DNA from: Dimorphilus gyrociliatus
Taxonomy: Eukaryota > Animalia > Annelida
Reading direction: 5' to 3'
NCBI GenBank assembly: GCA_904063045.1
Contig: CAJFCJ010000025.1
Location: forward strand, 372,001 to 436,000
DNA: 64,000 bases
In this document: positions 1-64,000 of the stretch, piece after piece
Position numbering within the stretch: the stretch's first letter is position 1
Layout: each line of letters begins with the position of its first letter
Translations under genes and position numbers: made by a program
The notes under the pieces: model-generated
Seen by the model: the letters and a program-made list of their open reading frames with translations, nothing else
What the model was told of the DNA's origin: nothing
The model's database searches: none

Positions 1-228
1 TATGAATATTAGATAAAAAATATGAAAGGGATTGAAATTAAATAGTTTTCTTTAATTGTTATCTGAAACGTGATATTGTATAAAACCTATTATAAAATAT
101 TCCTTTTAAGATATTGATATATATATATATATATAGATTTATATATACGTTTACGTGTAAATCTAAATTTTTCTCTTATCCTTCTAATAAAACTGGCGTA
201 AAGATAATTAATCGCATTACCGAGAATT

Positions 229-1854
229 TTAGAGAATAGTTATAAGTTTATATAAAAATAGATATAAGGCAAGGTTTATATATGCAGTATACATAAATTT
301 ATATAGATAAAAAAAAGAATACGAAATTCCTGAACTATTAATAGAAACTGCAGTTTTGTTGGGTTTTACTTTCTTAAGTAGATTTTTATATGGTCGTCCA
401 TATAGTCCTACTGTTTTATAAAGATTATACTCAAAAGTATAAAATTGATACGGATATATACCATTCATTCTATACAATTGTTTCTTATAATTTGGTTCTG
501 CATCTTGGAAAGCTTTCTCTTCTAACTGATATATAGGGAATACATATTTAGTTGTAAAATTAGCCATAATTACTATTTGCGTCCTAATATTATGCGAAAT
601 GTCATTATTTCTCCACCTAATTACCAGACACGATTCAACAATGTTTTCACTTCCTTTAGAATTTCCCCTATAAATACCGACAGCAAAATTTGTAACATTA
701 ACAGCTTTGTTTTTGATTATTACAAAGCAACAAAAGTTTTTAAGGCATATCTTTGTTTTAGCTTCGTTATCTCTTCCGTTTAACAACGACATTGTATAAT
801 TCACTCCGTCTATATATGCTTTAAATTTCTCTTTCGCCTCTCTTATAAATAATCTAGAAAGTTTTACATCTGGAAAGTAAGTAATATCCCTTCTGGTTGA
901 TAGAATATCAAGACTGGCCATTAAAAGCTCGTCCTCGTAAGATTTCGAGCTATGTTTCAATACATTGTAAGGTGTATAAATACCACTTCCGAACATCATA
1001 TCGTCTTTATTCTTCAGATTACTTACAAATAATGTTATTCCCATAATTGACGCCCAAGAAGCATGAAAAGGAATAGCATGAAAAGGAACTGTGTTTATCC
1101 AAACGGATGACAATGCAATAATGTCAATTTTACGATTCTCTATAAGATCAATAGCTACTTCGCTGTTAAATATATCGTAAGAGATAAGCATTCCAATGGT
1201 CCCGTAAGGAGTTTTAAAACAAGATGGTACTGTAGATGTTGGAACATCGTACCACTTTTCAAAGTCTCTTAGATTCTTCTTAAAATATCTTCCTAAATGA
1301 ACTCCACTTGGCGAATATGCAACATTTGCATTAAAGTGATAGACGCCGTTCTGGGTGCACTGTTTATTATTTTGAGGGCAATTTTCTTTCGCGCCAATGT
1401 TAGCTATTAAATATAGTGAATAATTTTTAGCTATACAAGATAGCGTATGTTGAATTAGAAAATCTTCTTTGCCTCCCAATTCTCTACAAGGATTAACTCT
1501 ACGAATTGGATCCGGTATTTCTTCCAATAATTTATAGATATCCTCTCTGGAAGTCAAATAGTGAGGAAAGAAGAGACCATACTCCGGAAAGACGATTATC
1601 TTTGCTCCCTAAAATCATAAAATCTTTATTCATATTTATGTTGACTAAAAAGCATATGATCTTTCCTTTTTGTAACTCTCAATGGCCATTGTCATATAAA
1701 TATTCAAAGATGATTTCAATATTTCAGTCTTATTTTTCACTTTAAAATACTCTCTAAAAGCTACCGTAGCTTTTCTATCAAACACAGAAACTTTAAATGT
1801 TTTGCTTCTATAATTTCTTACTAAGATCGCCAATAGAAAAAGCATTTTGAACAT
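229..1854 (-). CDS. Vanin/pantetheinase/biotinidase-family carbon-nitrogen hydrolase-like protein, 2 exons (1854-1666, 1608-229), predicted secreted and GPI-anchored
   Basis: N-terminal hydrophobic signal (MFKMLFLLAILV). Spliced GAKIIVFPEYGL carries the catalytic Glu and GRYFKKNL the catalytic Lys. GMLISYDIF sits at the Cys-nucleophile position but has Ser. The C-terminal tail is hydrophobic. The model needs a 57-nt GA-AG intron (1665-1609). Confidence 0.85.
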
Positions 1855-2614
1855 TGTTCATAAGTCTTATTTTGGATTTATATAACTTTAACTAGAATTT
1901 ATCTTTGGCTAATTAAAATATTTAAATATTAAATATGAATAATTAATTCAAATGTTATCATTTGAATACTTTTACAACCAAATGCCGTATATAGAGTAGA
2001 TATACAGCGTTAGAGAAAGAAGAAATACTTTCCGTCCTTATTTTCATAGCTGATACATTATTATAGAATCTTATAGTCTAGTTAAAAATTTCGCTAATTC
2101 AGTAGAATATTTATGCTGATATTGATGTAATTGAACTTTAATTCAAGTGTTCCAAAAGGAAAAAATCTATCGTTCATCAATAAAAATGATTATCAAGTTT
2201 TATATTTTAAAAGAATATAACTATTGACAGCCTTTTGTTTTTTCTTCTCTTTTAAAATTAACTTAATTATATATTCTTTTCACTTGTTTTAAATATAAAT
2301 AATAACGAAGAGTGTATTATCGTAGGTCATTGTAATTATTACACTTAAAATTTACGGTTAAAGAAAACAAGCTGTATTAAAAACTTGAAATTGTATAAAT
2401 TTATAGAATCATTTATTAATAATATATTCACTGTCTAAAAAAACCACACAATAATTTTGAAATAACCGTAGATTTCGCATTTTATTGATAAAGATTTTCG
2501 TACTTAGAACACATTTTATCACGTGATCCACCTACTTCCGCTCTTGGTTAAGCCTCGTTTTCATCAAAACCGTCGTCCATCTTGTCAAGAAAAGCGGCCT
2601 GAGAACTTGTCAAC

Positions 2615-5600
2615 ATGAAAATGGGCTGGCAACCTGAAGAAAACGGCCTGCAGCAAATTTTACAGTTGTTAAGAGAATCCCACCATCCAGACACATCTAT
2701 TCAACGTGGTATTCAACAGGTAAGTTTATTCGACTTATGTGGAAAAATACATTTTTAAATTATAGTCATCCGGCACGTGGTAAAAAAATGTAAAAGTCTT
2801 CATTCTAACAGAAATTGGAAGAGTTGAGCCAATATCCAGACTTTAACAATTATCTAGTATTCGTTCTCACAAAATTAAGAAATGAAGACGAATCAACAAG
2901 GTCATTATCTGGTCTAATATTGAAGAACACTGTCAGAGTCAACTATGAGTCTTTACCTCCTCAAGTCATAAACTTCATTAAGACAGAGAGTCTTAACAGT
3001 ATTGGAGATCCTTCACCTCTTATTAGAGCAACCATAGGTATCCTTGTTACGACTATGGCTACTAAAGGTGGCATAGACAATTGGCCGGAAGTATTACCTA
3101 CATTGGCTAATGCTTTGGACTCTGAAGACTACAATGTTTGTGAAGGATCTTTTGGAGCTTTACAAAAAATCTGTGAGGATTGTGGCGAATCATTGGACAC
3201 AGGTAAATCCCTAATAGTTTTCAGTTTGTTGCGGAAAAAATCCGAAATCGATTTGTTATTTTAGTTATATGAAATATATTAGTATATTTTACGGATTGTT
3301 GGTCGCCATTTAGATCATTTTATTGTTCCTATTTGCAGAACAATTAAAATTATAATGACTCGCTGATAATAGTGACAATTTTTATTCAAAAAAAATAATG
3401 GCCGACTTCGATCAAACCTTATAAATGACTATAAGATATTTTGTCTATATATATATATATAATCTTGATAGATATTTCGATTAAACATAAAGCTGCTTTT
3501 CTAGACGATAGAGAGTGAATTATTTTCAATAGACGTTTTTTTAGTCTCATTTATGTAGTGCTGGAGGCAAAAATTCAATATTCTTATTTTTTGAGTGGAA
3601 TGTTGCATTTGCTTGTTTTTAGTTTCCTATACATTGTTTACTTTAATCATTAAATTCTTTATCTATAGGTCCACAAGGTCCATTGGATGTTCTTATACCT
3701 AAATTCCTGCAATTTTTCAAGCATCAATCGCCTACAATCAGATCACATGCAATTTCATGTGTCAATCAATTTATTGTATGTAGAACCCAAGCTCTCATGA
3801 CTCACATCGACTCTTTTATTGAAAATCTCTTCTTTTTGGCTTCGGACGAGGATGCAGACGTTCGAAAGAATGTGTGTCGCGCACTTGTAATGTTAGTTGA
3901 GGTACGAATGGACAGATTGATCCCTCACATATCATCTATTGTCGAATATATGCTTCTGAGAACTCAAGATAGAGATGATGGTGTTGCCCTAGAAGCTTGT
4001 GAATTTTGGCTATCCTTGGCAGAACAAGCTCCAGTATGCCGAGAATTACTTGCTCCATATATGGAAAAGCTTGTCCCTGTACTTATAAGAGGTTAGTATC
4101 CCTAGTCAATTATGCATCAAATAACTCAATTGATTTGCAATGACGTGGTCTCACATACAAGTTTTTTTTAACATTAACCTCAAGTTGACAATCATAGAAA
4201 GAATATTTATTTTAATTGATTTTCCTTTAAAATATGTCTTTCAACAGCAATAAATCTGATTTTATAACACAGAAATTTACACGCCAAATCTTATAAATGC
4301 TAAAATGTTCTATGCTTCTTTTCTCTATTATGTATACGATGCAAGAAGTTTTCCGCATTGTATCCATAGAAACATTTGTATTTTTTATTATCTTTTTCAT
4401 CAAACTTCCGTATGAACTTTTCAGGTATGAAGTATTCTGAATTTGATATTGCTCTTTTAAAGGGTGATGTTGATGATGATGCTTCTATTCCTGACCGAGA
4501 AGAGGATATTCGACCCAGATTTCATAGGTCGAAGACTCATAAGGCACAAGATGACGATGATGATGAAGAAGGGGATGATGAAGACGACGATGATACGATG
4601 AGCGACTGGAATTTAAGAAAATGTTCCGCTGCTGGGTTGGATGTGTTAGCAAATGTTTTCGGAGACTCAATTTTGGCAATACTGTTACCTATTCTAAATG
4701 AAACATTATTTCATTCAGATTGGGTTGTAAAAGAATCTGGAATTTTAGTTCTTGGAGCAGTTGCCGAAGGATGTCATGCTGGAATGACTCAACACTTACC
4801 ACAACTAGTCCCCTATTTGATTGAAAGATTACAAGACTCAAAACCTCTGGTTCGATCTATAACCTGTTGGACTCTATCTAGATATGCTCATTGGGTTGTT
4901 CAACAACCCCAACATGTTTACCTTAAACCATTAATGGAAGAACTACTTAAAAGAATACTGGACTCGAACAAAAAAGTTCAAGAAGCAGCATGCAGGTAAG
5001 CGAGCACAAAAAATTCCGTCAATGAATTACAAATATGCATTTTACGTAAATCAGCGCTTTTGCAACCCTTGAGGAAGAGGCTTGCACCGAACTCGTTCCC
5101 TATCTAGGTTTCATTCTGGAAACCCTAGTAAGAGCATTTGGAAAATATCAGGTTTTTACATAAATCAATATTACAATATATTAATTTCTTTTCATATATT
5201 ATACAGCATAAGAATTTATTAATTCTATACGATGCAATTGGTACGTTGGCTGACTCTGTAGGTGGTCACCTAAACAAAGAAGAATATATAAACTTGTTAA
5301 TGCCACCACTGATCGAAAAATGGAATGTTTTGAAGGACGAGGACAAGGATCTTTTCCCCTTGTTAGAGGTTTGTAATAGATAATTGAGTTAAAGTAGTGA
5401 TTAATCTTGTTATCATGTAATAACAGTGTTTGTCGAGTGTTGCCACCGCACTTCAAAATGGCTTCTTACCTTACTGTGAACCAGTATATGGCAGATGCAT
5501 AAATCTAGTTGAAAAAACCCTTCAACAATGTATAGCAAACCAGCATGATCCTCAGAACTATGATGTAAGTCGGCATAACACAGTTATAATTAAATTTTAT

Positions 5601-6791
5601 AATTTGCGTGTTATTCTTAATTGAAATAGCTACCAGATAAAGATTTTATGATAGTTGCTTTGGATCTCCTCTCTGGTTTAGCTGAAGGATTACACATACA
5701 TATTGAGAAATTAGTCGCTAATTCTCATATTCTTAAACTTCTATTTCAATGCATGCAAGATCCAATGCCTGAAGTTAGACAGAGCTCATTCGCTCTACTG
5801 GGTGACCTGACTAAAGCGTGCTTTCAGCACGTGAAACCTTTTATTGGTAAGTTGAAAATTTATTATTCTATTCTAACAAAAGAAAGGTATCTGTCATTAT
5901 ATCTTGTGTGATGAAATTGGAACTCTCTCTTGCTGAATCCTTTAAGGAAGACGTTTATTCCACTGATCAAAAGAATTTAATTTGTCTATTTTATTTGTAA
6001 TCGTAAATAGCATTTTATCTTCAGTTGTTTTCTTTCAGGGAATTTTATGCCAATTCTTGGAAGTAACTTAAATCCGGAATATATTTCGGTCTGCAACAAT
6101 GCAACTTGGGCAATAGGAGAGATTTCTATTAAAATGGAAAATGATATTCAACCTTTTGTACCCATTGTTCTCCCTCATCTTGTCCAAATTATTAACAGAC
6201 CGAACACTCCAAAAACACTTTTAGAAAATACAGGTAATATTTAATGCCTACAAGAGTTTAATTGCTAAATGCGCAATATTCTTATAGCAATTACAATTGG
6301 TCGTTTGGGTCTTGTTTGTCCGGAAGAAGTAGCACCATCCTTACAACATTTTATAAGACAATGGTAAATAAAATGCATTGAGAATAAAAAACATTATTAC
6401 TTTTAATTATACGTTAAAGGCAATAATGTTTTTAAAAAATTTACTATTTAATCATTATATATATTTGTATGCTATAAATTAAGAATGTAAACATGTACTT
6501 AATTTCAGGTGCACTTCTCTCCGTAATATTCGAGATAATGACGAGAAAGACTCAGCTTTCCGTGGAATGTGCAACATGATTAATGTCAACGCAGCCGGAA
6601 TTGTTCACGATTTTATCTTCTTTTGCGATGCTGTTGCCAGTTGGACCCATCCCAAGGACGATTTGAAGGAAATGTTTCATAAAATTTTACACGGCTTCAA
6701 AAATCAAGTGGGTGAGGATAATTGGAAAAAGTTTAGCGAACAATTTCCAGCTCCTCTAAGAGAAAGATTGAGTGTAAGTTATAATGTCTGA
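2615..6791 (+). CDS. TNPO1: Transportin-1 (karyopherin-beta2), multi-exon
   Basis: Starts [22 protein letters not shown], continues [15 protein letters not shown]. Acidic H8 loop [31 protein letters not shown], ends [15 protein letters not shown]. All introns traced are GT-AG and keep frame. Confidence 0.97.
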
Positions 6792-8400
6792 ATTAGTGAA
6801 AAATATTTGTCTATTTTTCTACGTATTCTATAGCTTTGATTGTTTGCATATTTGTTCACAATATTGTATTCCGCGTGTAGGCTTCTCGTAAAGAGTAAAT
6901 TCCAGTAAGTCAGATTAAGAGACGATTAAGATAACGAAAACGAGATTCGGGGTTGGTTAATAACAAAGGGGAACGTCCGTTTTCGTTTAGGAAAGTAGGA
7001 ATTTAAGAGATTAAATTGTTATTAAATTTTTTTTGTTAAACTGTTAACTGCACAAAAAACGTAGGTTTAAACTAAACTTAAGTAGTGAGATTAAATTTTC
7101 TAGGTATTTTTATACAATTGAAACTGACGAGAATAATCATTATGATGCAAGGTCATTTTCTTTTCCTTTTAAAACAAAGTAAAACTTCTAGTTATAAAAT
7201 TCGATTTGGAATTTATACTAACGTCAACTGATACTTTCAAGGAAAAAGCTAAATCATCTTTTAATTAAATACACAAGATTTTTAAACAAAATTAAAATCT
7301 TAAATTTTTTCACAAGAATTCTAAAAAGTAGCTCAACAGACGTACTGAAAACAAAAAAAATTCGATTCATGAAAATTGATTTGAGGCATGTTAAATTATG
7401 AAGAACTAACTGCCATGATGATTACTTCGCCGTCAGTTCAAAGTTCTTAACTAAATCTGAAAACTTTTAGGAGTAGGGAAGATTATATAATTTAAGCAAG
7501 ATAATTCTTAGGCGGGGATTAACACTGTGTTATCTATATGTTATGTGGGAAACTGGCCTGCTGTTAGCTTGCTTACGGGCTTTTAATTTTCGTGTGTTAT
7601 CTCATTGTTCTTCCTGTCTCTGACCGGTGTGTAACTTCGTGCCGCGTTAATCGTTAAATTTTTAGTGCGCCAATGACTTAAAATGGAAGTCTCGTTCTAA
7701 AATAAGTGACTTCTGACGATTATTTGGGCAGTGTCAATATGTATGTTCAAATAAAACGATGTATAAGTAGGTAACAACCTGCTTAACAGAGAATTCCATA
7801 GTCATTATCTATAGCGCTTTGTGATGTTTTTTATTAAATATTTTTTGTGGTGCTACATATAGGAGTAATTAAGCCAGTGATTCTTTTATCGTGACGATGT
7901 AAAAATTTGTCAACGAGGTGTAAGCAATACGACTTGTCAAATGTGTTTTTGTACGTATGCAGGACATAACGTGCGTCTTCTTGTCTTAAAATTTATATCT
8001 GTTTCAAAATGAAAGTATGTACAACGGGATATAGTATGTGTTCCATGCTAATCTATAAATGTTATTAAATCGTAACATACCATGTCATACAAGTATATCA
8101 TGTAATTCTTATGTTGATTCTCAGATATTAAGGTGTACTCTGACATTTAACCTTAATATCAGCAACGTTGAGCACATGTATTCTGTATTAAAAACTATGC
8201 ATTCGTTCGTCTTCTGCATGTTAGGTAAATTTATTTGTGATAAAATTGTGCTTGTTTTTCTTTCATACTTGTGGTGTTCGTTACGGCATTTTCCAGTCTT
8301 GTAAAACAAAAAAGTGTACTTGAACTATAAAGTTGCGTTTTTTCAGCGGGTTTATCTTTGTCATGCAGGTCTTTAACGTGGGTGGGTAGCGTGCTCAAGA

Positions 8401-8425
8401 GGGTTGGGAAAAGGGTCGGGTAGGG
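8401..8425 (+). other. Canonical G-quadruplex-forming motif (five GGG tracts) in the probable TNPO1 3' UTR
   Basis: GGGTTGGGAAAAGGGTCGGGTAGGG, followed by AATAAA at 8428-8433. Confidence 0.6.
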
Positions 8426-9051
8426 ATAATAAAGCCATTAATTAAATTACGAATTATAAGTACAGTATGTGTAGGTATTTCTCATTTTTTGCTACTTTTC
8501 TGCATGTTGATCCACGTTGTAGGAAGATTAATTCTTCTTGTTACGTTCTTGTGATAACACGTGACTACTTTGCAGTGTTGTGTAATGCTTAAGATATTCG
8601 TTTGGTGAAAAATAAACTGTCATCTTTTCCGATGTACCTTTTTGGCTTGTCTATATGCACGTATATATGTTATACTGTATATATACAGTATATATACTTA
8701 TAATATATATTATACCTATATATACTAATAAGCATGTTCAGTAAGATTACTTAAGAGAACTGTTAGTTCAATGCAAAACAAATAGATGGTATTCGGTATT
8801 GTTCTGATAATACATATTGTTATAAAATTAAATATACTACTTGGAGTTATGAGTTTAAATCATTAGATGACTTTCTTTTTTGTTTTTAAAAAAAAAAACA
8901 AATCTATTCATTATAACACAGGAAGCGTTACAAATATCTGATACAATATTACATTCATTACATGAACAAACATGTAGTTTGTGTAATTTAAATATTTCGT
9001 TATGCAGTAAATTCCAGTATGAATATTTCAAGTTAATAATAAATTCAATTA

Positions 9052-9622
9052 TCATGGTTTAAGACTTTTAGCAATTTCTGCTACAGCCTTTTTTGAATAT
9101 TCAGTTGTCTTTGCGGTGACAACTTCTGGAGCGTTAGCTACAACACGAAAACCAGATTCAACATTAGAGTTCCAATAGCCTTTTAACTTTTCACTTGTTT
9201 CGTTAGGCGACGGCATCTAAAAAAGTATGAGATATTGCGTTATCAAGGGCGAGTATTACATTGTAAAAAACTTACTGTTCTTATATAAGCTTTAGTATCT
9301 TCTAAAACAGCGTTTTGTACCTCATCTATAAGTTTACTGGCATCTGTGTTTGTACTCCAAACTCCTTTGTCTAATGTATAGTATAAAGCTCCTCCTCCTA
9401 TTGCCAATTTTGCGCCTACTCTATTTACGAAGTAAAAGAACTTGTTAAATAAAATACAATACCATTGAAATTCGCTGTAAAATTCAAGTAATTAACTATA
9501 TTTAACAAGAATCAAGTTTATAATTATTTATATTCTTCGATTCTTAAAATTGATTTAGAACTTGAATAATATAACCCTGGTTTTTAAAACATAATTATTA
9601 ACCTTGCAATCGTTAAAGCCAT
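9052..9622 (-). CDS. MICOS13: MICOS complex subunit MIC13/QIL1, 3 exons (9622-9603, 9420-9276, 9216-9052); absent from the ORF track
   Basis: Spliced product MALTIARVGAKLAIGGGALYYTLDKGVWSTNTDASKLIDEVQNAVLEDTKAYIRTMPSPNETSEKLKGYWNSNVESGFRVVANAPEVVTAKTTEYSKKAVAEIAKSLKP. GGALY TM motif and WN motif resemble QIL1. Introns are GT-AG. Confidence 0.85.
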
Positions 9623-10102
9623 GTTATGAGGTTCCTTGATCCTTATAGACTGGTTCAAGTCGAATTCTTAACCTAATAGTAAAAAGTTCTAAACATAAAA
9701 TAAACATCAATAACATATTCGAAAAGGAAATTATAAGATTTTTTAATAAGTATACAATTTTGAACAAGATAGTATGAGAGTTTTGTAAGAGTTTCACTGT
9801 CTCTTTGGAAGACGGTTGGTTACATAATTGTAATATAATCATATCATTTATCTATAAACCATTTATTTTTGATTGTATATTAATTCTGTTTTTATGATCT
9901 ACATAAGTCGTTGTAAATTACCTTTATTTCGAAAAATTTATGTGTTGAAAAACTTTCGAAACTTGTATAATGGCGCTCAACGCCAAGTAGCATGGTTCCA
10001 TGGTATTTCCGGTTATTTAATTTCTAGAGATCATTCTCTTCCATTGATCAGACGTTCTCATTGGCTTTGACTATGTCAGCTGATGCTCGTCATGTGATCA
10101 GG

Positions 10103-10129
10103 TGACCTTAATTGACCCCCATCAGGTCA
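10103..10129. promoter_or_regulatory. Nuclear-receptor DR4 element plus a third half-site at the ELOVL promoter
   Basis: TGACCT-taat-TGACCC (minus strand GGGTCA-N4-AGGTCA), then AGGTCA at 10124-10129, just 5' of or within the non-coding first exon whose donor is GTAAGT near 10187. Confidence 0.55.
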
Positions 10130-10554
10130 TCCTCCTGTGAGCATTTAGTTAGTACTCGTTTGTTCATTCACTGTACATTAAATTTGGTAAGTAAAATATG
10201 CACATTTTAAACATTTTGCTTGTTATGTTTTAGAAATATATAATAAATTATACGATTTAAATGCAAAATCTCGTGTTCGGCTTTTTATGCAGCACGTGTT
10301 ACTTTAGACCTAATTTATCGCTCATTTTTATTGATCGTTTTTAACCGGCTTGTTAACGTAAAAGATGAATATACTATCGTATGTTACATAATCAAAGATA
10401 ATCTTAGACCAACGATTTCAAAAATCAAAGTTCACATTTTAAACGGATATCTCAACCTTTATCAAGATAGTCGTCCCATGTAGATAAGTGAACTTTGAGA
10501 CATAATACTTTTATATTAAGTTCTTTCTTTTTCTAACAGGCATTAATATCTAAA

Positions 10555-12920
10555 ATGTATTCACAAGTATACGATTTCTTTCAAAGAGAAGTTTTGCCCT
10601 ATGGAGGTAAGTAACATTGGTTTTATAAATGACTATTATTTGATTTGAATTTTTCAAAATTAAAAAAGAATTTGACTTGTAATATTTTAAAAAGTGCTCT
10701 AGTTTAAATTCTGGTAAAAGGCACCTTTGTTAATATCATATGATATACACTAGAACTATCTGGAATAAATACAGATCTAACTAGCTGTAATAAATCATTA
10801 ATAGCACTTAAAAAAAGTAACCTAATAAATATTTCAATTGTTAAATAAAGGTATATACCTTATTCTCTTTAAACTATTAACTACTTTATTCTTTTTATCT
10901 GTTTTCAAAAAAATTATATGTAAAGAACCTATCCATCTATCTATCTATCCCTTATGCTTTTCATTCATTTAGACGTCTATCTTAATCTATTTTCAGATCC
11001 ACGATCAAAAGATTGGTTTCTCCTGCAATCTAATCCAGTACCAGTATGGATTATAACGATTGCCTATTTACTCTTTGTTACACTTGGACAAAAGTTTATG
11101 AAAAATAGACCCGCCTATGATTTAAAATGGTTTATGATAATTTATAATTTAGGTTTGGTTGTTTGGTCTTTATATATGGTGATAGAGGTAAGATTCTAGC
11201 GATATATTAAGCGTTTTTAATTAAAAAGGAATATGCGTTCTAGTTTAGCAAAAAAAAAATAAATATATCGATCATCGTGATTTTAGTTTGCTGTAAATTT
11301 ATATCAAATATTAAAAAAATGGCATGAGAATGATATTTACTGTTTTAAAATAGATTATAATAGAATTTTAATAATTTAGATTCCAATTGCAACATGGAAG
11401 GCTGACTATAATTTTATCTGTGCCGAACTTAATGACGAACGCAGAAAAGATCCAAGAGAATTAAGGGTAATAAACGCCCCCAACATGTAAGGAAATATTG
11501 CTGAACTAAATTATTACCTATATTTCTTTAGGTAGCTGCTGTGATGTGGTGGTACTTTTTCTCAAAGGCAATTGAGTTATTAGATACTGTTTTAATGGTT
11601 CTACGTAAAAAAAATAATCAGGTACAGTTTTAATTAATAATTTGTTAATACTTTTTTTGTTTGATTTCCGTATCCGAAGTCTTTGTAACAATTTGAAAAA
11701 AGTGAACCCGAAACACTTAAACATGTATTTGATTTATTAGATTGTTCTTGGAAAGTTATTAAAAAAAATTAATTTCCACTTTTAGGATAAAGCTTATTAG
11801 ATAACGAGATAAATTAAGACGAAAAAGCATGTATTTAATTATACATTTAGTACATATACAGTATATTAAAATAAAAACGTTTTGATTAAGTGTTTTTATA
11901 TCCAATAATGATACTTATTTTAAATATCCTTTAATTGTTTCTCTTTATTTTTACCAAAAAAAAGATAACATTCCTGCACGTTTTTCATCATGCATCTATG
12001 CTAAACATCTGGTGGTGGGTTGGAATGTTCATCCCCAGTGGTTTATGTAAGTTTTCTATTCGCTTACCTATTACTCTTTCTCATTTATTTACATTTTATT
12101 ACATTTATGTATATATAAATTTTTTATTTTAGCATTCTTTGGCTCTTGGCTAAACTCACTTGTACACGTATTTATGTACGCATATTATGGTTTAACCGCT
12201 ATTCCAGCCGCTAGACCATATCTTTGGTGGAAAAAGTATATCACTAAACTCCAATTGGTTAGTATTATTCTGTTTTCATTATGATTGATGGCGTCATAAA
12301 ATGACATTGATACTGGACTCGTCGAAAGTCCAACGATAGCGTAATATATTTCTTATCGGAAAATTAACGAAGAGCTATTTTTCCGATTTGATACATACGT
12401 ACTTCTATATTTGAAGTGTAGAGCAAATTTTCAGCTATAACTATTTGTTATAGTATAATTTTTAAATAATTTCTAGCAATCAATGTCATTCAATATCAGT
12501 CATAAACAGGGAAAAAACATTATCTAATATTACTAAGACTTTTCTATCTTCTTATATAAATAATCAATTGTCTGATATAGATTAATTGAACAACTTTATT
12601 TAAGACTATTAATTAAGACAGATGCTCAATAATAATAAAAATATGATAAAGAAGTATATTGATAAAAAAATAATCTTTTTTCTTTATTCTCCTTTTAGAT
12701 TCAGTTCTGTATCACTCTTTCGCACACCTTAAACTCGATCAGAGTTGGATGTGACTTCCCTAAATGGGGACAAAATTTACTCGCTGGATACATGATTTGC
12801 ATGCTTGTACTTTTCTCAAACTTTTACATCAAAACTTACCGAGCCTCAAGAAAACCAATTCAAAACGGTGACAGTCATGCCAATGGAAATTCAAAGAGAA
12901 GACTGAACAAAAAAGATTAA
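10555..12920 (+). CDS. ELOVL: Very-long-chain fatty acid elongase (ELOVL family), multi-exon
   Basis: [31 protein letters not shown]|ITFLHVFHH (histidine box), [13 protein letters not shown]-terminal NKKD dilysine-like ER signal. Subfamily not resolved. Confidence 0.95.
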
Positions 12921-13394
12921 GCAGCTTTATCAGGATTACTAGGCTTATTTTCAATGTTCTCTTTTAATTTTCTACTGCAACACATCATTTTCCAGTGCCA
13001 TATATAATGTTAACATCCTAAAAATGATGATAATTGATTTTGTGAGATCAATCTTTTCAAAAGCACAGGTCAATTACATTAGATACTTACGATTTCGTAG
13101 ATTATCTTCTCTTTGTTTACGCCTAAGTCAACTCTAAACCATCTTTTGCGTTAATCAAGTTATTTATAAATGAATATATGTAAAATTTGTCATTATTAAC
13201 AATAAAATTAACGAAGTAGTCTGGTAAATCTTAATTGAATAAAAATCTTGTCTTCTTCTTTAAATTATTGCTCCTTCTTTGAATTTCATTTACAAACTTA
13301 AGTTTGATACAAAATAGAAAATATTTCTGCCTACGAAAATACCGGTTACTAACCAGTCACTAACCAATCACATTTCAACCAGTTAACTAAAAAT

Positions 13395-14412
13395 ATGGCG
13401 GGACATACAGCAGGCGAACCGCTGGAGTGTTTTAGTGTAAATTTTAGCTTCTATTTAACTAGTTATAGAATATGTGTTAAATTAGACTATGCTTTATATA
13501 TTTATAAATCGTCTTTGAGCCTTAAAATGGTCAAAAACAATTTTTAACACAATGAAGCAGTTTATTTAAATTATAGTTTACATGGAGTTGATTTTTGTAC
13601 CTTTAGATCCCAATCTTACTCCAAAAAGAAATAGAATACGACGAAAGAGGAAATGCTTTATTAGACGAAGATAACAAGCCAAAATTGCGCTGCGGTTTTC
13701 GTATTGGTGGGGGCATTGATCAAGATAATACTCTCTCAGCCCAAGGATATCCAGACAAGGTAAGAAATCTAATGTATAATCCTTCAGCCTGTGCCAATTG
13801 TATCGATAAATTTTTCCGTTAAGGGCGTTTACGTGACCTACATCTACGAAAATGGTCCTGGCCATAAAGCTGGTTTGCAACAACACGATAAAATCCTACA
13901 GGTAATTTTATCTAGGTGAACAGGAAATGAAAATTATATTTAGTCATTGAAATTTCTTTTTGTTAAAAATAGGTAAATGGTCATGATATGACGGTAGTGA
14001 CTCACAAGAAAGCTGTGGAATATATTAAAAGAAAAGCTATTCTGAATATGTTGGTTTATCGCAAAGGAGTACCCCAAATTCCAAGCTCACAACAAGCCCC
14101 AGTCTATAATCCTCCACAATTTAGTAATGATTTGTTTAGTTATTATAGATTTTATATACTTTATTTTGTAATGAATAAGTAATTGCATCACTTGTGCCTA
14201 TGTTAAGAATATTAAATTTGTTCATTTCTCCCATAGGTTCTCCTCAAAGGCAACCCCCAATGCCACACTCTCCAATGCATAGACCAGATCATAATTTTGG
14301 ACGCAATAGTCCAATGCATTCCCCATCAAGACATTATCAACCAGCATCTCCAGGTCATCATTCTGGATTTGATCGAAGTTCTTTTGATGCTATGCAAGCT
14401 AAACCGTATTAG
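13395..14412 (+). CDS. TAX1BP3: Single-PDZ protein, TAX1BP3/TIP-1-like, 5 exons, with a Pro/His/Ser-rich C-terminal extension
   Basis: MAGHTAGEPLECFS|IPILLQKE...CGFRIGGGIDQD...YPDK|GVYVTYIYENGPGHKAGLQQHDKILQ|VNGHDMTVVTHKKAVEYI. The GGGIDQD motif is typical of TIP-1. Confidence 0.85.
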
Positions 14413-14517
14413 AATCTCTCTCTTTCTATTGTTTTAACTATAGATCTTAGTAAACTCTTTCAACAAGTTCGATCTTTAAATTAGAATATACTTTAATATT
14501 AATCAATTGAATAATTA

Positions 14518-14904
14518 TCAGCTGTTTATTTCTGTTTTAAATACTCGTATATGAATAGCAGAGTTAGTCCTTGTTCTTGTACTATGTTCTCCTTCGTCGG
14601 TCAGCGGTTCAATATCATCAGTTAGTCGAACAGATGAGGTTTCAACAGATTGAGATAGCGTACCTCCTGACTTCTCAATCAATTCTAAAGCCAATGTAAT
14701 AGCTCTGTTCACCGCAGCACCCAATCCATGAATATATATCTCATTTTCACCTTCATCAAATAGTTTTCCACATTTTGCCATCTGACAATTGAAATTAGTC
14801 TTTTTTGTCACATATATATCAATTTTACGCCTAGGTAGTCTTGGCGGTAACCGTTTTCTAACTTCAAATTCAACAGGATCTTCAGTTTGCATGGGCGACG
14901 CCAT
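14518..14904 (-). CDS. POP7: RNase P/MRP subunit POP7 (Rpp20), Alba-like fold, intronless
   Basis: RKRLPPRLPRR.IDIYVTKKTNF, IHGLGAAVNRAITLAL, RTNSAIHIRVF. Confidence 0.93.
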   Translation of the reverse strand: MASPMQTEDPVEFEVRKRLPPRLPRRKIDIYVTKKTNFNCQMAKCGKLFDEGENEIYIHGLGAAVNRAITLALELIEKSGGTLSQSVETSSVRLTDDIEPLTDEGEHSTRTRTNSAIHIRVFKTEINS

Positions 14905-15147
14905 TTTTATTACACCATCATTTTCGTATAAATTGTACTATGCAATATATATCACCATTAACATAAAGATAAAAATAATGTTTGTTTCTACGAAATCTAG
15001 TAGAAAAACTAACAAAACAGGTATGTTAAATACAAACTAACAGAGCGATATTACAGAGAACCGCCTTATCAAAGCTAGTGAATACCTGTCAGGTGATGGA
15101 ATTTTAGTACTTTTTTAAAAAGTCAAACTGAAATAGAATATGAAGCA

Positions 15148-16971
15148 ATGGCAAGGAAATATATTATATTCTATCGTATTTTTTCAATAAAGAATATTTT
15201 AATAATAACTGCACTAGGAGGATTATTCTTTTTTTTAAATAGCTTCAAAATCTCATCAATTGCCGATAAACTAAATGATACTTTAAGAGAAACAACCAAA
15301 AATCAGAAACAATATTGGATCCTATCGAAAAGCCATACATGTATTGAGGCTGCGGAATTCGTTCCGAGAAATTGGTACTTAAGTATTGAAAAGAGTAATG
15401 GAATTTTTAACTGTGAAATAGATAAATCGTACAAGAATGATTTCGAATATTTAGAAGATGTTCTAAGAAATGGCGGTGAACAGATCGTTGTCGTTGGATC
15501 TCATTCTTCCATGTTCACTAACCATTTGAGTAGTTCTACACTTATTATTCCAAATAGAACAACCTATGAAGGATATGTTTGTAAGGAAGCACCTCATTCA
15601 ATAACTATAGAATCGGATGCGTTTCATATGAAAGATTGGAATATCCCTTTTCATATTTTACAAGAGACTTTAAAATTTTCACCTTTAACAAATGTTATAT
15701 TTAAAAGAAATGCTTTTTGGTTATTTCCCCTTTGGAAGGATAGAAGGAATTTGGGACAAGCACTTGGTCTGTTGAATTCGTATAGTTTCGTAAGAACTGT
15801 ATATAATGAACACCTTAAAAAATCGGATGAAAAACTCAACTCAATAAAAATCCGCTGCATAAATGAAACCTTAAAAAATTGTCTGAAAAGTTTACCTAAA
15901 ACTGAGATACTTGAAGAAACAATACGAATTTTAGATAAACAGTCGTATAAGTGGCCTTTTGCATTTTTACAGTATGATTCTTACTATAAGAAATGTTCAA
16001 GAGTATTTTGGAAAGAGAGAGGAGAAAGACAAATGAAGGATGAGAATTGTCAGGAAGTAAAGATAAAAGATCGTCTCTTACGACAAACGAAAAGCATTGA
16101 AGATGTTTTTTTATTAGTTGTATTTAATAATCCATTCTATAATAATATACCATATATAAACTCTCTCTATGGAAAAATATTCAAATATATGGCGTACTGC
16201 GGACCACATTCTGCTCCAATCCTTTATGGTGGAATTTTTATTCAATATCAGAACGTTCAAGATCATGTAGCTGGTGCCTTCAGTTACATTTGTTCTAATA
16301 TTCTTTTATCATTAGACCATAAACATACTAATGGCTTAATTGTTATATCTGATGATATGTTGTTCAATGTTCATAGTATATCCGATTTGCCCAGAACGAA
16401 AATATGGTTATCTCCATCGAAAATTGGCAATATAAAAATTGGAAAGGAATGCCGTCTGGGAATGTGCGACTTTTATACGTCGTGGACGTGGTGGACTGTC
16501 TATAGAACAGAGACAATTAATTCATTAGAAGCTTTATTAAAATCGAAGAAACGAACTTTACGGGCATGCGCAGAAAACATAAAAATTTTAACTGGAGATT
16601 TATATCATGTTTATGGAGGTTATTCAGATTTCTTTTATATACCTTCTACATATAATGAGAATTTTATTATTTTAACAAACCATTTCCTGAAATATAACGT
16701 ATTTGTTGAATTGGCAATACCAATTACATTACACTGCTTAGACGTATCAAAAGAAGCCATAGAAACTATTGAAGGACTAGCCGATTGGACGGAAAATAGA
16801 GATTTTCCTTGGAATCATCTCCATAAATTCGATATCCTTATGTATTTGCATCCTGTTAAATTGAGTTTAATGGTTAAAGGTGATCAATATTATCAAGATT
16901 GGCAAAAATTTTACTGTAAATCATTGGCTTATCTTAATGATTTCTATTCAAGGAATACAATATTACGTTGA
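15148..16971 (+). CDS. Type II membrane glycosyltransferase-like protein, STELLO/DUF288-related (paralog 1), intronless, 607 aa
   Basis: N-terminal TM anchor. C-terminal half LVVFNNPFY...SLYGKIFKYMAYCG...GLIVISDDMLFN...YGGYSDFFYIP...FVELAIP...LHPVKL resembles my recollection of the STELLO/DUF288 C-terminal domain. ORF is confident, family is moderately confident. Confidence 0.7.
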   Translation: MARKYIIFYRIFSIKNILIITALGGLFFFLNSFKISSIADKLNDTLRETTKNQKQYWILSKSHTCIEAAEFVPRNWYLSIEKSNGIFNCEIDKSYKNDFEYLEDVLRNGGEQIVVVGSHSSMFTNHLSSSTLIIPNRTTYEGYVCKEAPHSITIESDAFHMKDWNIPFHILQETLKFSPLTNVIFKRNAFWLFPLWKDRRNLGQALGLLNSYSFVRTVYNEHLKKSDEKLNSIKIRCINETLKNCLKSLPKTEILEETIRILDKQSYKWPFAFLQYDSYYKKCSRVFWKERGERQMKDENCQEVKIKDRLLRQTKSIEDVFLLVVFNNPFYNNIPYINSLYGKIFKYMAYCGPHSAPILYGGIFIQYQNVQDHVAGAFSYICSNILLSLDHKHTNGLIVISDDMLFNVHSISDLPRTKIWLSPSKIGNIKIGKECRLGMCDFYTSWTWWTVYRTETINSLEALLKSKKRTLRACAENIKILTGDLYHVYGGYSDFFYIPSTYNENFIILTNHFLKYNVFVELAIPITLHCLDVSKEAIETIEGLADWTENRDFPWNHLHKFDILMYLHPVKLSLMVKGDQYYQDWQKFYCKSLAYLNDFYSRNTILR

Positions 16972-17323
16972 ACTGATACAACTACGAAATACAACGAACA
17001 AATCAGCGGCTTAAAAATAAAATGTTGATTATTAAATTAAATATAGAACATAAATAATTGGATTTTAGGCTAAATTTCTCCATGTGTAGTATGATTCGGT
17101 GAGATTGAGTAGTAATTAAAAAGAAAAAAGAGAAAAACTCAAAATCGTCTGAAAGAGAGGTCACTTGATGTGTCATTTGTATCCCAGTTTGGGTAGACTG
17201 CTCTTATTGACATTGAAGGTCAGTTTTAGCCATAATTTTTAACGTGTAATGGTTGATTTAATTATATTTTGATTATTATTATTATTTTAATAGGTTAACG
17301 AAAGTAGAGAGTGAGATATAGCA

Positions 17324-19105
17324 ATGAATTTAAATAAAAAAAAATGCTCTTTAGCTACATTTCTCTACTTTGTGTTAATATTTCTGTTACTAGAGTTAGT
17401 CGTATACTTGATCTCTAAGGACCTCATAACACAAGAAAAGTCTGAAGTTAATGACCTGAAAGTAGTAGATAAAACAAGAACCAATTGGATAGTGTTAGAT
17501 GACTATTTTTGTCATGAGGTTGAACAAGTTATACCCAAAAGTTGGATCTTGAATGTGAGAATAAAAAGTAAAATATACAGTTGCGAGAAGGATAAAACGT
17601 ATCAGGATGATTTGGAATTTCTGGAGGATGTTGTTTTAAGTGGTGGAGAAAAAATTGCCCTTTTTAAATCGCTTCCAACAGACTTTTCTAAATGGACACA
17701 ATCTTCTACACTTATTATACATGATGCAACCACAAATAAAGGTGAGGTGTGTATGAAGACACCTCATTCCCTGACTGTTGAAACAGTGGACTTTCCAATG
17801 AATGACTGGGATAGTCCCTTTCACGTTAAGAATAGGCTAATAAAAATTCCAGTTGCAGCTGATATTCTTTTCAATAGTGATTCATTTTGGCTTTTTCCTT
17901 TGATGGACAATATACCCTTATTTAGGAAAGCGCTTGGACTTTTGAATTCTCATACAATTATAAGAACAATTGATAACAGGGATTATTTAGGTTTGAAAAG
18001 TATACCACCTTCGATGAGAATTGACTGCAGCAGTAAAACTATTTTTGAATGTTTGAAAAGTTTTGAATCGTCGGATTTACTTTCAAGAACTTTAAATACA
18101 TTACAAAAATTACGATATCATTGGCCAACATCGTTACCAGAAGATAGAGAAACGAAAAGTTGTTACACTGTTATTTGGAAGGATGAAGGTGAGAAACCGA
18201 TGGCGGAACCGAATTGTCACGAAGTGAATTTACATGCCCCACTAACTGGCCAGATGCCGATGAGAGATGATGTATTGTTAATGATAGTTTATAATCATCC
18301 TCTCTATAAAAGTTTGCCGTACGTAAATTCTCTATATGGAAAATTGTTCAAGTATATCGCTTATTGTGGGCCTAATGAACTTCCCGAAAATTTCAAGAAC
18401 TTTTTTGTCAGATATATTAACTATAAAGGTCATATAACTGGGGGTTTTGGGCAAACTTGTACAAGTGTATTATTATCTCTACGCCATAGACATACAAGAG
18501 GCCTATTAATTATATCTGACGATATGCTATTGAACGTTCATAGGCTATCACAAGCTTCTCTTTTTCATGTTTGGGTAAAGGGTGCTTATAAGAGAGATAT
18601 TAGAAAGATAGATAACGAAAGAACTTGGTTACAATGGAAAAAGTATAAAAATGATATTAAAATGGCATTGGGTGATTTGTATACATCAAGTGATGTTCAT
18701 TTAAGGCAATGCGGACAAAGATTGGAAAACATTGGTGGAACTCGTTATACAGTTAGTGGAGGTTACAGCGATATATATTATATACCTTATTCTCTTTCTA
18801 ATGAATTTGTAAAGTTAAATAATCATTTCCTGGATTATCAGATTCCATTTGAAATATCTGTACCAACTGTTATACTCTGTATGTCTAAGAAGCAGCCGCT
18901 AAAGAATGTTGATTTAAGACCTTCGAATAGGAATAAGCAATGGGAAACAATACATAAATTTCACCAAGTTATTTATATTCATCCAGTTAAGTGGGGATTA
19001 ATGAGGCGAGAGAGATCCGATTATCGTCAATGGCAAAGTCTCTATTGTAGATCTAAAGCCTTTATAAATGATATATCTGGAAATAAGGAACTTCTTATTG
19101 AATAA
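17324..19105 (+). CDS. Type II membrane glycosyltransferase-like protein, STELLO/DUF288-related (paralog 2, tandem duplicate), intronless, 593 aa
   Basis: Colinear with 15148-16971 over its full length (SSTLII, H..T.E..DF.M.DW..PFH, SLYGK.FKY.AYCGP, GL..ISDDML.NVH, GGYSD..YIP, HPVK). Confidence 0.7.
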   Translation: MNLNKKKCSLATFLYFVLIFLLLELVVYLISKDLITQEKSEVNDLKVVDKTRTNWIVLDDYFCHEVEQVIPKSWILNVRIKSKIYSCEKDKTYQDDLEFLEDVVLSGGEKIALFKSLPTDFSKWTQSSTLIIHDATTNKGEVCMKTPHSLTVETVDFPMNDWDSPFHVKNRLIKIPVAADILFNSDSFWLFPLMDNIPLFRKALGLLNSHTIIRTIDNRDYLGLKSIPPSMRIDCSSKTIFECLKSFESSDLLSRTLNTLQKLRYHWPTSLPEDRETKSCYTVIWKDEGEKPMAEPNCHEVNLHAPLTGQMPMRDDVLLMIVYNHPLYKSLPYVNSLYGKLFKYIAYCGPNELPENFKNFFVRYINYKGHITGGFGQTCTSVLLSLRHRHTRGLLIISDDMLLNVHRLSQASLFHVWVKGAYKRDIRKIDNERTWLQWKKYKNDIKMALGDLYTSSDVHLRQCGQRLENIGGTRYTVSGGYSDIYYIPYSLSNEFVKLNNHFLDYQIPFEISVPTVILCMSKKQPLKNVDLRPSNRNKQWETIHKFHQVIYIHPVKWGLMRRERSDYRQWQSLYCRSKAFINDISGNKELLIE

Positions 19106-19975
19106 TTCTGTCATTTAGAGTGTAGAATTTGTTTTCTTGATATTTTTTGATTAAAAGAAAGCTTCTTTAAATACCAAACTATTCTTCTTTGTGTTTCTAT
19201 TATAGAGCAAGACGTCTTGTTAAATAGTTTTATAGAAGTCTTGTTTTTATTTAATCAAAAGAATTAATAGGTCAAGTTGATCAGGAAGGAAAGAAATATG
19301 TCCAATTCTAGATGTATACATTTCGTAAACATTTCAATTTGCACATAAACTACTCATAGAGTTTTTTTCTTAGTGTAAAGTTAGAACTGTCTGGTCACAA
19401 GAGTCTAGGTCAGACGGGGCATAGATTTAGTAGCCCTTCATTGGTAGTTATTTAGGCTAGAGGGAATGAAACAAGCCTATTCATTGTCTGGGTGTGACAA
19501 ATATGTTTTATACATGTTCATTATTATTTTAGTATTAAACAATAGGCTGATCTTATGTATGATTTCGTGGTACTCTTCTTTTTTAAAGCTAGAACTAACC
19601 GTTTAATTACTTTCTACCCGTTTTCCTAATTATATTTGTATAACTTCCATACTTGTCTAATATACCAACAGGATTAAGTTAATAAGTGTCTTTTATTCTT
19701 TTTTATAAAACGTAATAAAAATTGCACCAAAAGTGTTATAAATATTAAAATAAAGACGATGAAGGAAGAAGGATAGAAGGAGCTGGAAGAAGGAAGAAGG
19801 CAGGGAGGGGAAAAGGGAAAGAAAAAAAATCCAAATATCTGTTAATTTCTTTATTTTATATCTCTTTTTTTGTGATTTAGATAAAGAAAATGATTCGTTA
19901 TTTCTTATTAATTGATTCTCTATTTTTTATGGCTCTTTTCCTCTTGCTAAGTTGTTTTCGTTGCTTTTTTTTCTT

Positions 19976-22900
19976 TTACATTTCGGCAGTCCAATTGGAT
20001 CTTGCTAATGTATTTGGATTTCCTATATCGTTTGGATGATCAAGTTTATATCTCTCTAATTCTTCTATAGAATCAAATATTCTGACGAGAAACGGGGAAC
20101 CTGGCACGTCATAGCCGGACCATTTAATTGCGATAGTATAGTCTCCAATTTCGGTTGGATCGTATCTACATAAAATGGTTCTATCCATTTGGCTTTCTTT
20201 TTTCATTTCTACTCTGAAAGCGGCCTTTGGTCCTCGAACTCTTACTGTTAGTTGCCCGGCACCAGCTCCTTTAGTTTCTACTACAAATCTTGATTTAAAT
20301 GTTGCTAACATACCATGTTCAATCCCCGGACCAACCACCCGGACTTTAGAGGGATCTGGCGCTCCTTGAACTTTAATTTCAAATGGACTTCCGGGGATAT
20401 GCTGACCTGCGTATTTAATTTGTAAAGTATGCTTCCCAGTTTCTTGCGGTTTTATCTTTAATTTAAATGTGCCATTTTCCTGATCTAATAGCTCGCAAAA
20501 GGCTATTTTATAGGGCCCAGTACATTGGGCTTGCAATTCACCAGGTCCAGCTTTCTTAGTATCAATAATTGTTGATATGTCTTTGCCATAGATGGCGGTT
20601 CGAAGAGTTTCATTCAAACAAAACACCTTATTAGGATCTGCCTGTGCCGAGACTGATATTTTAAAGGGAGAACCTTTGACGTCTTTATCTCCCCATTTTA
20701 CGTTCAACAAGTAGGCCCCCGGCTGCTCGGGGATATATGTACAGCGGAATTTATCCTCTCCTATAGGTGTTATAGCAACGTTAACATGCACTTTCAATCC
20801 AACGATTTTCACATCTGGAGCGCCCGGTCCGGCTTGACTTCCATCAATTACAAATTCAGCTTCTTCTCTAACACGAGCATTCTGAAGGCCAGATCCTGTT
20901 AAGATAACTTTCTCTATACCATCAGCAGACATATGCCTTTCTGGTAGAGCATAACCAGCTAAAGGAGAATCGGGAAGATCGACTCCACCCCATGACACAT
21001 TTAAGTAATGTTCACCCGCTACTTGCGGCGTGAAAGCAAGCAAGTGACGATTCGATCCCAAGGATCTAGCCTCAACAGGTATTGAGCCAGTTGGTCCCCT
21101 AACTTCTCCGCTCAAGTTTCCTATTCCGGCTGTCGTAGTGTCGAATTCAATTCTCTTCATTTCGTTTACGACAAGAGCAATTCTCGATTTGGAGTCCATA
21201 TGTGATTGCCAACCTCCGATAACAGCAACCTTACTCGGCGATATAATCTGCGGTCTCCAAGGCCCTCCCGGAACGTTTTGACCATTCCATTTGACAACTA
21301 CAAAATATTGTCCAACCTCAACCGGAACATAAGTTACTTTGTACTTATCATCAGATTCCGGCTCAACATGGCACTTAGCAACGCTGTTTGGCCCATCCAC
21401 TTGAACAGCAAGTTGACTTCTATTTCCTTTTCCCTCAACCACAAAGGTAGAAGGTCTCCCTTCAACACCATTAAAGAGGCCTTCACCAACGACGTTTACA
21501 AAATTATTACTACTCTCAGAAACGTGGATAGGTAAAGGACAACCCGGAACGTCTAATCCACCATAAGTAATCTATAAAAGAGTTAAAAAAACACCGTTTA
21601 AATAATAATTATTATCATTAACTAATTAAAATTTCAATCAAATCAACGTACGTAAGCTTTAAAAGTTCCACTTTCAAAAGGCATAAAATTAGCAGTAAAA
21701 CCTTTATCGTTCTTGTTTAAATCGTATGGAATATTCTCATTCTTTGGAGATGTAATCGTTAGATTTAACTCGGCAGAACCAGCATTAGCTGTAACTATTC
21801 CAATTTCCGCTCTCTCACCAACTAATAAACTCTCTGGAAGTTGTACGTGTATCTTATTTGGATCAAAAATTTGCACTTTAAAAGGTGTTCCCGCAACATG
21901 AATTCCCGCGTATAAAGCTTCGACAACATGCTCTCCTGTATATATCGATGTATATTCAACTTTAAAGTTTCCATTTGGAAGTTCGACAACCTTCGCAGGT
22001 ATCATCTCTCCATTTGGAGCTAGACGAGGGAATAAATAAAGAAAAAGGAACAATTATTTATCAATTAAATAAGATATATATATATATAAGTTAGACGCTT
22101 TTAATTACTTAATCAATTATCTATAGTACCATTAAAAAGTTATTGCTTCTTTTTAAAACGATTAATAACTACTACTGAAAAAGGGATTAGTAAGATTGTT
22201 TTATTTGAAATAGTCGATTTAAACTGTGTAAAAAGAAGAATATTAGTATTAAAGGAAATAATATACATAAGAGATAGATAGATAGATGGAAAGAGAGATT
22301 AAAAATGAACGATTTATTAGATGTTATCTCTCAAAAGCATTTAGAAAAGTTGAACAATATTTGGTTATGAAAGGTAGATTTGAGCTTTCTTTTTAAATAA
22401 AACCTTTAATTGACACTTGTGATTCATCTAATGAAACTTGTCCTTGTTTTATTAATGTTGCCGATGCTAATTGATTGATTTCAAATGTGGTTGGTGAAGA
22501 TGAGTCTAGCATGAGAACTTGATCAAGAAGAGCCATTGGTACTGTCTTAGGACAGCCTAAAAGATATATTAGTTTAAATTAATCAAAATAATCAATAATC
22601 TTATTGATTTACGTACCTGGAACTTGTTCTAAATTGAAAAAAACATTTATAGTGTGTTCATAAGGTCTTTGAACAATATAGTGATAACGATGTTCCGTAT
22701 TAGACAGTTTCTCTCTCACTGTCCTTACCAATTGTTTCTCACAGTACACTTCTACATCTATATCTCCAGAACCTGCTTTACTAGTATCGACGGTAAAACC
22801 TAGTTTGTCGTCAAGTTTGCCGCCTGAATCGACGTCGATTACTTTAACCTTTGATACATCGTACGCAGTACATGTAAAGGGGCAGCCTGCTACAGGTTGA

Positions 22901-25900
22901 CCGGAACAGGTGACAATAATTGTATAATTTCCAATAGTTCTTGGAATGAACTTTGGAATTAGTACGCTATTTCTCTTTTCAAGTTCATAGTGAACCTCTT
23001 TACTTGAAGGATCTACTACTTCAACTTCAATTTCCGACATTGAACCAGAAGGAGGTATGTCAACATTGAAAACTACTTCCTTATCGACAGGAATTGAACG
23101 AACTCTATCCCAATCTATCCTTATTAGAGAAGAATCAACAATAGGGCATATAAATGGTGAACCTTCAACTTCTTCTTTGTTAAAGTGAATAGCTATAGTA
23201 TGAGGAGTTCTATCTTTCGGGACAAAAATAACTTCATAAACGAAATCACCAACTTGTTCTACTTGACTTATTGCTCGAGCTTGGTCTTCTGCTCGAATAT
23301 CAACTGTTATTGTTCCTATTCCAGCTGTTTGACAATCGACTTGAAAGGCGACAGGTTTTCCGACATTACCTGGTCCTATTGAACTAACTTTTACAAGTCG
23401 ACAATCATAAATTTCAGGATGAAATGGGCTATCGGCTATTTCTCTTCCGTTTAATTTAATGCTCACTTCATGCATTCCAACTTCTTGAGGTATATATTCA
23501 ATCTTCCATCCCGATGAATCAGTAGGTGATGGAAGGGGATTCAATTTCCTTCCAGAAGGAGATTTAATTTCAACATCTAGTTCAGAGTTATCTCCCATAG
23601 ACGAACTGACTACAAAGAAGGATGTTTTTTTCTGAACTGAAGCTAACCCTAATCCGTCTCCGTGAGCAGTAACTTCTGACGAATCTGTAATTTTAGTTAC
23701 GAATGGACTTCCCGGAACTGCATAACCATTAAAGGAAACGTGCATTAAGTGATCCATAGCCTTTTCCGGTGTGAAAGATACATTTATTTTATGATCTTTT
23801 CCATACATGGGTACATTAGGCACATTTTTATTATCTACAGTAACTTTAATGGCTAATTGTCCTGCACCAGCGTTAGATGGGTCAATAATAGCTGTAAGTT
23901 TTTCACCAACATTTCCCTTATGAACTGGATTTACAGTAACTTTTGAAGGATCATAAGCTTTCGATTGGAAAGGTGATCCGTTAACATCCTGATCTGTAAT
24001 CTTTAAATATAAATTGTGTATTCCAAGTTCCAATGGAGTATAAAAAACAAGAAAATCATGCTCGTCAACTTCTTTAATCTTTATAGGTAACTTCCTTGAT
24101 TCGTAATCTATGTTTATATATAAAATATTCATTATATTTATTTCTTAAAGAAGTTATTAGCAAATTAATTAATTAATTAATTAGTTAATTAATGTTAATG
24201 TTTGAAGCTTACCTTGCAAAGGTTTAAATTGCAGAAAAGTTGACAAAAAAAATCATAAATTTTTGGAGAAAAAAATGCGGAAAAAATAGATGATTAAGCG
24301 TAAACAGTAGCGATTATCAAAGCGTTCATTTTGGATTAATTAATAAAGCGTAATTGTTAATTATGTTAATAGTTCGTTATGATTAATGCTTATTATATCA
24401 AACGTATTATAGTTAATTGTTATAAGCTTTAGATGATAAGCTAGATAATGAAACGTTGAACACTTACCCATTACCATTACATCTAACATACTTTTGTTGA
24501 ATCCAGTACTAGGCATATTTAGTCTAAAGTATGTTTCCTCTCTACATTTCACTAAACCTATTCCATCTCCACTAACAGATACTCTCGATATGTCGAGAAC
24601 GTTAAATTTAAAAGGACTGCCTTTTACGTGAAAAGAGTTGAAAGTGACTGAAGCTTCGTGCAAAGCTCCTTCCAAAGGTGTGTAAGTTACTTCAAATTTT
24701 CCAGAACCAATTTGCTGTACATGATTTTGAATATTCTTTCCAGATACAACACCAATAGCTATTTGTAAATTTCCTTCTCCAGCACCGTTAGCGTCTACAA
24801 GTAGGCTGCTTTTTCTACCAACAAAGCCATCATGGATTTCGGAGACAAAAATCTTTGACGGATCACTACAGCGAGCTGTAAATGGGCTACCTCTGATTTC
24901 TGTTCCACAGTATAGGATAATTATCTGATGCTTTCCAACTTCCTGTGCAACGTAAACAACTTCAAATCCTCCAGAGTAAGATCCATTAGTATCTATAGAC
25001 AGTTTCTGATCGTTTGGACCTAAAATGTTCGAATAATAGAATAAAAAGGCAAATGTATAACATTATTATTACCGAATACTATAACTTCTAAGTCGGCCTC
25101 CCCTGCTGCTGTTGTATCAACGTGAAACATAGCTGGCTTATTAACAGTACAATTCTCTAATCCTTGCCCTCTTGCAACAACCCTCCCAGTGTCAAGAACT
25201 GGTATAGTTAAAGGACATCTTGGGGCTCTCTCACCATTGAAAGTTACGTCGACTATGTGAGGTGTAGATGTTCTAGGTACAAATGACAATACAAAGAGTC
25301 CTTTACGACCAGCAGCAGCAGGTTTAACAGTATTTTGTACTTGACCATTATTAACAGTTATCTCCAATGGACCTTCTCCTGCTGAGGAAACATCCACTGT
25401 CATCTCAACCGGCTTTCCTACTACAGCAATAGAGGCTTCCCCAATTTGAATAGCAGACGCATCATAAGCTTTTGCCGTGAACGGTGATCCAGGTATGATA
25501 ATGCCTTCAAACTTAACATCAATTGTATGTGAGCCAGGTTCTAGAGGAGTATATGTCAACCTCGAAATTCCAGATCCTATGGGGCTTGATTGTATTGGGA
25601 GTATCCTTCCAGTAGGTGAAGTAACCTGAAAAGAAAAGCGTGGTTTGTTGAAATTTATCATGTTTTTGTTAGTTTTTTATTTTTTAAATTACATTTGCAG
25701 TTACGGTCCCATTGTTATTCAAGCCACAGTCCACGTCAAACGATGCTATTTGATGACAAGATATGGGACCCGAAAGTCCACGACCAGAAGCGTGAACTCT
25801 TTGTGCAGATTTAACATCAATATTCCAAGGACTACCCCTTAATTCGACACCATTAAATTTCATTCTAACAACGTATGTACCTCCCTCTAAAGGTACGAAG

Positions 25901-28900
25901 GCAGCGTGAAATTGCTTATTCCCCCGACTTTGAGCAGCGCATTTTACAGAACCGTCGTTAACCATAATCTCCAAATTTCCAGAACCAGCAAGTGAAGCAT
26001 CTATATCAAATTCAATTGGTCGACCAATTAAGCCGAATGAAGTTAAATTCTTTATAACAATTGAACTAGCGTCAAATGCTTGCATTCTAAAAGGACCATT
26101 ACTAATGGGTCTATTCATAAATAGAATCTCGATAAGATGTTCTCCTAAAAACGACAGCGAAATAGTTTGTTAACATTTTCTGATACCCCAATAGATTAAG
26201 TAAGAAAGAGAAATTAAATCAAATATACAACTTACCAACTTGTTTAGGAAGATACTCAACTTTGTAAACACCGCTGGATTGATTATTGATTTTAGATGGA
26301 ACAGAACTACCGCTTGGCGCTAAAAAGTTCGTTGAGAGAAGAATTTGTTTATTTTTAATTAGTAACAGAAATTTTTTATCATATTTAAAAATCAACAAAA
26401 GCTCATATAATTATGATTTGTCTATAAGCAGAATTAAACTATATATATTATATATATTTAAATAAACAACACCAACCTTAAAAAAGGATAACATTTAGAA
26501 AAAAAAGGCGGGAAATTCGAAAAAAAAAAACAAAAGAATGCTGTGAAAAAAAGTTCAACGGATAGGATTAGAAAATGAATGAAAATCGGATTAGGAACTT
26601 TGGAATAGGTAAATATTTTAGGTATTTCGTGAAGCGCGGGCGTGAAGAAGAATAATAGGATTGTCTTTTCTTTTCCTTTTCTTTTCTTTAAAAAGTAAAT
26701 TTTATGCGAAAACCTTGTGAAAGTTTGACAAGAAAAGGAAAAGATCTACTTTTTATCAGAGGGTTAAAGGTTAATAAACAATATCTCTATACAGTTTACA
26801 AGTGATAGTTAAAAGTTAGAAAAGATGCCTCTAGGACCAATAACGAAAGAGGTTTAAAAAAAGCGCGTCTACTTACAAGTGATGTCAACTTTTAAATCCG
26901 ATAGTTTGGTTCCCGGTGAATCGGCGTAGATGAAGAAATTGGCAACATTACCCAATGCACTCGATTTTAAACCATCACCGCTAACCTCAATCTACAAATT
27001 AGTAATGTTTATGAACCTATATTTTTGTTTTAATGCATGTATATATATTTAATATTAGAAATATGTACCTTGGAAGCGTCTACTATCTCTAGTGTAAAGG
27101 GCGAACCTCTTATAGGCAGATTTGCGAAAAGAGCTTTAATTGAGTAAAGTCCAGATCCATGTGGAGTGAAAGTTGCTTTATATACACCTCTTGATTCCCT
27201 TTCAATTTGTGTTGGAATTGGATTTCCACGATGAGTGACTTCAACCAACAAATTTCCTTCTCCTGCATTTGAGCAGTCTGCTGTGAACGAAAAACTTCTT
27301 CCGGCAACTCCACCTTCCAGTCCGCTTATTACTACTCTATTGACGTCAAAGACTCGAATGCTAAACGGTGAACCTTCGAGATCTTTACCATTGTACAGAA
27401 TAGAAATTAACCAATCACCAATTTCCGTAGGAATAAAATTAGATGTGAAAACTCCATCATACTCCTTAATAGACCCTTCGATAGTTTGACCGGACGGAGC
27501 TTTAGCCAAAACCCTCAAGTCTCCTTTGCCAGCATTGCTTGAATCAATCTGAAACGTTGGTAATTTTTTATGAAAGGTATTATTCACAAAACAACCATCT
27601 TGAAATCGTGTCCTTTCCATTTTTGCAAGACGTATACTAATTCAATATCTACTACGAAAATAACAAGTAAGTACTTATTCTTTCAGTTTGAATTATGACT
27701 ATTGATTACCCACCTACTAATTAATATTCATAAAATATAAAAATTGCCTTTAAAGTCAGTGATGAATTGGTTTTCCTATAAATATCATTTTGACAAACAA
27801 TAATTGAAATGAAGGCAGAATTATGATTAGAATAAGGTAAATACAATATGTAGTTAATTTGAGAATATACCCTTCTATATAGTATACAGTATATATAGTA
27901 TTTATATATTTGAAACTTTATACTATACTATATATATATTTAATAAATTTAATACGCAGAGACTTTTTGTCTAAAAATTCGACAGAAATGAAAAGAAATA
28001 GTTTTTTATAGCTTTAAAATATCGATTTACGAACTTTTATGCCAATTATTAATTTCCATATTTTTTTCATTTATAATTATTCATTACACGTTTAACTGAA
28101 TCATAATAGTTTGTACCTTTTATTGTTTATACTATATTGTTTGTTAAATATTAAATATCTTACCCTAAGTTCGTGTTGTGATCCCAATGCGCAAGTCTTC
28201 TCGCAATATGCTAGTCTTACTCTACTTGGATCGGCAAGAACTGGTACATTTATCGGACAACCTTCCAAAATAAATTTTCCATTTGACACTAACACTGAAT
28301 GATCTCCGCTTACATCTGGAACAAATGAACATTCTCCAATATTATCTTTCCATGTTATATGTCTTGCATAAGATCTAGAATTTGGCGTTACTATTTCGCA
28401 TCTCATTTGACGTTTATCTATACCAGGTTCGGCGGCAACTTCAACTTTAATAGCTTGGCCAACTATACTTCTTTGCGACACATTCAAGATTCGTGCAGAA
28501 CGAGAAGGTATTACTTTAACATCAACTGACTTGGGTGAATCTTCTATTGGAAATCCCTTATGGGAAACAACAACTTCGTGTGGTCCAACTTCTAAAGGTT
28601 CAAAATTACCTCTACAATAACGTCCAGCCCAAACTAATTGAGGTTTTGGATTTGTGTTTGGTCCTCTAATATCGATACGAACATCGGATGAAGAGAATTG
28701 ATCGTCTAGACTTTCTACCTGGAAATTTACAATTTCTCCCAAGTGTTTAACAGCATCAATTTGCTTCACAACAATGGCTTTTTGAGCAGGATATTTCACA
28801 TTAACATATCCTGGTGAATTATTAACGAGAAATCCATCGTGCCTTGCATAAATTTGATGCTGTCCCGGTTCTAGTGGAACAAAGTAACATTCAGCCTGAT

Positions 28901-31900
28901 TATTCTTCCATCTGATGTTAATATCCGGTTTAGTTCCTGTTGGGCTAATAATTTCTGCTTGAACTTTACTTGGATCGACAGATTTGTCTAGGGCTTCTAA
29001 TCTGAAATTTGCCTGTTCACCCACTGACGTATATTCATCTGCTATTAAACTGACTGCCGACGCCGCTCTCATTTTGACCCTAATAAAAACGGGACAACCG
29101 GCTATTGCCTCTCCGTTATTCATAACTTTTAATTGATATTGGCCTGATTCCGTTGGCATAAAAGAGCCCCTACCAAACTTTCCAGTCCAATTAATTGGAG
29201 ACGATACCGGAATAGTAGGGCCAACAATATCAACGCTTACATCATACGTTGGTACTGAATCATCAATTATTTTTACGCTGTACTCAACAGGTAATCCAAG
29301 CTGAATTTCTTTATTATAAGAAACTAGTTGGACGGCGCTGTCCTTTGAAATTTGAGCTTTAACCCAAACTAGTGCTGGACAGCCGCTTATTAATTCTCCA
29401 TCGTTCAAAACCCTAATTTGATGTTGACCGGATTCAGTAGGCGTAAATGTTCCTCTACCTTGATTACCAATCCAATTGACAGCTGCAATGGGTGAGGAGT
29501 TTCCAACAATTTCTACACTTACATCAGAAGCGCGAACAGATTCATCGATTATTTTTAAAGTAAATTCCGAAGGTCGCTTAGTGATTGCATCCTTATTGAA
29601 TGAGGTTAGCTGAACTCCATTAGCTTTACTCACGGCTGAGAGCTTTACTAAAACAGGAGCAGGACAACCTGTTATTACTTCGTTTCCGTTCAGAACTCTG
29701 ATTTGATGTGTTCCCGGTTCAGATGGAACAAATTGTCCCTGTCCATACTTTCCAGTCCAATTTACCATCGCTTTCGGTCTGGTATTTGGGCCAATTATTT
29801 CAACGCGCACATCGGCCGTTGAATTTCCTTCCATTAATCGTAAAGTGAAGTCAACTGGTCTACCGCCGTGAACTTCTCTATTGTATTGCGTTAGCTGAAC
29901 AGCGTTAGCCTTTATAGATGGCCGTGGTAGAGATTCTAGCGAGGCGGTCGATGTTTTTTGTATCATTTCGTGTTTAACAAGTCCATTTGTGTTAACTCCA
30001 CTCTTTCTAACGTTCATAAACCAAGCAATATAGGCCATAACTCCTAAATGATCGACGTCTGGATCGGCCATTTCCTTTGCTGGTATAACAGGCTCAATGC
30101 CTAAAGAGACTCTAGCTTCAGTCATAACTGCTTGTAAATTTGCAACATTATCCTCTCCAAGATCTGGAGGCGACCCGCCGAATCTAACAACGAGAGATCG
30201 AAGTAAGATCCCGTCTATCCAGTCCGACGTAAAATTATTAACGTGTTTCGTTGGCATCTGATTTCGAACCCACTTTAAAGTTTGGTCGTATCCAGCAGAA
30301 TTTGCTTTCATAAAATAAGATAAATAGGTCATTCCAGATAATTCATCAAGATCAACGGAAGCCATATGTTCTGGGGTAAGCACCTTGGGTATGCGGAAGA
30401 GATCGTGAGCCAAATCAAGGGCGGTTTTGCAGTTTTTAATTTTGTCATTCCTAGATAAATGACGCCAATCAGGACTAGCTCCTGGTGAACACCAATCAAT
30501 AAGAGCATGCAGGAAGATACCATCATTCCAATCAGTAGATAAATTGGCTATTCGGCATTCTGGAAGAACTGCATTTAACCATGCAAGCATTAATTTTTTC
30601 GGAGGAGATCTTTTCCCAGTAGTGGGCGTTGTTTTTCCAGTCCAAATTTGATATCGTAAAATTAAATGCCATATTAGGGCTAATATAAGTTTAACATTCC
30701 CATTTACGACATCTTCAGAGCCTAAAAAACAGAAGAGTATTCAATTAGATAAGACACACTCTAGATTGTCCTACTAAACTATCAAATATGACTACTTGTA
30801 TATTATTAGTAAAAAGTTGATATAAATATGATAAAAAACAATTCATATTCATCTTAAAAGAATTTACAATTTATAACAAAATACAACAAAATTTTTACAC
30901 AATATGTTACGTATCCCGTGTTCAATAACGTTTAATAGAACTATACATAAATATATAAATATATGTAGTATATACGTCGTTTATTGGATAAAAAGAAAAA
31001 ACAAAATTTAATGACGCAAAAATAATATAATCTTTTCAATTAAAGCGTAGTTTTTTTTTAATAAAATATGCCTTTTATTACTATTATTATTTAGTAGTAT
31101 TAGTATAGTTCAATAAGCAAGGAATCCTAATGAAAAGCCGCTTAAATTCTCGTGTTACTTTTCTTCTCCCTCGCTTACCCACATATAGGCAAATTGTATT
31201 TAATATACTTTTTGTATATTACCCTACAACACAAGAAAGACTTTATAAAAAAGTATTCAATTCACTTGAACCAAAGTTTTAACAGAGAAACAACAACAAT
31301 AAGGAATCCTATATATTATTCATGGGTTGACTTTTGAATGATCAATTTGATTGAATAGTTTTATCAATAATATTGTTTTTTTTTCATTAGAACTCTCTTG
31401 TATAATTAGTTAGAAAACGAGAGAGAGAGAAAGGGGCGGAGTAATAGGTAAATGGGGAATGCAATAAGAGAGATAAAAAAAATTGATCTGATAATGAAAA
31501 AAAGCTACTTGAAAATCAAAGATGAAAAGATATAAAACGTGAATGATGAAATATTTTAGGGATTATTCAAGGAAAAAAAAAGAAGAGATAGAGCATGAAT
31601 AACAGTATTTTATAACCTTAAGGAATAGTAAGACTATGATAAAAAACTACAAAAAAGAGCGAAACATAAAATAATAAATCCTTTTAATATTTTGACAAGA
31701 CAGAAAAAGGGGCGGGGCTTTTAGGTTACGTAAGATAAGGGTTAAAATCTACAGAATAAGCAATAACTATATGTTATGTATTTATTTAAACTTGTATTAG
31801 TATCAGTAAGAGGTCTATAACTGGTTAAGAAAATTTACATATATGCTAAAAGTGAACAAAGCCTCAGAAAAAGGCGTAAAATTTGTAATAAAACTAGGTT

Positions 31901-32782
31901 TTATGCGCATTTTACACACATTTTTAACAGTATTTCGAATATATATATACATATACTTGTATATACTTTATAAGAGTATTTAGCAATCTCATAGAATCTA
32001 TATAAATGTACTACCAATAGCAATCTTATTCTATTGCTAAATCAATCATTGCGTTGGTTAATACTAAAAACTTCTTTATGGCCCTACCCCTACTTCCTTT
32101 TCTGAAGCAATACCTTTAAATTGTCAACATTTTTGGCTAATTATCAAGTTTAGAGTGTTTCTAAATTTAATAATACACCTAGAAAAATAGTTAAAATAGT
32201 TCAAGAATACTCTATATAAAAACGAATGAAAAGAATTAAGGTATATAGTATTTTTTCCATTAATAGATATTATAAATTGACAGTATTTCTTCTCTCTCCC
32301 TCTATCTTTCCCTTTCAGTCTTTCTATATGCTACTATATACTTCTTACATACTGATAGGTATGCATATATTTATTCTATATTCGTTTTATTACTTCTTTT
32401 TGTCTATGTTACGCTTTACTCCCCTGATTTGCTCTTTCATTCTTGTCGTGACAAAACAACTTTTTTGATTAGATCACTTACCAATATTTACCAATTTTAC
32501 TCCGTCTCTAGTTATAGCACGCAAAGCCAATGTGACATTCTCCAATTTCTGGTGCTGATTATTTGGTCTTTTAACAATTCTACCTATCTTTCCTCTGGTT
32601 AAGAACGAGACTAATTCGCATAGTCTTACTCCATTGCATAAGTCCTTTTCCAGATTTTGAACTAAAAACGATTCATCGGCGCTGTTAATACGCAACTGTT
32701 CATTGACCCAATTAGAAAAGGTCGTTACTTGAATTCTTAACCACGCATCATCAGCTCCATGCCATTTACCATCATTGGCCAT
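19976..32782 (-). CDS. jbug: Jitterbug/FLN-2-type filamin: three calponin-homology domains plus many filamin Ig repeats, 12 exons traced, about 2900 aa
   Basis: WLRIQVTTFSNWVN and NLEKDLCNGVRLCELV (CH1), DWNDGIFLHALIDW (CH2), NFTSDWIDGILL (CH3), repeated GSPF Ig motifs, C-terminal GPGIEHG...GAGAGQLTVRVRGPK. All introns traced are GT-AG. The ATG at 32782 is inferred. Confidence 0.93.
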
Positions 32783-33320
32783 TTCTTGTGGGGCGCGGTT
32801 AGTCGACTGACTCACGTTGACACCGCCTTACTATGGGGATTTCTTAAATCCGTTGTAATTTCCTTCGATAATCAACGTTACAAGTTTTGGAAAGCGTTCA
32901 AAATGATCAAGTTAGCCGTGGAGCGCGTTGTTTATAAACTATAAACAGGCTGCAGGAAACAGTTGGAAGTAAAAAATCGATTGAACTCTATTGATGCGAA
33001 CGGCGCGCTTGAATTGAATCGAGCTGTCTGCTATAGAACACCGAAGCGACATCTTACGATCTTTCGGGCAAAAGGGTAGGGACAGGAAGAAAAAAGAATG
33101 AAAGGTTAATAAGCATATTCAAAAAGTAAGAGTAGAAAAAATGAATTAGACAAATTGAGATGGTTGAATCCATTGAGCAGCTAAATAATACATAACTTAT
33201 TCATAATAACAGGAAATAATACATTTATTCCGGTAAATAAAATGGGTTATTTAACTATTTTCGATATATCTGTAAACTTTTTACGTAGATCATTCATAAA
33301 AACGATCATTCAGGCTTAAC

Positions 33321-33629
33321 ATGCGACTTGTAATTTTCGTATTATCAGTATTTTTAGCGTTAGGGAAGACAGACGATAAATTCTTCGAATGTTTAGAAAA
33401 TTGTTCAAGTGAATATGATTCCTGCTCCATCAAACTCTGTAAATTCAAATCAAGTGTAAGGGCAGACATTTTTGTTTAATGAATACAAGTTTTAATAGAA
33501 TTCTTCCTCCTTTAGGCAGAGCTTTTACAGAATGAAGAGAAGGAACGTTGTATGAAAATGTGTTTCGTACTTCATTCAAATTGTCTAAATTATATTTGTG
33601 CATCATTAATCAATCGTAACATTACGTAA
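33321..33629 (+). CDS. Orphan 82-aa secreted cysteine-rich peptide, 2 exons (33321-33455, 33516-33629); absent from the ORF track
   Basis: MRLVIFVLSVFLALG-KTDDKFFECLENCSSEYDSCSIKLCKFKSS|AELLQNEEKERCMKMCFVLHSNCLNYICASLINRNIT*. Signal-peptide-like start, 60-nt phase-0 GTAAGG...TTTAG intron, two identical C-x3-C-x6-C-x4-C spacings. Confidence 0.75.
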
Positions 33630-33781
33630 TCTGTATTTTTGTTATACTAGCTATTGCATATTTCTTATATCTCTAATAATAGAGAGTAAATACAAGCAAT
33701 CATAATACGTAAATGCTTATCTTATCTATTCTTTTTCTAAATAGGACACTTCGTTTAATTATCATTTTACTCAAATTGACC

Positions 33782-35946
33782 ATGGCTAATACATCAAAGA
33801 TTGACAATAACTTATTCAAAGTTCCTCTTAGCACTGGATTTAGGAGATTTTTCTATTTCGTCAAACCGGAAGAAAGCTCCTTTGATAGTCCCGAAAATGT
33901 ACCTAGTTATATTAATGAGGTAATTACGAAAAAGAGGAGTTTTATGTAGTTTTCATTAATAATACGATACTTTCTTGTGTTTAATTTATTCAAATTTATT
34001 CCAATCATTAATTATCATTTCTTTCTGTTTTCCTTTATTTCTTGAATAAAAACTACAAAAAGGCTTTACCATTCTTCTTTGTATTGATAATAACCGAAAA
34101 CATCATCAATTGGTACAAAGACAAAAAAATGATGAGACTAAACGATGCTATGTCATCTATATCCGCTGGTATAATAAGTCAACTACCTCTGTAAGTGTAC
34201 CTAATCCTTCATCTTTTTAATCCTTTTAAGTATTTAATTCAAAATTTTCAAGGTTAATTCGTTAGATTGAAACCCCGATTGTATCTTTTTATAGATTAGA
34301 TTTCGTAGAGATTAACATAGAAAAAAAATAAGAGATTTAATTCTCTGTTTTAATCATAAATACTTTGATTAAAGAAGAATATTATGTAATACTGTTTATA
34401 AAAGTCTGTTTTTATTGATGTTTTCTTGATATTTTATCTTTTTGATAGTCTATTTGGAAGGTCGATTGAAGTTGTCGTTTTTTGCTACGTTCACAAACAC
34501 TATAAGATTGCAGAATTGAATTGGAATAGTCCTATTACATGGTGGATCGGCTTTTTGGGTGTTGATTTGGGATACTATTGTTTACATAGGGCTGGACATG
34601 GTTAATTATTCATTTCTAATAAGAACTGTTTGCAGTATTTTATTTTAACGTTTTGCAGAAATTAATCTTTTTTGGGCTGCTCATCAGGTTCATCACAGTT
34701 CTCAAGATTACAATTTATCAACGGCTCTAAGACAATCGATATTTCAAAGGTATTGTTCATGGATGTTCTACGCTCCTTTAGCCTTATTTCTTCCTCCTCA
34801 AGTGTACATGGTCCATGTACAATTTAATCTGTTATATCAATATTGGATACATACTGAGGTAGTTTAAATAGTTCTTGCTTTTATTAAAATACAAATGTAA
34901 GTCTGTGTGTTAGTTAATTGACACTTTGGGCCCACTTGAATGGATTATGAATACGCCAAGCCATCATAGAGTGCATCATGGAAGAAATCCATACTGCATT
35001 GACAAAAACTACGCGGGTACCCTTATTATTTGGGATAGATTGTTTGGAACTTTCCAAGCCGAAGAACGGGAAGTATCTTATGGCCTTGTGCATCCTTTAC
35101 AAACCTGGAATCCTTTTAACGTACAACTATGCCATTTTAAATGGATTTGGTTAAGATTTAATCAGGAAAAAACAATCTTAGATAAATTATCAACCATATT
35201 CAAAGGTCCTGGATGGCATAAGGGAACACCACGTCTCGGTAAACACGAGGAACTACCAGAAGTAAGATAATTCTCCTATGAGGAAAAAATTACTAAACTT
35301 TAATTAAAAATATCCTCATTAAAAGGTAGAATATCCGGTTAAACTTTATGACAATCACCTGCCTTATTGGTACAATATCTACGTGTTTGCACATTTTTTG
35401 ATACTAATTGTGGCTTATACGGAATTGGTTCAATTTAAAACCGTAAACTAGACATATTCCAACAAATTTATCAAAGAGAATTATATTTTTCTTATATATT
35501 TATTACAGATAATGACGTCATACCAAATAACTTTGGCTATATTATTTATTTTATACAGTTTAACGACCTTTGGTGCCCTTAACGATAAAAAGTAATTGAC
35601 CTATATAAATCTAAAAATTAAAAATATATTTAATCTTTTATCGTTCTTTATTATAGAATTTATGGTTGTTATATGGAATCTGTAAGACTTTTAATATTCA
35701 TGGCGTTATATTTCTATTTCGATCCGGAAAAGAAGTTTCCATCAAAACATTATTTCTATAATGTTAGAGTATTTATGTTAAACATTTAATTGAATATAAA
35801 TAATGCTAATTTATTATTGTTTTTAGGGTATTAAAGTTTTCTCAACTTTTAGCTTTTGTTTATTTACTCTAATTGCTAATCGACAATATACAACTGGAAT
35901 AAATTACTGCCATGAAATCACTCAAAAAACCAAGAAATTATTATAA
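33782..35946 (+). CDS. AGMO: Alkylglycerol monooxygenase (fatty-acid hydroxylase family), multi-exon
   Basis: Histidine boxes YYCLHRAGHE, WAAHQVHHSS, QYWIHTE, MNTPSHHRVHHGRNPYCIDKNYAGTLIIWDRLFGTF. Confidence 0.95.
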
Positions 35947-36863
35947 GAATATTGTTTTTCTTTTATAAAAAAAAACAAAAACTGTTCTCTAGAAAGTTGT
36001 TTCTTTCTCTATCTATTCTATCTATCTTTGCTTGCTACCTATTTTTAAAAATGATCTTTAAGCTTCAAAATATATGTGAATAAAAAGAATTCCACTGATA
36101 ACGAAATAGTTATACAATTGACCTAAGACTTTCTACTGGAGAGTACATATTTTTTTGTCTTAGTACTTCGGGTACAAGTACCAAAGACTAAATATCGTCC
36201 AGTAAGTAGTTTAGAGATTAAAATGTAACGGAATGATGTACGTTACAGAAATTGATGAAAAGGTGGGATAAAAAACACATGAACAGCTGTAAATAAGCAA
36301 ATGGGATACAAAAATTCCCGTATTTTCTTCTATCTTTATTTATAGATACGGATGTTATCGATTTTTAATATACCCGCTTAAATTATTTACATAAATATTT
36401 CATATATAATTGATAATTTTTATGTTAGAAATGTTAATATTATTCGAATTTTTATGTCTCCCCTATAATTTTTCGCTCCTGTTCAAAAGCAGACTGGAAG
36501 ATCAATACGTGCAGTTTAATTTCAATTTTATTACAGCCAACTTTCATTCAAGCAGAGACCTTGAAGAGTGTACATTTTCAAGATACGATTTATAGATTGA
36601 TTTTTATTTTCTTAAATCTATATTATCTGTTCAAGATAAGGCATTATCAAATCAACAAATTTTTGTTACAAGAAAAATTATTAGATGCTTGCAATCAAAC
36701 TATCTGTATTGCATTCAAAGGTACACAGCGCTTCCATGTAAGTTACTTCAATAAACAATAAAGTACATATCGCTGTTTATTTATTTTGTTGTAAGTACTG
36801 TTTGTAATTGACCGGACAAGAAATTACGAACGTATCACGCATACTGAAAAGTTTACAAAAAGT

Positions 36864-39907
<3,044 letters not shown>

Positions 39908-39983
39908 GATTTTGTAGACTTTTCCTTTTAATTCAGTAACGTAGACAACGGATTATTATACTATACTGACGATACTGGTTCTC

Positions 39984-40041
39984 TATCGATATCGACAGGT
40001 CACCTAATTTCCGTTTCCTACACAGTGCAAGCGCATGCGCA
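39984..40041. promoter_or_regulatory. VCP promoter motifs: DRE-like TATCGATA (39984-39991) and NRF1/EWG-like GCGCATGCGCA (40031-40041)
   Basis: Exact motif matches 77-134 bp upstream of the VCP ATG. Confidence 0.5.
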
Positions 40042-41683
40042 AGTAGTCAGGACACTGCAAAATTTTTAAATTTCGAAATTACTTTTATTTTCTCTTTATG
40101 ACACTTATTAAAACAGAAATTATATCAGTATTATTTATTATATTTGTCCAATAGCGTTAAAACTTTAACTTTGTTTAAAATAAACAAGAAGTTATGTAAG
40201 AAATGAATAAATGAAGCATGAATAATTGTGATTGCACAATGGTATATAATATGCAGACACGTAGCCTATGTCTTACTGGTAAATAGTCACTCACTATATT
40301 TACATAAAATCGATAGCATACTTTATACACAGTATATGCCGTACAAGTTTTAATCAATAGGGTTTTAGGTTACTCAATTTCAAAGGCATTTTCGACAGAA
40401 AACTGAAAGATTTAGACTCAATGAATCTAACAGACACTGCTAGACGTATCGAAATTCTAGATGAATTTAACACATTTCACAATAATACTATCGAATAAAA
40501 GAACACATAAGAATTAGTGAAAGTTCAGAGATTATACGAATTTCCTATAAAATCAATAATATTAATCATAATTCATTGATAGAAGATAAGGTTTAACTCT
40601 ATTCCCCTGAATACGTATGAATATATTAAAATTCGGAAAGTAATGAAGATATGTTTACAGAAGAGAAAATTTAGATAAAACTCTTTGGGGAAGTAAAAAA
40701 TCAAGCCATCAGTGATTATGTATACAATCAAATGTTAAGGATGTTTGATGGAACATCAATCGAAAAAAGAATATACGTCATTAGGATAAATTTGACGTTT
40801 TAGATATAATTTCTTGGGTTTAACCATCTTTATATACCATTATTAGAAGAAGACTCTCATTTGTCAATTTTAGTATATTATCTAAGAGAATGTTCTATTT
40901 AAGATAACGTTAATTTATCATATTTCTCCGAGATAAATTGTAAACTAACAAGCTGTTAGTAGAATGTCATTATATGTATAATATGTTCTATTATAGAAAA
41001 AGATTCTTATCCCGCCTCTAAGACCGTTATTGAAAACGATAACAATCTTATTTCGAGAATTACTAAATACTAGGTAGAAAATTTTTTAATACTTCCGAGA
41101 AAAATCTCCACATGTATAGTAAATTACTATATATTCTTTGAAAAGCTCTAAGAAAGTCGTGGATTTTAGGCAAACTTCCGGTAAGCAATATAATATTTAA
41201 GGCGAATAACATATTAATACAAATTTCCGTTATTAGTTTCTCCAAAGATCATAATTCTATTGATAGTAAGGATTTACTGTTTTCTAGCAAAATGGATAAC
41301 GAAGACCTTTATTATTAGACCTCAAAGTTTTTATACAATACTTGACATTCTCCCTTACACAGTTTGTGGTAAACAGGAACAGTAGCCATTAATTATAAAG
41401 AACTCGTCTATTTGATATTTCCCTTCAATAAATTCTCTTTTATTTCATTAAGCGTTTGACCTAGAAATCCCTTCATAATATTACTATATGAAAGATTTTA
41501 GATTATGATTTTTTTAAACGTCTTCCAATTTGCCGGGTATCCTTCTTTATTATCTAAGATTGGTAGTATCACGTGATAATAGACCAAAAACCGGTGTTAC
41601 CGAAAAGGTGCTACGGCTTGATCGGTAACTTTCAATAATTGTATTTCCCTTAAAACGTCGTTAGAAAGAGTCTAAATTAGATC

Positions 41684-42630
41684 ATGTTTAAAACTGGGCG
41701 GTTAATAAAAAACTGCCTTAAAATATATTCTTCAAATCTTTGTCGAACGTTGAATATTTCGACGTTAAACCGAAATTTTCAACCTGCATTGAGCGATGAA
41801 GTTATTGATACAAATGATGAGAATACCTATAATATTTTATCGAATAATATGTTAATCTTTAAGGATTTTATAACGGTAGAGGAAGAAGATAATCTACTCA
41901 GAGAGTTAGAAGTTCACTTGAAGAGATTAAGATACGAATATGATCATTGGGATGATGTAAGAAAATAATAATAACAAAAAAAGAAAAACGGGACAAGGAA
42001 TTTTCAAATCTTCTCTTTCAGGCTATTCACGGTTATCGGGAAACTGAAAGGAAATCGTGGAAGAAAGAAAATCAAACCATTGTCGATAGAATAAGAAATG
42101 TTGCTTTTGAAGAAAATTCCAAACTTCTGCCTCTTGTGCACGTATTAGATTTATCAAAAGACGGATGGATAAAACCTCATGTTGATAGTGTTAAAGTAAA
42201 TATAACTTTGGAGGGAGGAAAAACACAAATCTAATTAGTAACTTAATTAATTAAATTTGTTATACAGTTTTGCGGTGATACGATAGCCGGAATATCGTTA
42301 TTATCATCAGCAGTGATGAGACTAATTAACGAAGGGGATAAAACAAAATTTGGCGATGTTCTTCTAGAAAGAAGATCATTGTACGTTATGAAGTAAGTAC
42401 TAAGAAAATAAGAAAGGAAAGGAAATAAAATTAAACTAGTTTTGCGGATGTATAAAGAGAATTTTGACAGTTAATTAACTAAGTGAATTTTTCTCTGTCG
42501 TTCCCGCAGAAAAAAGGCTCGCTATGACTACAGTCACGCAGTATTAAAAAATGAGGAATCACTTTTCAAAGGAAAACCAATAGAAAGAGAACGAAGGATA
42601 TCTGTGATTTGTAGGTCAGAACCTTGTTGA
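41684..42630 (+). CDS. ALKBH7: Alpha-ketoglutarate-dependent dioxygenase ALKBH7, mitochondrial, 4 exons
   Basis: Mitochondrial-type basic N-terminus, [11 protein letters not shown]|[18 protein letters not shown]|FCG (HxD), YSHA (His), RRISVICR. Confidence 0.95.
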
Positions 42631-42741
42631 TTATAATACTGATTATTAGAACTTTATTATTATTATTATCATTTTCTTTTCATTTGATACGTAAAATACT
42701 TAAAAAGATTCGAAAATTACAAATCATGTCTCTATGTAGTG

Positions 42742-45700
42742 TTAATGTGTTTCTATTGGCTCTAATCGTAATCCTGATGGCGGCCGGTCGTTGTTCCCAT
42801 AGAGTTCCATTTCCCTTAGTTGCGATCTTAATTTCGAAATTTCGTTTCTTTGCATATCGATTATTTTATTCTTGTCGGTAACTTCTAGTTCCAATTTGGT
42901 ATTTGGATTGTTGTCGAGGAGCTATATAGAAGGAAATTATTAGACAAACAATTAATTACTATTGTTTATAATTTCTTTACAAACCCTTGCAAGAGTTTCA
43001 GTAGCTTTAGCTTGATTAGTTTTCCTATGTAATCCTAAGGCTGCTTCCAAGTCGTGGACGTGAGAGCGAGCAATCTTCAACTCTTTTCGAAGATCGTTTA
43101 TTTCTTTGATTAGCGAGACATTTTCCTGCATAATTCTAACGTTATCAGCTTTATGAATTTCTGTATCCTTTACGAGTTTCTTCCTCAGGGATGCTACTGA
43201 ACGTTCTAAATGTTCTCTTTGACGGGCATACTCTTTTTGGATGTCAGCGTCAACGCTCGCCTCCGAAGTCTAATGAGTAAAATTTTTTTTTAACTTGTGA
43301 AAAGATAAGAAATAGTTTTAAGACACTTACGATGTCATCCTGTACGTGTTTTTTATATAGAGCTCTGATACTTTCGCCTAATAGCTTTGGATCTTGGATA
43401 TAGCCAACGCAATTATGTAAATCTGTTCTAAATCGTCTAACGACAGCTTCAACATCTCTGACTGTTTGACGTTCCTGATGCTTCTCCTTTTCAGTAGCCT
43501 TTAATTTTTGTTTTAATTCGCTAATGTTTAATTCTAGCTGGGTATTCTGCTTGTGGAATCTTTCCAATTCGCTTTCCATCTCTTGAATCTGTTCCTTTGA
43601 ATTTTTAATTTCCTTTTCGCGGGGTTCAATTTGTTTTTTAAGCTCTCTAATTTTATAATCCAAGACGAATTTAAACTTTTCTAATTCTTGATTTTTCTTT
43701 TTCAAATCGTAAATTCTCTTCTCTTTATCTTGAATAGTATCGTCTCTTTCTTGAATTTCTTTCTTCAGACCTTGGATATCTTTTTCTAATTGATGTATCA
43801 TGTTGTTGAGTTTTTGAATTTCTTGCTGATATTTCTTTATTTCTTCCTTATGATCTTCGATTTCTTTATTTAAGCTGGTAAACTTCTTTCTTAGAATACC
43901 TGTTTCAGCTTTCAACTTCATATTGTTGTCTTTCTCTTCCTTTAAGCGACGTTCATATCTATTTTTAATATCTAGGATCTCTCTATCAGCATCCTCCTCA
44001 ATTTGCCTCTTAGTTTCTTCGTATTCACGTTTTTGTTCTCTCATCTCGTCATTAGCAGTTTCCAACTTCTTGTTCATATCATTCAATTTGGCTTCGTAGA
44101 ATTCGGTCATCTCTTCCAGCTCTCTTTCTTTTTGCTCTTCCAGTTCCTAATTAATAATATTAACATTTAATAAATTAGTCTCCAATGAAAAATAGCTACA
44201 AGTGTAAAATAATCACAAACTTACGTGTAATTGTCTTTCGTAATCTTCCTGCATCTTTTGACTCTTCGTTTGTAATTCTTGATATTTTTCGTATTCGAGC
44301 ATCAACTTTTGATTGTTTGCAGATTCTGACAGAAAAGAATAAACAAATAAATAAATAATTAAATAAGACTTATTTGAATTAGTTATACCTAAATCTTGGA
44401 CTTCTTTACTGTGCCTTTCAATTATGTCGCTAACATCGTCTTCATGCTTTTGTTCTTGTTTCTCTTTCTCAGTTTTTAGAACTTGATTTTTGGTTTTCAG
44501 AGATTCCATTTCCTGAATAAACTTCTCAGTAAGTTCTTTTATCTTCTCGTTATAATTCATATCTTTCAATCTCATCTGATAGTCATTTTCCATCATTAAT
44601 TCGTCTACTCTTGTTTTCAATTCAGCCATATTTGAGTTCTTTTCTTCTAAATCCGACTTTGTTATCAGGATTTCTTCAGCATATCCAATATCTTTATCCG
44701 CTCGTTTTTGAGCTCTACCTTCCCTGTCTTGTATCTTCCATATCATTACGCATGAATCATCCGAGATAGTAATTAACTGCTGATCGTCGTGAGTAACTTT
44801 CATCTTAACAATCTGAGAAGAATGACCGGTGTATTCAATCCATTCTCCAGGTGTCGTCACAGGAAACTTGATAGATCTTAAGGCTCCGTTATGCATGCCG
44901 GTGAAAAGCATTCTACCTGAATGTGACATAGCAACAGATGTGAATGTTGCATTATCTTTGGCATCAATTTCTCTGAGTACTTGACAGTCCGAAATTTCCT
45001 TAAGAGTTTTATCAGACCCTACAGCGTAATATGTCTTCCCTTCTGGACTCAGAGCAACGCCTGTATAGTGATTTGATTTAAGAACACTCTCTCCAGGTCT
45101 CTTTCCTGTGTAAGTTTCCCATTCGTAAACTGCGCCATCAATACCACAAGACACAATTCTACTGTCGTCCTGACTCCAGACAACAGCTTTTACTTTTCCA
45201 TTATGGCCCTTTAGATTTTGTACCGTTTCAAAAGTAGTTGTTGAATAAACTTGTATTATGTTCCCATGGACAGCGGCGAATAAATGACCTCCATTAGAGA
45301 AAGAGCACTGAAAATGTAGATAATGTTTCAGTTTTAAAAGAGACGTCATTCAGTTTGTTTGAACTCAGAATACTTTTCATTTAACAATGGAGGCTATTTG
45401 CTTTTAAAAAGCCGTCTAAAAATCCACCCGCATATAAGGGTATTTTAGCTAAGGGTCAATAGTACTCAAAAGAAGACTAGACTGTTGTTTACTCTTACTA
45501 TTATTATTCCTATGATTAATTAACCAAAAACATACTAATTTACCAAATTTAATTAAAGTGTTAAATCGAAAATCCTATCTGTCAATATTTTATTTTAAAA
45601 GAACTTTATATAATTTAATCGAATAAATGCTTCTTACCTCTCGACATCCTCTAATTGTAAATTCTTTAAATGGGCGGATATCATCAATAAGAAGATTCAT

Positions 45701-48700
45701 CAGTCTCAGCTTATCGCTAAAACCAACAAGAATGTAGAGTCCACTAGGATGCAGAGCAATTGAATAAGCTTCTTCCGGAAATTCCTTATATAATTCTATA
45801 TTATTTGTTTCGAAATTCCAAACCCTTATAGAGTGATCGAGGGAACAAGTGGCTATTAGCGGTTTTCTTATGCAAACATCCAAACCAGTCACTTGACCGT
45901 GATGGAAAGACTGCGCAAGGAATTCGAACTTGCCATATTCCCCTTTACCCAATTCAGTTGACGAAAGAGCAATGGAAAAACTCTGACCTTGATCCGTAAT
46001 ACAAACTAAACTTTCCTCTGATGGACTTATTGCCAAGGCTGTTATTGTTTGCGCTGCGTTTTTAGCTGGATCGATTGTATTTTGATCTTCCGGAATCTGT
46101 TTTCAAAATGTATTTAATTACCTAAGATTTATCTAACCTTGTCTCATTCATCATTTTGCTATTAATTACTCTTTAAATACAACTATTCCTCTCTTTCGTT
46201 TCTTATTTATAGTCTCACTTTTCAATAAATATATATTCATTAAGATAAAATTAGAATTCTTAGAACACTTTATGAAAGAAAGACTTAACAAGGTGACGCT
46301 AGATGCCTTTGATGTAATCTCTGTAAGACTAATGGATTACAACCTTTTAATGGATTTTACAGATTATTATAAAATACTTTTAAAAATAGATGGCGCTGTG
46401 TGTATTTTCCTTGGAATAGGCTTTCTTGTACTCTTACTATCCTCCAACAAATAGCACAAAGCATCGCCTCTTTAAAGTAGTTTAAGAAGGAATTTAAACA
46501 TGATTTTCACAAGGCTAATTGAATATTCAAAGTCTAAATAGATGTATTTAATATAGTTTAATAGGGCTATAAAATAAATGATTGAAAAAACTACGTCTAT
46601 TCAAGAGCAGTTAATTTGGAAATAGCAATGCTTATAAAATATTCTCAAAAGTGATAAAATTTACCTAAATTTATTTTATGACTAAAATAATGGCTTTCAT
46701 TTACATTAACGCATCATAATAGACCATTTGGAGATTTCAATACAAAATAAATTATCCGTATAAATGGTATTATACGTGTTTTATGATTGAGAAAAGAACC
46801 ATTTGAAATCTTGATATTATTCTCATGTGAAAATATACATATGTATATATATATAACATAATTAACTGAGCTAATAAATTTCTTCTGTTTGCGCAAAGAA
46901 ACTTACCCTAACTTCTCTGGTTTTTTTGAAAACTTCTTTTTCTTCGCTCTTTTCAAAGATAAACACTCTTCCAGGGCCCACTGTACAGGCAAAACCTTTT
47001 GAAAAGGCGGCGATAGCTGTAACATTCACGGACGCATCGAAAGATTGTTCATCCGAAATTGTCGTCATTGTTTTCTCTCTTTCCAAATCGCTCTTTTCTC
47101 TGTCTAACTTGATTAGATCAGCAAGATTAATTTCACTTTTAACTTCTCCAGCTTCAAAAATTAGTAGCCTGATGTAAAAAGAAATAAATAGTTTTTTATT
47201 TAATATAAAAAAGGGGGCTATTAATTATTACAGACTTTCCGCTGTCCGTTCCAACTACTACTCTTTCATCCGAAACCCAGGCTTGGCATAAATAATTTTG
47301 TTCCGCTTTTTGAAAAGCGAACTGTTTCAAGGTCGTTTCACTATACCTAAATAGTTTAAAGATTGCATTGCCAGTCGCGCATATTTGCGTATTATCTTGT
47401 GGATTAAACGTCACTTGGTAGACAGGCAATGATCCCCTTGGATCCGAAGTCTTGGTAGATGCCATTACTCGTGACTTTTCCCAAGTCCAATACAAAAGAG
47501 TCCAATCCGGCTTACCTCCCTGCGTAATTAAGTACTTTGAATCTGGTGAGAAGGAAACGCTAACAAATTCTGAGCTCTGAACTTCGGGTGACGTTAGAAC
47601 TTTCCTTTTTCTTAAAGAGTGTAGATCGTAAATTGTAACGGTCGCTTTTCCAGCGTGCCTTTCAGCCAAGGCTATATATCGCCTATTTGGAGAAACTGCC
47701 ATGGCTGTAAGAGCTTCAACTTTATCGGAGCCTGGAAGATAAATAGGATTTTCTGTAATTATCGTAGCAATGAAATCATGATATAATTGATAAAGAGAAA
47801 GATCTATTTTTAGATATTTTCATCTCTGTAAGAGGTCAGCCCCGATGATTTTATTATAGGAATTAGGGCATAATTATTCACAATTGGGTTGACCACCTGT
47901 AATTTAAAACTCTTCCACTTGAAAATCTCATTCTCCTTTTCATTTAATGATTCATAACATTATAAATAAATTCCCTTATTCTTTTGATAAAATTCCAACT
48001 AAACGCTTACTCTACCCACCTCCCAATTTAATAGCCTAAGATGGATAGCGCTGTTTCCCTAGCAACAGACAACGTATGTTTCTTAGTTTAACGCGTAGCT
48101 TTAGATCTTTTTCTAATTAAAACTTAACGAAACATATTTATCAACATCTTAAGTTACAATCAAAATAAATTGTTATGTCTTAAACAAAAAGAAAAAAAAA
48201 AGATGAGAATGTAAAGAAACAATAAATAAAACAAAGAAAAGAGGGAATTGAACCAAATTTGACAGCTTGTAATATTGTTAAAATGTCGAATTGTCAGTAA
48301 ATTTGTTTTTTAAAACAAAAAAGGATATAGGTTAAAAAAAGTTTGCAAGATTTATTTGGTTAAGACAGAGTATTTTGTACTTCAATGTCACATAACAAGA
48401 AAAAAAACCTATTTGGTTTCTTTCATACAATAGAATAATGCTATTAAGAAATTATTTGTTCTCCAAGGCTAATAATCTTTCCTATCTTTATCTCTTTAGC
48501 TCTCTCTCTCTCTCGCTCGCTCTCTGTGGATTTTTACAATTTGGTGGTCTACTTACTTTTGATGGAGATAAACAGAGTATCGAATCACTTATTTTTACAA
48601 TACAACCTTTTAAAACCTTGTACATATATCAATGTAATTGTTTAGGTTATTAACTTATTGTCTTTGCCTTGTTTTTCCTAAATTACCTTACATCTTAATT

Positions 48701-49089
48701 TAATTAATTAAAAAAAATATTGATTTATTCTCGTAATTGTTTCTTTATTGGTGTTATTTATGTTTATGTTATAATATTGTCATAGAATTTTTATGCAAAT
48801 ACTTAAACTTTTTCAAAGAGTATATAACTACTTATGAATTGACAGTTTGCCAAGAAAAGTTGTCTAAAACGAATTTTAGTATTATGTATTGGTTTACTAT
48901 ATATTTCGAAATGTCTAAAATAGACAAACCTGGAGGTATGAATTTTTGTATCTTCTGATCCATATTATACATAATAGTATTGGATCCTGCCGGATAAACA
49001 ACTGTTTGTTCATCATGATAGGCAATACTATTAGAGACGTTTCGTCGCAAGCCGAAAATATGCTTTTGAGTACACACTGCAATCGACAT
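42742..49089 (-). CDS. CFAP57: Cilia- and flagella-associated protein 57 (WDR65), WD40 repeats plus coiled coil, multi-exon
   Basis: [15 protein letters not shown]...QKIQKFIPP|GSDK...[74 protein letters not shown]. All introns traced are GT-AG. Confidence 0.96.
48053..48066. promoter_or_regulatory. RFX X-box-like site in CFAP57 intron 1
   Basis: GTTTCCCTAGCAAC. Confidence 0.45.
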
Positions 49090-49142
49090 CTTTAACAACT
49101 TATCTTCCCTTTCCAATACACGGCTTGTTGTTATTGTCCAAT

Positions 49143-49157
49143 GTTACCATTAGCAAC
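49143..49157. promoter_or_regulatory. RFX X-box in the CFAP57 proximal promoter
   Basis: GTTACC-ATT-AGCAAC fits GTNRCC(N0-3)RGYAAC, 54 bp upstream of the ATG of a motile-cilia gene. Confidence 0.7.
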
Positions 49158-49904
49158 GGGAATCTTCGCTACCCACAATTCCGTTTAAAAATAGTTCCAC
49201 TTGAAAAAGACTAATTCTTAAATTGTTATTTTAAAGTAAAATTATATTTTTAATTTTTATTAAATTTTCTAAAAATTAAGAATAAATCATTTCAAAATAA
49301 AGCGGATTAACTGTCAAAATGGGTGAAAAAATAGTTCCTGATAAAATTAATACTTTTAAATAAAAATAAAAAAAAATGAATAAAATAATAATTGTAATCG
49401 TTGATTTTACTACTAAAATTTTACATAGACACCTATGAAAGAAGATATTTTAAAAATTTTTTAGGAAAATCTCCGGGACTCTTCCGTCGTCCGCGTAGGA
49501 ATAAAGGTGTAGTTTTCCCTCGATGCTCGAGATAGCAAAATGGAAGTGTGGCGCTTGTTCGTTACGAACTTTACGAAATTGAACTTAATCCGGATTTAAA
49601 ATTATTTAGAAAAGGAATTAACTAATCCAATAATCTGCCAGATCATCGATCAAACCGGAAAAGGATTATCGATCATTAGGTGGCTGAAAGGATTCTCGCA
49701 TTTAGTGTAAGTTTTCGCGCGGTGCATTTAAGGACCGTTAATAAGGACGAGTTTCACTCAGATCGCGTAATTATTTGTTCATCATTGCATGGAAGAATAA
49801 AAATATTTGATGATTGTATAATTTGCATACAAAGACTGATTAAAATAATGAATAATAGTTGCGAAATGATTCAAATTCGTTCTTTGTTTTCAGCGTTTCG
49901 AGAA

Positions 49905-52900
49905 ATGAACGTCGGTCAAGATAAGGAGCTTAACGATCTTCTGGATTTCAGTGCGGTTAGTATTCTGAGTATTTAGCAGTCATGTGAACAAAAAAAAATA
50001 AGATAGTAAGTAACAAGAGAAAAACAACATAGTTAACCAAAGAACGAGCTGTTTGAGAAATCTAAAAGACGGTGAGAAATCGAGAGGTCAAGTTATGGTT
50101 ATCATAAAATACAAATTAGTATTGTTGCATTAATTTATGTTAATGTTATTCAAAACGCCTGAGAAATTTAGTATTAATAGGAAACATTTGAAATGTTTAA
50201 CAAATTAAAGTTCCTATTCGAGAAGTTTTTGACTTATTAAAGTTTGGCCAAGAAAAAAAAGAATAGAATGTTTACTCTAACAATTTATTATTATAAACTA
50301 TGATAAATGAAGTTTTTAAAGTAATAAACTATAATTATTCATCCTTATATAGTAATTTTTTTTTTTAATTTATTGAATATACATAACACTTAGAATAATT
50401 CAAGATGCTCTATTTTTTTAAAACACACCATTATATCCTTCATTATACATTATTCAAAGACTTGAACAAATTTTACACTGACTAACATATTAGGGCAATT
50501 AGTTAAGATGTAAAAGTTAACAGATGAAATTCTAACGATAAGTTAACAGATTAATGTAAATTACATCAACAAACGATCAATTTACATCTGTTTATGGATA
50601 TTTTACATTCGAATGACATTACATTTTTTTTAAATACTACAACTATTTATTTTCTTTTATTCTTATTAGCAGTATAAAAGTATTAAAATATCTTTTAATG
50701 AATTTATTTTTAGGTCAAAGGTTAATTCTTAGATAAATAGAATTTATTTTTTTCCTTTTGGATAAAAAGATGAAATAATAGAATTATGTGTAGTGTGAGG
50801 GGAAATCAACAGGGAGGTTGTAAGTGTCTTTTACCGTTTCGCTTTTATTGATGCCATTCTTGGCTTGTTATACAATATATTTTAGTAGTATTTAATAACT
50901 TAACCGCAACGTAAAATACCAATGTTAACAGCAATAAAATGAAATAAACAATAAAGTCAAAAAATTCATAGCCAATTGTTAAGGTTATAGGTTAATACTT
51001 GCTATGTCTGCCACACAATTTATAATAGTAGTCGTAACGGCTTGAAAGACGTCTTTTACGCTTTAATCAATCGTTTAAGGTGAAAACATTGAAGGATTTC
51101 TGTCTCGTCTCTTTCTCACTGTCTATCGTTCATCTTAAGATGTCTGAGTAAGACGTTTGCAATGTGTATAAAAAACGATTCGGCAGTTATTAACGGTCCG
51201 GTTAGGGGATGACCGCTGGTCAAGAAACCAGGGTTAGGTTATAGGTTAATGTATACTACATCTGGCCGTGAAGAAAATGTAATTTTAATCGAATTTCAGA
51301 TGTTCTCACCACCCGTTCGATCTTCAAACAGTAACGTCGAAACGACGTCCTACAGACACGGTTAGTGAAAATTTTTTTATACCATTCTTGAGATTCGTAA
51401 AAGAATGTGTGTGTATATATATAAATATATAAAAAAGATAGATATTATCAATAAACTTAGAATAAAACGGAAAGAGAGGTGATAATAATATAAAGTATAA
51501 AAGTTGAGCAAAAAAAAAATGCGATAAAAGATAAGGAAATGGGAACAGAAATAAAGTGAACTTATACTCTTGTTTTATTCGAGGCGGAAAGAAGTAAAAA
51601 TTGAGCCCTGTGATTAGTAGTAAGTCGAGGCGGAAAGAGTAATGATATTTACCGCAACAGTCACTTCTTAGCTGCCCAATTGATCTTACCGCCCGGTAAA
51701 ACGTTGCTATGGTGACGGATATCTATCAAAAGGCGTTTCTTACGGGCGTCTAAGAGGCGATTATGCAATATTTACTGGGGCGTCTACTTTTCTATTTTTC
51801 GAGGCTTCTTACATAAGCTACGCTGCTGGCGTTTTTTCAGGAAGCGGGTAAGATATAATAGAGGTGGAGATAGGGAAGGGGGTAAATGGAAAAACGAACG
51901 TTAGTTCGTATGTTTTTTGAAAGAATTACTTTAAACGACTGGTGATCTCTTATTGCTTAGTTAAGTGTGTTTTGGGGATTTTATATATTTTTTATACTGT
52001 CTACAATCGGACTATTTGTATATTGTTACTCGTAAAAGTAGGAAGAGGAAAGTATCTCGGAGGAAATAAAATAGCCTTTTCTTCTATTTTACTTTTTCCT
52101 TTTTCTTACAAAGATTTTTTTGGGGAAAAAGCGAAAATTGATTTTTTCCTTCTTAACTTTTTTTTATTCGACTATCCCATTCTTGGCAACAGGAGTACCA
52201 AGTGCGGTTCTATTATAGATCTATCTTTAACGGATTTGTTTACTGAATGACTTTTGTACCTTGTGAAAAAATCTTTCACGTCCTCGTCTTCCAAGCTCTC
52301 AATCTCTGTGTATCTCTCTTTTTCTGCCTTTTCTTCGAACAATAAACTCTGTACCTTTAGCAAGATCAATTTGGGAAATTAATTACGCGTCTTGTCATTT
52401 CCATGTGTTATTGTAGTTATAGCATACTTTTTTATGTTATTGAATAAAGAAGAGAGTATATAGCATTAATTGCTAACCTTATCAAATAATAGTTATCAGA
52501 ATAGCTTATTTTAGGACTACTCGCTCATTTTTTATTTAAAAATTACGTAGTTTTCTTAAAAGATGTTGTTGAATTTTTATATAAAAGCATTAACTACATA
52601 GTTAAGTTTTTTATTATTATTTATGAGAATAGTGAAAGGTTAACTTATTAGAATTCATTGTGTGTTTTTGCGCGCGCATTTTATGTAAATTTGTAGCTAA
52701 TTACTCGTAACTAAAGAACACTACGTAGGAATATTCTTTAGGGAGGTTTGAAAAAAGAGTAGGATTGTAAATCATGTATAAATAGGTAAAAAAAAACTTT
52801 ACCCATCCGTCTACTAAATCGTGTAATAACCGACCGCAACCTACGTAAGGTTATCTAGAGAAAATGTATCGTTGCGGAACATTCGTACCGCCAATTGAAA

Positions 52901-55900
52901 ACAGACGGAGATGTGCTTCCGCGAAAAATCTGTTTTTCCTGCTCGACTCAGCTGATCTTCCAGGCGCAGGTGGAAGGCATTAGACAGCTGCATCGGTAGC
53001 TGGAAGCAGGTGGTGTGCAGCGATTCGCCAGAAACAGGTGCCTAAATTCTCGCAACATTTGCAATGGGATGACGCAGCTGTTTCTGTTGAGCAGCTGGAT
53101 AACAGATGGGTCGTCAGGGTCAATAAACCCGATATGAAAAGCGTTGAAGAAATTCTTTCGATATCTTGCCTCTGTTTTGGAATTTTTAAGCTATCGTTGC
53201 CCTCAAGCGTGGTATCTATGAATGCTCAACTATGTCTTCTCTCTCGATAATAATGATTTTTTATCAATCCGTTCGTCTCTCTTAACTAGGATAACAAGGA
53301 ACTCGTTAGGCACAAGATTTTTTAAATGAAGTATTAATTTATGTACTTTTGTTTTCTTAACGAAATTTAAACTCTGTTGTCTTCAAATCGGGTTTGCTTA
53401 TCTTAATTAATTCTTTCCACATGTTAGAAACGGCTATTCCTTTTCAATTATGGATGAATTTGTTATATTTTATTTTACAATCTTAGCCTCGACTCCTCCG
53501 CCTCCGTAACAATCAATCAAACTTATTTGAACAATTTCTTATATCAATTATAGACACATGGCAGTATAGATTGCCGGTTAGGGAATGGATAGTCTTAAAC
53601 AAAGTTTATTGAACATGAGTGGGGAAGCTAAAGTTTTTTACATGTCCATTGATGATGAACTTAAAATAGAGGTATATGTAAAATTTGCCTGATAAAACTA
53701 TTTCACAGAAAGTTTTCTTTCAAAACATTTCTGCCAGCTAGCTGATAACAGGTGGATGTTATCAGCCGCCAAAGATAGCGCCTTATCGGGCTTAAGTTTG
53801 CAGTAAGCGTGACGGCGAGTCGGTAAACAACGTAAACAAAGACTCGACCGACTTATTGTTTGTCACGTTCCATCGTTTGTTCGTACAATCCTCAACTGAA
53901 AGACAATGCTTAAAGCAATGTATAAATGCCAGTAAAAGGGAGTAGAGATCGTTTTTGCGCGTTGTGGGAAGACGACAGATTGTTACTTGATTAGACACTC
54001 ATTCTCTATTTTAACAATTAAACGAGCTATGTAAACGTTCAATCAATTTTTTTTTTAATTTTATTTTCTACGTCACCTTGATTGGAGATAGAAAACAATT
54101 GTTGATTCTTGTCCTTTGAACTGAAAAAATATAAAAAGTAATATGGCACTATTTCCCTTTATACCAACAAGAAGTCTCTATATTCAACAATTAACAAAGC
54201 TTTGCTAGGGATTAATGAATTTTTCTTAATAATTGATTTTTAGTGGCTGGGGAAAGAAGTGCTGCTTGTCTTTGTTACAAAAATTGATTGTTCTTTTGTG
54301 CTGCACGGTAGAGCGCGTGTTCAAAATTGGGAATAATTTGAAGAAACGTTCGTAAATAATTCAAGATGTCGCAGCTGATTGAACCCTTGAGGTTTGCAGG
54401 AATAGTAGCGAATCACGGAAACTTGTAAATGGGAGTCTTTCATCCTTCCGGTTCTAAATGTTGACCCTATATAGTTCAATTTACTAAACAAGGTCGCTTA
54501 GTTCAAATCATTTTATTCAATAGATATAAACAAAAACCCATTAACAATAGGATATATAATTTTTAAATTTTTTCAGGCTTTATTCCGCAGTTGTTTTTTC
54601 CGATTAGTCCCTTTTCAATTGTTAAATAATGACGTTTAGATTATATCAACTTAAATAACTCATTATATTCATTCGATAAGAAATAGGGGAATATGGGATT
54701 CTACAATAGGTTTTGAATAAAAATAGGCCTTTATGTTGTCGGATGATTCTCAATACGGATTTCGTTACAATTTTCGATTAAAATTTGACTTTTTAATGTT
54801 CTTTTATGGCATTTTCTAAAGTCGCTTTTTAATTGGTTGATTCTCTTTAACTCTATTTTTAAACTTACTCTAGAGCAGAGGATTAATTCTCCTAATATTT
54901 GACACTTTCGCCCTTTAACCTGTATTATTCGTTTTAGCCGAGGCTCTGACCCTAATCCATAGCTGTATAACCCCTTCTTTTTAGATGAAAATATTGAAAA
55001 AAGTATTTTTTCCATTATGCTCTATGCGGTTGTTTATATAATGGCTAATTCCTCGCAAAGATATTTTTTAAATAACTATTGTTTGCCAAAGGCAATTTAA
55101 ATGTCGGTAGATGGAGTTTGAGTGGATATCACGAGCAAGAGTTGTGACGAATCAATCACATAAAAATATATATGATGGGAGATTTTAATATCACTAGATG
55201 GAGTTAGAAGAAGTAATAAATTGAGAAAGAGATTGAAGGAGAGAGAGAGATAGATAGAGAGAATAGTCAAGTATTCAAGCAAGTGTTAAGATTATAAATC
55301 TAAAAATGATTGAGACCATTCAGATAAAGCATGATTGCCTGGTTTTGATGTAAGTTCCCACCGCCCCAATCGTTTTCATTAAGGCGTCGGAAATGTAAAG
55401 CAGTCTGCAGTTGACAGCCCGACGTGAAGAAAAGGAAGGAAGAGCCGCTAATGGAGCGTAATAGAAAATGCGTAGGAGACGAGACGATTTTTTTTATTAA
55501 ATGAGTTTATAAGGAAAAACAATTAAAAAAATTAATAGGTTATGTTCCTTCAATGAACAATAAGCCATTTTTTATAGATAAATTTAATAACTGATATCAA
55601 GGTTATTTAAGAGAGTTTTTAACTATTCAACTAAGTCAATAAGAAAATCATATTAGTGTGAAAAGGGCGGCGAATTTCAACTTGGTTTATTTGATAAAAT
55701 AAATTTGATTTCCTTCTTTTTTTTGATCTATTTATTAACTGTTTATGGCTATGTCGTAGTATTCGTACGTTAAGAAAAAGTAACTTTGTTTAAAAAGACG
55801 AGTAATGGCGAAACAATTATGGGAAGCGAAGTGAAGTTGAGAGAAGATTAAATGGAATGCGGATGTTGTCCAGGTAAAACTTCTCACCATATCTCGGTTA

Positions 55901-58900
55901 AAGAGAGGATGCTGTGTATAAATCAATTTAAATCGATATGTAGAGGTCGAATCAATAAAAGTAGTTATGTTTTAGTAAAAAATATATGAAGAGAATGCAA
56001 AATGACTTAGTCAGTTTAGAGTGCTATTGTTAATTTGCGGTTTCTCTAGAGGTATGTTCACAAGGTGAATGTAGTTCGTGACTGTCTGTTTTTCATATTG
56101 GACGGAAAACTAAAAACGTAACGTTATAATAAGGTCACGTAATCGTCTGTCGTTCGCCTGACAGTGATGTTTGCCAAACAAGCAAGAGAAAAACTAGGCC
56201 AAACTCTCTCTCTATACCGCTGCTGCTGCTCTGCAAACAAGGCTGGGAAAAGAACTGTGTTATATAGCTTTAGAGAATTTTAGAAATATATAGCGCCTAG
56301 ACCAGATAAGACAAACCGCTCTAACTCCCTTATCATTTTTTATTGTGCATTGTGTAAACAGCGGAAAAAATCGTAAAATTCGCACTTGGCTTTTGTTCCC
56401 AGCAGTCTTGTGTTTCATGCTGAAGTGAATTGACATAAAATTTTACACCAAGTGTCTCGCCGCACTGACAATCCGACCTTAAAAATACAATTACTAAAGG
56501 TCCTACTATCAAAATATATTCTCCTTCGAGAAAGAATGCGACCCATCTCCTTCTATATCAATGCTTCATTATTCTCTGTATTTTCTTTTTTAATTTCTTC
56601 ATGTCAAAGTTCTTTTTCTTTAATTTATTGGTTTTAAGATGCTGTTAAAAGGGAAAAATTTCAATATTGAAAGCCTTGACAATCGACGGACTCGAGTAAT
56701 TGTATTTTATTGTCTGCCTATCACAATCGACATTTCAATTATTCCACGAGCTGGAACATTTCTCTTACTATTCTCAAAGGCGATCTTTTGATCTTGGAAC
56801 TGTTCGCATTTACTTTTCTCGATGATATTTCATTTTGATTTTGTAAGATGACGAGAAATTCGCCTTTTATGGTATATCAATTATTGAACTGTGTAAAGTT
56901 TTGGTTTTTGCATAAATATGTTAGGTATTCGCCTTGGATAAAGTATGATATATATATATATCTAAATTTATATATGTATATACTCATATTGTTCTCTCGT
57001 TTGCTTATATGGCAACTAACTTTTAGAATGGGGGGTGGAAAGGGGAGGGGTAGGAGGAGGTGAGACGGAAGTTTAAGAGAAATAGCTTAACACTCGGGCC
57101 ATTTAACACGTCCTCAATTGGATTTTCACCCTTGTTTGCCCGAGTCGAGTTTGGCAATTATACAAAAGGTTAATCCGTTTGAGTGGATTTAGCACGTGTT
57201 TTAATTACGTCATAGTACTTTGCTAGAGCTAATTGATTTCTTACGTTATTTAAAGAATGCTCGATTAAAGTTAGCGGCGTTCTTTAGAAGGCCTTTAGGC
57301 GCGTTAAAATCGCCTATTCTTTATTGACTTTTCACGCCTTGAACAAAAGCTCGTTTCGCGCTAGCATAGTTCACTTATAAATTTTTATGAGAGTTATTGA
57401 ATTGCTATCGAAAGCCTACAACCCAGGATACTCTACCCATTTTTATTAGTCTATCAACTTCTTAACCATTTAGCTTTTGATTAATAAAAGTAACTTGAAC
57501 CCATAATTCTTTTGTTGTTTTGACAACGGCAATTACGTCCATCCGTTCGAACAATTGCTTTTAACATAGTTTTATTGGACTTTTAAATTTATATTTATGT
57601 TTGGCCAGATTACTGTTGTACTTAAATAGTAGAATGAGAAAAAGGTTAAAAAAAATTGGAACAATCGTTCCTATTGTCCTGAACTCTTTAAGGGTTAGGA
57701 GGGTAAACCCAAAAACAAAAACTTACAGAAGAAAAGCGTTCTTTCTCTTTTCTTTTTTCTCTTTTTATTTATAGACGGTAACCGTCACTTTTCAAAAAAT
57801 AATGAAAAAAAAGAGACTAGTATATTAATTGAAAAACTTTTATTATCAATCAGGTGTTGATCGTACTTGAATATAGTTGTAGTGTGCATACCGTATTTAA
57901 ACTGCTTCAATAGTATATTGACAGTGCAATGAAATATATAAAGTTTAGTTCTTGGGTTCTGAACTACAAGTCAAAATATTCAAATATACATACAGCATAT
58001 ATATACTCTTTATATTTGAATATGTATATATGTATATATAAATATATATAATAAAAGAGAGAAATAGAAGAATTGAGAAAGGAAATCCGTGTTAGGATAT
58101 ATTATTCCGACCCGATGACCCCTCGAATAAAAGAACTTCTTTTTATGTGCCATATCGTAAGAACAAACAAAAGGGGTGTGAGATAGAGAGGTGAGAATGG
58201 AATTTACACTAATAAAGAATCTTTTAAATAAAAAAATAAAAGACGAGTGAGAGAAAACCGCAAAAATGCCTGGCGCCAGGCAGTCTAGCATATCGAGACT
58301 GCCTGACGCCAAATTGGGCCTATATTGTGTGAAACTAGGTAGTGGTCTCGGCTATTGAAATTTCGCCGAAAACTGGTCATCGGTCAGTGGGAATTTCCCA
58401 GTCGTTTAAAGGATAGCGTTGAAGGCACATCAATAGTAAAATTAATGGTGTTATTTTACTACAAAACGCCCGCTTTTCGCTCGTTCAACACTAAATGACC
58501 CGAGCTGACACCCCGATTGTGGAGATAGTATAGTCCATTTTTTAAGATATACCTTTATACCTGTAAATGGTCTACGAAAATCGTATAGTTTTGTGAATTA
58601 CACTACTCTAAAGGATACTGCGATGTGGCAGAATATTCCCTGCAGAAGATCGACAATTCAGTGGCACGCTCTTAGTCCAGGTATATACCAAGAGGTGTTT
58701 CCTAGGCAACCCGGCAAGCGGAGTGGAAAAAATGCAAGAAGCTCCACTCGACCGTGTTGGAAACGATAAATAAGGGCGATAATGGAGAAGAGCTAATGAA
58801 ATCGTGCAATTAAATGACGCTAATCGAATCTTGGGGGTGGAGGATGAAGGGAATTAGATGTCGCTAGACGGCGATTATCATTTTGCGCAGTTTGCGTTTT

Positions 58901-61900
58901 AAACTATGCTCTTTCCTTTCTCCTCCCCTTCTCATTTCTCTCTTACAAACGCTTGATTAAGGGGATCGCTCGGTATAATCCCGTATTATGTCGAGGGTCT
59001 TATGGAGATGATCATTTGCCTCTTCTGTCAGCTATGGACTTGTACCTCTCATTCCCATGTAGATTATTTTTTTTTAGCGGAAGTCATTTATCACATCCTG
59101 AGAACATCTAGCTTTTGAATTGAATGACATCGATTTATCTTTAAATAATATTTCTTTACCAATCCTATCGTTAAAAGCTTAGAAAGATAGTTCAAAACGA
59201 AGTATATACTTATAAATATATATATATATATATACATTTTGGTATATATGAACATACAAATTGTGTATGTATATAGATCTTTATGGAAGTTGATTTCAAA
59301 GTCGTAGGGTATATGATACCAATCAGTCAGTGTTAAAGTCATACCAAGATAATAATTGCAGATTTTATAAAAGAAAATTATATTGTCTACCAAATCTTTT
59401 ATCATGCAAAAAAGAATTATTGCAATAATCAGTTGCGCACTTTGTTTGTTAACTCGTCCATTCGTTTTTGTTAAGTATTTGTATTCAAAATATATTGGTA
59501 GGGTTTTGAATTGTAGATTTTACTTATTATTTCCACACCTTATTGTGTATCGGGGCGTGATTTCTTTTTTCAATCTAATATAAATAAAGGAAATGATTTA
59601 GTTAATTGCATAAGTTGAATTCTTTACACTTAAGCAAGTTATTCAAGATTTATTCAAATAGAGGGAGAATATCTTTCAATTCTCTATTAATAACTATCAA
59701 CATATCAAAAAACTATTTCATAGAATATATAAACCGATAATCACTAGCTCAATGTCTTGTGTATTATTTTGATTTGTTCTTTTTCGCCTATCTGTTCCTT
59801 TAAAAAAAAATCGATATTTTTTGGACAACTTTTATAAAGAACCTCTTTTCTGAAGAAACGAAAAAGGCGCTGACGGTTTCTTTTATGAAAAGGCGTTGAA
59901 TAGTATAATCGTTTTGAGAAAATGAGAATTTTTTTTCATTGAATTATAGGGGTGATGTAAATGCTAAAACGTTTTTTTCTTCCTTTAGACGTACAAAGTG
60001 ATGCTGGTAGTTGGCATTCGCATAGCAATCAAAATAGCCCGAATTATTCTGATTCAACGGTAAGAAACTACTCTAATCTTTCATGCCTATTTGTGTATAT
60101 AGAGACTATTATATATTGAATTGGAAATTCTTATAAAGAATTTAGTTGTCCTATAGTACTTAATTTTTTTCTTCTCTTTGCATTTTATACAAACACATAG
60201 TTTAGGTATCTACTTATAATTTCTGTATTTACCTTAAGCCTTGATAAAAATTCAAGTGGTTTTTCCACTAATTATCTTTTGAATTCAAACTTTCTTTGTC
60301 ATTGTTTACACAACCGAAGAAAAAAAAGATAATAGATATAAATATCTACTTAAGTTTCGCAAACAAACAAAATATATACTGAATTTCCATTTCTAGTCTC
60401 TTTCTCCTGTTTTTTTTGATAAGATTACATTCGAAACAAAATTCTCATACAGTTTTCATGCACTTTTTCTTACACTTATCACTATCAAAACGTTATAGAT
60501 TAGTCTTTTTTTTACTGTTTAATGTAACAAAGATAGTTATATTTTTATTTATTCAATGCAGCAAATCTTTGACAATGCTTCGGCCAACTTCAATGGCGAT
60601 CAGCAGCCGTATCCTCCATCATCGAATCTAGAAATTCTCAGTAAGTTAAACTCAATATACTCAGTTATTAGAGATGGCCAGAAAAAAAAATCAAAAGTGC
60701 ATTCTTCAGAATGACTTTTAAAAATGAGGTTAAGGGTAGGGGAGAGTAAGGGGGTGAGTGAAGGAGAGAAAATTAATGAGGGAAAGAAGTAGAAGGGCTG
60801 TGAGAGACGTGCATCGTTTGACATTATTTTTGACGTTTCTGTTTTCCATCAAGTGAACCGTGGTACAATAGTTTGCCAGCTTCGCCAAATCGATAGCATG
60901 TGTTGAAAAGTATTCCTAGTTTGTCGCGCTTAAGTAAGAGATGCTTCCGTTTGTTTATAAAAGAAAAAGTTTAGGACAAAGTTAAAGTTTATAAAAGACA
61001 TGAGATATGCGTATTTAGTTTTATTTTTAAGGGTGAAAGTTTATCGGTAGACAATAAAAGAAAAAGTTTTAAAAATACGCATCGGCGATGACAGATACAA
61101 TCCTAAAGAATATAGACATCAATAGCCAAAGTTAGATTATTTTTCCCTTTTTTTGCATCTCAAGGAGCTCTTTTAAATTTATACCGAAATTCTAGCCGCT
61201 TCTCAAATATCAAGCATAAAAGTATTTAAAAAGGCTTTTTAACTGATACTATGATATAATTCCCTTGTACTTGATATAAAGAATAAATATTTTCTTGAAA
61301 TCTCCTTGGAACAATGACGTAATTAAGAGGATAAAAACAATAATAAGGGAGTTTCCTGCGTTAAATCTTACATTTAAAGTGAAATTTTTATCATTCTAAT
61401 TAAAATTTCTTTATTAGTTTTACTATTCGTAGAAATAAAAAAAGACACAGATAACTAACTGTAAATTAGCAAAGTTTTACACATTCTATACCACTATTGA
61501 GTGTAGTAGAAAACAGCGTTGATACTTAGGAGATTTGAAGTGGAGGTACGTTGATAGATCTTTCTTGCACAAAGCAGTCTAGTTTTTCACGTTTTCTACA
61601 AAACCTCCTACTGACTATCGCTCTCTTTCTCTCTACACCCACACCCCTCTTTAGTCATTCTGCTTCTTCTCTCGCCAAAATATTACGTCATTCAGGGACA
61701 AAGGGAATGAAAATGATGACAAATCCAATTGTTTTCTTACTCTTTACAAAATATTTCTATACATTAATGTATATACTATATATATATATAGCGAATATTG
61801 TGTATACATTATACAAGGAATATATACTATATATATATATATTAGAACATATATATTTCAGTTTTTGTATTTTTCAACTTTTCTAGATTTATTTACGAAA

Positions 61901-62391
61901 CTTAATACGTTAGAATTAAACAAAAAATTTATATATAAATATTCTACTGTTTCGTTATTATAACAATCTATAATTGAGTAAAATAATGTTAGAGAAAGTA
62001 ATGAAAAGTATCACAGTCTTGCAAGCTAATCCTTTGCCTTATTCTTTTTCTACGATCTTTTTTTCTAAAGAAAAGATAAAACTCTATATCCCTCTCTGGT
62101 TACGTAACATCGGGACGATTTTCGAACGGGAACTAGGTCAGATAAGAGATGGTTTCCCATTACGGCTCCCAGCGGAGATAGCGTCCCTTTTTTATAACAG
62201 ATATGCTGATCTTCCCTTTTTACAAACTGTACGCCCGCCTAATTAAAAAGCGTTCGAAAATCGATAAGCGCTTAGTGCGGGCCGATTTCGTATATAGATA
62301 ATCTCGGCCATCTCTTTACCCGAAATTTCCACTGATAACTGTCTGTTTTTCAGATTCGCCGGTACGCCATGCGGGCAGCCGAGAGCCAACG
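49905..62391 (+). CDS. TCF12: 5' part of the class I bHLH E-protein gene (TCF4/TCF12/TCF3/daughterless family). Coding exons 49905-49955, 51300-51360, 59989-60059, 60562-60640, 62354-62391. Non-coding exon 1 ends at 49706. The bHLH domain lies beyond the window.
   Basis: Spliced MNVGQDKELNDLLDFSA|MFSPPVRSSNSNVETTSYRH|DVQSDAGSWHSHSNQNSPNYSDST|QIFDNASANFNGDQQPYPPSSNLEIL|NSPVRHAGSREPT. DKEL.DLLDFSAMFSPPV is the E-protein AD1 signature. All junctions are AG/GT with compatible phases 0,1,0,1,0. The symbol marks the family, not a specific vertebrate paralog. Confidence 0.9.
52949..53108. promoter_or_regulatory. Dense homotypic E-box cluster (candidate enhancer) in E-protein intron 3
   Basis: CAGCTG at 52949, 52985, 53075, 53092; CAGGTG at 52967, 53007, 53035; CATTTG at 53056; CAGATG at 53103. 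Confidence 0.75.
53741..53766. promoter_or_regulatory. Perfect 10-bp inverted repeat forming GATA/E-box/GATA
   Basis: GCTGATAACA-GGTGGA-TGTTATCAGC contains TGATAA, CAGGTG and TTATCA. Confidence 0.5.
58272..58310. promoter_or_regulatory. Inverted pair of BMP-responsive Smad1/5-Smad4 (Mad/Medea/Schnurri-type) elements
   Basis: Plus strand GGCGCC-AGGCA-GTCT (58272-58286) and minus strand GGCGTC-AGGCA-GTCT (58310-58296) both match GRCGNC-N5-GTCT exactly. Confidence 0.7.
59216..59234. repeat. (AT)n microsatellite; a similar tract lies at about 117-135
   Basis: Uninterrupted AT dinucleotide run. Confidence 0.8.
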
Positions 62392-64000
62392 GTAAGCGGG
62401 TGTTTGTCAGTTATTGTTGTTTGGCAGAAAGTATGAGTATCCGAAAAAAGAGTAATTGCACAAAATTTTTTGTTAATCCTTATATCAAACATTATTTGTT
62501 TGTGAGAAAAATTGAGGTAAAGAAAGGAGTGATGGAATGAGAATGAGAGAGATCTGTAAAACGGTGTATAGTAGGGAGGTGATGTGAATCAGTCGAGATT
62601 CTGGAGTGTTGTGTTGTATTTCGGATGGAACATGTGTCTAGATACGTTCCAGAAAGCACATGTGTTACTGTTCAAAGACATCTGTCGCTTTTCACGAATA
62701 CTACAGCCGTCTCTAGACGCTTTAGTGATGCTTGATTCTAGGGTTATGGTTATTAAAAGCCGCCTACGTTGTGCAATCTCTACAAACCTGACCCAGTTTG
62801 TAGTCGAGGCGCAGATGTTCGTAGACATTCTTGACTTTTAACTGAAAAGCCTAAAGAGAAGAGTAGAGCGGAAACGACTATATGCAACCGTATCTATTTT
62901 AGTTTTTAGATATGTCTCGAAAAGTCATCCACAGCCCGACTATTCCCTAATTTAATTACAAGAATTAGCTAATTCAGCATTTACGTCCAACTAAATCAAT
63001 AGGCTTTCTATTTATTAAATTAACTACTAACTTGTCACGTGATCAGTTTATACAATCGATTAAGCAATCAACATATCTTATACCAGGAAAATTATAAATA
63101 TTTTGGATAAATAGTTCTCATTTCTATAGCTTAAAAGTCATATCTCTTATCTCTTCAATTTCCATCTGTGTAATTATTTTTATTCTATAATTATACATAC
63201 TGCTACTTAAGAATTAAACTCCTTTCTCTCGAAATGATTATCTCATTAAACGAGTATTTTTCGAACCTGTCGTTGTTCATTATGTTCAACTTGGCTATTT
63301 TGTAATAATTTAAACTTATGCAACAAAGAAAATGGCTGTTTAGAAGACAAATCGCGATACTCTTTAATGACGTCACAGCCGGAAAGTAACTAATCCCATC
63401 CCTCCCATTGTAACCCTTTTTCATATTTGAGAGCAAGGCTGAGACTTTAGGAAACGGAAGAACAACTCAGAAACGAGAAGTTCTTTTTTTTGACATTTTA
63501 GGAACAAAGGAGGAGAGAAATATACCTTCAGGCAAAGTCTGTGAAATTTGAAACGACGACCCCCCCCTCTCTTAACGACCTCGAGTGTCGTAAAGTAATA
63601 AAGATTGGCGAATCGTCGAAAATTGTTTAATAGTACTTTCCGTAATATAGGCGACTCGAATATTGAATGGCCGAGCAACAGCTGCAATTTTGCAGATGCC
63701 GTTCGTCGATGAGAGCGGCGCATCTGGAACGCATCGATCCGCCAATCGGTAGCAGAGTTTCGCAAAGACTCTTTCCGGCTTTATCTTATTGCCGTTGATG
63801 AGTTATAGTAGAAGTTCGGGCCTGTTTTTACTTGACTCTTTCCCTTCTTTTATTTTGGAATATGTCTATGTAAATTACCTTATCCAACTGCCACAAAATA
63901 TTCCAATACCAGCTGATGAATTATAGACGCAGGCCTTATTAGTCCATTTTTTTATTGCAGCTATTGCTGATAACTAGCCAAAATTCACTTGCTGTTGTTA

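Follow-up and report, generated by a model that had tools for sequence, protein, structure and literature searches.

The window, a 64-kb stretch of DNA from Dimorphilus gyrociliatus, a tiny marine worm, contains part of an E-protein gene of the daughterless/TCF4 type (models DgyrCDS13434-38), which extends over ~36 kb and possesses several alternative first exons. Nearly every tissue-specific bHLH factor depends on an E-protein as its obligate partner. The basic region of the bHLH is intact (RRQANNQRERLRVRDIN; RRQANNQRERLRVRDINEAFKELG), and its one deviating position varies in molluscs too. Our search recovered a single E-protein locus in the worm genome, which gave 77 HLH matches; possible partner genes are two of ASC type (L061 and L063; C29:375570 and C7:1621330) and one of MyoD type (L062; C5:1148317). 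Within the E-protein locus, on the strand of the gene, a GC-raised island packed with E-boxes sits between two recognisable exons. The main features are as follows, where extended coordinates run on beyond the window.

49906-49956, plus strand: coding exon, unannotated, that carries the AD1/PCET motif (MNVGQDKELNDLLDFSA), with an acceptor upstream and then a GT donor
51301-51361, plus strand: unannotated coding exon (MFSPPV) MFSPPVRSSNSNVETTSYRH; the large intron containing the island begins at 51362
52860-53130 (C25:424860-425130), unstranded: GC-raised island with the entire E-box cluster, ~0.50 GC in a 0.32 GC background, single-copy in the genome
73108-73254 (extended coordinates): next recognisable exon of the E-protein gene
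83675-83893 (extended coordinates): bHLH exon of the E-protein gene

The island is located 1.6 kb 3' of the two unannotated AD1 exons and ~20 kb 5' of the next recognisable exon, and the alternative first exons lie further downstream. The deposited models begin only at 75773 or 77936, 23-25 kb from the island, and have no AD1. The earlier note had placed the cluster in the E-protein gene's own intron. The AD1/PCET and MFSPPV exons are indeed found upstream, on the plus strand and with proper splice signals; however, as the AD1 exons are absent from the deposited models, the term intron depends on an inferred long isoform, the exons being treated here singly and not as a joined model. The D. 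gyrociliatus genome is compact with typically very short introns, and its large introns tend to contain ATAC peaks (PMC7854359); ATAC-seq reads of the species exist under PRJEB37657 and in later data sets.

A sequence recount of 52949-53108 revealed nine CANNTG within 160 bp, seven of which are CAGSTG, and recovered every motif previously reported there, including the near-misses, at its coordinates. The GC content is likewise raised, at 0.52 over these 160 bp and ~0.50 over 52860-53130, compared to ~0.32 for the window. The three CAGGTG boxes, at 52967, 53007 and 53035, share the plus orientation, with the flanks GCAGGTGG, GCAGGTGG and ACAGGTGC, respectively. The first three boxes are spaced at 18 and 18 bp, and a weak 31-nt inverted repeat, 71% complementary, pairs 53011-53041 with 53074-53104. 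The individual sites are listed below.

52892-52897, unstranded: additional CANNTG (CAATTG), the tenth, in the island but beyond the coordinates given earlier
52949-52954, unstranded: E-box 1, CAGCTG (tCAGCTGa)
52961 (start): near-miss CAGGCG
52967-52972, plus strand: E-box 2, CAGGTG; GCAGGTGG matches GCAGSTGK
52985-52990, unstranded: E-box 3, CAGCTG; minus-strand GCAGCTGT matches GCAGSTGK
52997 (start): near-miss TAGCTG
53007-53012, plus strand: E-box 4, CAGGTG; GCAGGTGG matches GCAGSTGK
53035-53040, plus strand: E-box 5, CAGGTG; ACAGGTGC, the sole Snail/Scratch-type ACAGGTG flank
53056-53061, unstranded: E-box 6, CATTTG/CAAATG, of a weaker class
53075-53080, unstranded: E-box 7, CAGCTG; GCAGCTGT matches GCAGSTGK
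53092-53097, unstranded: E-box 8, CAGCTG; GCAGCTGG matches GCAGSTGK
53103-53108, unstranded: E-box 9, CAGATG, an Atonal/NeuroD-preferred core
53739-53754, plus strand: outlying pair TAGCTGataaCAGGTG, 630 bp downstream and similar to 52997-53012

In total, the 64-kb window contains 28 CAGSTG, and its background of ~0.05-0.07 per 160 bp agrees with the rough expectation of well under 0.1 stated before. In 5000 dinucleotide-preserving shuffles of the island, CAGSTG reached a mean of 0.30-0.41 and a maximum of 3-4 compared to the seven observed, and CANNTG a mean of 1.6-1.8 and a maximum of 7 compared to 9-10. The densest 160 bp held at most three CAGSTG in all 200 block-wise shuffles of the 64-kb window. 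The clustering of CAGCTG and CAGGTG in the island is far above chance even at the local composition. Both are high-affinity Achaete/Scute sites (PMC2529316), and an extended consensus, GCAGSTGK, has been applied to Mash1 (PMC2330019). The quality of the boxes is borne out by this consensus, which is matched by five of the seven CAGSTG in the island versus 5 of 34 outside, in 90 kb (Fisher p = 0.0055). Of the GCAGSTGK sites in the 64-kb window, seven in number, the island alone holds five. Su(H), Hes, Sox, POU and Hox motifs were all absent from the island in a motif scan, which makes the cluster purely homotypic.

Genome-wide search for CASSTG triplets at 4-30 bp spacing returned 62 places in 78 Mb. 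Outside repeats, the island is the one spot in this genome where three overlapping CAGSTG triplets of the same orientation form a chain. Minisatellites aside, only three loci contain several CASSTG triplets, namely the genes of the E-protein, an Id/Emc-type HLH protein and an MTG/ETO/nervy-type co-repressor, each with several dense non-repeat class-A E-box clusters; this three-locus result is post hoc, as the loci were picked for inspection after the hit list was seen, and covers ~60 of the 62 places. The E-protein gene has the island and a second triplet group at G000:C25:436901, and the second and third E-box groups lie deeper inside the same gene. The Id-type gene (L010 9425-9946; C20:269425-269946) encodes an HLH without a basic region and has E-box clusters on its flanks. 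The MTG/ETO gene (C7:3689616-3691731), with TAFH, NHR2 and MYND domains, has 11 CAGSTG in ~860 bp immediately 5' of the TAFH exon. The density of CAGSTG is 2.21 per kb at the Id locus and 1.56 per kb at the MTG locus, compared to 0.33 per kb for the remainder of the window. The AD1/PCET motif is bound by the TAFH domain of ETO (PMC3874172), and the E-protein, Id and MTG/ETO genes together form an E-protein feedback network.

Similar clusters in orthologous introns had been named as a check on the enhancer. In Mytilus galloprovincialis, the corresponding intron (L007 15725-30624) lacks one, and E-box groups occur elsewhere in the Mytilus, Ridgeia and scallop genes. The Mytilus E-protein gene has a significant cluster of four in 135 bp (P<0.005) outside that intron, the Ridgeia gene likewise has a significant one of four in 76 bp (P about 0.035) not at the position of the island, and one E-box group among the three genes is a minisatellite. 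The nearest bHLH relative found is a 985-bp transcript contig, 89% identical and apparently spliced. With the neighbouring CFAP57 as an anchor, the best relative was that of Capitella (73% identity), with no E-protein exon within 10 kb. The scallop gene model has no AD1, and the E-protein genes of Lymnaea and Liolophura exceed 100 kb.

The missing Mytilus counterpart, the 18, 18 bp spacing of the first three boxes and the weak inverted repeat would all fit a functionless island, a GC-rich patch made by chance or mutation, such as a decayed short repeat, that is rich in CAGSTG. However, TRF reports no tandem repeat in the island even at score 30, no shuffle attains the observed E-box count, and the flanks of the boxes match the extended consensus. 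Moreover, apart from the E-protein gene, only the Id and MTG genes hold more than one such cluster in 78 Mb, a choice that chance would hardly make, and a compact genome of short introns has retained this very large one (PMC7854359). We consider a functionless patch unlikely.

The three CAGGTG in one orientation, one of them with an ACAGGTG flank, could also be read as a repressor landing pad, where Snail/Scratch/ZEB factors or Hes-recruited complexes would be the main binders of CAGGTG/CACCTG and shut off the E-protein gene, which is compatible with the island being a bHLH-responsive enhancer. CAGGTG is bound by Snail-family and ZEB factors; however, CAGCTG, not a preferred site of Snail/ZEB, makes up four of the seven strong boxes, and no Hes sites were found in the island by the motif scan. 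GCAGGTGG, present at two of the three CAGGTG, matches GCAGSTGK and is the classical E2A-type site. In an E2-box silencer of the Snail/Scratch/ZEB kind, CAGGTG/CACCTG cores with flanks preferred by zinc fingers should dominate, whereas the island has CAGGTG in three of seven boxes and ACAGGTG in one. A predominant repressor pad is quite unlikely, and the competition by Snail/Scratch/ZEB that the earlier note had added, with its flank in just one of three CAGGTG sites, is speculation.

Sequence searches support a non-coding and non-repetitive island. It matches only itself in the 78-Mb genome and gave nothing meaningful in repeat searches, which speaks against a repeat or transposon fragment, and an ncRNA was rejected for lack of an Rfam match at E <= 1. 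Neither is it a recognisable coding exon, having no Pfam family, protein homologue or similarity to spiralian E-proteins. The plus-strand ORF at 52984-53247, of 88 codons, scores like genuine exons in codon usage and comes second among 121 non-coding ORFs; this ambiguous score is largely an effect of GC, and no protein among 5.8 billion has three 5-residue words in common with the ORF. One frame (LPRKICFSCSTQL) resembles a ZAD zinc finger at the level of noise (zf-AD, 14.4 bits versus a cut-off of 28, E = 0.045), ZAD being an arthropod domain.

The ORF score nevertheless bears on a transcribed island, either an unannotated exon or an alternative promoter together with its first exon, belonging to the E-protein gene or to some other transcript. 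It would agree with TATAAATA, which precedes the island by 80 bp (52777-52784), with a pyrimidine tract followed by AG at 52930-52951, with the donor-like CAG/GTG and with the alternative first exons further downstream. With only poor potential donors (GTGGAA, GTGGTG and GTGCCT) and protein comparisons that gave nothing above noise, we regard transcription of the island as very unlikely. A true enhancer that serves a different gene, for example CFAP57, which is transcribed divergently (first large exon ending at 47819) and has its 5' end just ~5 kb away, is highly improbable, since the island lies past the AD1 exons inside the E-protein gene, further E-box groups lie deeper in that gene, and CFAP57 belongs to the ciliary structural genes, a type driven by RFX/FoxJ1 and not by E-boxes.

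The sequence shows a rare cluster of motifs placed within the gene, in DNA that is neither repeat nor coding, and a genome that has partner, Id and MTG genes. We propose, with a probability of roughly 0.55, that the island is a homotypic bHLH-responsive enhancer (cis-regulatory module) of the E-protein gene that would give E-protein feedback. The seven high-affinity class-A E-boxes (CAGCTG/CAGGTG) in 160 bp would be bound cooperatively by E-protein-containing dimers, either E-protein homodimers or heterodimers with Achaete-scute, MyoD or other class II partners. Because the dimers on the boxes would contain the E-protein, its activity would feed back onto its own transcription. The loop would be restrained by Id/Emc, which would titrate the E-protein, and by MTG/ETO, which would bind its AD1 motif; the genes of both restraining products likewise carry dense E-box clusters. 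We infer factor binding, an activating effect, the target promoter and the cell types. With its seven top-affinity motifs for its own protein family, the gene probably feeds back on itself, as in flies and mammals. For the autoregulatory enhancer suggested in the earlier note, the location (given the long isoform), the E-box quality and the non-repeat, non-exon nature held up, and autoregulation itself appears more plausible, because dense E-boxes recur genome-wide at Id and MTG/ETO, and because of the fly and mammalian precedent.

More tentatively, the E-protein, its inhibitor Id and the AD1-binding MTG/ETO could form a self-contained circuit hard-wired in cis, their three genes having the densest class-A E-box clusters outside repeats in this compacted genome. 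The circuit would be an ancient bilaterian module, and no other single element of the genome would respond to the E-protein as strongly as the island; we hold this to be possible, though doubtful. If true, a positive arm (the island) and two negative arms would have been laid bare by genome compaction.

E-protein dosage is critical, as seen in the TCF4 haploinsufficiency of Pitt-Hopkins syndrome and in the fly da/emc balance. To our knowledge, cis evidence for E-protein feedback is scarce beyond flies and vertebrates. The candidate element, which is short, has sharp boundaries and occurs once in the 78 Mb of this spiralian, would supply a very clean, synthetic-looking response element, and the motif signature shared with the Id and MTG/ETO genes points to a compact E/Id/ETO wiring diagram in a third major animal branch. 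As E-protein autoregulation is already known for daughterless and TCF3, the worm candidate would extend the concept without changing it.

According to the works that cite these studies, Drosophila da regulates its own gene within limits set by Emc (Smith & Cronmiller 2001; Bhattacharya & Baker 2011, cited in PMC7406316, PMC5915177 and PMC3485281), and mammalian TCF3 autoregulates under negative feedback from ID3 (cited in PMC5915177). Similar to daughterless/Emc, the worm would have an E-protein gene with cis elements for its own product and an E-protein-dependent Id-type HLH that restrains the loop, and its E-protein and Id genes both have dense class-A E-box clusters. By contrast, the fly loop is described in those works as proven by genetics and reporters, whereas the worm loop is known from sequence alone; the worm element is also unusually dense and purely homotypic, and sits 3' of the AD1 exons in a gene of 36 kb that can begin with any of several alternative first exons. 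Mammalian E-proteins share the positive feedback on their own gene countered by Id, which is predicted for the worm, but comprise three vertebrate paralogues with cross-regulation, compared to the single worm locus recovered. The fly neural-precursor enhancers of nervy, deadpan and nerfin-1 (PMC2529316) also have several CAGCTG/CAGGTG within a few hundred bp; that of nervy is E-box-rich, and its worm orthologue MTG/ETO has clustered CAGSTG as well. These fly enhancers average ~4 E-boxes accompanied by other conserved motifs, whereas the island has no other scanned motif and carries seven strong boxes in 160 bp.

The E-box cluster at 52949-53108 contains exactly the motifs that the earlier note had listed, namely four CAGCTG, three CAGGTG, one CATTTG, one CAGATG and two near-misses; an extra CAATTG lies upstream.

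E-boxes and near-misses of the island (start positions)
52949, 52985, 53075, 53092: CAGCTG
52967, 53007, 53035: CAGGTG, all on the + strand
53056: CATTTG
53103: CAGATG
52961: near-miss CAGGCG
52997: near-miss TAGCTG
52892: extra CAATTG

The cluster sits in a GC-raised island, as had also been described. This island (~52860-53130) has sharp borders and a GC content of ~0.50, compared to 0.32 for the window. The 64-kb window possesses 28 CAGSTG (CAGCTG or CAGGTG), one quarter of which fall inside the cluster. Dinucleotide-preserving shuffles of the island, which retain its surplus of CA, AG, CT and TG, gave a mean of 0.30-0.41 CAGSTG with a maximum of 4 in 5000 trials, and a mean of 1.6-1.8 CANNTG with a maximum of 7, compared to 9-10 observed. 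Moreover, the densest 160 bp held at most three CAGSTG in every one of 200 block-wise shuffles of the whole window. The E-box density is far from chance, and a reading of the island as a neutral patch appears unlikely.

The island boxes also share an extended context. Five of the seven island CAGSTG fit GCAGSTGK, the extended consensus used for Mash1/Achaete-scute sites (PMC2330019), compared to 5 of 34 in the remainder of the 90 kb under study (Fisher p = 0.0055). The window has seven GCAGSTGK sites, and five of them fall inside the island. Two island boxes read GCAGGTGG, the classical E2A-type site. Both CAGCTG and CAGGTG are high-affinity Achaete/Scute sites (PMC2529316). Scanning of 52800-53200 found no consensus sites for Su(H), Hes class B/C, N-box, Sox, octamer, Meis/Pbx, Smad, T-box or homeodomain factors, so the module is purely homotypic. 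A landing pad for zinc-finger repressors, which would be compatible with an enhancer, is assigned a low probability.

A repeat or transposon copy was rejected, as 52800-53200 matches itself alone in the 77.9-Mb assembly (BLAST, even at E <= 10). Tandem Repeats Finder found no tandem repeats in the island at a score of 30, and a search for internal repeats returned only short pairs attributable to chance and a weak inverted repeat of 31 nt. Four open frames of 66-88 codons run through the island, none of which matched a Pfam family above noise (the sole match was zf-AD, whose 14 bits fall below the cut-off of 28). The longest ORF found no protein with at least three common 5-residue words among 5.8 billion, thirteen spiralian E-proteins gave nothing but a chance-level match (tblastn, E = 23), and no Rfam family matched the island at E <= 1. 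On the other side, codon usage in the + strand ORF 52984-53247 scores 0.18 log-odds per codon, inside the range of real exons, and places this ORF second among the 121 stop-free ones of the locus that lie in non-coding sequence. As this score tracks GC content closely, we read it as a weak hint of a transcribed exon or promoter that falls short of evidence, and consider such an identity of the island quite improbable. A perfect TATAAATA lies at 52777-52784, ~80 bp upstream of the island, and would be relevant should the island prove a promoter or first exon; TATAAATA is frequent in AT-rich DNA.

The gene around the island was identified by its bHLH exon, which lies beyond the downstream end of the window (L003:9675-9893, in the downstream part of the E-protein gene) and is 100% identical to DgyrCDS13434-13438 of Dimorphilus gyrociliatus; the window corresponds to C25:372001-436000. 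These deposited isoforms of 396-463 aa all lack AD1; they start at two alternative first coding exons, like the short "Alt" isoforms of vertebrate E-proteins, and the remaining ones at an internal Met. The same strand carries two further exons, which are unannotated and start 26 kb before the deposited models.

E-protein exons, analysed singly (extended, window numbering run on past 64000)
49906-49956, +: unannotated AD1/PCET exon encoding MNVGQDKELNDLLDFSA, AG acceptor, GT donor
51301-51361, +: unannotated exon encoding MFSPPVRSSNSNVETTSYRH, AG acceptor, GT donor
extended 73108-73254: next homology-recognisable exon, "...RQRRKSGSV" nuclear-localisation stretch
extended 75773-75856 (L003:1773-1856): alternative first coding exon of deposited isoforms
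extended 77936-77986 (L003:3936-3986): alternative first coding exon of deposited isoforms, MFYYPARQ...

The first of these fits the PCET/AD1 consensus GTDKELSDLLDFS (PMC3874172), with 83% identity to the Mytilus and Lymnaea exons. The island thus appears to lie 1.6 kb inside a very large intron of a putative AD1-containing long isoform; the annotated starts follow 23-25 kb downstream. The earlier placement in the gene's own intron holds provided that this isoform exists, which homology and splice signals support. This genome is compact, its introns are typically very short, and its large introns tend to hold ATAC peaks (PMC7854359); that one of roughly 20 kb was retained here thus already hints at regulatory content. 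The gene harbors two lesser groups: four CAGSTG plus CAGATG, CAGTTG and CATCTG in 175 bp (extended 64901-65076, L002:901-1076, from C25:436901), and five CAGSTG in 273 bp (extended 77858-78131, L003:3858-4131) around the alternative first exon 77936-77986. The adjacent AD2-like exons NPIEDRLDDAFETLRDH (L003:7610-7669, extended 81610-81669) and SRFEERLDDAIHVLRSH (L003:8043-8252, extended 82043-82252) are used jointly or alternatively in the deposited isoforms.

Other genes of the window (ORF translation, by eye)
2809-6788, +: transportin/importin-beta type
19979-32827, -: filamin, very large
34649-35267, +: alkylglycerol-monooxygenase-like fatty-acid hydroxylase
37019-38959, -: VCP/p97
42745-47819, -: CFAP57, confirmed by search

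That the island is an enhancer serving a neighbouring gene is very improbable.

Genome-wide searches placed the island among few comparable loci. The pattern CAGSTG-N(4-30)-CAGSTG-N(4-30)-CAGSTG was matched 37 times across 78 Mb, mostly by minisatellites, and the island accounts for three overlapping matches. CASSTG triplets in either orientation occur at 62 places, 50 of which were listed, and about 10 of the other 12 are identifiable from the CAGSTG-pattern list. Minisatellites aside, only three loci among the matches listed have several triplets: the E-protein gene (the island and C25:436901-436945), an MTG/ETO-type gene and an Id-type gene. These hold the densest non-minisatellite E-box clusters of the genome among those matches; the loci inspected were picked after the hit list was known. 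CAGSTG per kb is 0.33 in the first 48 kb of the window, which are rich in genes, 0.64 in the E-protein gene, 1.56 in the MTG locus and 2.21 in the Id locus (over 14 kb).

Five triplet matches at C7:3690404-3693150 fall inside or immediately 5' to a gene on the minus strand, which we assign to the MTG/ETO/nervy-type co-repressors because its exons (L008 6616-8731, -) carry TAFH/NHR1, NHR2 and zf-MYND (Pfam). It has four E-boxes within 39 bp of a short intron (L008:7405-7443) and 11 CAGSTG in ~860 bp directly 5' to the TAFH exon (L008:9495 to L009:351; region to C7:3693350). These clusters parallel the validated neural-precursor enhancer of Drosophila nervy, with six conserved E-boxes (PMC2529316). 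Three further matches at C20:266167-266808 lie beside a small HLH gene (L010:9425-9946), and a stretch of 730 bp on its other side (L011:161-894) contains a further nine CAGSTG; dense CAGSTG/CACGTG clusters thus flank it on both sides (L010:6168-7092, L011:161-894; C20:266167-270894). Its domain covers Pfam HLH positions 15-53 only, without a basic region, and it has "...VSKVQLLQHVIDYIFDLE"; by sequence it is of Id/Emc type. Its clusters are a candidate E-protein-to-Id negative-feedback arm.

Altogether, we propose, with a probability of about 0.55, that the island is a homotypic bHLH-responsive enhancer through which E-protein-containing dimers would act on their own gene, as one arm of an E-protein/Id/ETO feedback network; its activating rather than repressing action, target promoter and tissue are what we infer. 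Id titrates E-proteins. The TAFH domain of the ETO family binds the AD1/PCET motif (PMC3874172), which is encoded 3 kb upstream of the island. The worm E-protein, recovered as a single locus by genome searches, retains the E-box-contacting basic region RRQANNQRERLRVRDIN, with one deviating position that is variable in molluscs too, and 77 HLH matches in the genome include two ASC-type genes and one MyoD-type gene. E-protein autoregulation is already known from flies and mammals: Drosophila da autoregulates, Da is needed for Emc and Emc restrains da autoregulation, and in B cells ID3 exerts negative feedback on TCF3 autoregulation (PMC5915177, PMC7406316, PMC3485281). The network-level pattern across three genes is the more interesting part of the result.

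Only E-protein genes were compared in other species, and E-box groups recur in those of spiralians at no fixed position. The "...VYPPAPSPEDY" exon of the Mytilus gene is preceded, at 1.7 kb, by four CAGGTG in 135 bp (L007 59638-59772; block shuffles, P<0.005). The orthologous intron in Mytilus galloprovincialis (L007 15725-30624) contains ten CAGSTG, which are scattered and form no cluster. The tubeworm Ridgeia has four intronic CAGCTG within 76 bp (L024 19620-19695; P about 0.035), and eight CACCTG at the annotated 5' end of the scallop gene (L006:5251-5466) form a 28-bp-period minisatellite. None of these three groups lies in the intron orthologous to that of the island. In Capitella, CFAP57-anchored synteny fails, with no E-protein exon inside 10 kb, and the closest bHLH relative in a large protein search was an 89%-identical 985-bp contig, apparently spliced and probably a transcript.

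Eleven single-hit CASSTG loci were also inspected; one triplet falls within a WW-domain coding exon, and the loci other than this and the following three have no informative neighbour. At C21:433671-433731 (L022:4972-5032, L044), the triplet sits at the extreme 5' end of a complete bHLH ORF that looks ATOH8/net-like (RRVEANARERSRVHTISAAFETLR...), with 8 CAGSTG in the surrounding 3.1 kb. Another triplet (L021:4943-5008) lies on the 3' side of a GCM-domain gene (L021:482-1910), about 3 kb away, and a third (L017:4968-5030) ~1.9 kb from a BEN-domain gene (L017:6893-7921); in other animals, both gene types are linked to neural or glial fate.

Follow-up and report, generated by a model that had tools for sequence, protein, structure and literature searches.

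A candidate paired Smad1/5-Smad4 BMP-response element in a large intron of an annelid E-protein gene

Introduction

Does BMP signalling act directly on an E-protein gene, besides restraining E-protein activity post-translationally through Id induction, as it is thought to do? The question is raised by a 45-base element in a large intron of an annelid E-protein gene, located within a 64,000-nucleotide stretch of DNA that was analysed here (the window), in which a palindrome is combined with two inverted copies of a pattern shared with known Smad composites. We consider this element a candidate paired Smad1/5-Smad4 BMP-response element, with a probability of about one half, through which BMP may control the E-protein gene directly. 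A literature search found no paper tying an E-protein gene to either a BMP-SE or a BMP-AE, in agreement with the preceding sequence-only reading of this DNA, which had not seen such a direct element described.

Results

The host gene

Judged by its domain matches, the host gene is a true E-protein (class I bHLH) gene. For the AD1 exon at 49905, the match is to the AD1 of E2A in PDB entry 2MH0 (E = 0.007), and the best matches of the bHLH exon at C25:455.7k are E2A (1.4e-24) and TCF4 (1.8e-21); the E-protein exons follow in order along the + strand, with AD1 and an E2A/TCF4-type bHLH in one locus. The element is intronic: in a large intron, it follows the AD1 exon and precedes exon 59989-60058, which has RNA support (Table 1). 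What the sequence-only reading had called an E-protein intron is upheld as regards the gene, by the AD1 and bHLH matches, and as regards the intronic position, by the RNA-supported exon downstream. Two loose ends in the RNA contigs, at 58440 and 60299, were rejected as splice joints, as they belong to C1:3283856 and C6:1044045.

Table 1 Features of the element and of the E-protein locus around it (positions in the window; X2, X3 and X4 are sequencing runs).
Feature	Position	Strand	Basis
First coding exon, AD1 motif DKELNDLLDFSA, approximate 3' boundary	49905..49955	+	match to E2A AD1, PDB 2MH0
Contig of run X3, deepest in the 6 kb examined (44 vs 4-11.5; contig depth is a crude measure)	58261..58395	.	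run contigs
Whole element, palindrome and inverted twin composites	58267..58311	.	direct reading, inverted-repeat search; single copy in the 77.9-Mb genome
Perfect palindrome TGCCTGGCGCCAGGCA, centre GGCGCC	58267..58282	.	direct reading
Left composite: GC-rich Smad box GGCGCC, linker AGGCA (5 nt), Smad-binding element GTCT, then A	58272..58286	+	pattern match
Central 9 nt AGCATATCG separating the inward-facing GTCT/AGAC boxes	58287..58295	.	direct reading, inverted-repeat search
Right composite (minus-strand reading): GGCGTC, linker AGGCA, GTCT, then C	58296..58310	-	pattern match
Putative TATA-like box TATATT, 11 nt downstream of the element	58322..58327	+	direct reading
Unspliced RNA-contig block within the intron	58408..59553	.	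X2, X4; neighbouring intron bins empty in the same runs
E-protein exon directly downstream of the element's intron	59989..60058	+	GT..AG joint 60058 to 60561 in X2, X4 RNA contigs; splice sites read
Following E-protein exon	60562..60640	+	RNA contigs, splice sites read

Sequence and geometry

The element comprises the 45 bases TGCCTGGCGCCAGGCAGTCTAGCATATCGAGACTGCCTGACGCCA (58267-58311, coordinates as read directly), of which the first 16 bp (58267-58282) form a perfect palindrome. Its inverted repeat has arms of 16 nt (58271-58286 and 58296-58311) that are 94% complementary, with one mismatch, across a 9-nt gap. The pattern GRCGNC-N5-GTCT matches twice in the 64-kb window (58272-58286 on the + strand, 58296-58310 on the - strand), where 0.13 matches are expected, and none of 100 shuffles gave two. 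GTCT is followed by A on the + arm and by C on the - arm. The inverted repeat, the palindrome, the exact GRCGNC-N5-GTCT of both arms and the A or C in place of G after GTCT had all been reported from the letters and were recovered at 58267-58311. Moreover, no other inverted repeat in the 64 kb combines arms of 16 nt with a gap of up to 30 nt and not more than one mismatch; first-order Markov simulations produced 0.1 repeats of this class on average, and 0.01 when the G+C content of the arms was required to be 50% or more. The sole arm-to-arm mismatch sits at a degenerate position of the GRCGNC consensus. The 12-mer TGCCTGRCGCCA is present three times within the 45 bp, and the linker AGGCA recurs threefold in the element.

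An inverted repeat of this kind could be the remnant of transposon terminal inverted repeats (a MITE) or a transcribed RNA hairpin, e.g., a microRNA precursor, and the element does form a stable hairpin, with -18.7 kcal/mol (z = -4.7) when folded as single-stranded DNA. However, queries of 121 nt and 841 nt around the element match only themselves in the 77.9-Mb genome; the element is single-copy and therefore no MITE, and the multi-copy MITE remnant that had been named in advance as the outcome that would speak against a BMP-response element was looked for by these queries and is absent. The left-arm 16-mer (the composite and the preceding T) has one further genomic copy, at C4:953766, whose flanks are unrelated, and the flanks of the other GGCGCC-N5-GTCT sites are also unrelated except for one haplotig-like pair; a MITE or other repeat was rejected on the grounds of single copy number and these unrelated flanks. 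An RNA hairpin was rejected as well, given that the element has no Rfam match, that its stem, which ends at 16 bp without extending into the flanks, falls short of the length of a microRNA precursor, and that 58100-58299 is without RNA contigs from X2 and X4. Taken together, an origin as MITE or RNA hairpin is very improbable and already largely refuted.

Comparison with known Smad elements

In Drosophila, the BMP-SE has the form GRCGNC-N5-GTCTG, is read by pMad/Medea/Schnurri and occurs at brinker, bam and dpp; the BMP-AE has the form GGCGCCA-N4-GNCV, as at Dad. Both arms of the element fit GRCGNC-N5-GTCT with the exact 5-nt spacing and satisfy positions 12, 14 and 15, which are strict in the BMP-SE while positions 13 and 16 are relaxed (PMC9508838); in contrast to the G of the strict consensus, position 16 is A or C in the two arms. 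In flies, silencing is mediated by Schnurri fingers 6-8, which vertebrate homologues lack (PMC10853822); silencing by the worm element is therefore not implied. The left arm begins with GGCGCCA as does the BMP-AE, whereas the T at position 15 of the element is the mark of the SE type rather than the AE type; in the 94 kb surrounding the E-protein gene, there is no match to the AE pattern.

With the vertebrate ID-type BRE (ID1, ID2, ID3; GGCGCC-N5-GTCTG) the element shares the GC-rich Smad box, the obligatory 5-bp linker and the same-strand GTCT, which in ID-type composites lies downstream of the GC box (PMC11907993). From the human ID3-type GGCGCC-AGGCT-GTCTG, the left arm is set apart by just two bases, the last of the linker and the final G. 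The linker AGGCA carries G at +2 and +3, as in ID3 (AGGCT) and ID1 (TGGCT), and G at these positions is enriched in SMAD1-bound composites (PMC11907993); a hand tally of the 48 genome sites described below showed no such enrichment (~20%). According to PMC11907993, responses increase when the motif is multimerised, and BRE2-luc is a synthetic reporter built as a mirrored duplication, a design that the natural mirrored duplication of the element resembles. Unlike ID-type BREs, the element is without a trailing G, its right arm is GACGCC and not the palindromic GGCGCC, and it lies in an annelid E-protein intron instead of an Id promoter; GACGCC is absent from the motifs tested in PMC11907993, the human reporter work having used GGCGCC. 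The previously proposed geometry of GC box, 5-bp spacer and Smad-binding element stands, each arm fitting the published BMP-SE and ID-type syntax (PMC9508838, PMC11907993).

Spacing preference in the genome

This motif grammar appears to be in use in the genome that carries the element: the genome-wide count of GGCGCC-N5-GTCT is 48, compared with 23 sites for an N4 and 14 for an N6 spacer and a mean of 18.8 for the other spacers from 1 to 10. A reversed-pattern control yielded ~5.7 sites against this non-5-spacer average and understates the background, which is why the neighbouring spacers were taken as the baseline. G follows GTCT in 22 of the 48 N5 sites (G frequency 16.5%), and this trailing-G form is expected only ~2-4 times. 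The 26 N5 sites without it are weakly enriched over the roughly 12-19 expected from neighbouring spacers, and a single such site is therefore weakly informative.

The genome contains Smad1/5-like, Smad4-like and Smad7-like genes, and several sites are located at genes that BMP feedback would be expected to involve. The Id gene has GGCGCC-N5-GTCTG, CAGAC and two TGGCGCC boxes ~630 bp upstream, and the only noggin gene has a GGCGCC-N5-GTCT site ~150 bp upstream, with a trailing C as in the right arm of the element. Seven GGCGCC fall within 3.5 kb at the Smad7-like gene, an intron of which carries an inverted pair of activating-type motifs that match the BMP-AE exactly. For the best-scoring TGF-beta ligand gene, the C4:953766 twin of the left-arm 16-mer is found 5 kb downstream. 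Overall, a 5-bp-spaced Smad composite syntax that is enriched by its spacing and appears to mark Id, noggin and an inhibitory Smad gene is more solid than the reading of the individual element.

A second inverted twin is found in the intron of a TRIM gene (C7:4479848-4479907). Like the element, it has its GC boxes facing outward and its GTCT boxes inward and sits in a large intron; it differs in its inner gap (28 nt vs 9 nt), in a trailing G on both arms and in its unrelated linkers, which leave no sequence-level inverted repeat and make it a match at the level of the motif, not a sequence duplication.

Chromatin, transcription and competing explanations

The contigs of run X3 continue into Tn5/Nextera adapter sequence, and the library is probably the published ATAC-seq, which was reported for this worm in its genome paper (PMC7854359); the ATAC material was from adult females. 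The deepest local Tn5 contig begins 6 nt ahead of the element. An intronic transcript block starts ~100 bp downstream of the element, and an AATAAA is located near 59583 on the + strand. A kappaB-like site at 58389-58399 has a frequency not above chance in the window. In addition, a relative at ~88-90% identity was seen in coral metatranscriptomes, with a contig spanning 58068-58426; its sequence was sought by comparing eight intronic ORFs with a protein collection, by a word search with the ORF overlapping the element and by two metagenome scans (with the element and with a degenerate pattern from exon 59989-60058), none of which gave a match.

Several features count against a BMP-response element: neither arm has the trailing G, the form clearly enriched in the genome; the right arm is GACGCC rather than the palindromic GGCGCC; and the arms differ at just one of 16 positions and agree even in the linker, which is supposedly free. 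The last of these could equally reflect a recent neutral duplication by template switch. A chance or decayed GGCGCC-N5-GTCT would then have been copied in inverted orientation during replication, giving a quasi-palindrome without regulatory role in chromatin opened by neighbouring sequence; near-identical arms, linker included, are what a young duplication should leave, and sites without the trailing G barely exceed background. On the other hand, an exact and independent 16-mer copy exists elsewhere in the genome, the TRIM locus has an inverted twin at the motif level and not at the sequence level, and the deepest local Tn5 contig starts just ahead of the element. Furthermore, with just 48 GGCGCC-N5-GTCT sites in 78 Mb, it is unlikely that an inverted duplication would hit one by chance, and we regard a neutral origin as an improbable, though not negligible, explanation.

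The element could also be a functional cis-element, or the core of an intronic promoter or enhancer, that is read by another factor, the Smad match being incidental. The Tn5-library contig on the element and the TATA-like box and RNA block just downstream fit such a role, and the recurrence of the full 16-mer, linker included, at C4:953766 between unrelated flanks suggests specificity beyond GC box and GTCT. Candidates are some dimeric factor on the 12-mer and an E2F-like factor on TGGCGCCA, which we take to be the centre of the palindromic E2F consensus, or on TTTGGCGT, which is given by the right arm in reverse and which we presume to be E2F-like. Yet each arm is imperfect for E2F, the left one lacking the T run and the right one having CGT for CGC, while the Smad composite fits both arms exactly, the lone difference between the arms falls on a degenerate consensus position, and the genome-wide preference for 5-nt spacing fits Smads, as do the sites located at Id, noggin and the Smad7-like gene. 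Another factor as the true reader of the element is unlikely in our estimate. A CTCF site was also considered and rejected, since comparison by eye with the consensus gave ~9/14 positions, with the CT and TGG positions unmet. CTCF is the top motif in the open chromatin of this worm (PMC7854359).

Discussion

In the proposed mechanism of the candidate BMP-response element, phosphorylated Smad1/5 would bind with its MH1 domain to the GC box of each arm (left GGCGCC, right GACGCC) and Smad4 (Medea) with its MH1 domain to the GTCT box exactly 5 bp away. The inverted composites would then carry two Smad complexes, and the GTCT boxes would face inward at a distance of 9 bp. This would take place in probably accessible chromatin of the large E-protein intron, 11 bp upstream of the putative TATA-like box, and BMP signalling would act directly on the E-protein locus besides the classic Id route. 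Smad occupancy, BMP responsiveness, target promoter and sign of the effect are all steps that we infer. By analogy to vertebrate ID-type elements and fly neuronal BMP-SEs, the default sign would be activation, as repression would require a Schnurri protein with Smad-binding fingers. A more specific and only tentative version, which we hold to be rather doubtful, is that of a mirrored, BRE2-like BRE beside the TATA box of an intronic promoter, which would drive the intronic transcript or a short E-protein isoform and thereby place the E-protein locus under direct BMP control.

Considering the genome as a whole, a syntax that was defined in flies and humans is here enriched in a compact annelid genome, and it provides ~50 candidate direct BMP targets, a short and testable list for a spiralian. 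If the reading of the individual element is true, the mirrored intronic BRE would give the BMP-Id-E-protein axis a second arm, a direct one, and with a direct Smad element in an E-protein gene this axis would gain transcriptional control. Together with the element at the Id promoter, the intronic BRE would set up a loop on neurogenic bHLH activity: with a repressing element the pairing would work as a coherent feed-forward loop, with an activating one as a dosage buffer.

Results

Architecture and intronic position of the element

The paired, inverted arrangement of GC box, 5-nt linker and GTCT that the sequence-only reading had described as twin BMP-response elements was found exactly at 58267-58311 of the window (hereafter the element). 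The reported 16-bp inverted repeat with one mismatch was recovered by a repeat search (arms 58271-58286 and 58296-58311, 16 nt each, 9 nt apart), and the first 16 bases, TGCCTGGCGCCAGGCA, form the perfect palindrome that had also been reported. GRCGNC-N5-GTCT matches once on each arm, left on the plus and right on the minus strand, and is followed by A on the plus arm and by C on the minus arm, as read before; these are the two matches in the 64-kb window, compared with 0.13 expected, and none of 100 shuffles reached two. The sole mismatch between the arms sits at a degenerate position of the GRCGNC consensus, and the GC box of the right arm is non-palindromic. Moreover, a scripted scan (arms of 16 nt, no more than one mismatch and a gap no longer than 30) returned the element as the sole inverted repeat in the window, the simulated mean per window being 0.1 for such repeats and 0.01 for those with G+C-rich arms.

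What stands of the proposed placement in E-protein intron 3 is the gene and the intronic position, supported by AD1, RNA-joined, AD2-like and bHLH exons (see table), with E2A and TCF4 as closest solved relatives of the bHLH (E = 1e-24 to 1e-21). From the AD1 exon the element is 8.3 kb downstream, and 1.7 kb separate it from the next listed exon (59989-60058); since exons of the gene are present on both sides, it is intronic.

Coordinates of features discussed in the text (window positions, the window being C25:372001-436000, unless another contig, C, of the same assembly is named)
Feature	Position	Strand	Remark
AD1 exon of E-protein gene	49905	+	matches E2A AD1 peptide of PDB 2MH0
TATA-like TATATT	58322-58327		
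AATAAA	near 59583	+	
E-protein exon	59989-60058	+	GT..AG joint in RNA contigs
E-protein exon	60562-60640	+	GT..AG joint in RNA contigs
AD2-like and bHLH exons of E-protein gene	~20 kb past window end	+	
Noggin-linked site GGCGCC-GCTCT-GTCT	C5:3329777-3329791		trailing C; ~150 bp upstream of noggin
Noggin	C5:3329928-3330437		only match in the genome
Smad7-like gene	C2:3400186-3403627		
Dad-type inverted pair	C2:3402086-3402133		Smad7-like intron
Smad4-like gene	C2:3405140 onward		
TRIM intron motifs	C7:4479848-4482816		
TGF-beta-family ligand gene	C4:947985-948806		best-scoring
Exact copy of TGGCGCCAGGCAGTCT	C4:953766-953781		followed by G
bHLH-PAS gene	C7:1944002-1947624	-	single-minded-looking
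CGGCGCCAAGCAGTCT	C7:1951616		

Copy number and chromatin

An origin as a multi-copy MITE was checked with 121-nt and 841-nt queries around the element, which hit themselves alone genome-wide, ruling out a repeat. The element would fold into a stable hairpin, yet the stem has only 16 bp, Rfam gave no match, and RNA contigs of two runs (X2 and X4) were absent across 57100-58299, so that the RNA reading was likewise rejected; we consider a MITE or an RNA hairpin highly improbable. The 16-mer TGGCGCCAGGCAGTCT has one further exact copy in the genome, with unrelated flanks, 5 kb downstream of the ligand gene, against ~0.001 chance copies estimated from base composition. The linker AGGCA is common to this copy and both arms of the element, for which we offer no explanation. 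In addition, CGGCGCCAAGCAGTCT, which departs from the window 16-mer at a single linker position and in its 5' flanking base, C instead of T, is located ~4 kb upstream of the bHLH-PAS gene.

Sequencing run X3 belongs to the study that probably also yielded the assembly. Its contigs read through into Tn5/Nextera adapters (at 58395, 58488 and 60192), the behaviour expected of ATAC-seq, which is the probable library type; ATAC-seq from adult females accompanies the published worm genome of 73.8 Mb (PMC7854359). X3 contigs were present in only 13 of 30 bins, and the deepest, 58261-58395, begins six bases ahead of the element, with a depth of 44 versus 4-11.5 in the others (a crude measure, one figure per contig). 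X2 and X4 contain spliced E-protein exons together with an unspliced block, 58408-59553, adjacent intron bins being empty. An intronic start site just 3' of the element is possible, and the block may represent either a non-coding transcript from within the intron or an alternative E-protein first exon. A kappaB-like sequence, GGGAATTTCCC (58389-58399), lies 78 nt 3' of the element within the Tn5 contig, its frequency in the window not exceeding chance; such sites are reportedly bound by Schnurri/HIVEP finger pairs (PMC10853822). Furthermore, a relative's contig from a coral metatranscriptome (X6) crosses 58068-58426 with ~88-90% identity, and coral metatranscriptome and metagenome runs (X6-X8, X10) hold contigs similarly identical (~88-90%) to 55500-61499 over kilobases, with indels, which points to a divergent worm strain, or a sister species, living in coral aquaria or present in samples from reefs.

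Genome-wide use of the motif and sister sites

Across the genome (77.9 Mb, 32% G+C), GGCGCC-N5-GTCT occurs 48 times, compared with 23 sites with a 4-nt and 14 with a 6-nt spacer; spacers of 1-10 nt total 217, and the nine other than 5 average 18.8. G follows in 22 of the 48 sites while accounting for 16.5% of bases, and the full GGCGCC-N5-GTCTG form is therefore strongly enriched (22 observed, ~2-4 expected), whereas sites without the trailing G are mildly so (26 versus ~12-19). Flanking sequences, compared for 46 sites, show no relationship to one another except in one haplotig-like pair, so that a repeat family is ruled out. Spacers of 1 nt (11 among the first 100 of the 217 sites) and 4 nt (the 23 being a complete count) are also somewhat over-represented; examples are GGCGCCAGTCT and GGCGCCATCTGTCT, and a 1-nt form is present in the intron of the Smad7-like gene.

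Smad1/5-like and Smad4-like genes were found, the latter directly adjoining the Smad7-like gene. In that Smad7-like gene GGCGCC occurs seven times over 3.5 kb, and the intron carries exact Dad-type activating motifs as an inverted pair. The Id gene has one GGCGCC-N5-GTCT site ~630 bp upstream, beside CAGAC and two more TGGCGCC boxes. The site upstream of noggin, close to which a further GGCGCC is found, is a candidate for negative feedback on BMP signalling. The genome's densest GGCGCC-N5-GTCTG cluster, four within 3 kb, lies in a TRIM gene of class I (with RING, B-boxes, coiled coil and FN3), inside an intron of 5 kb. Two of the four are arranged as an inverted twin whose inward GTCTG boxes are 28 nt apart and whose linkers are unrelated. 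To our knowledge, such TRIM genes do not figure among the textbook targets of BMP.

Discussion

In flies, the BMP silencer element is GRCGNC-N5-GTCTG, with positions 12, 14 and 15 strict and 13 and 16 relaxed, and is activating where Schnurri is absent; the activating element is GGCGCCA-N4-GNCV (PMC9508838). Fingers 6-8 of fly Schnurri contact the Smad-DNA complex, and vertebrate homologues are without them (PMC10853822); any effect of the element could thus be of either sign. In human cells, the ID-type composite is GGCGCC-N5-GTCTG with obligatory 5-bp spacing, native linkers being TGGCT (ID1), AGAGA (ID2) and AGGCT (ID3); SMAD1-bound composites are enriched for G at linker +2/+3, and the response rises on multimerising, BRE2-luc being a mirrored duplication (PMC11907993). 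The element's arm GGCGCC-AGGCA-GTCT matches the human ID3 motif except for a single linker base and the missing final G.

Our best reading, to which we give a probability of about one half, is that the element, lying in a probably accessible part of an E-protein intron, is a paired BMP-response element of the Smad1/5-Smad4 composite type. This is favoured by the exact match of both arms, whose sole difference falls at a degenerate position, by the genome-wide enrichment of the 5-nt spacing, by related motifs at Id, at noggin and in the Smad7-like gene, and by the second motif-level inverted twin together with the Tn5 contig. It is weakened by the absent trailing G, which places the arms in the weakly enriched sub-class, and by the non-palindromic right GC box; that the element is instead another factor's site inside a real regulatory region appears unlikely. 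The inverted repeat also extends to the sequence level and could be a young neutral duplication, which weakens the Smad reading further and speaks for a neutral quasi-palindrome, an explanation that we likewise rate as doubtful.

Our literature search found no paper tying daughterless or an E-protein gene to the fly silencer or activating element. The motif type is well known; what would be new is its occurrence within an E-protein gene and, in nature, as a mirrored pair. The reading makes a specific prediction that could be tested at little cost, and the catalogue of sites across the genome is useful in itself.
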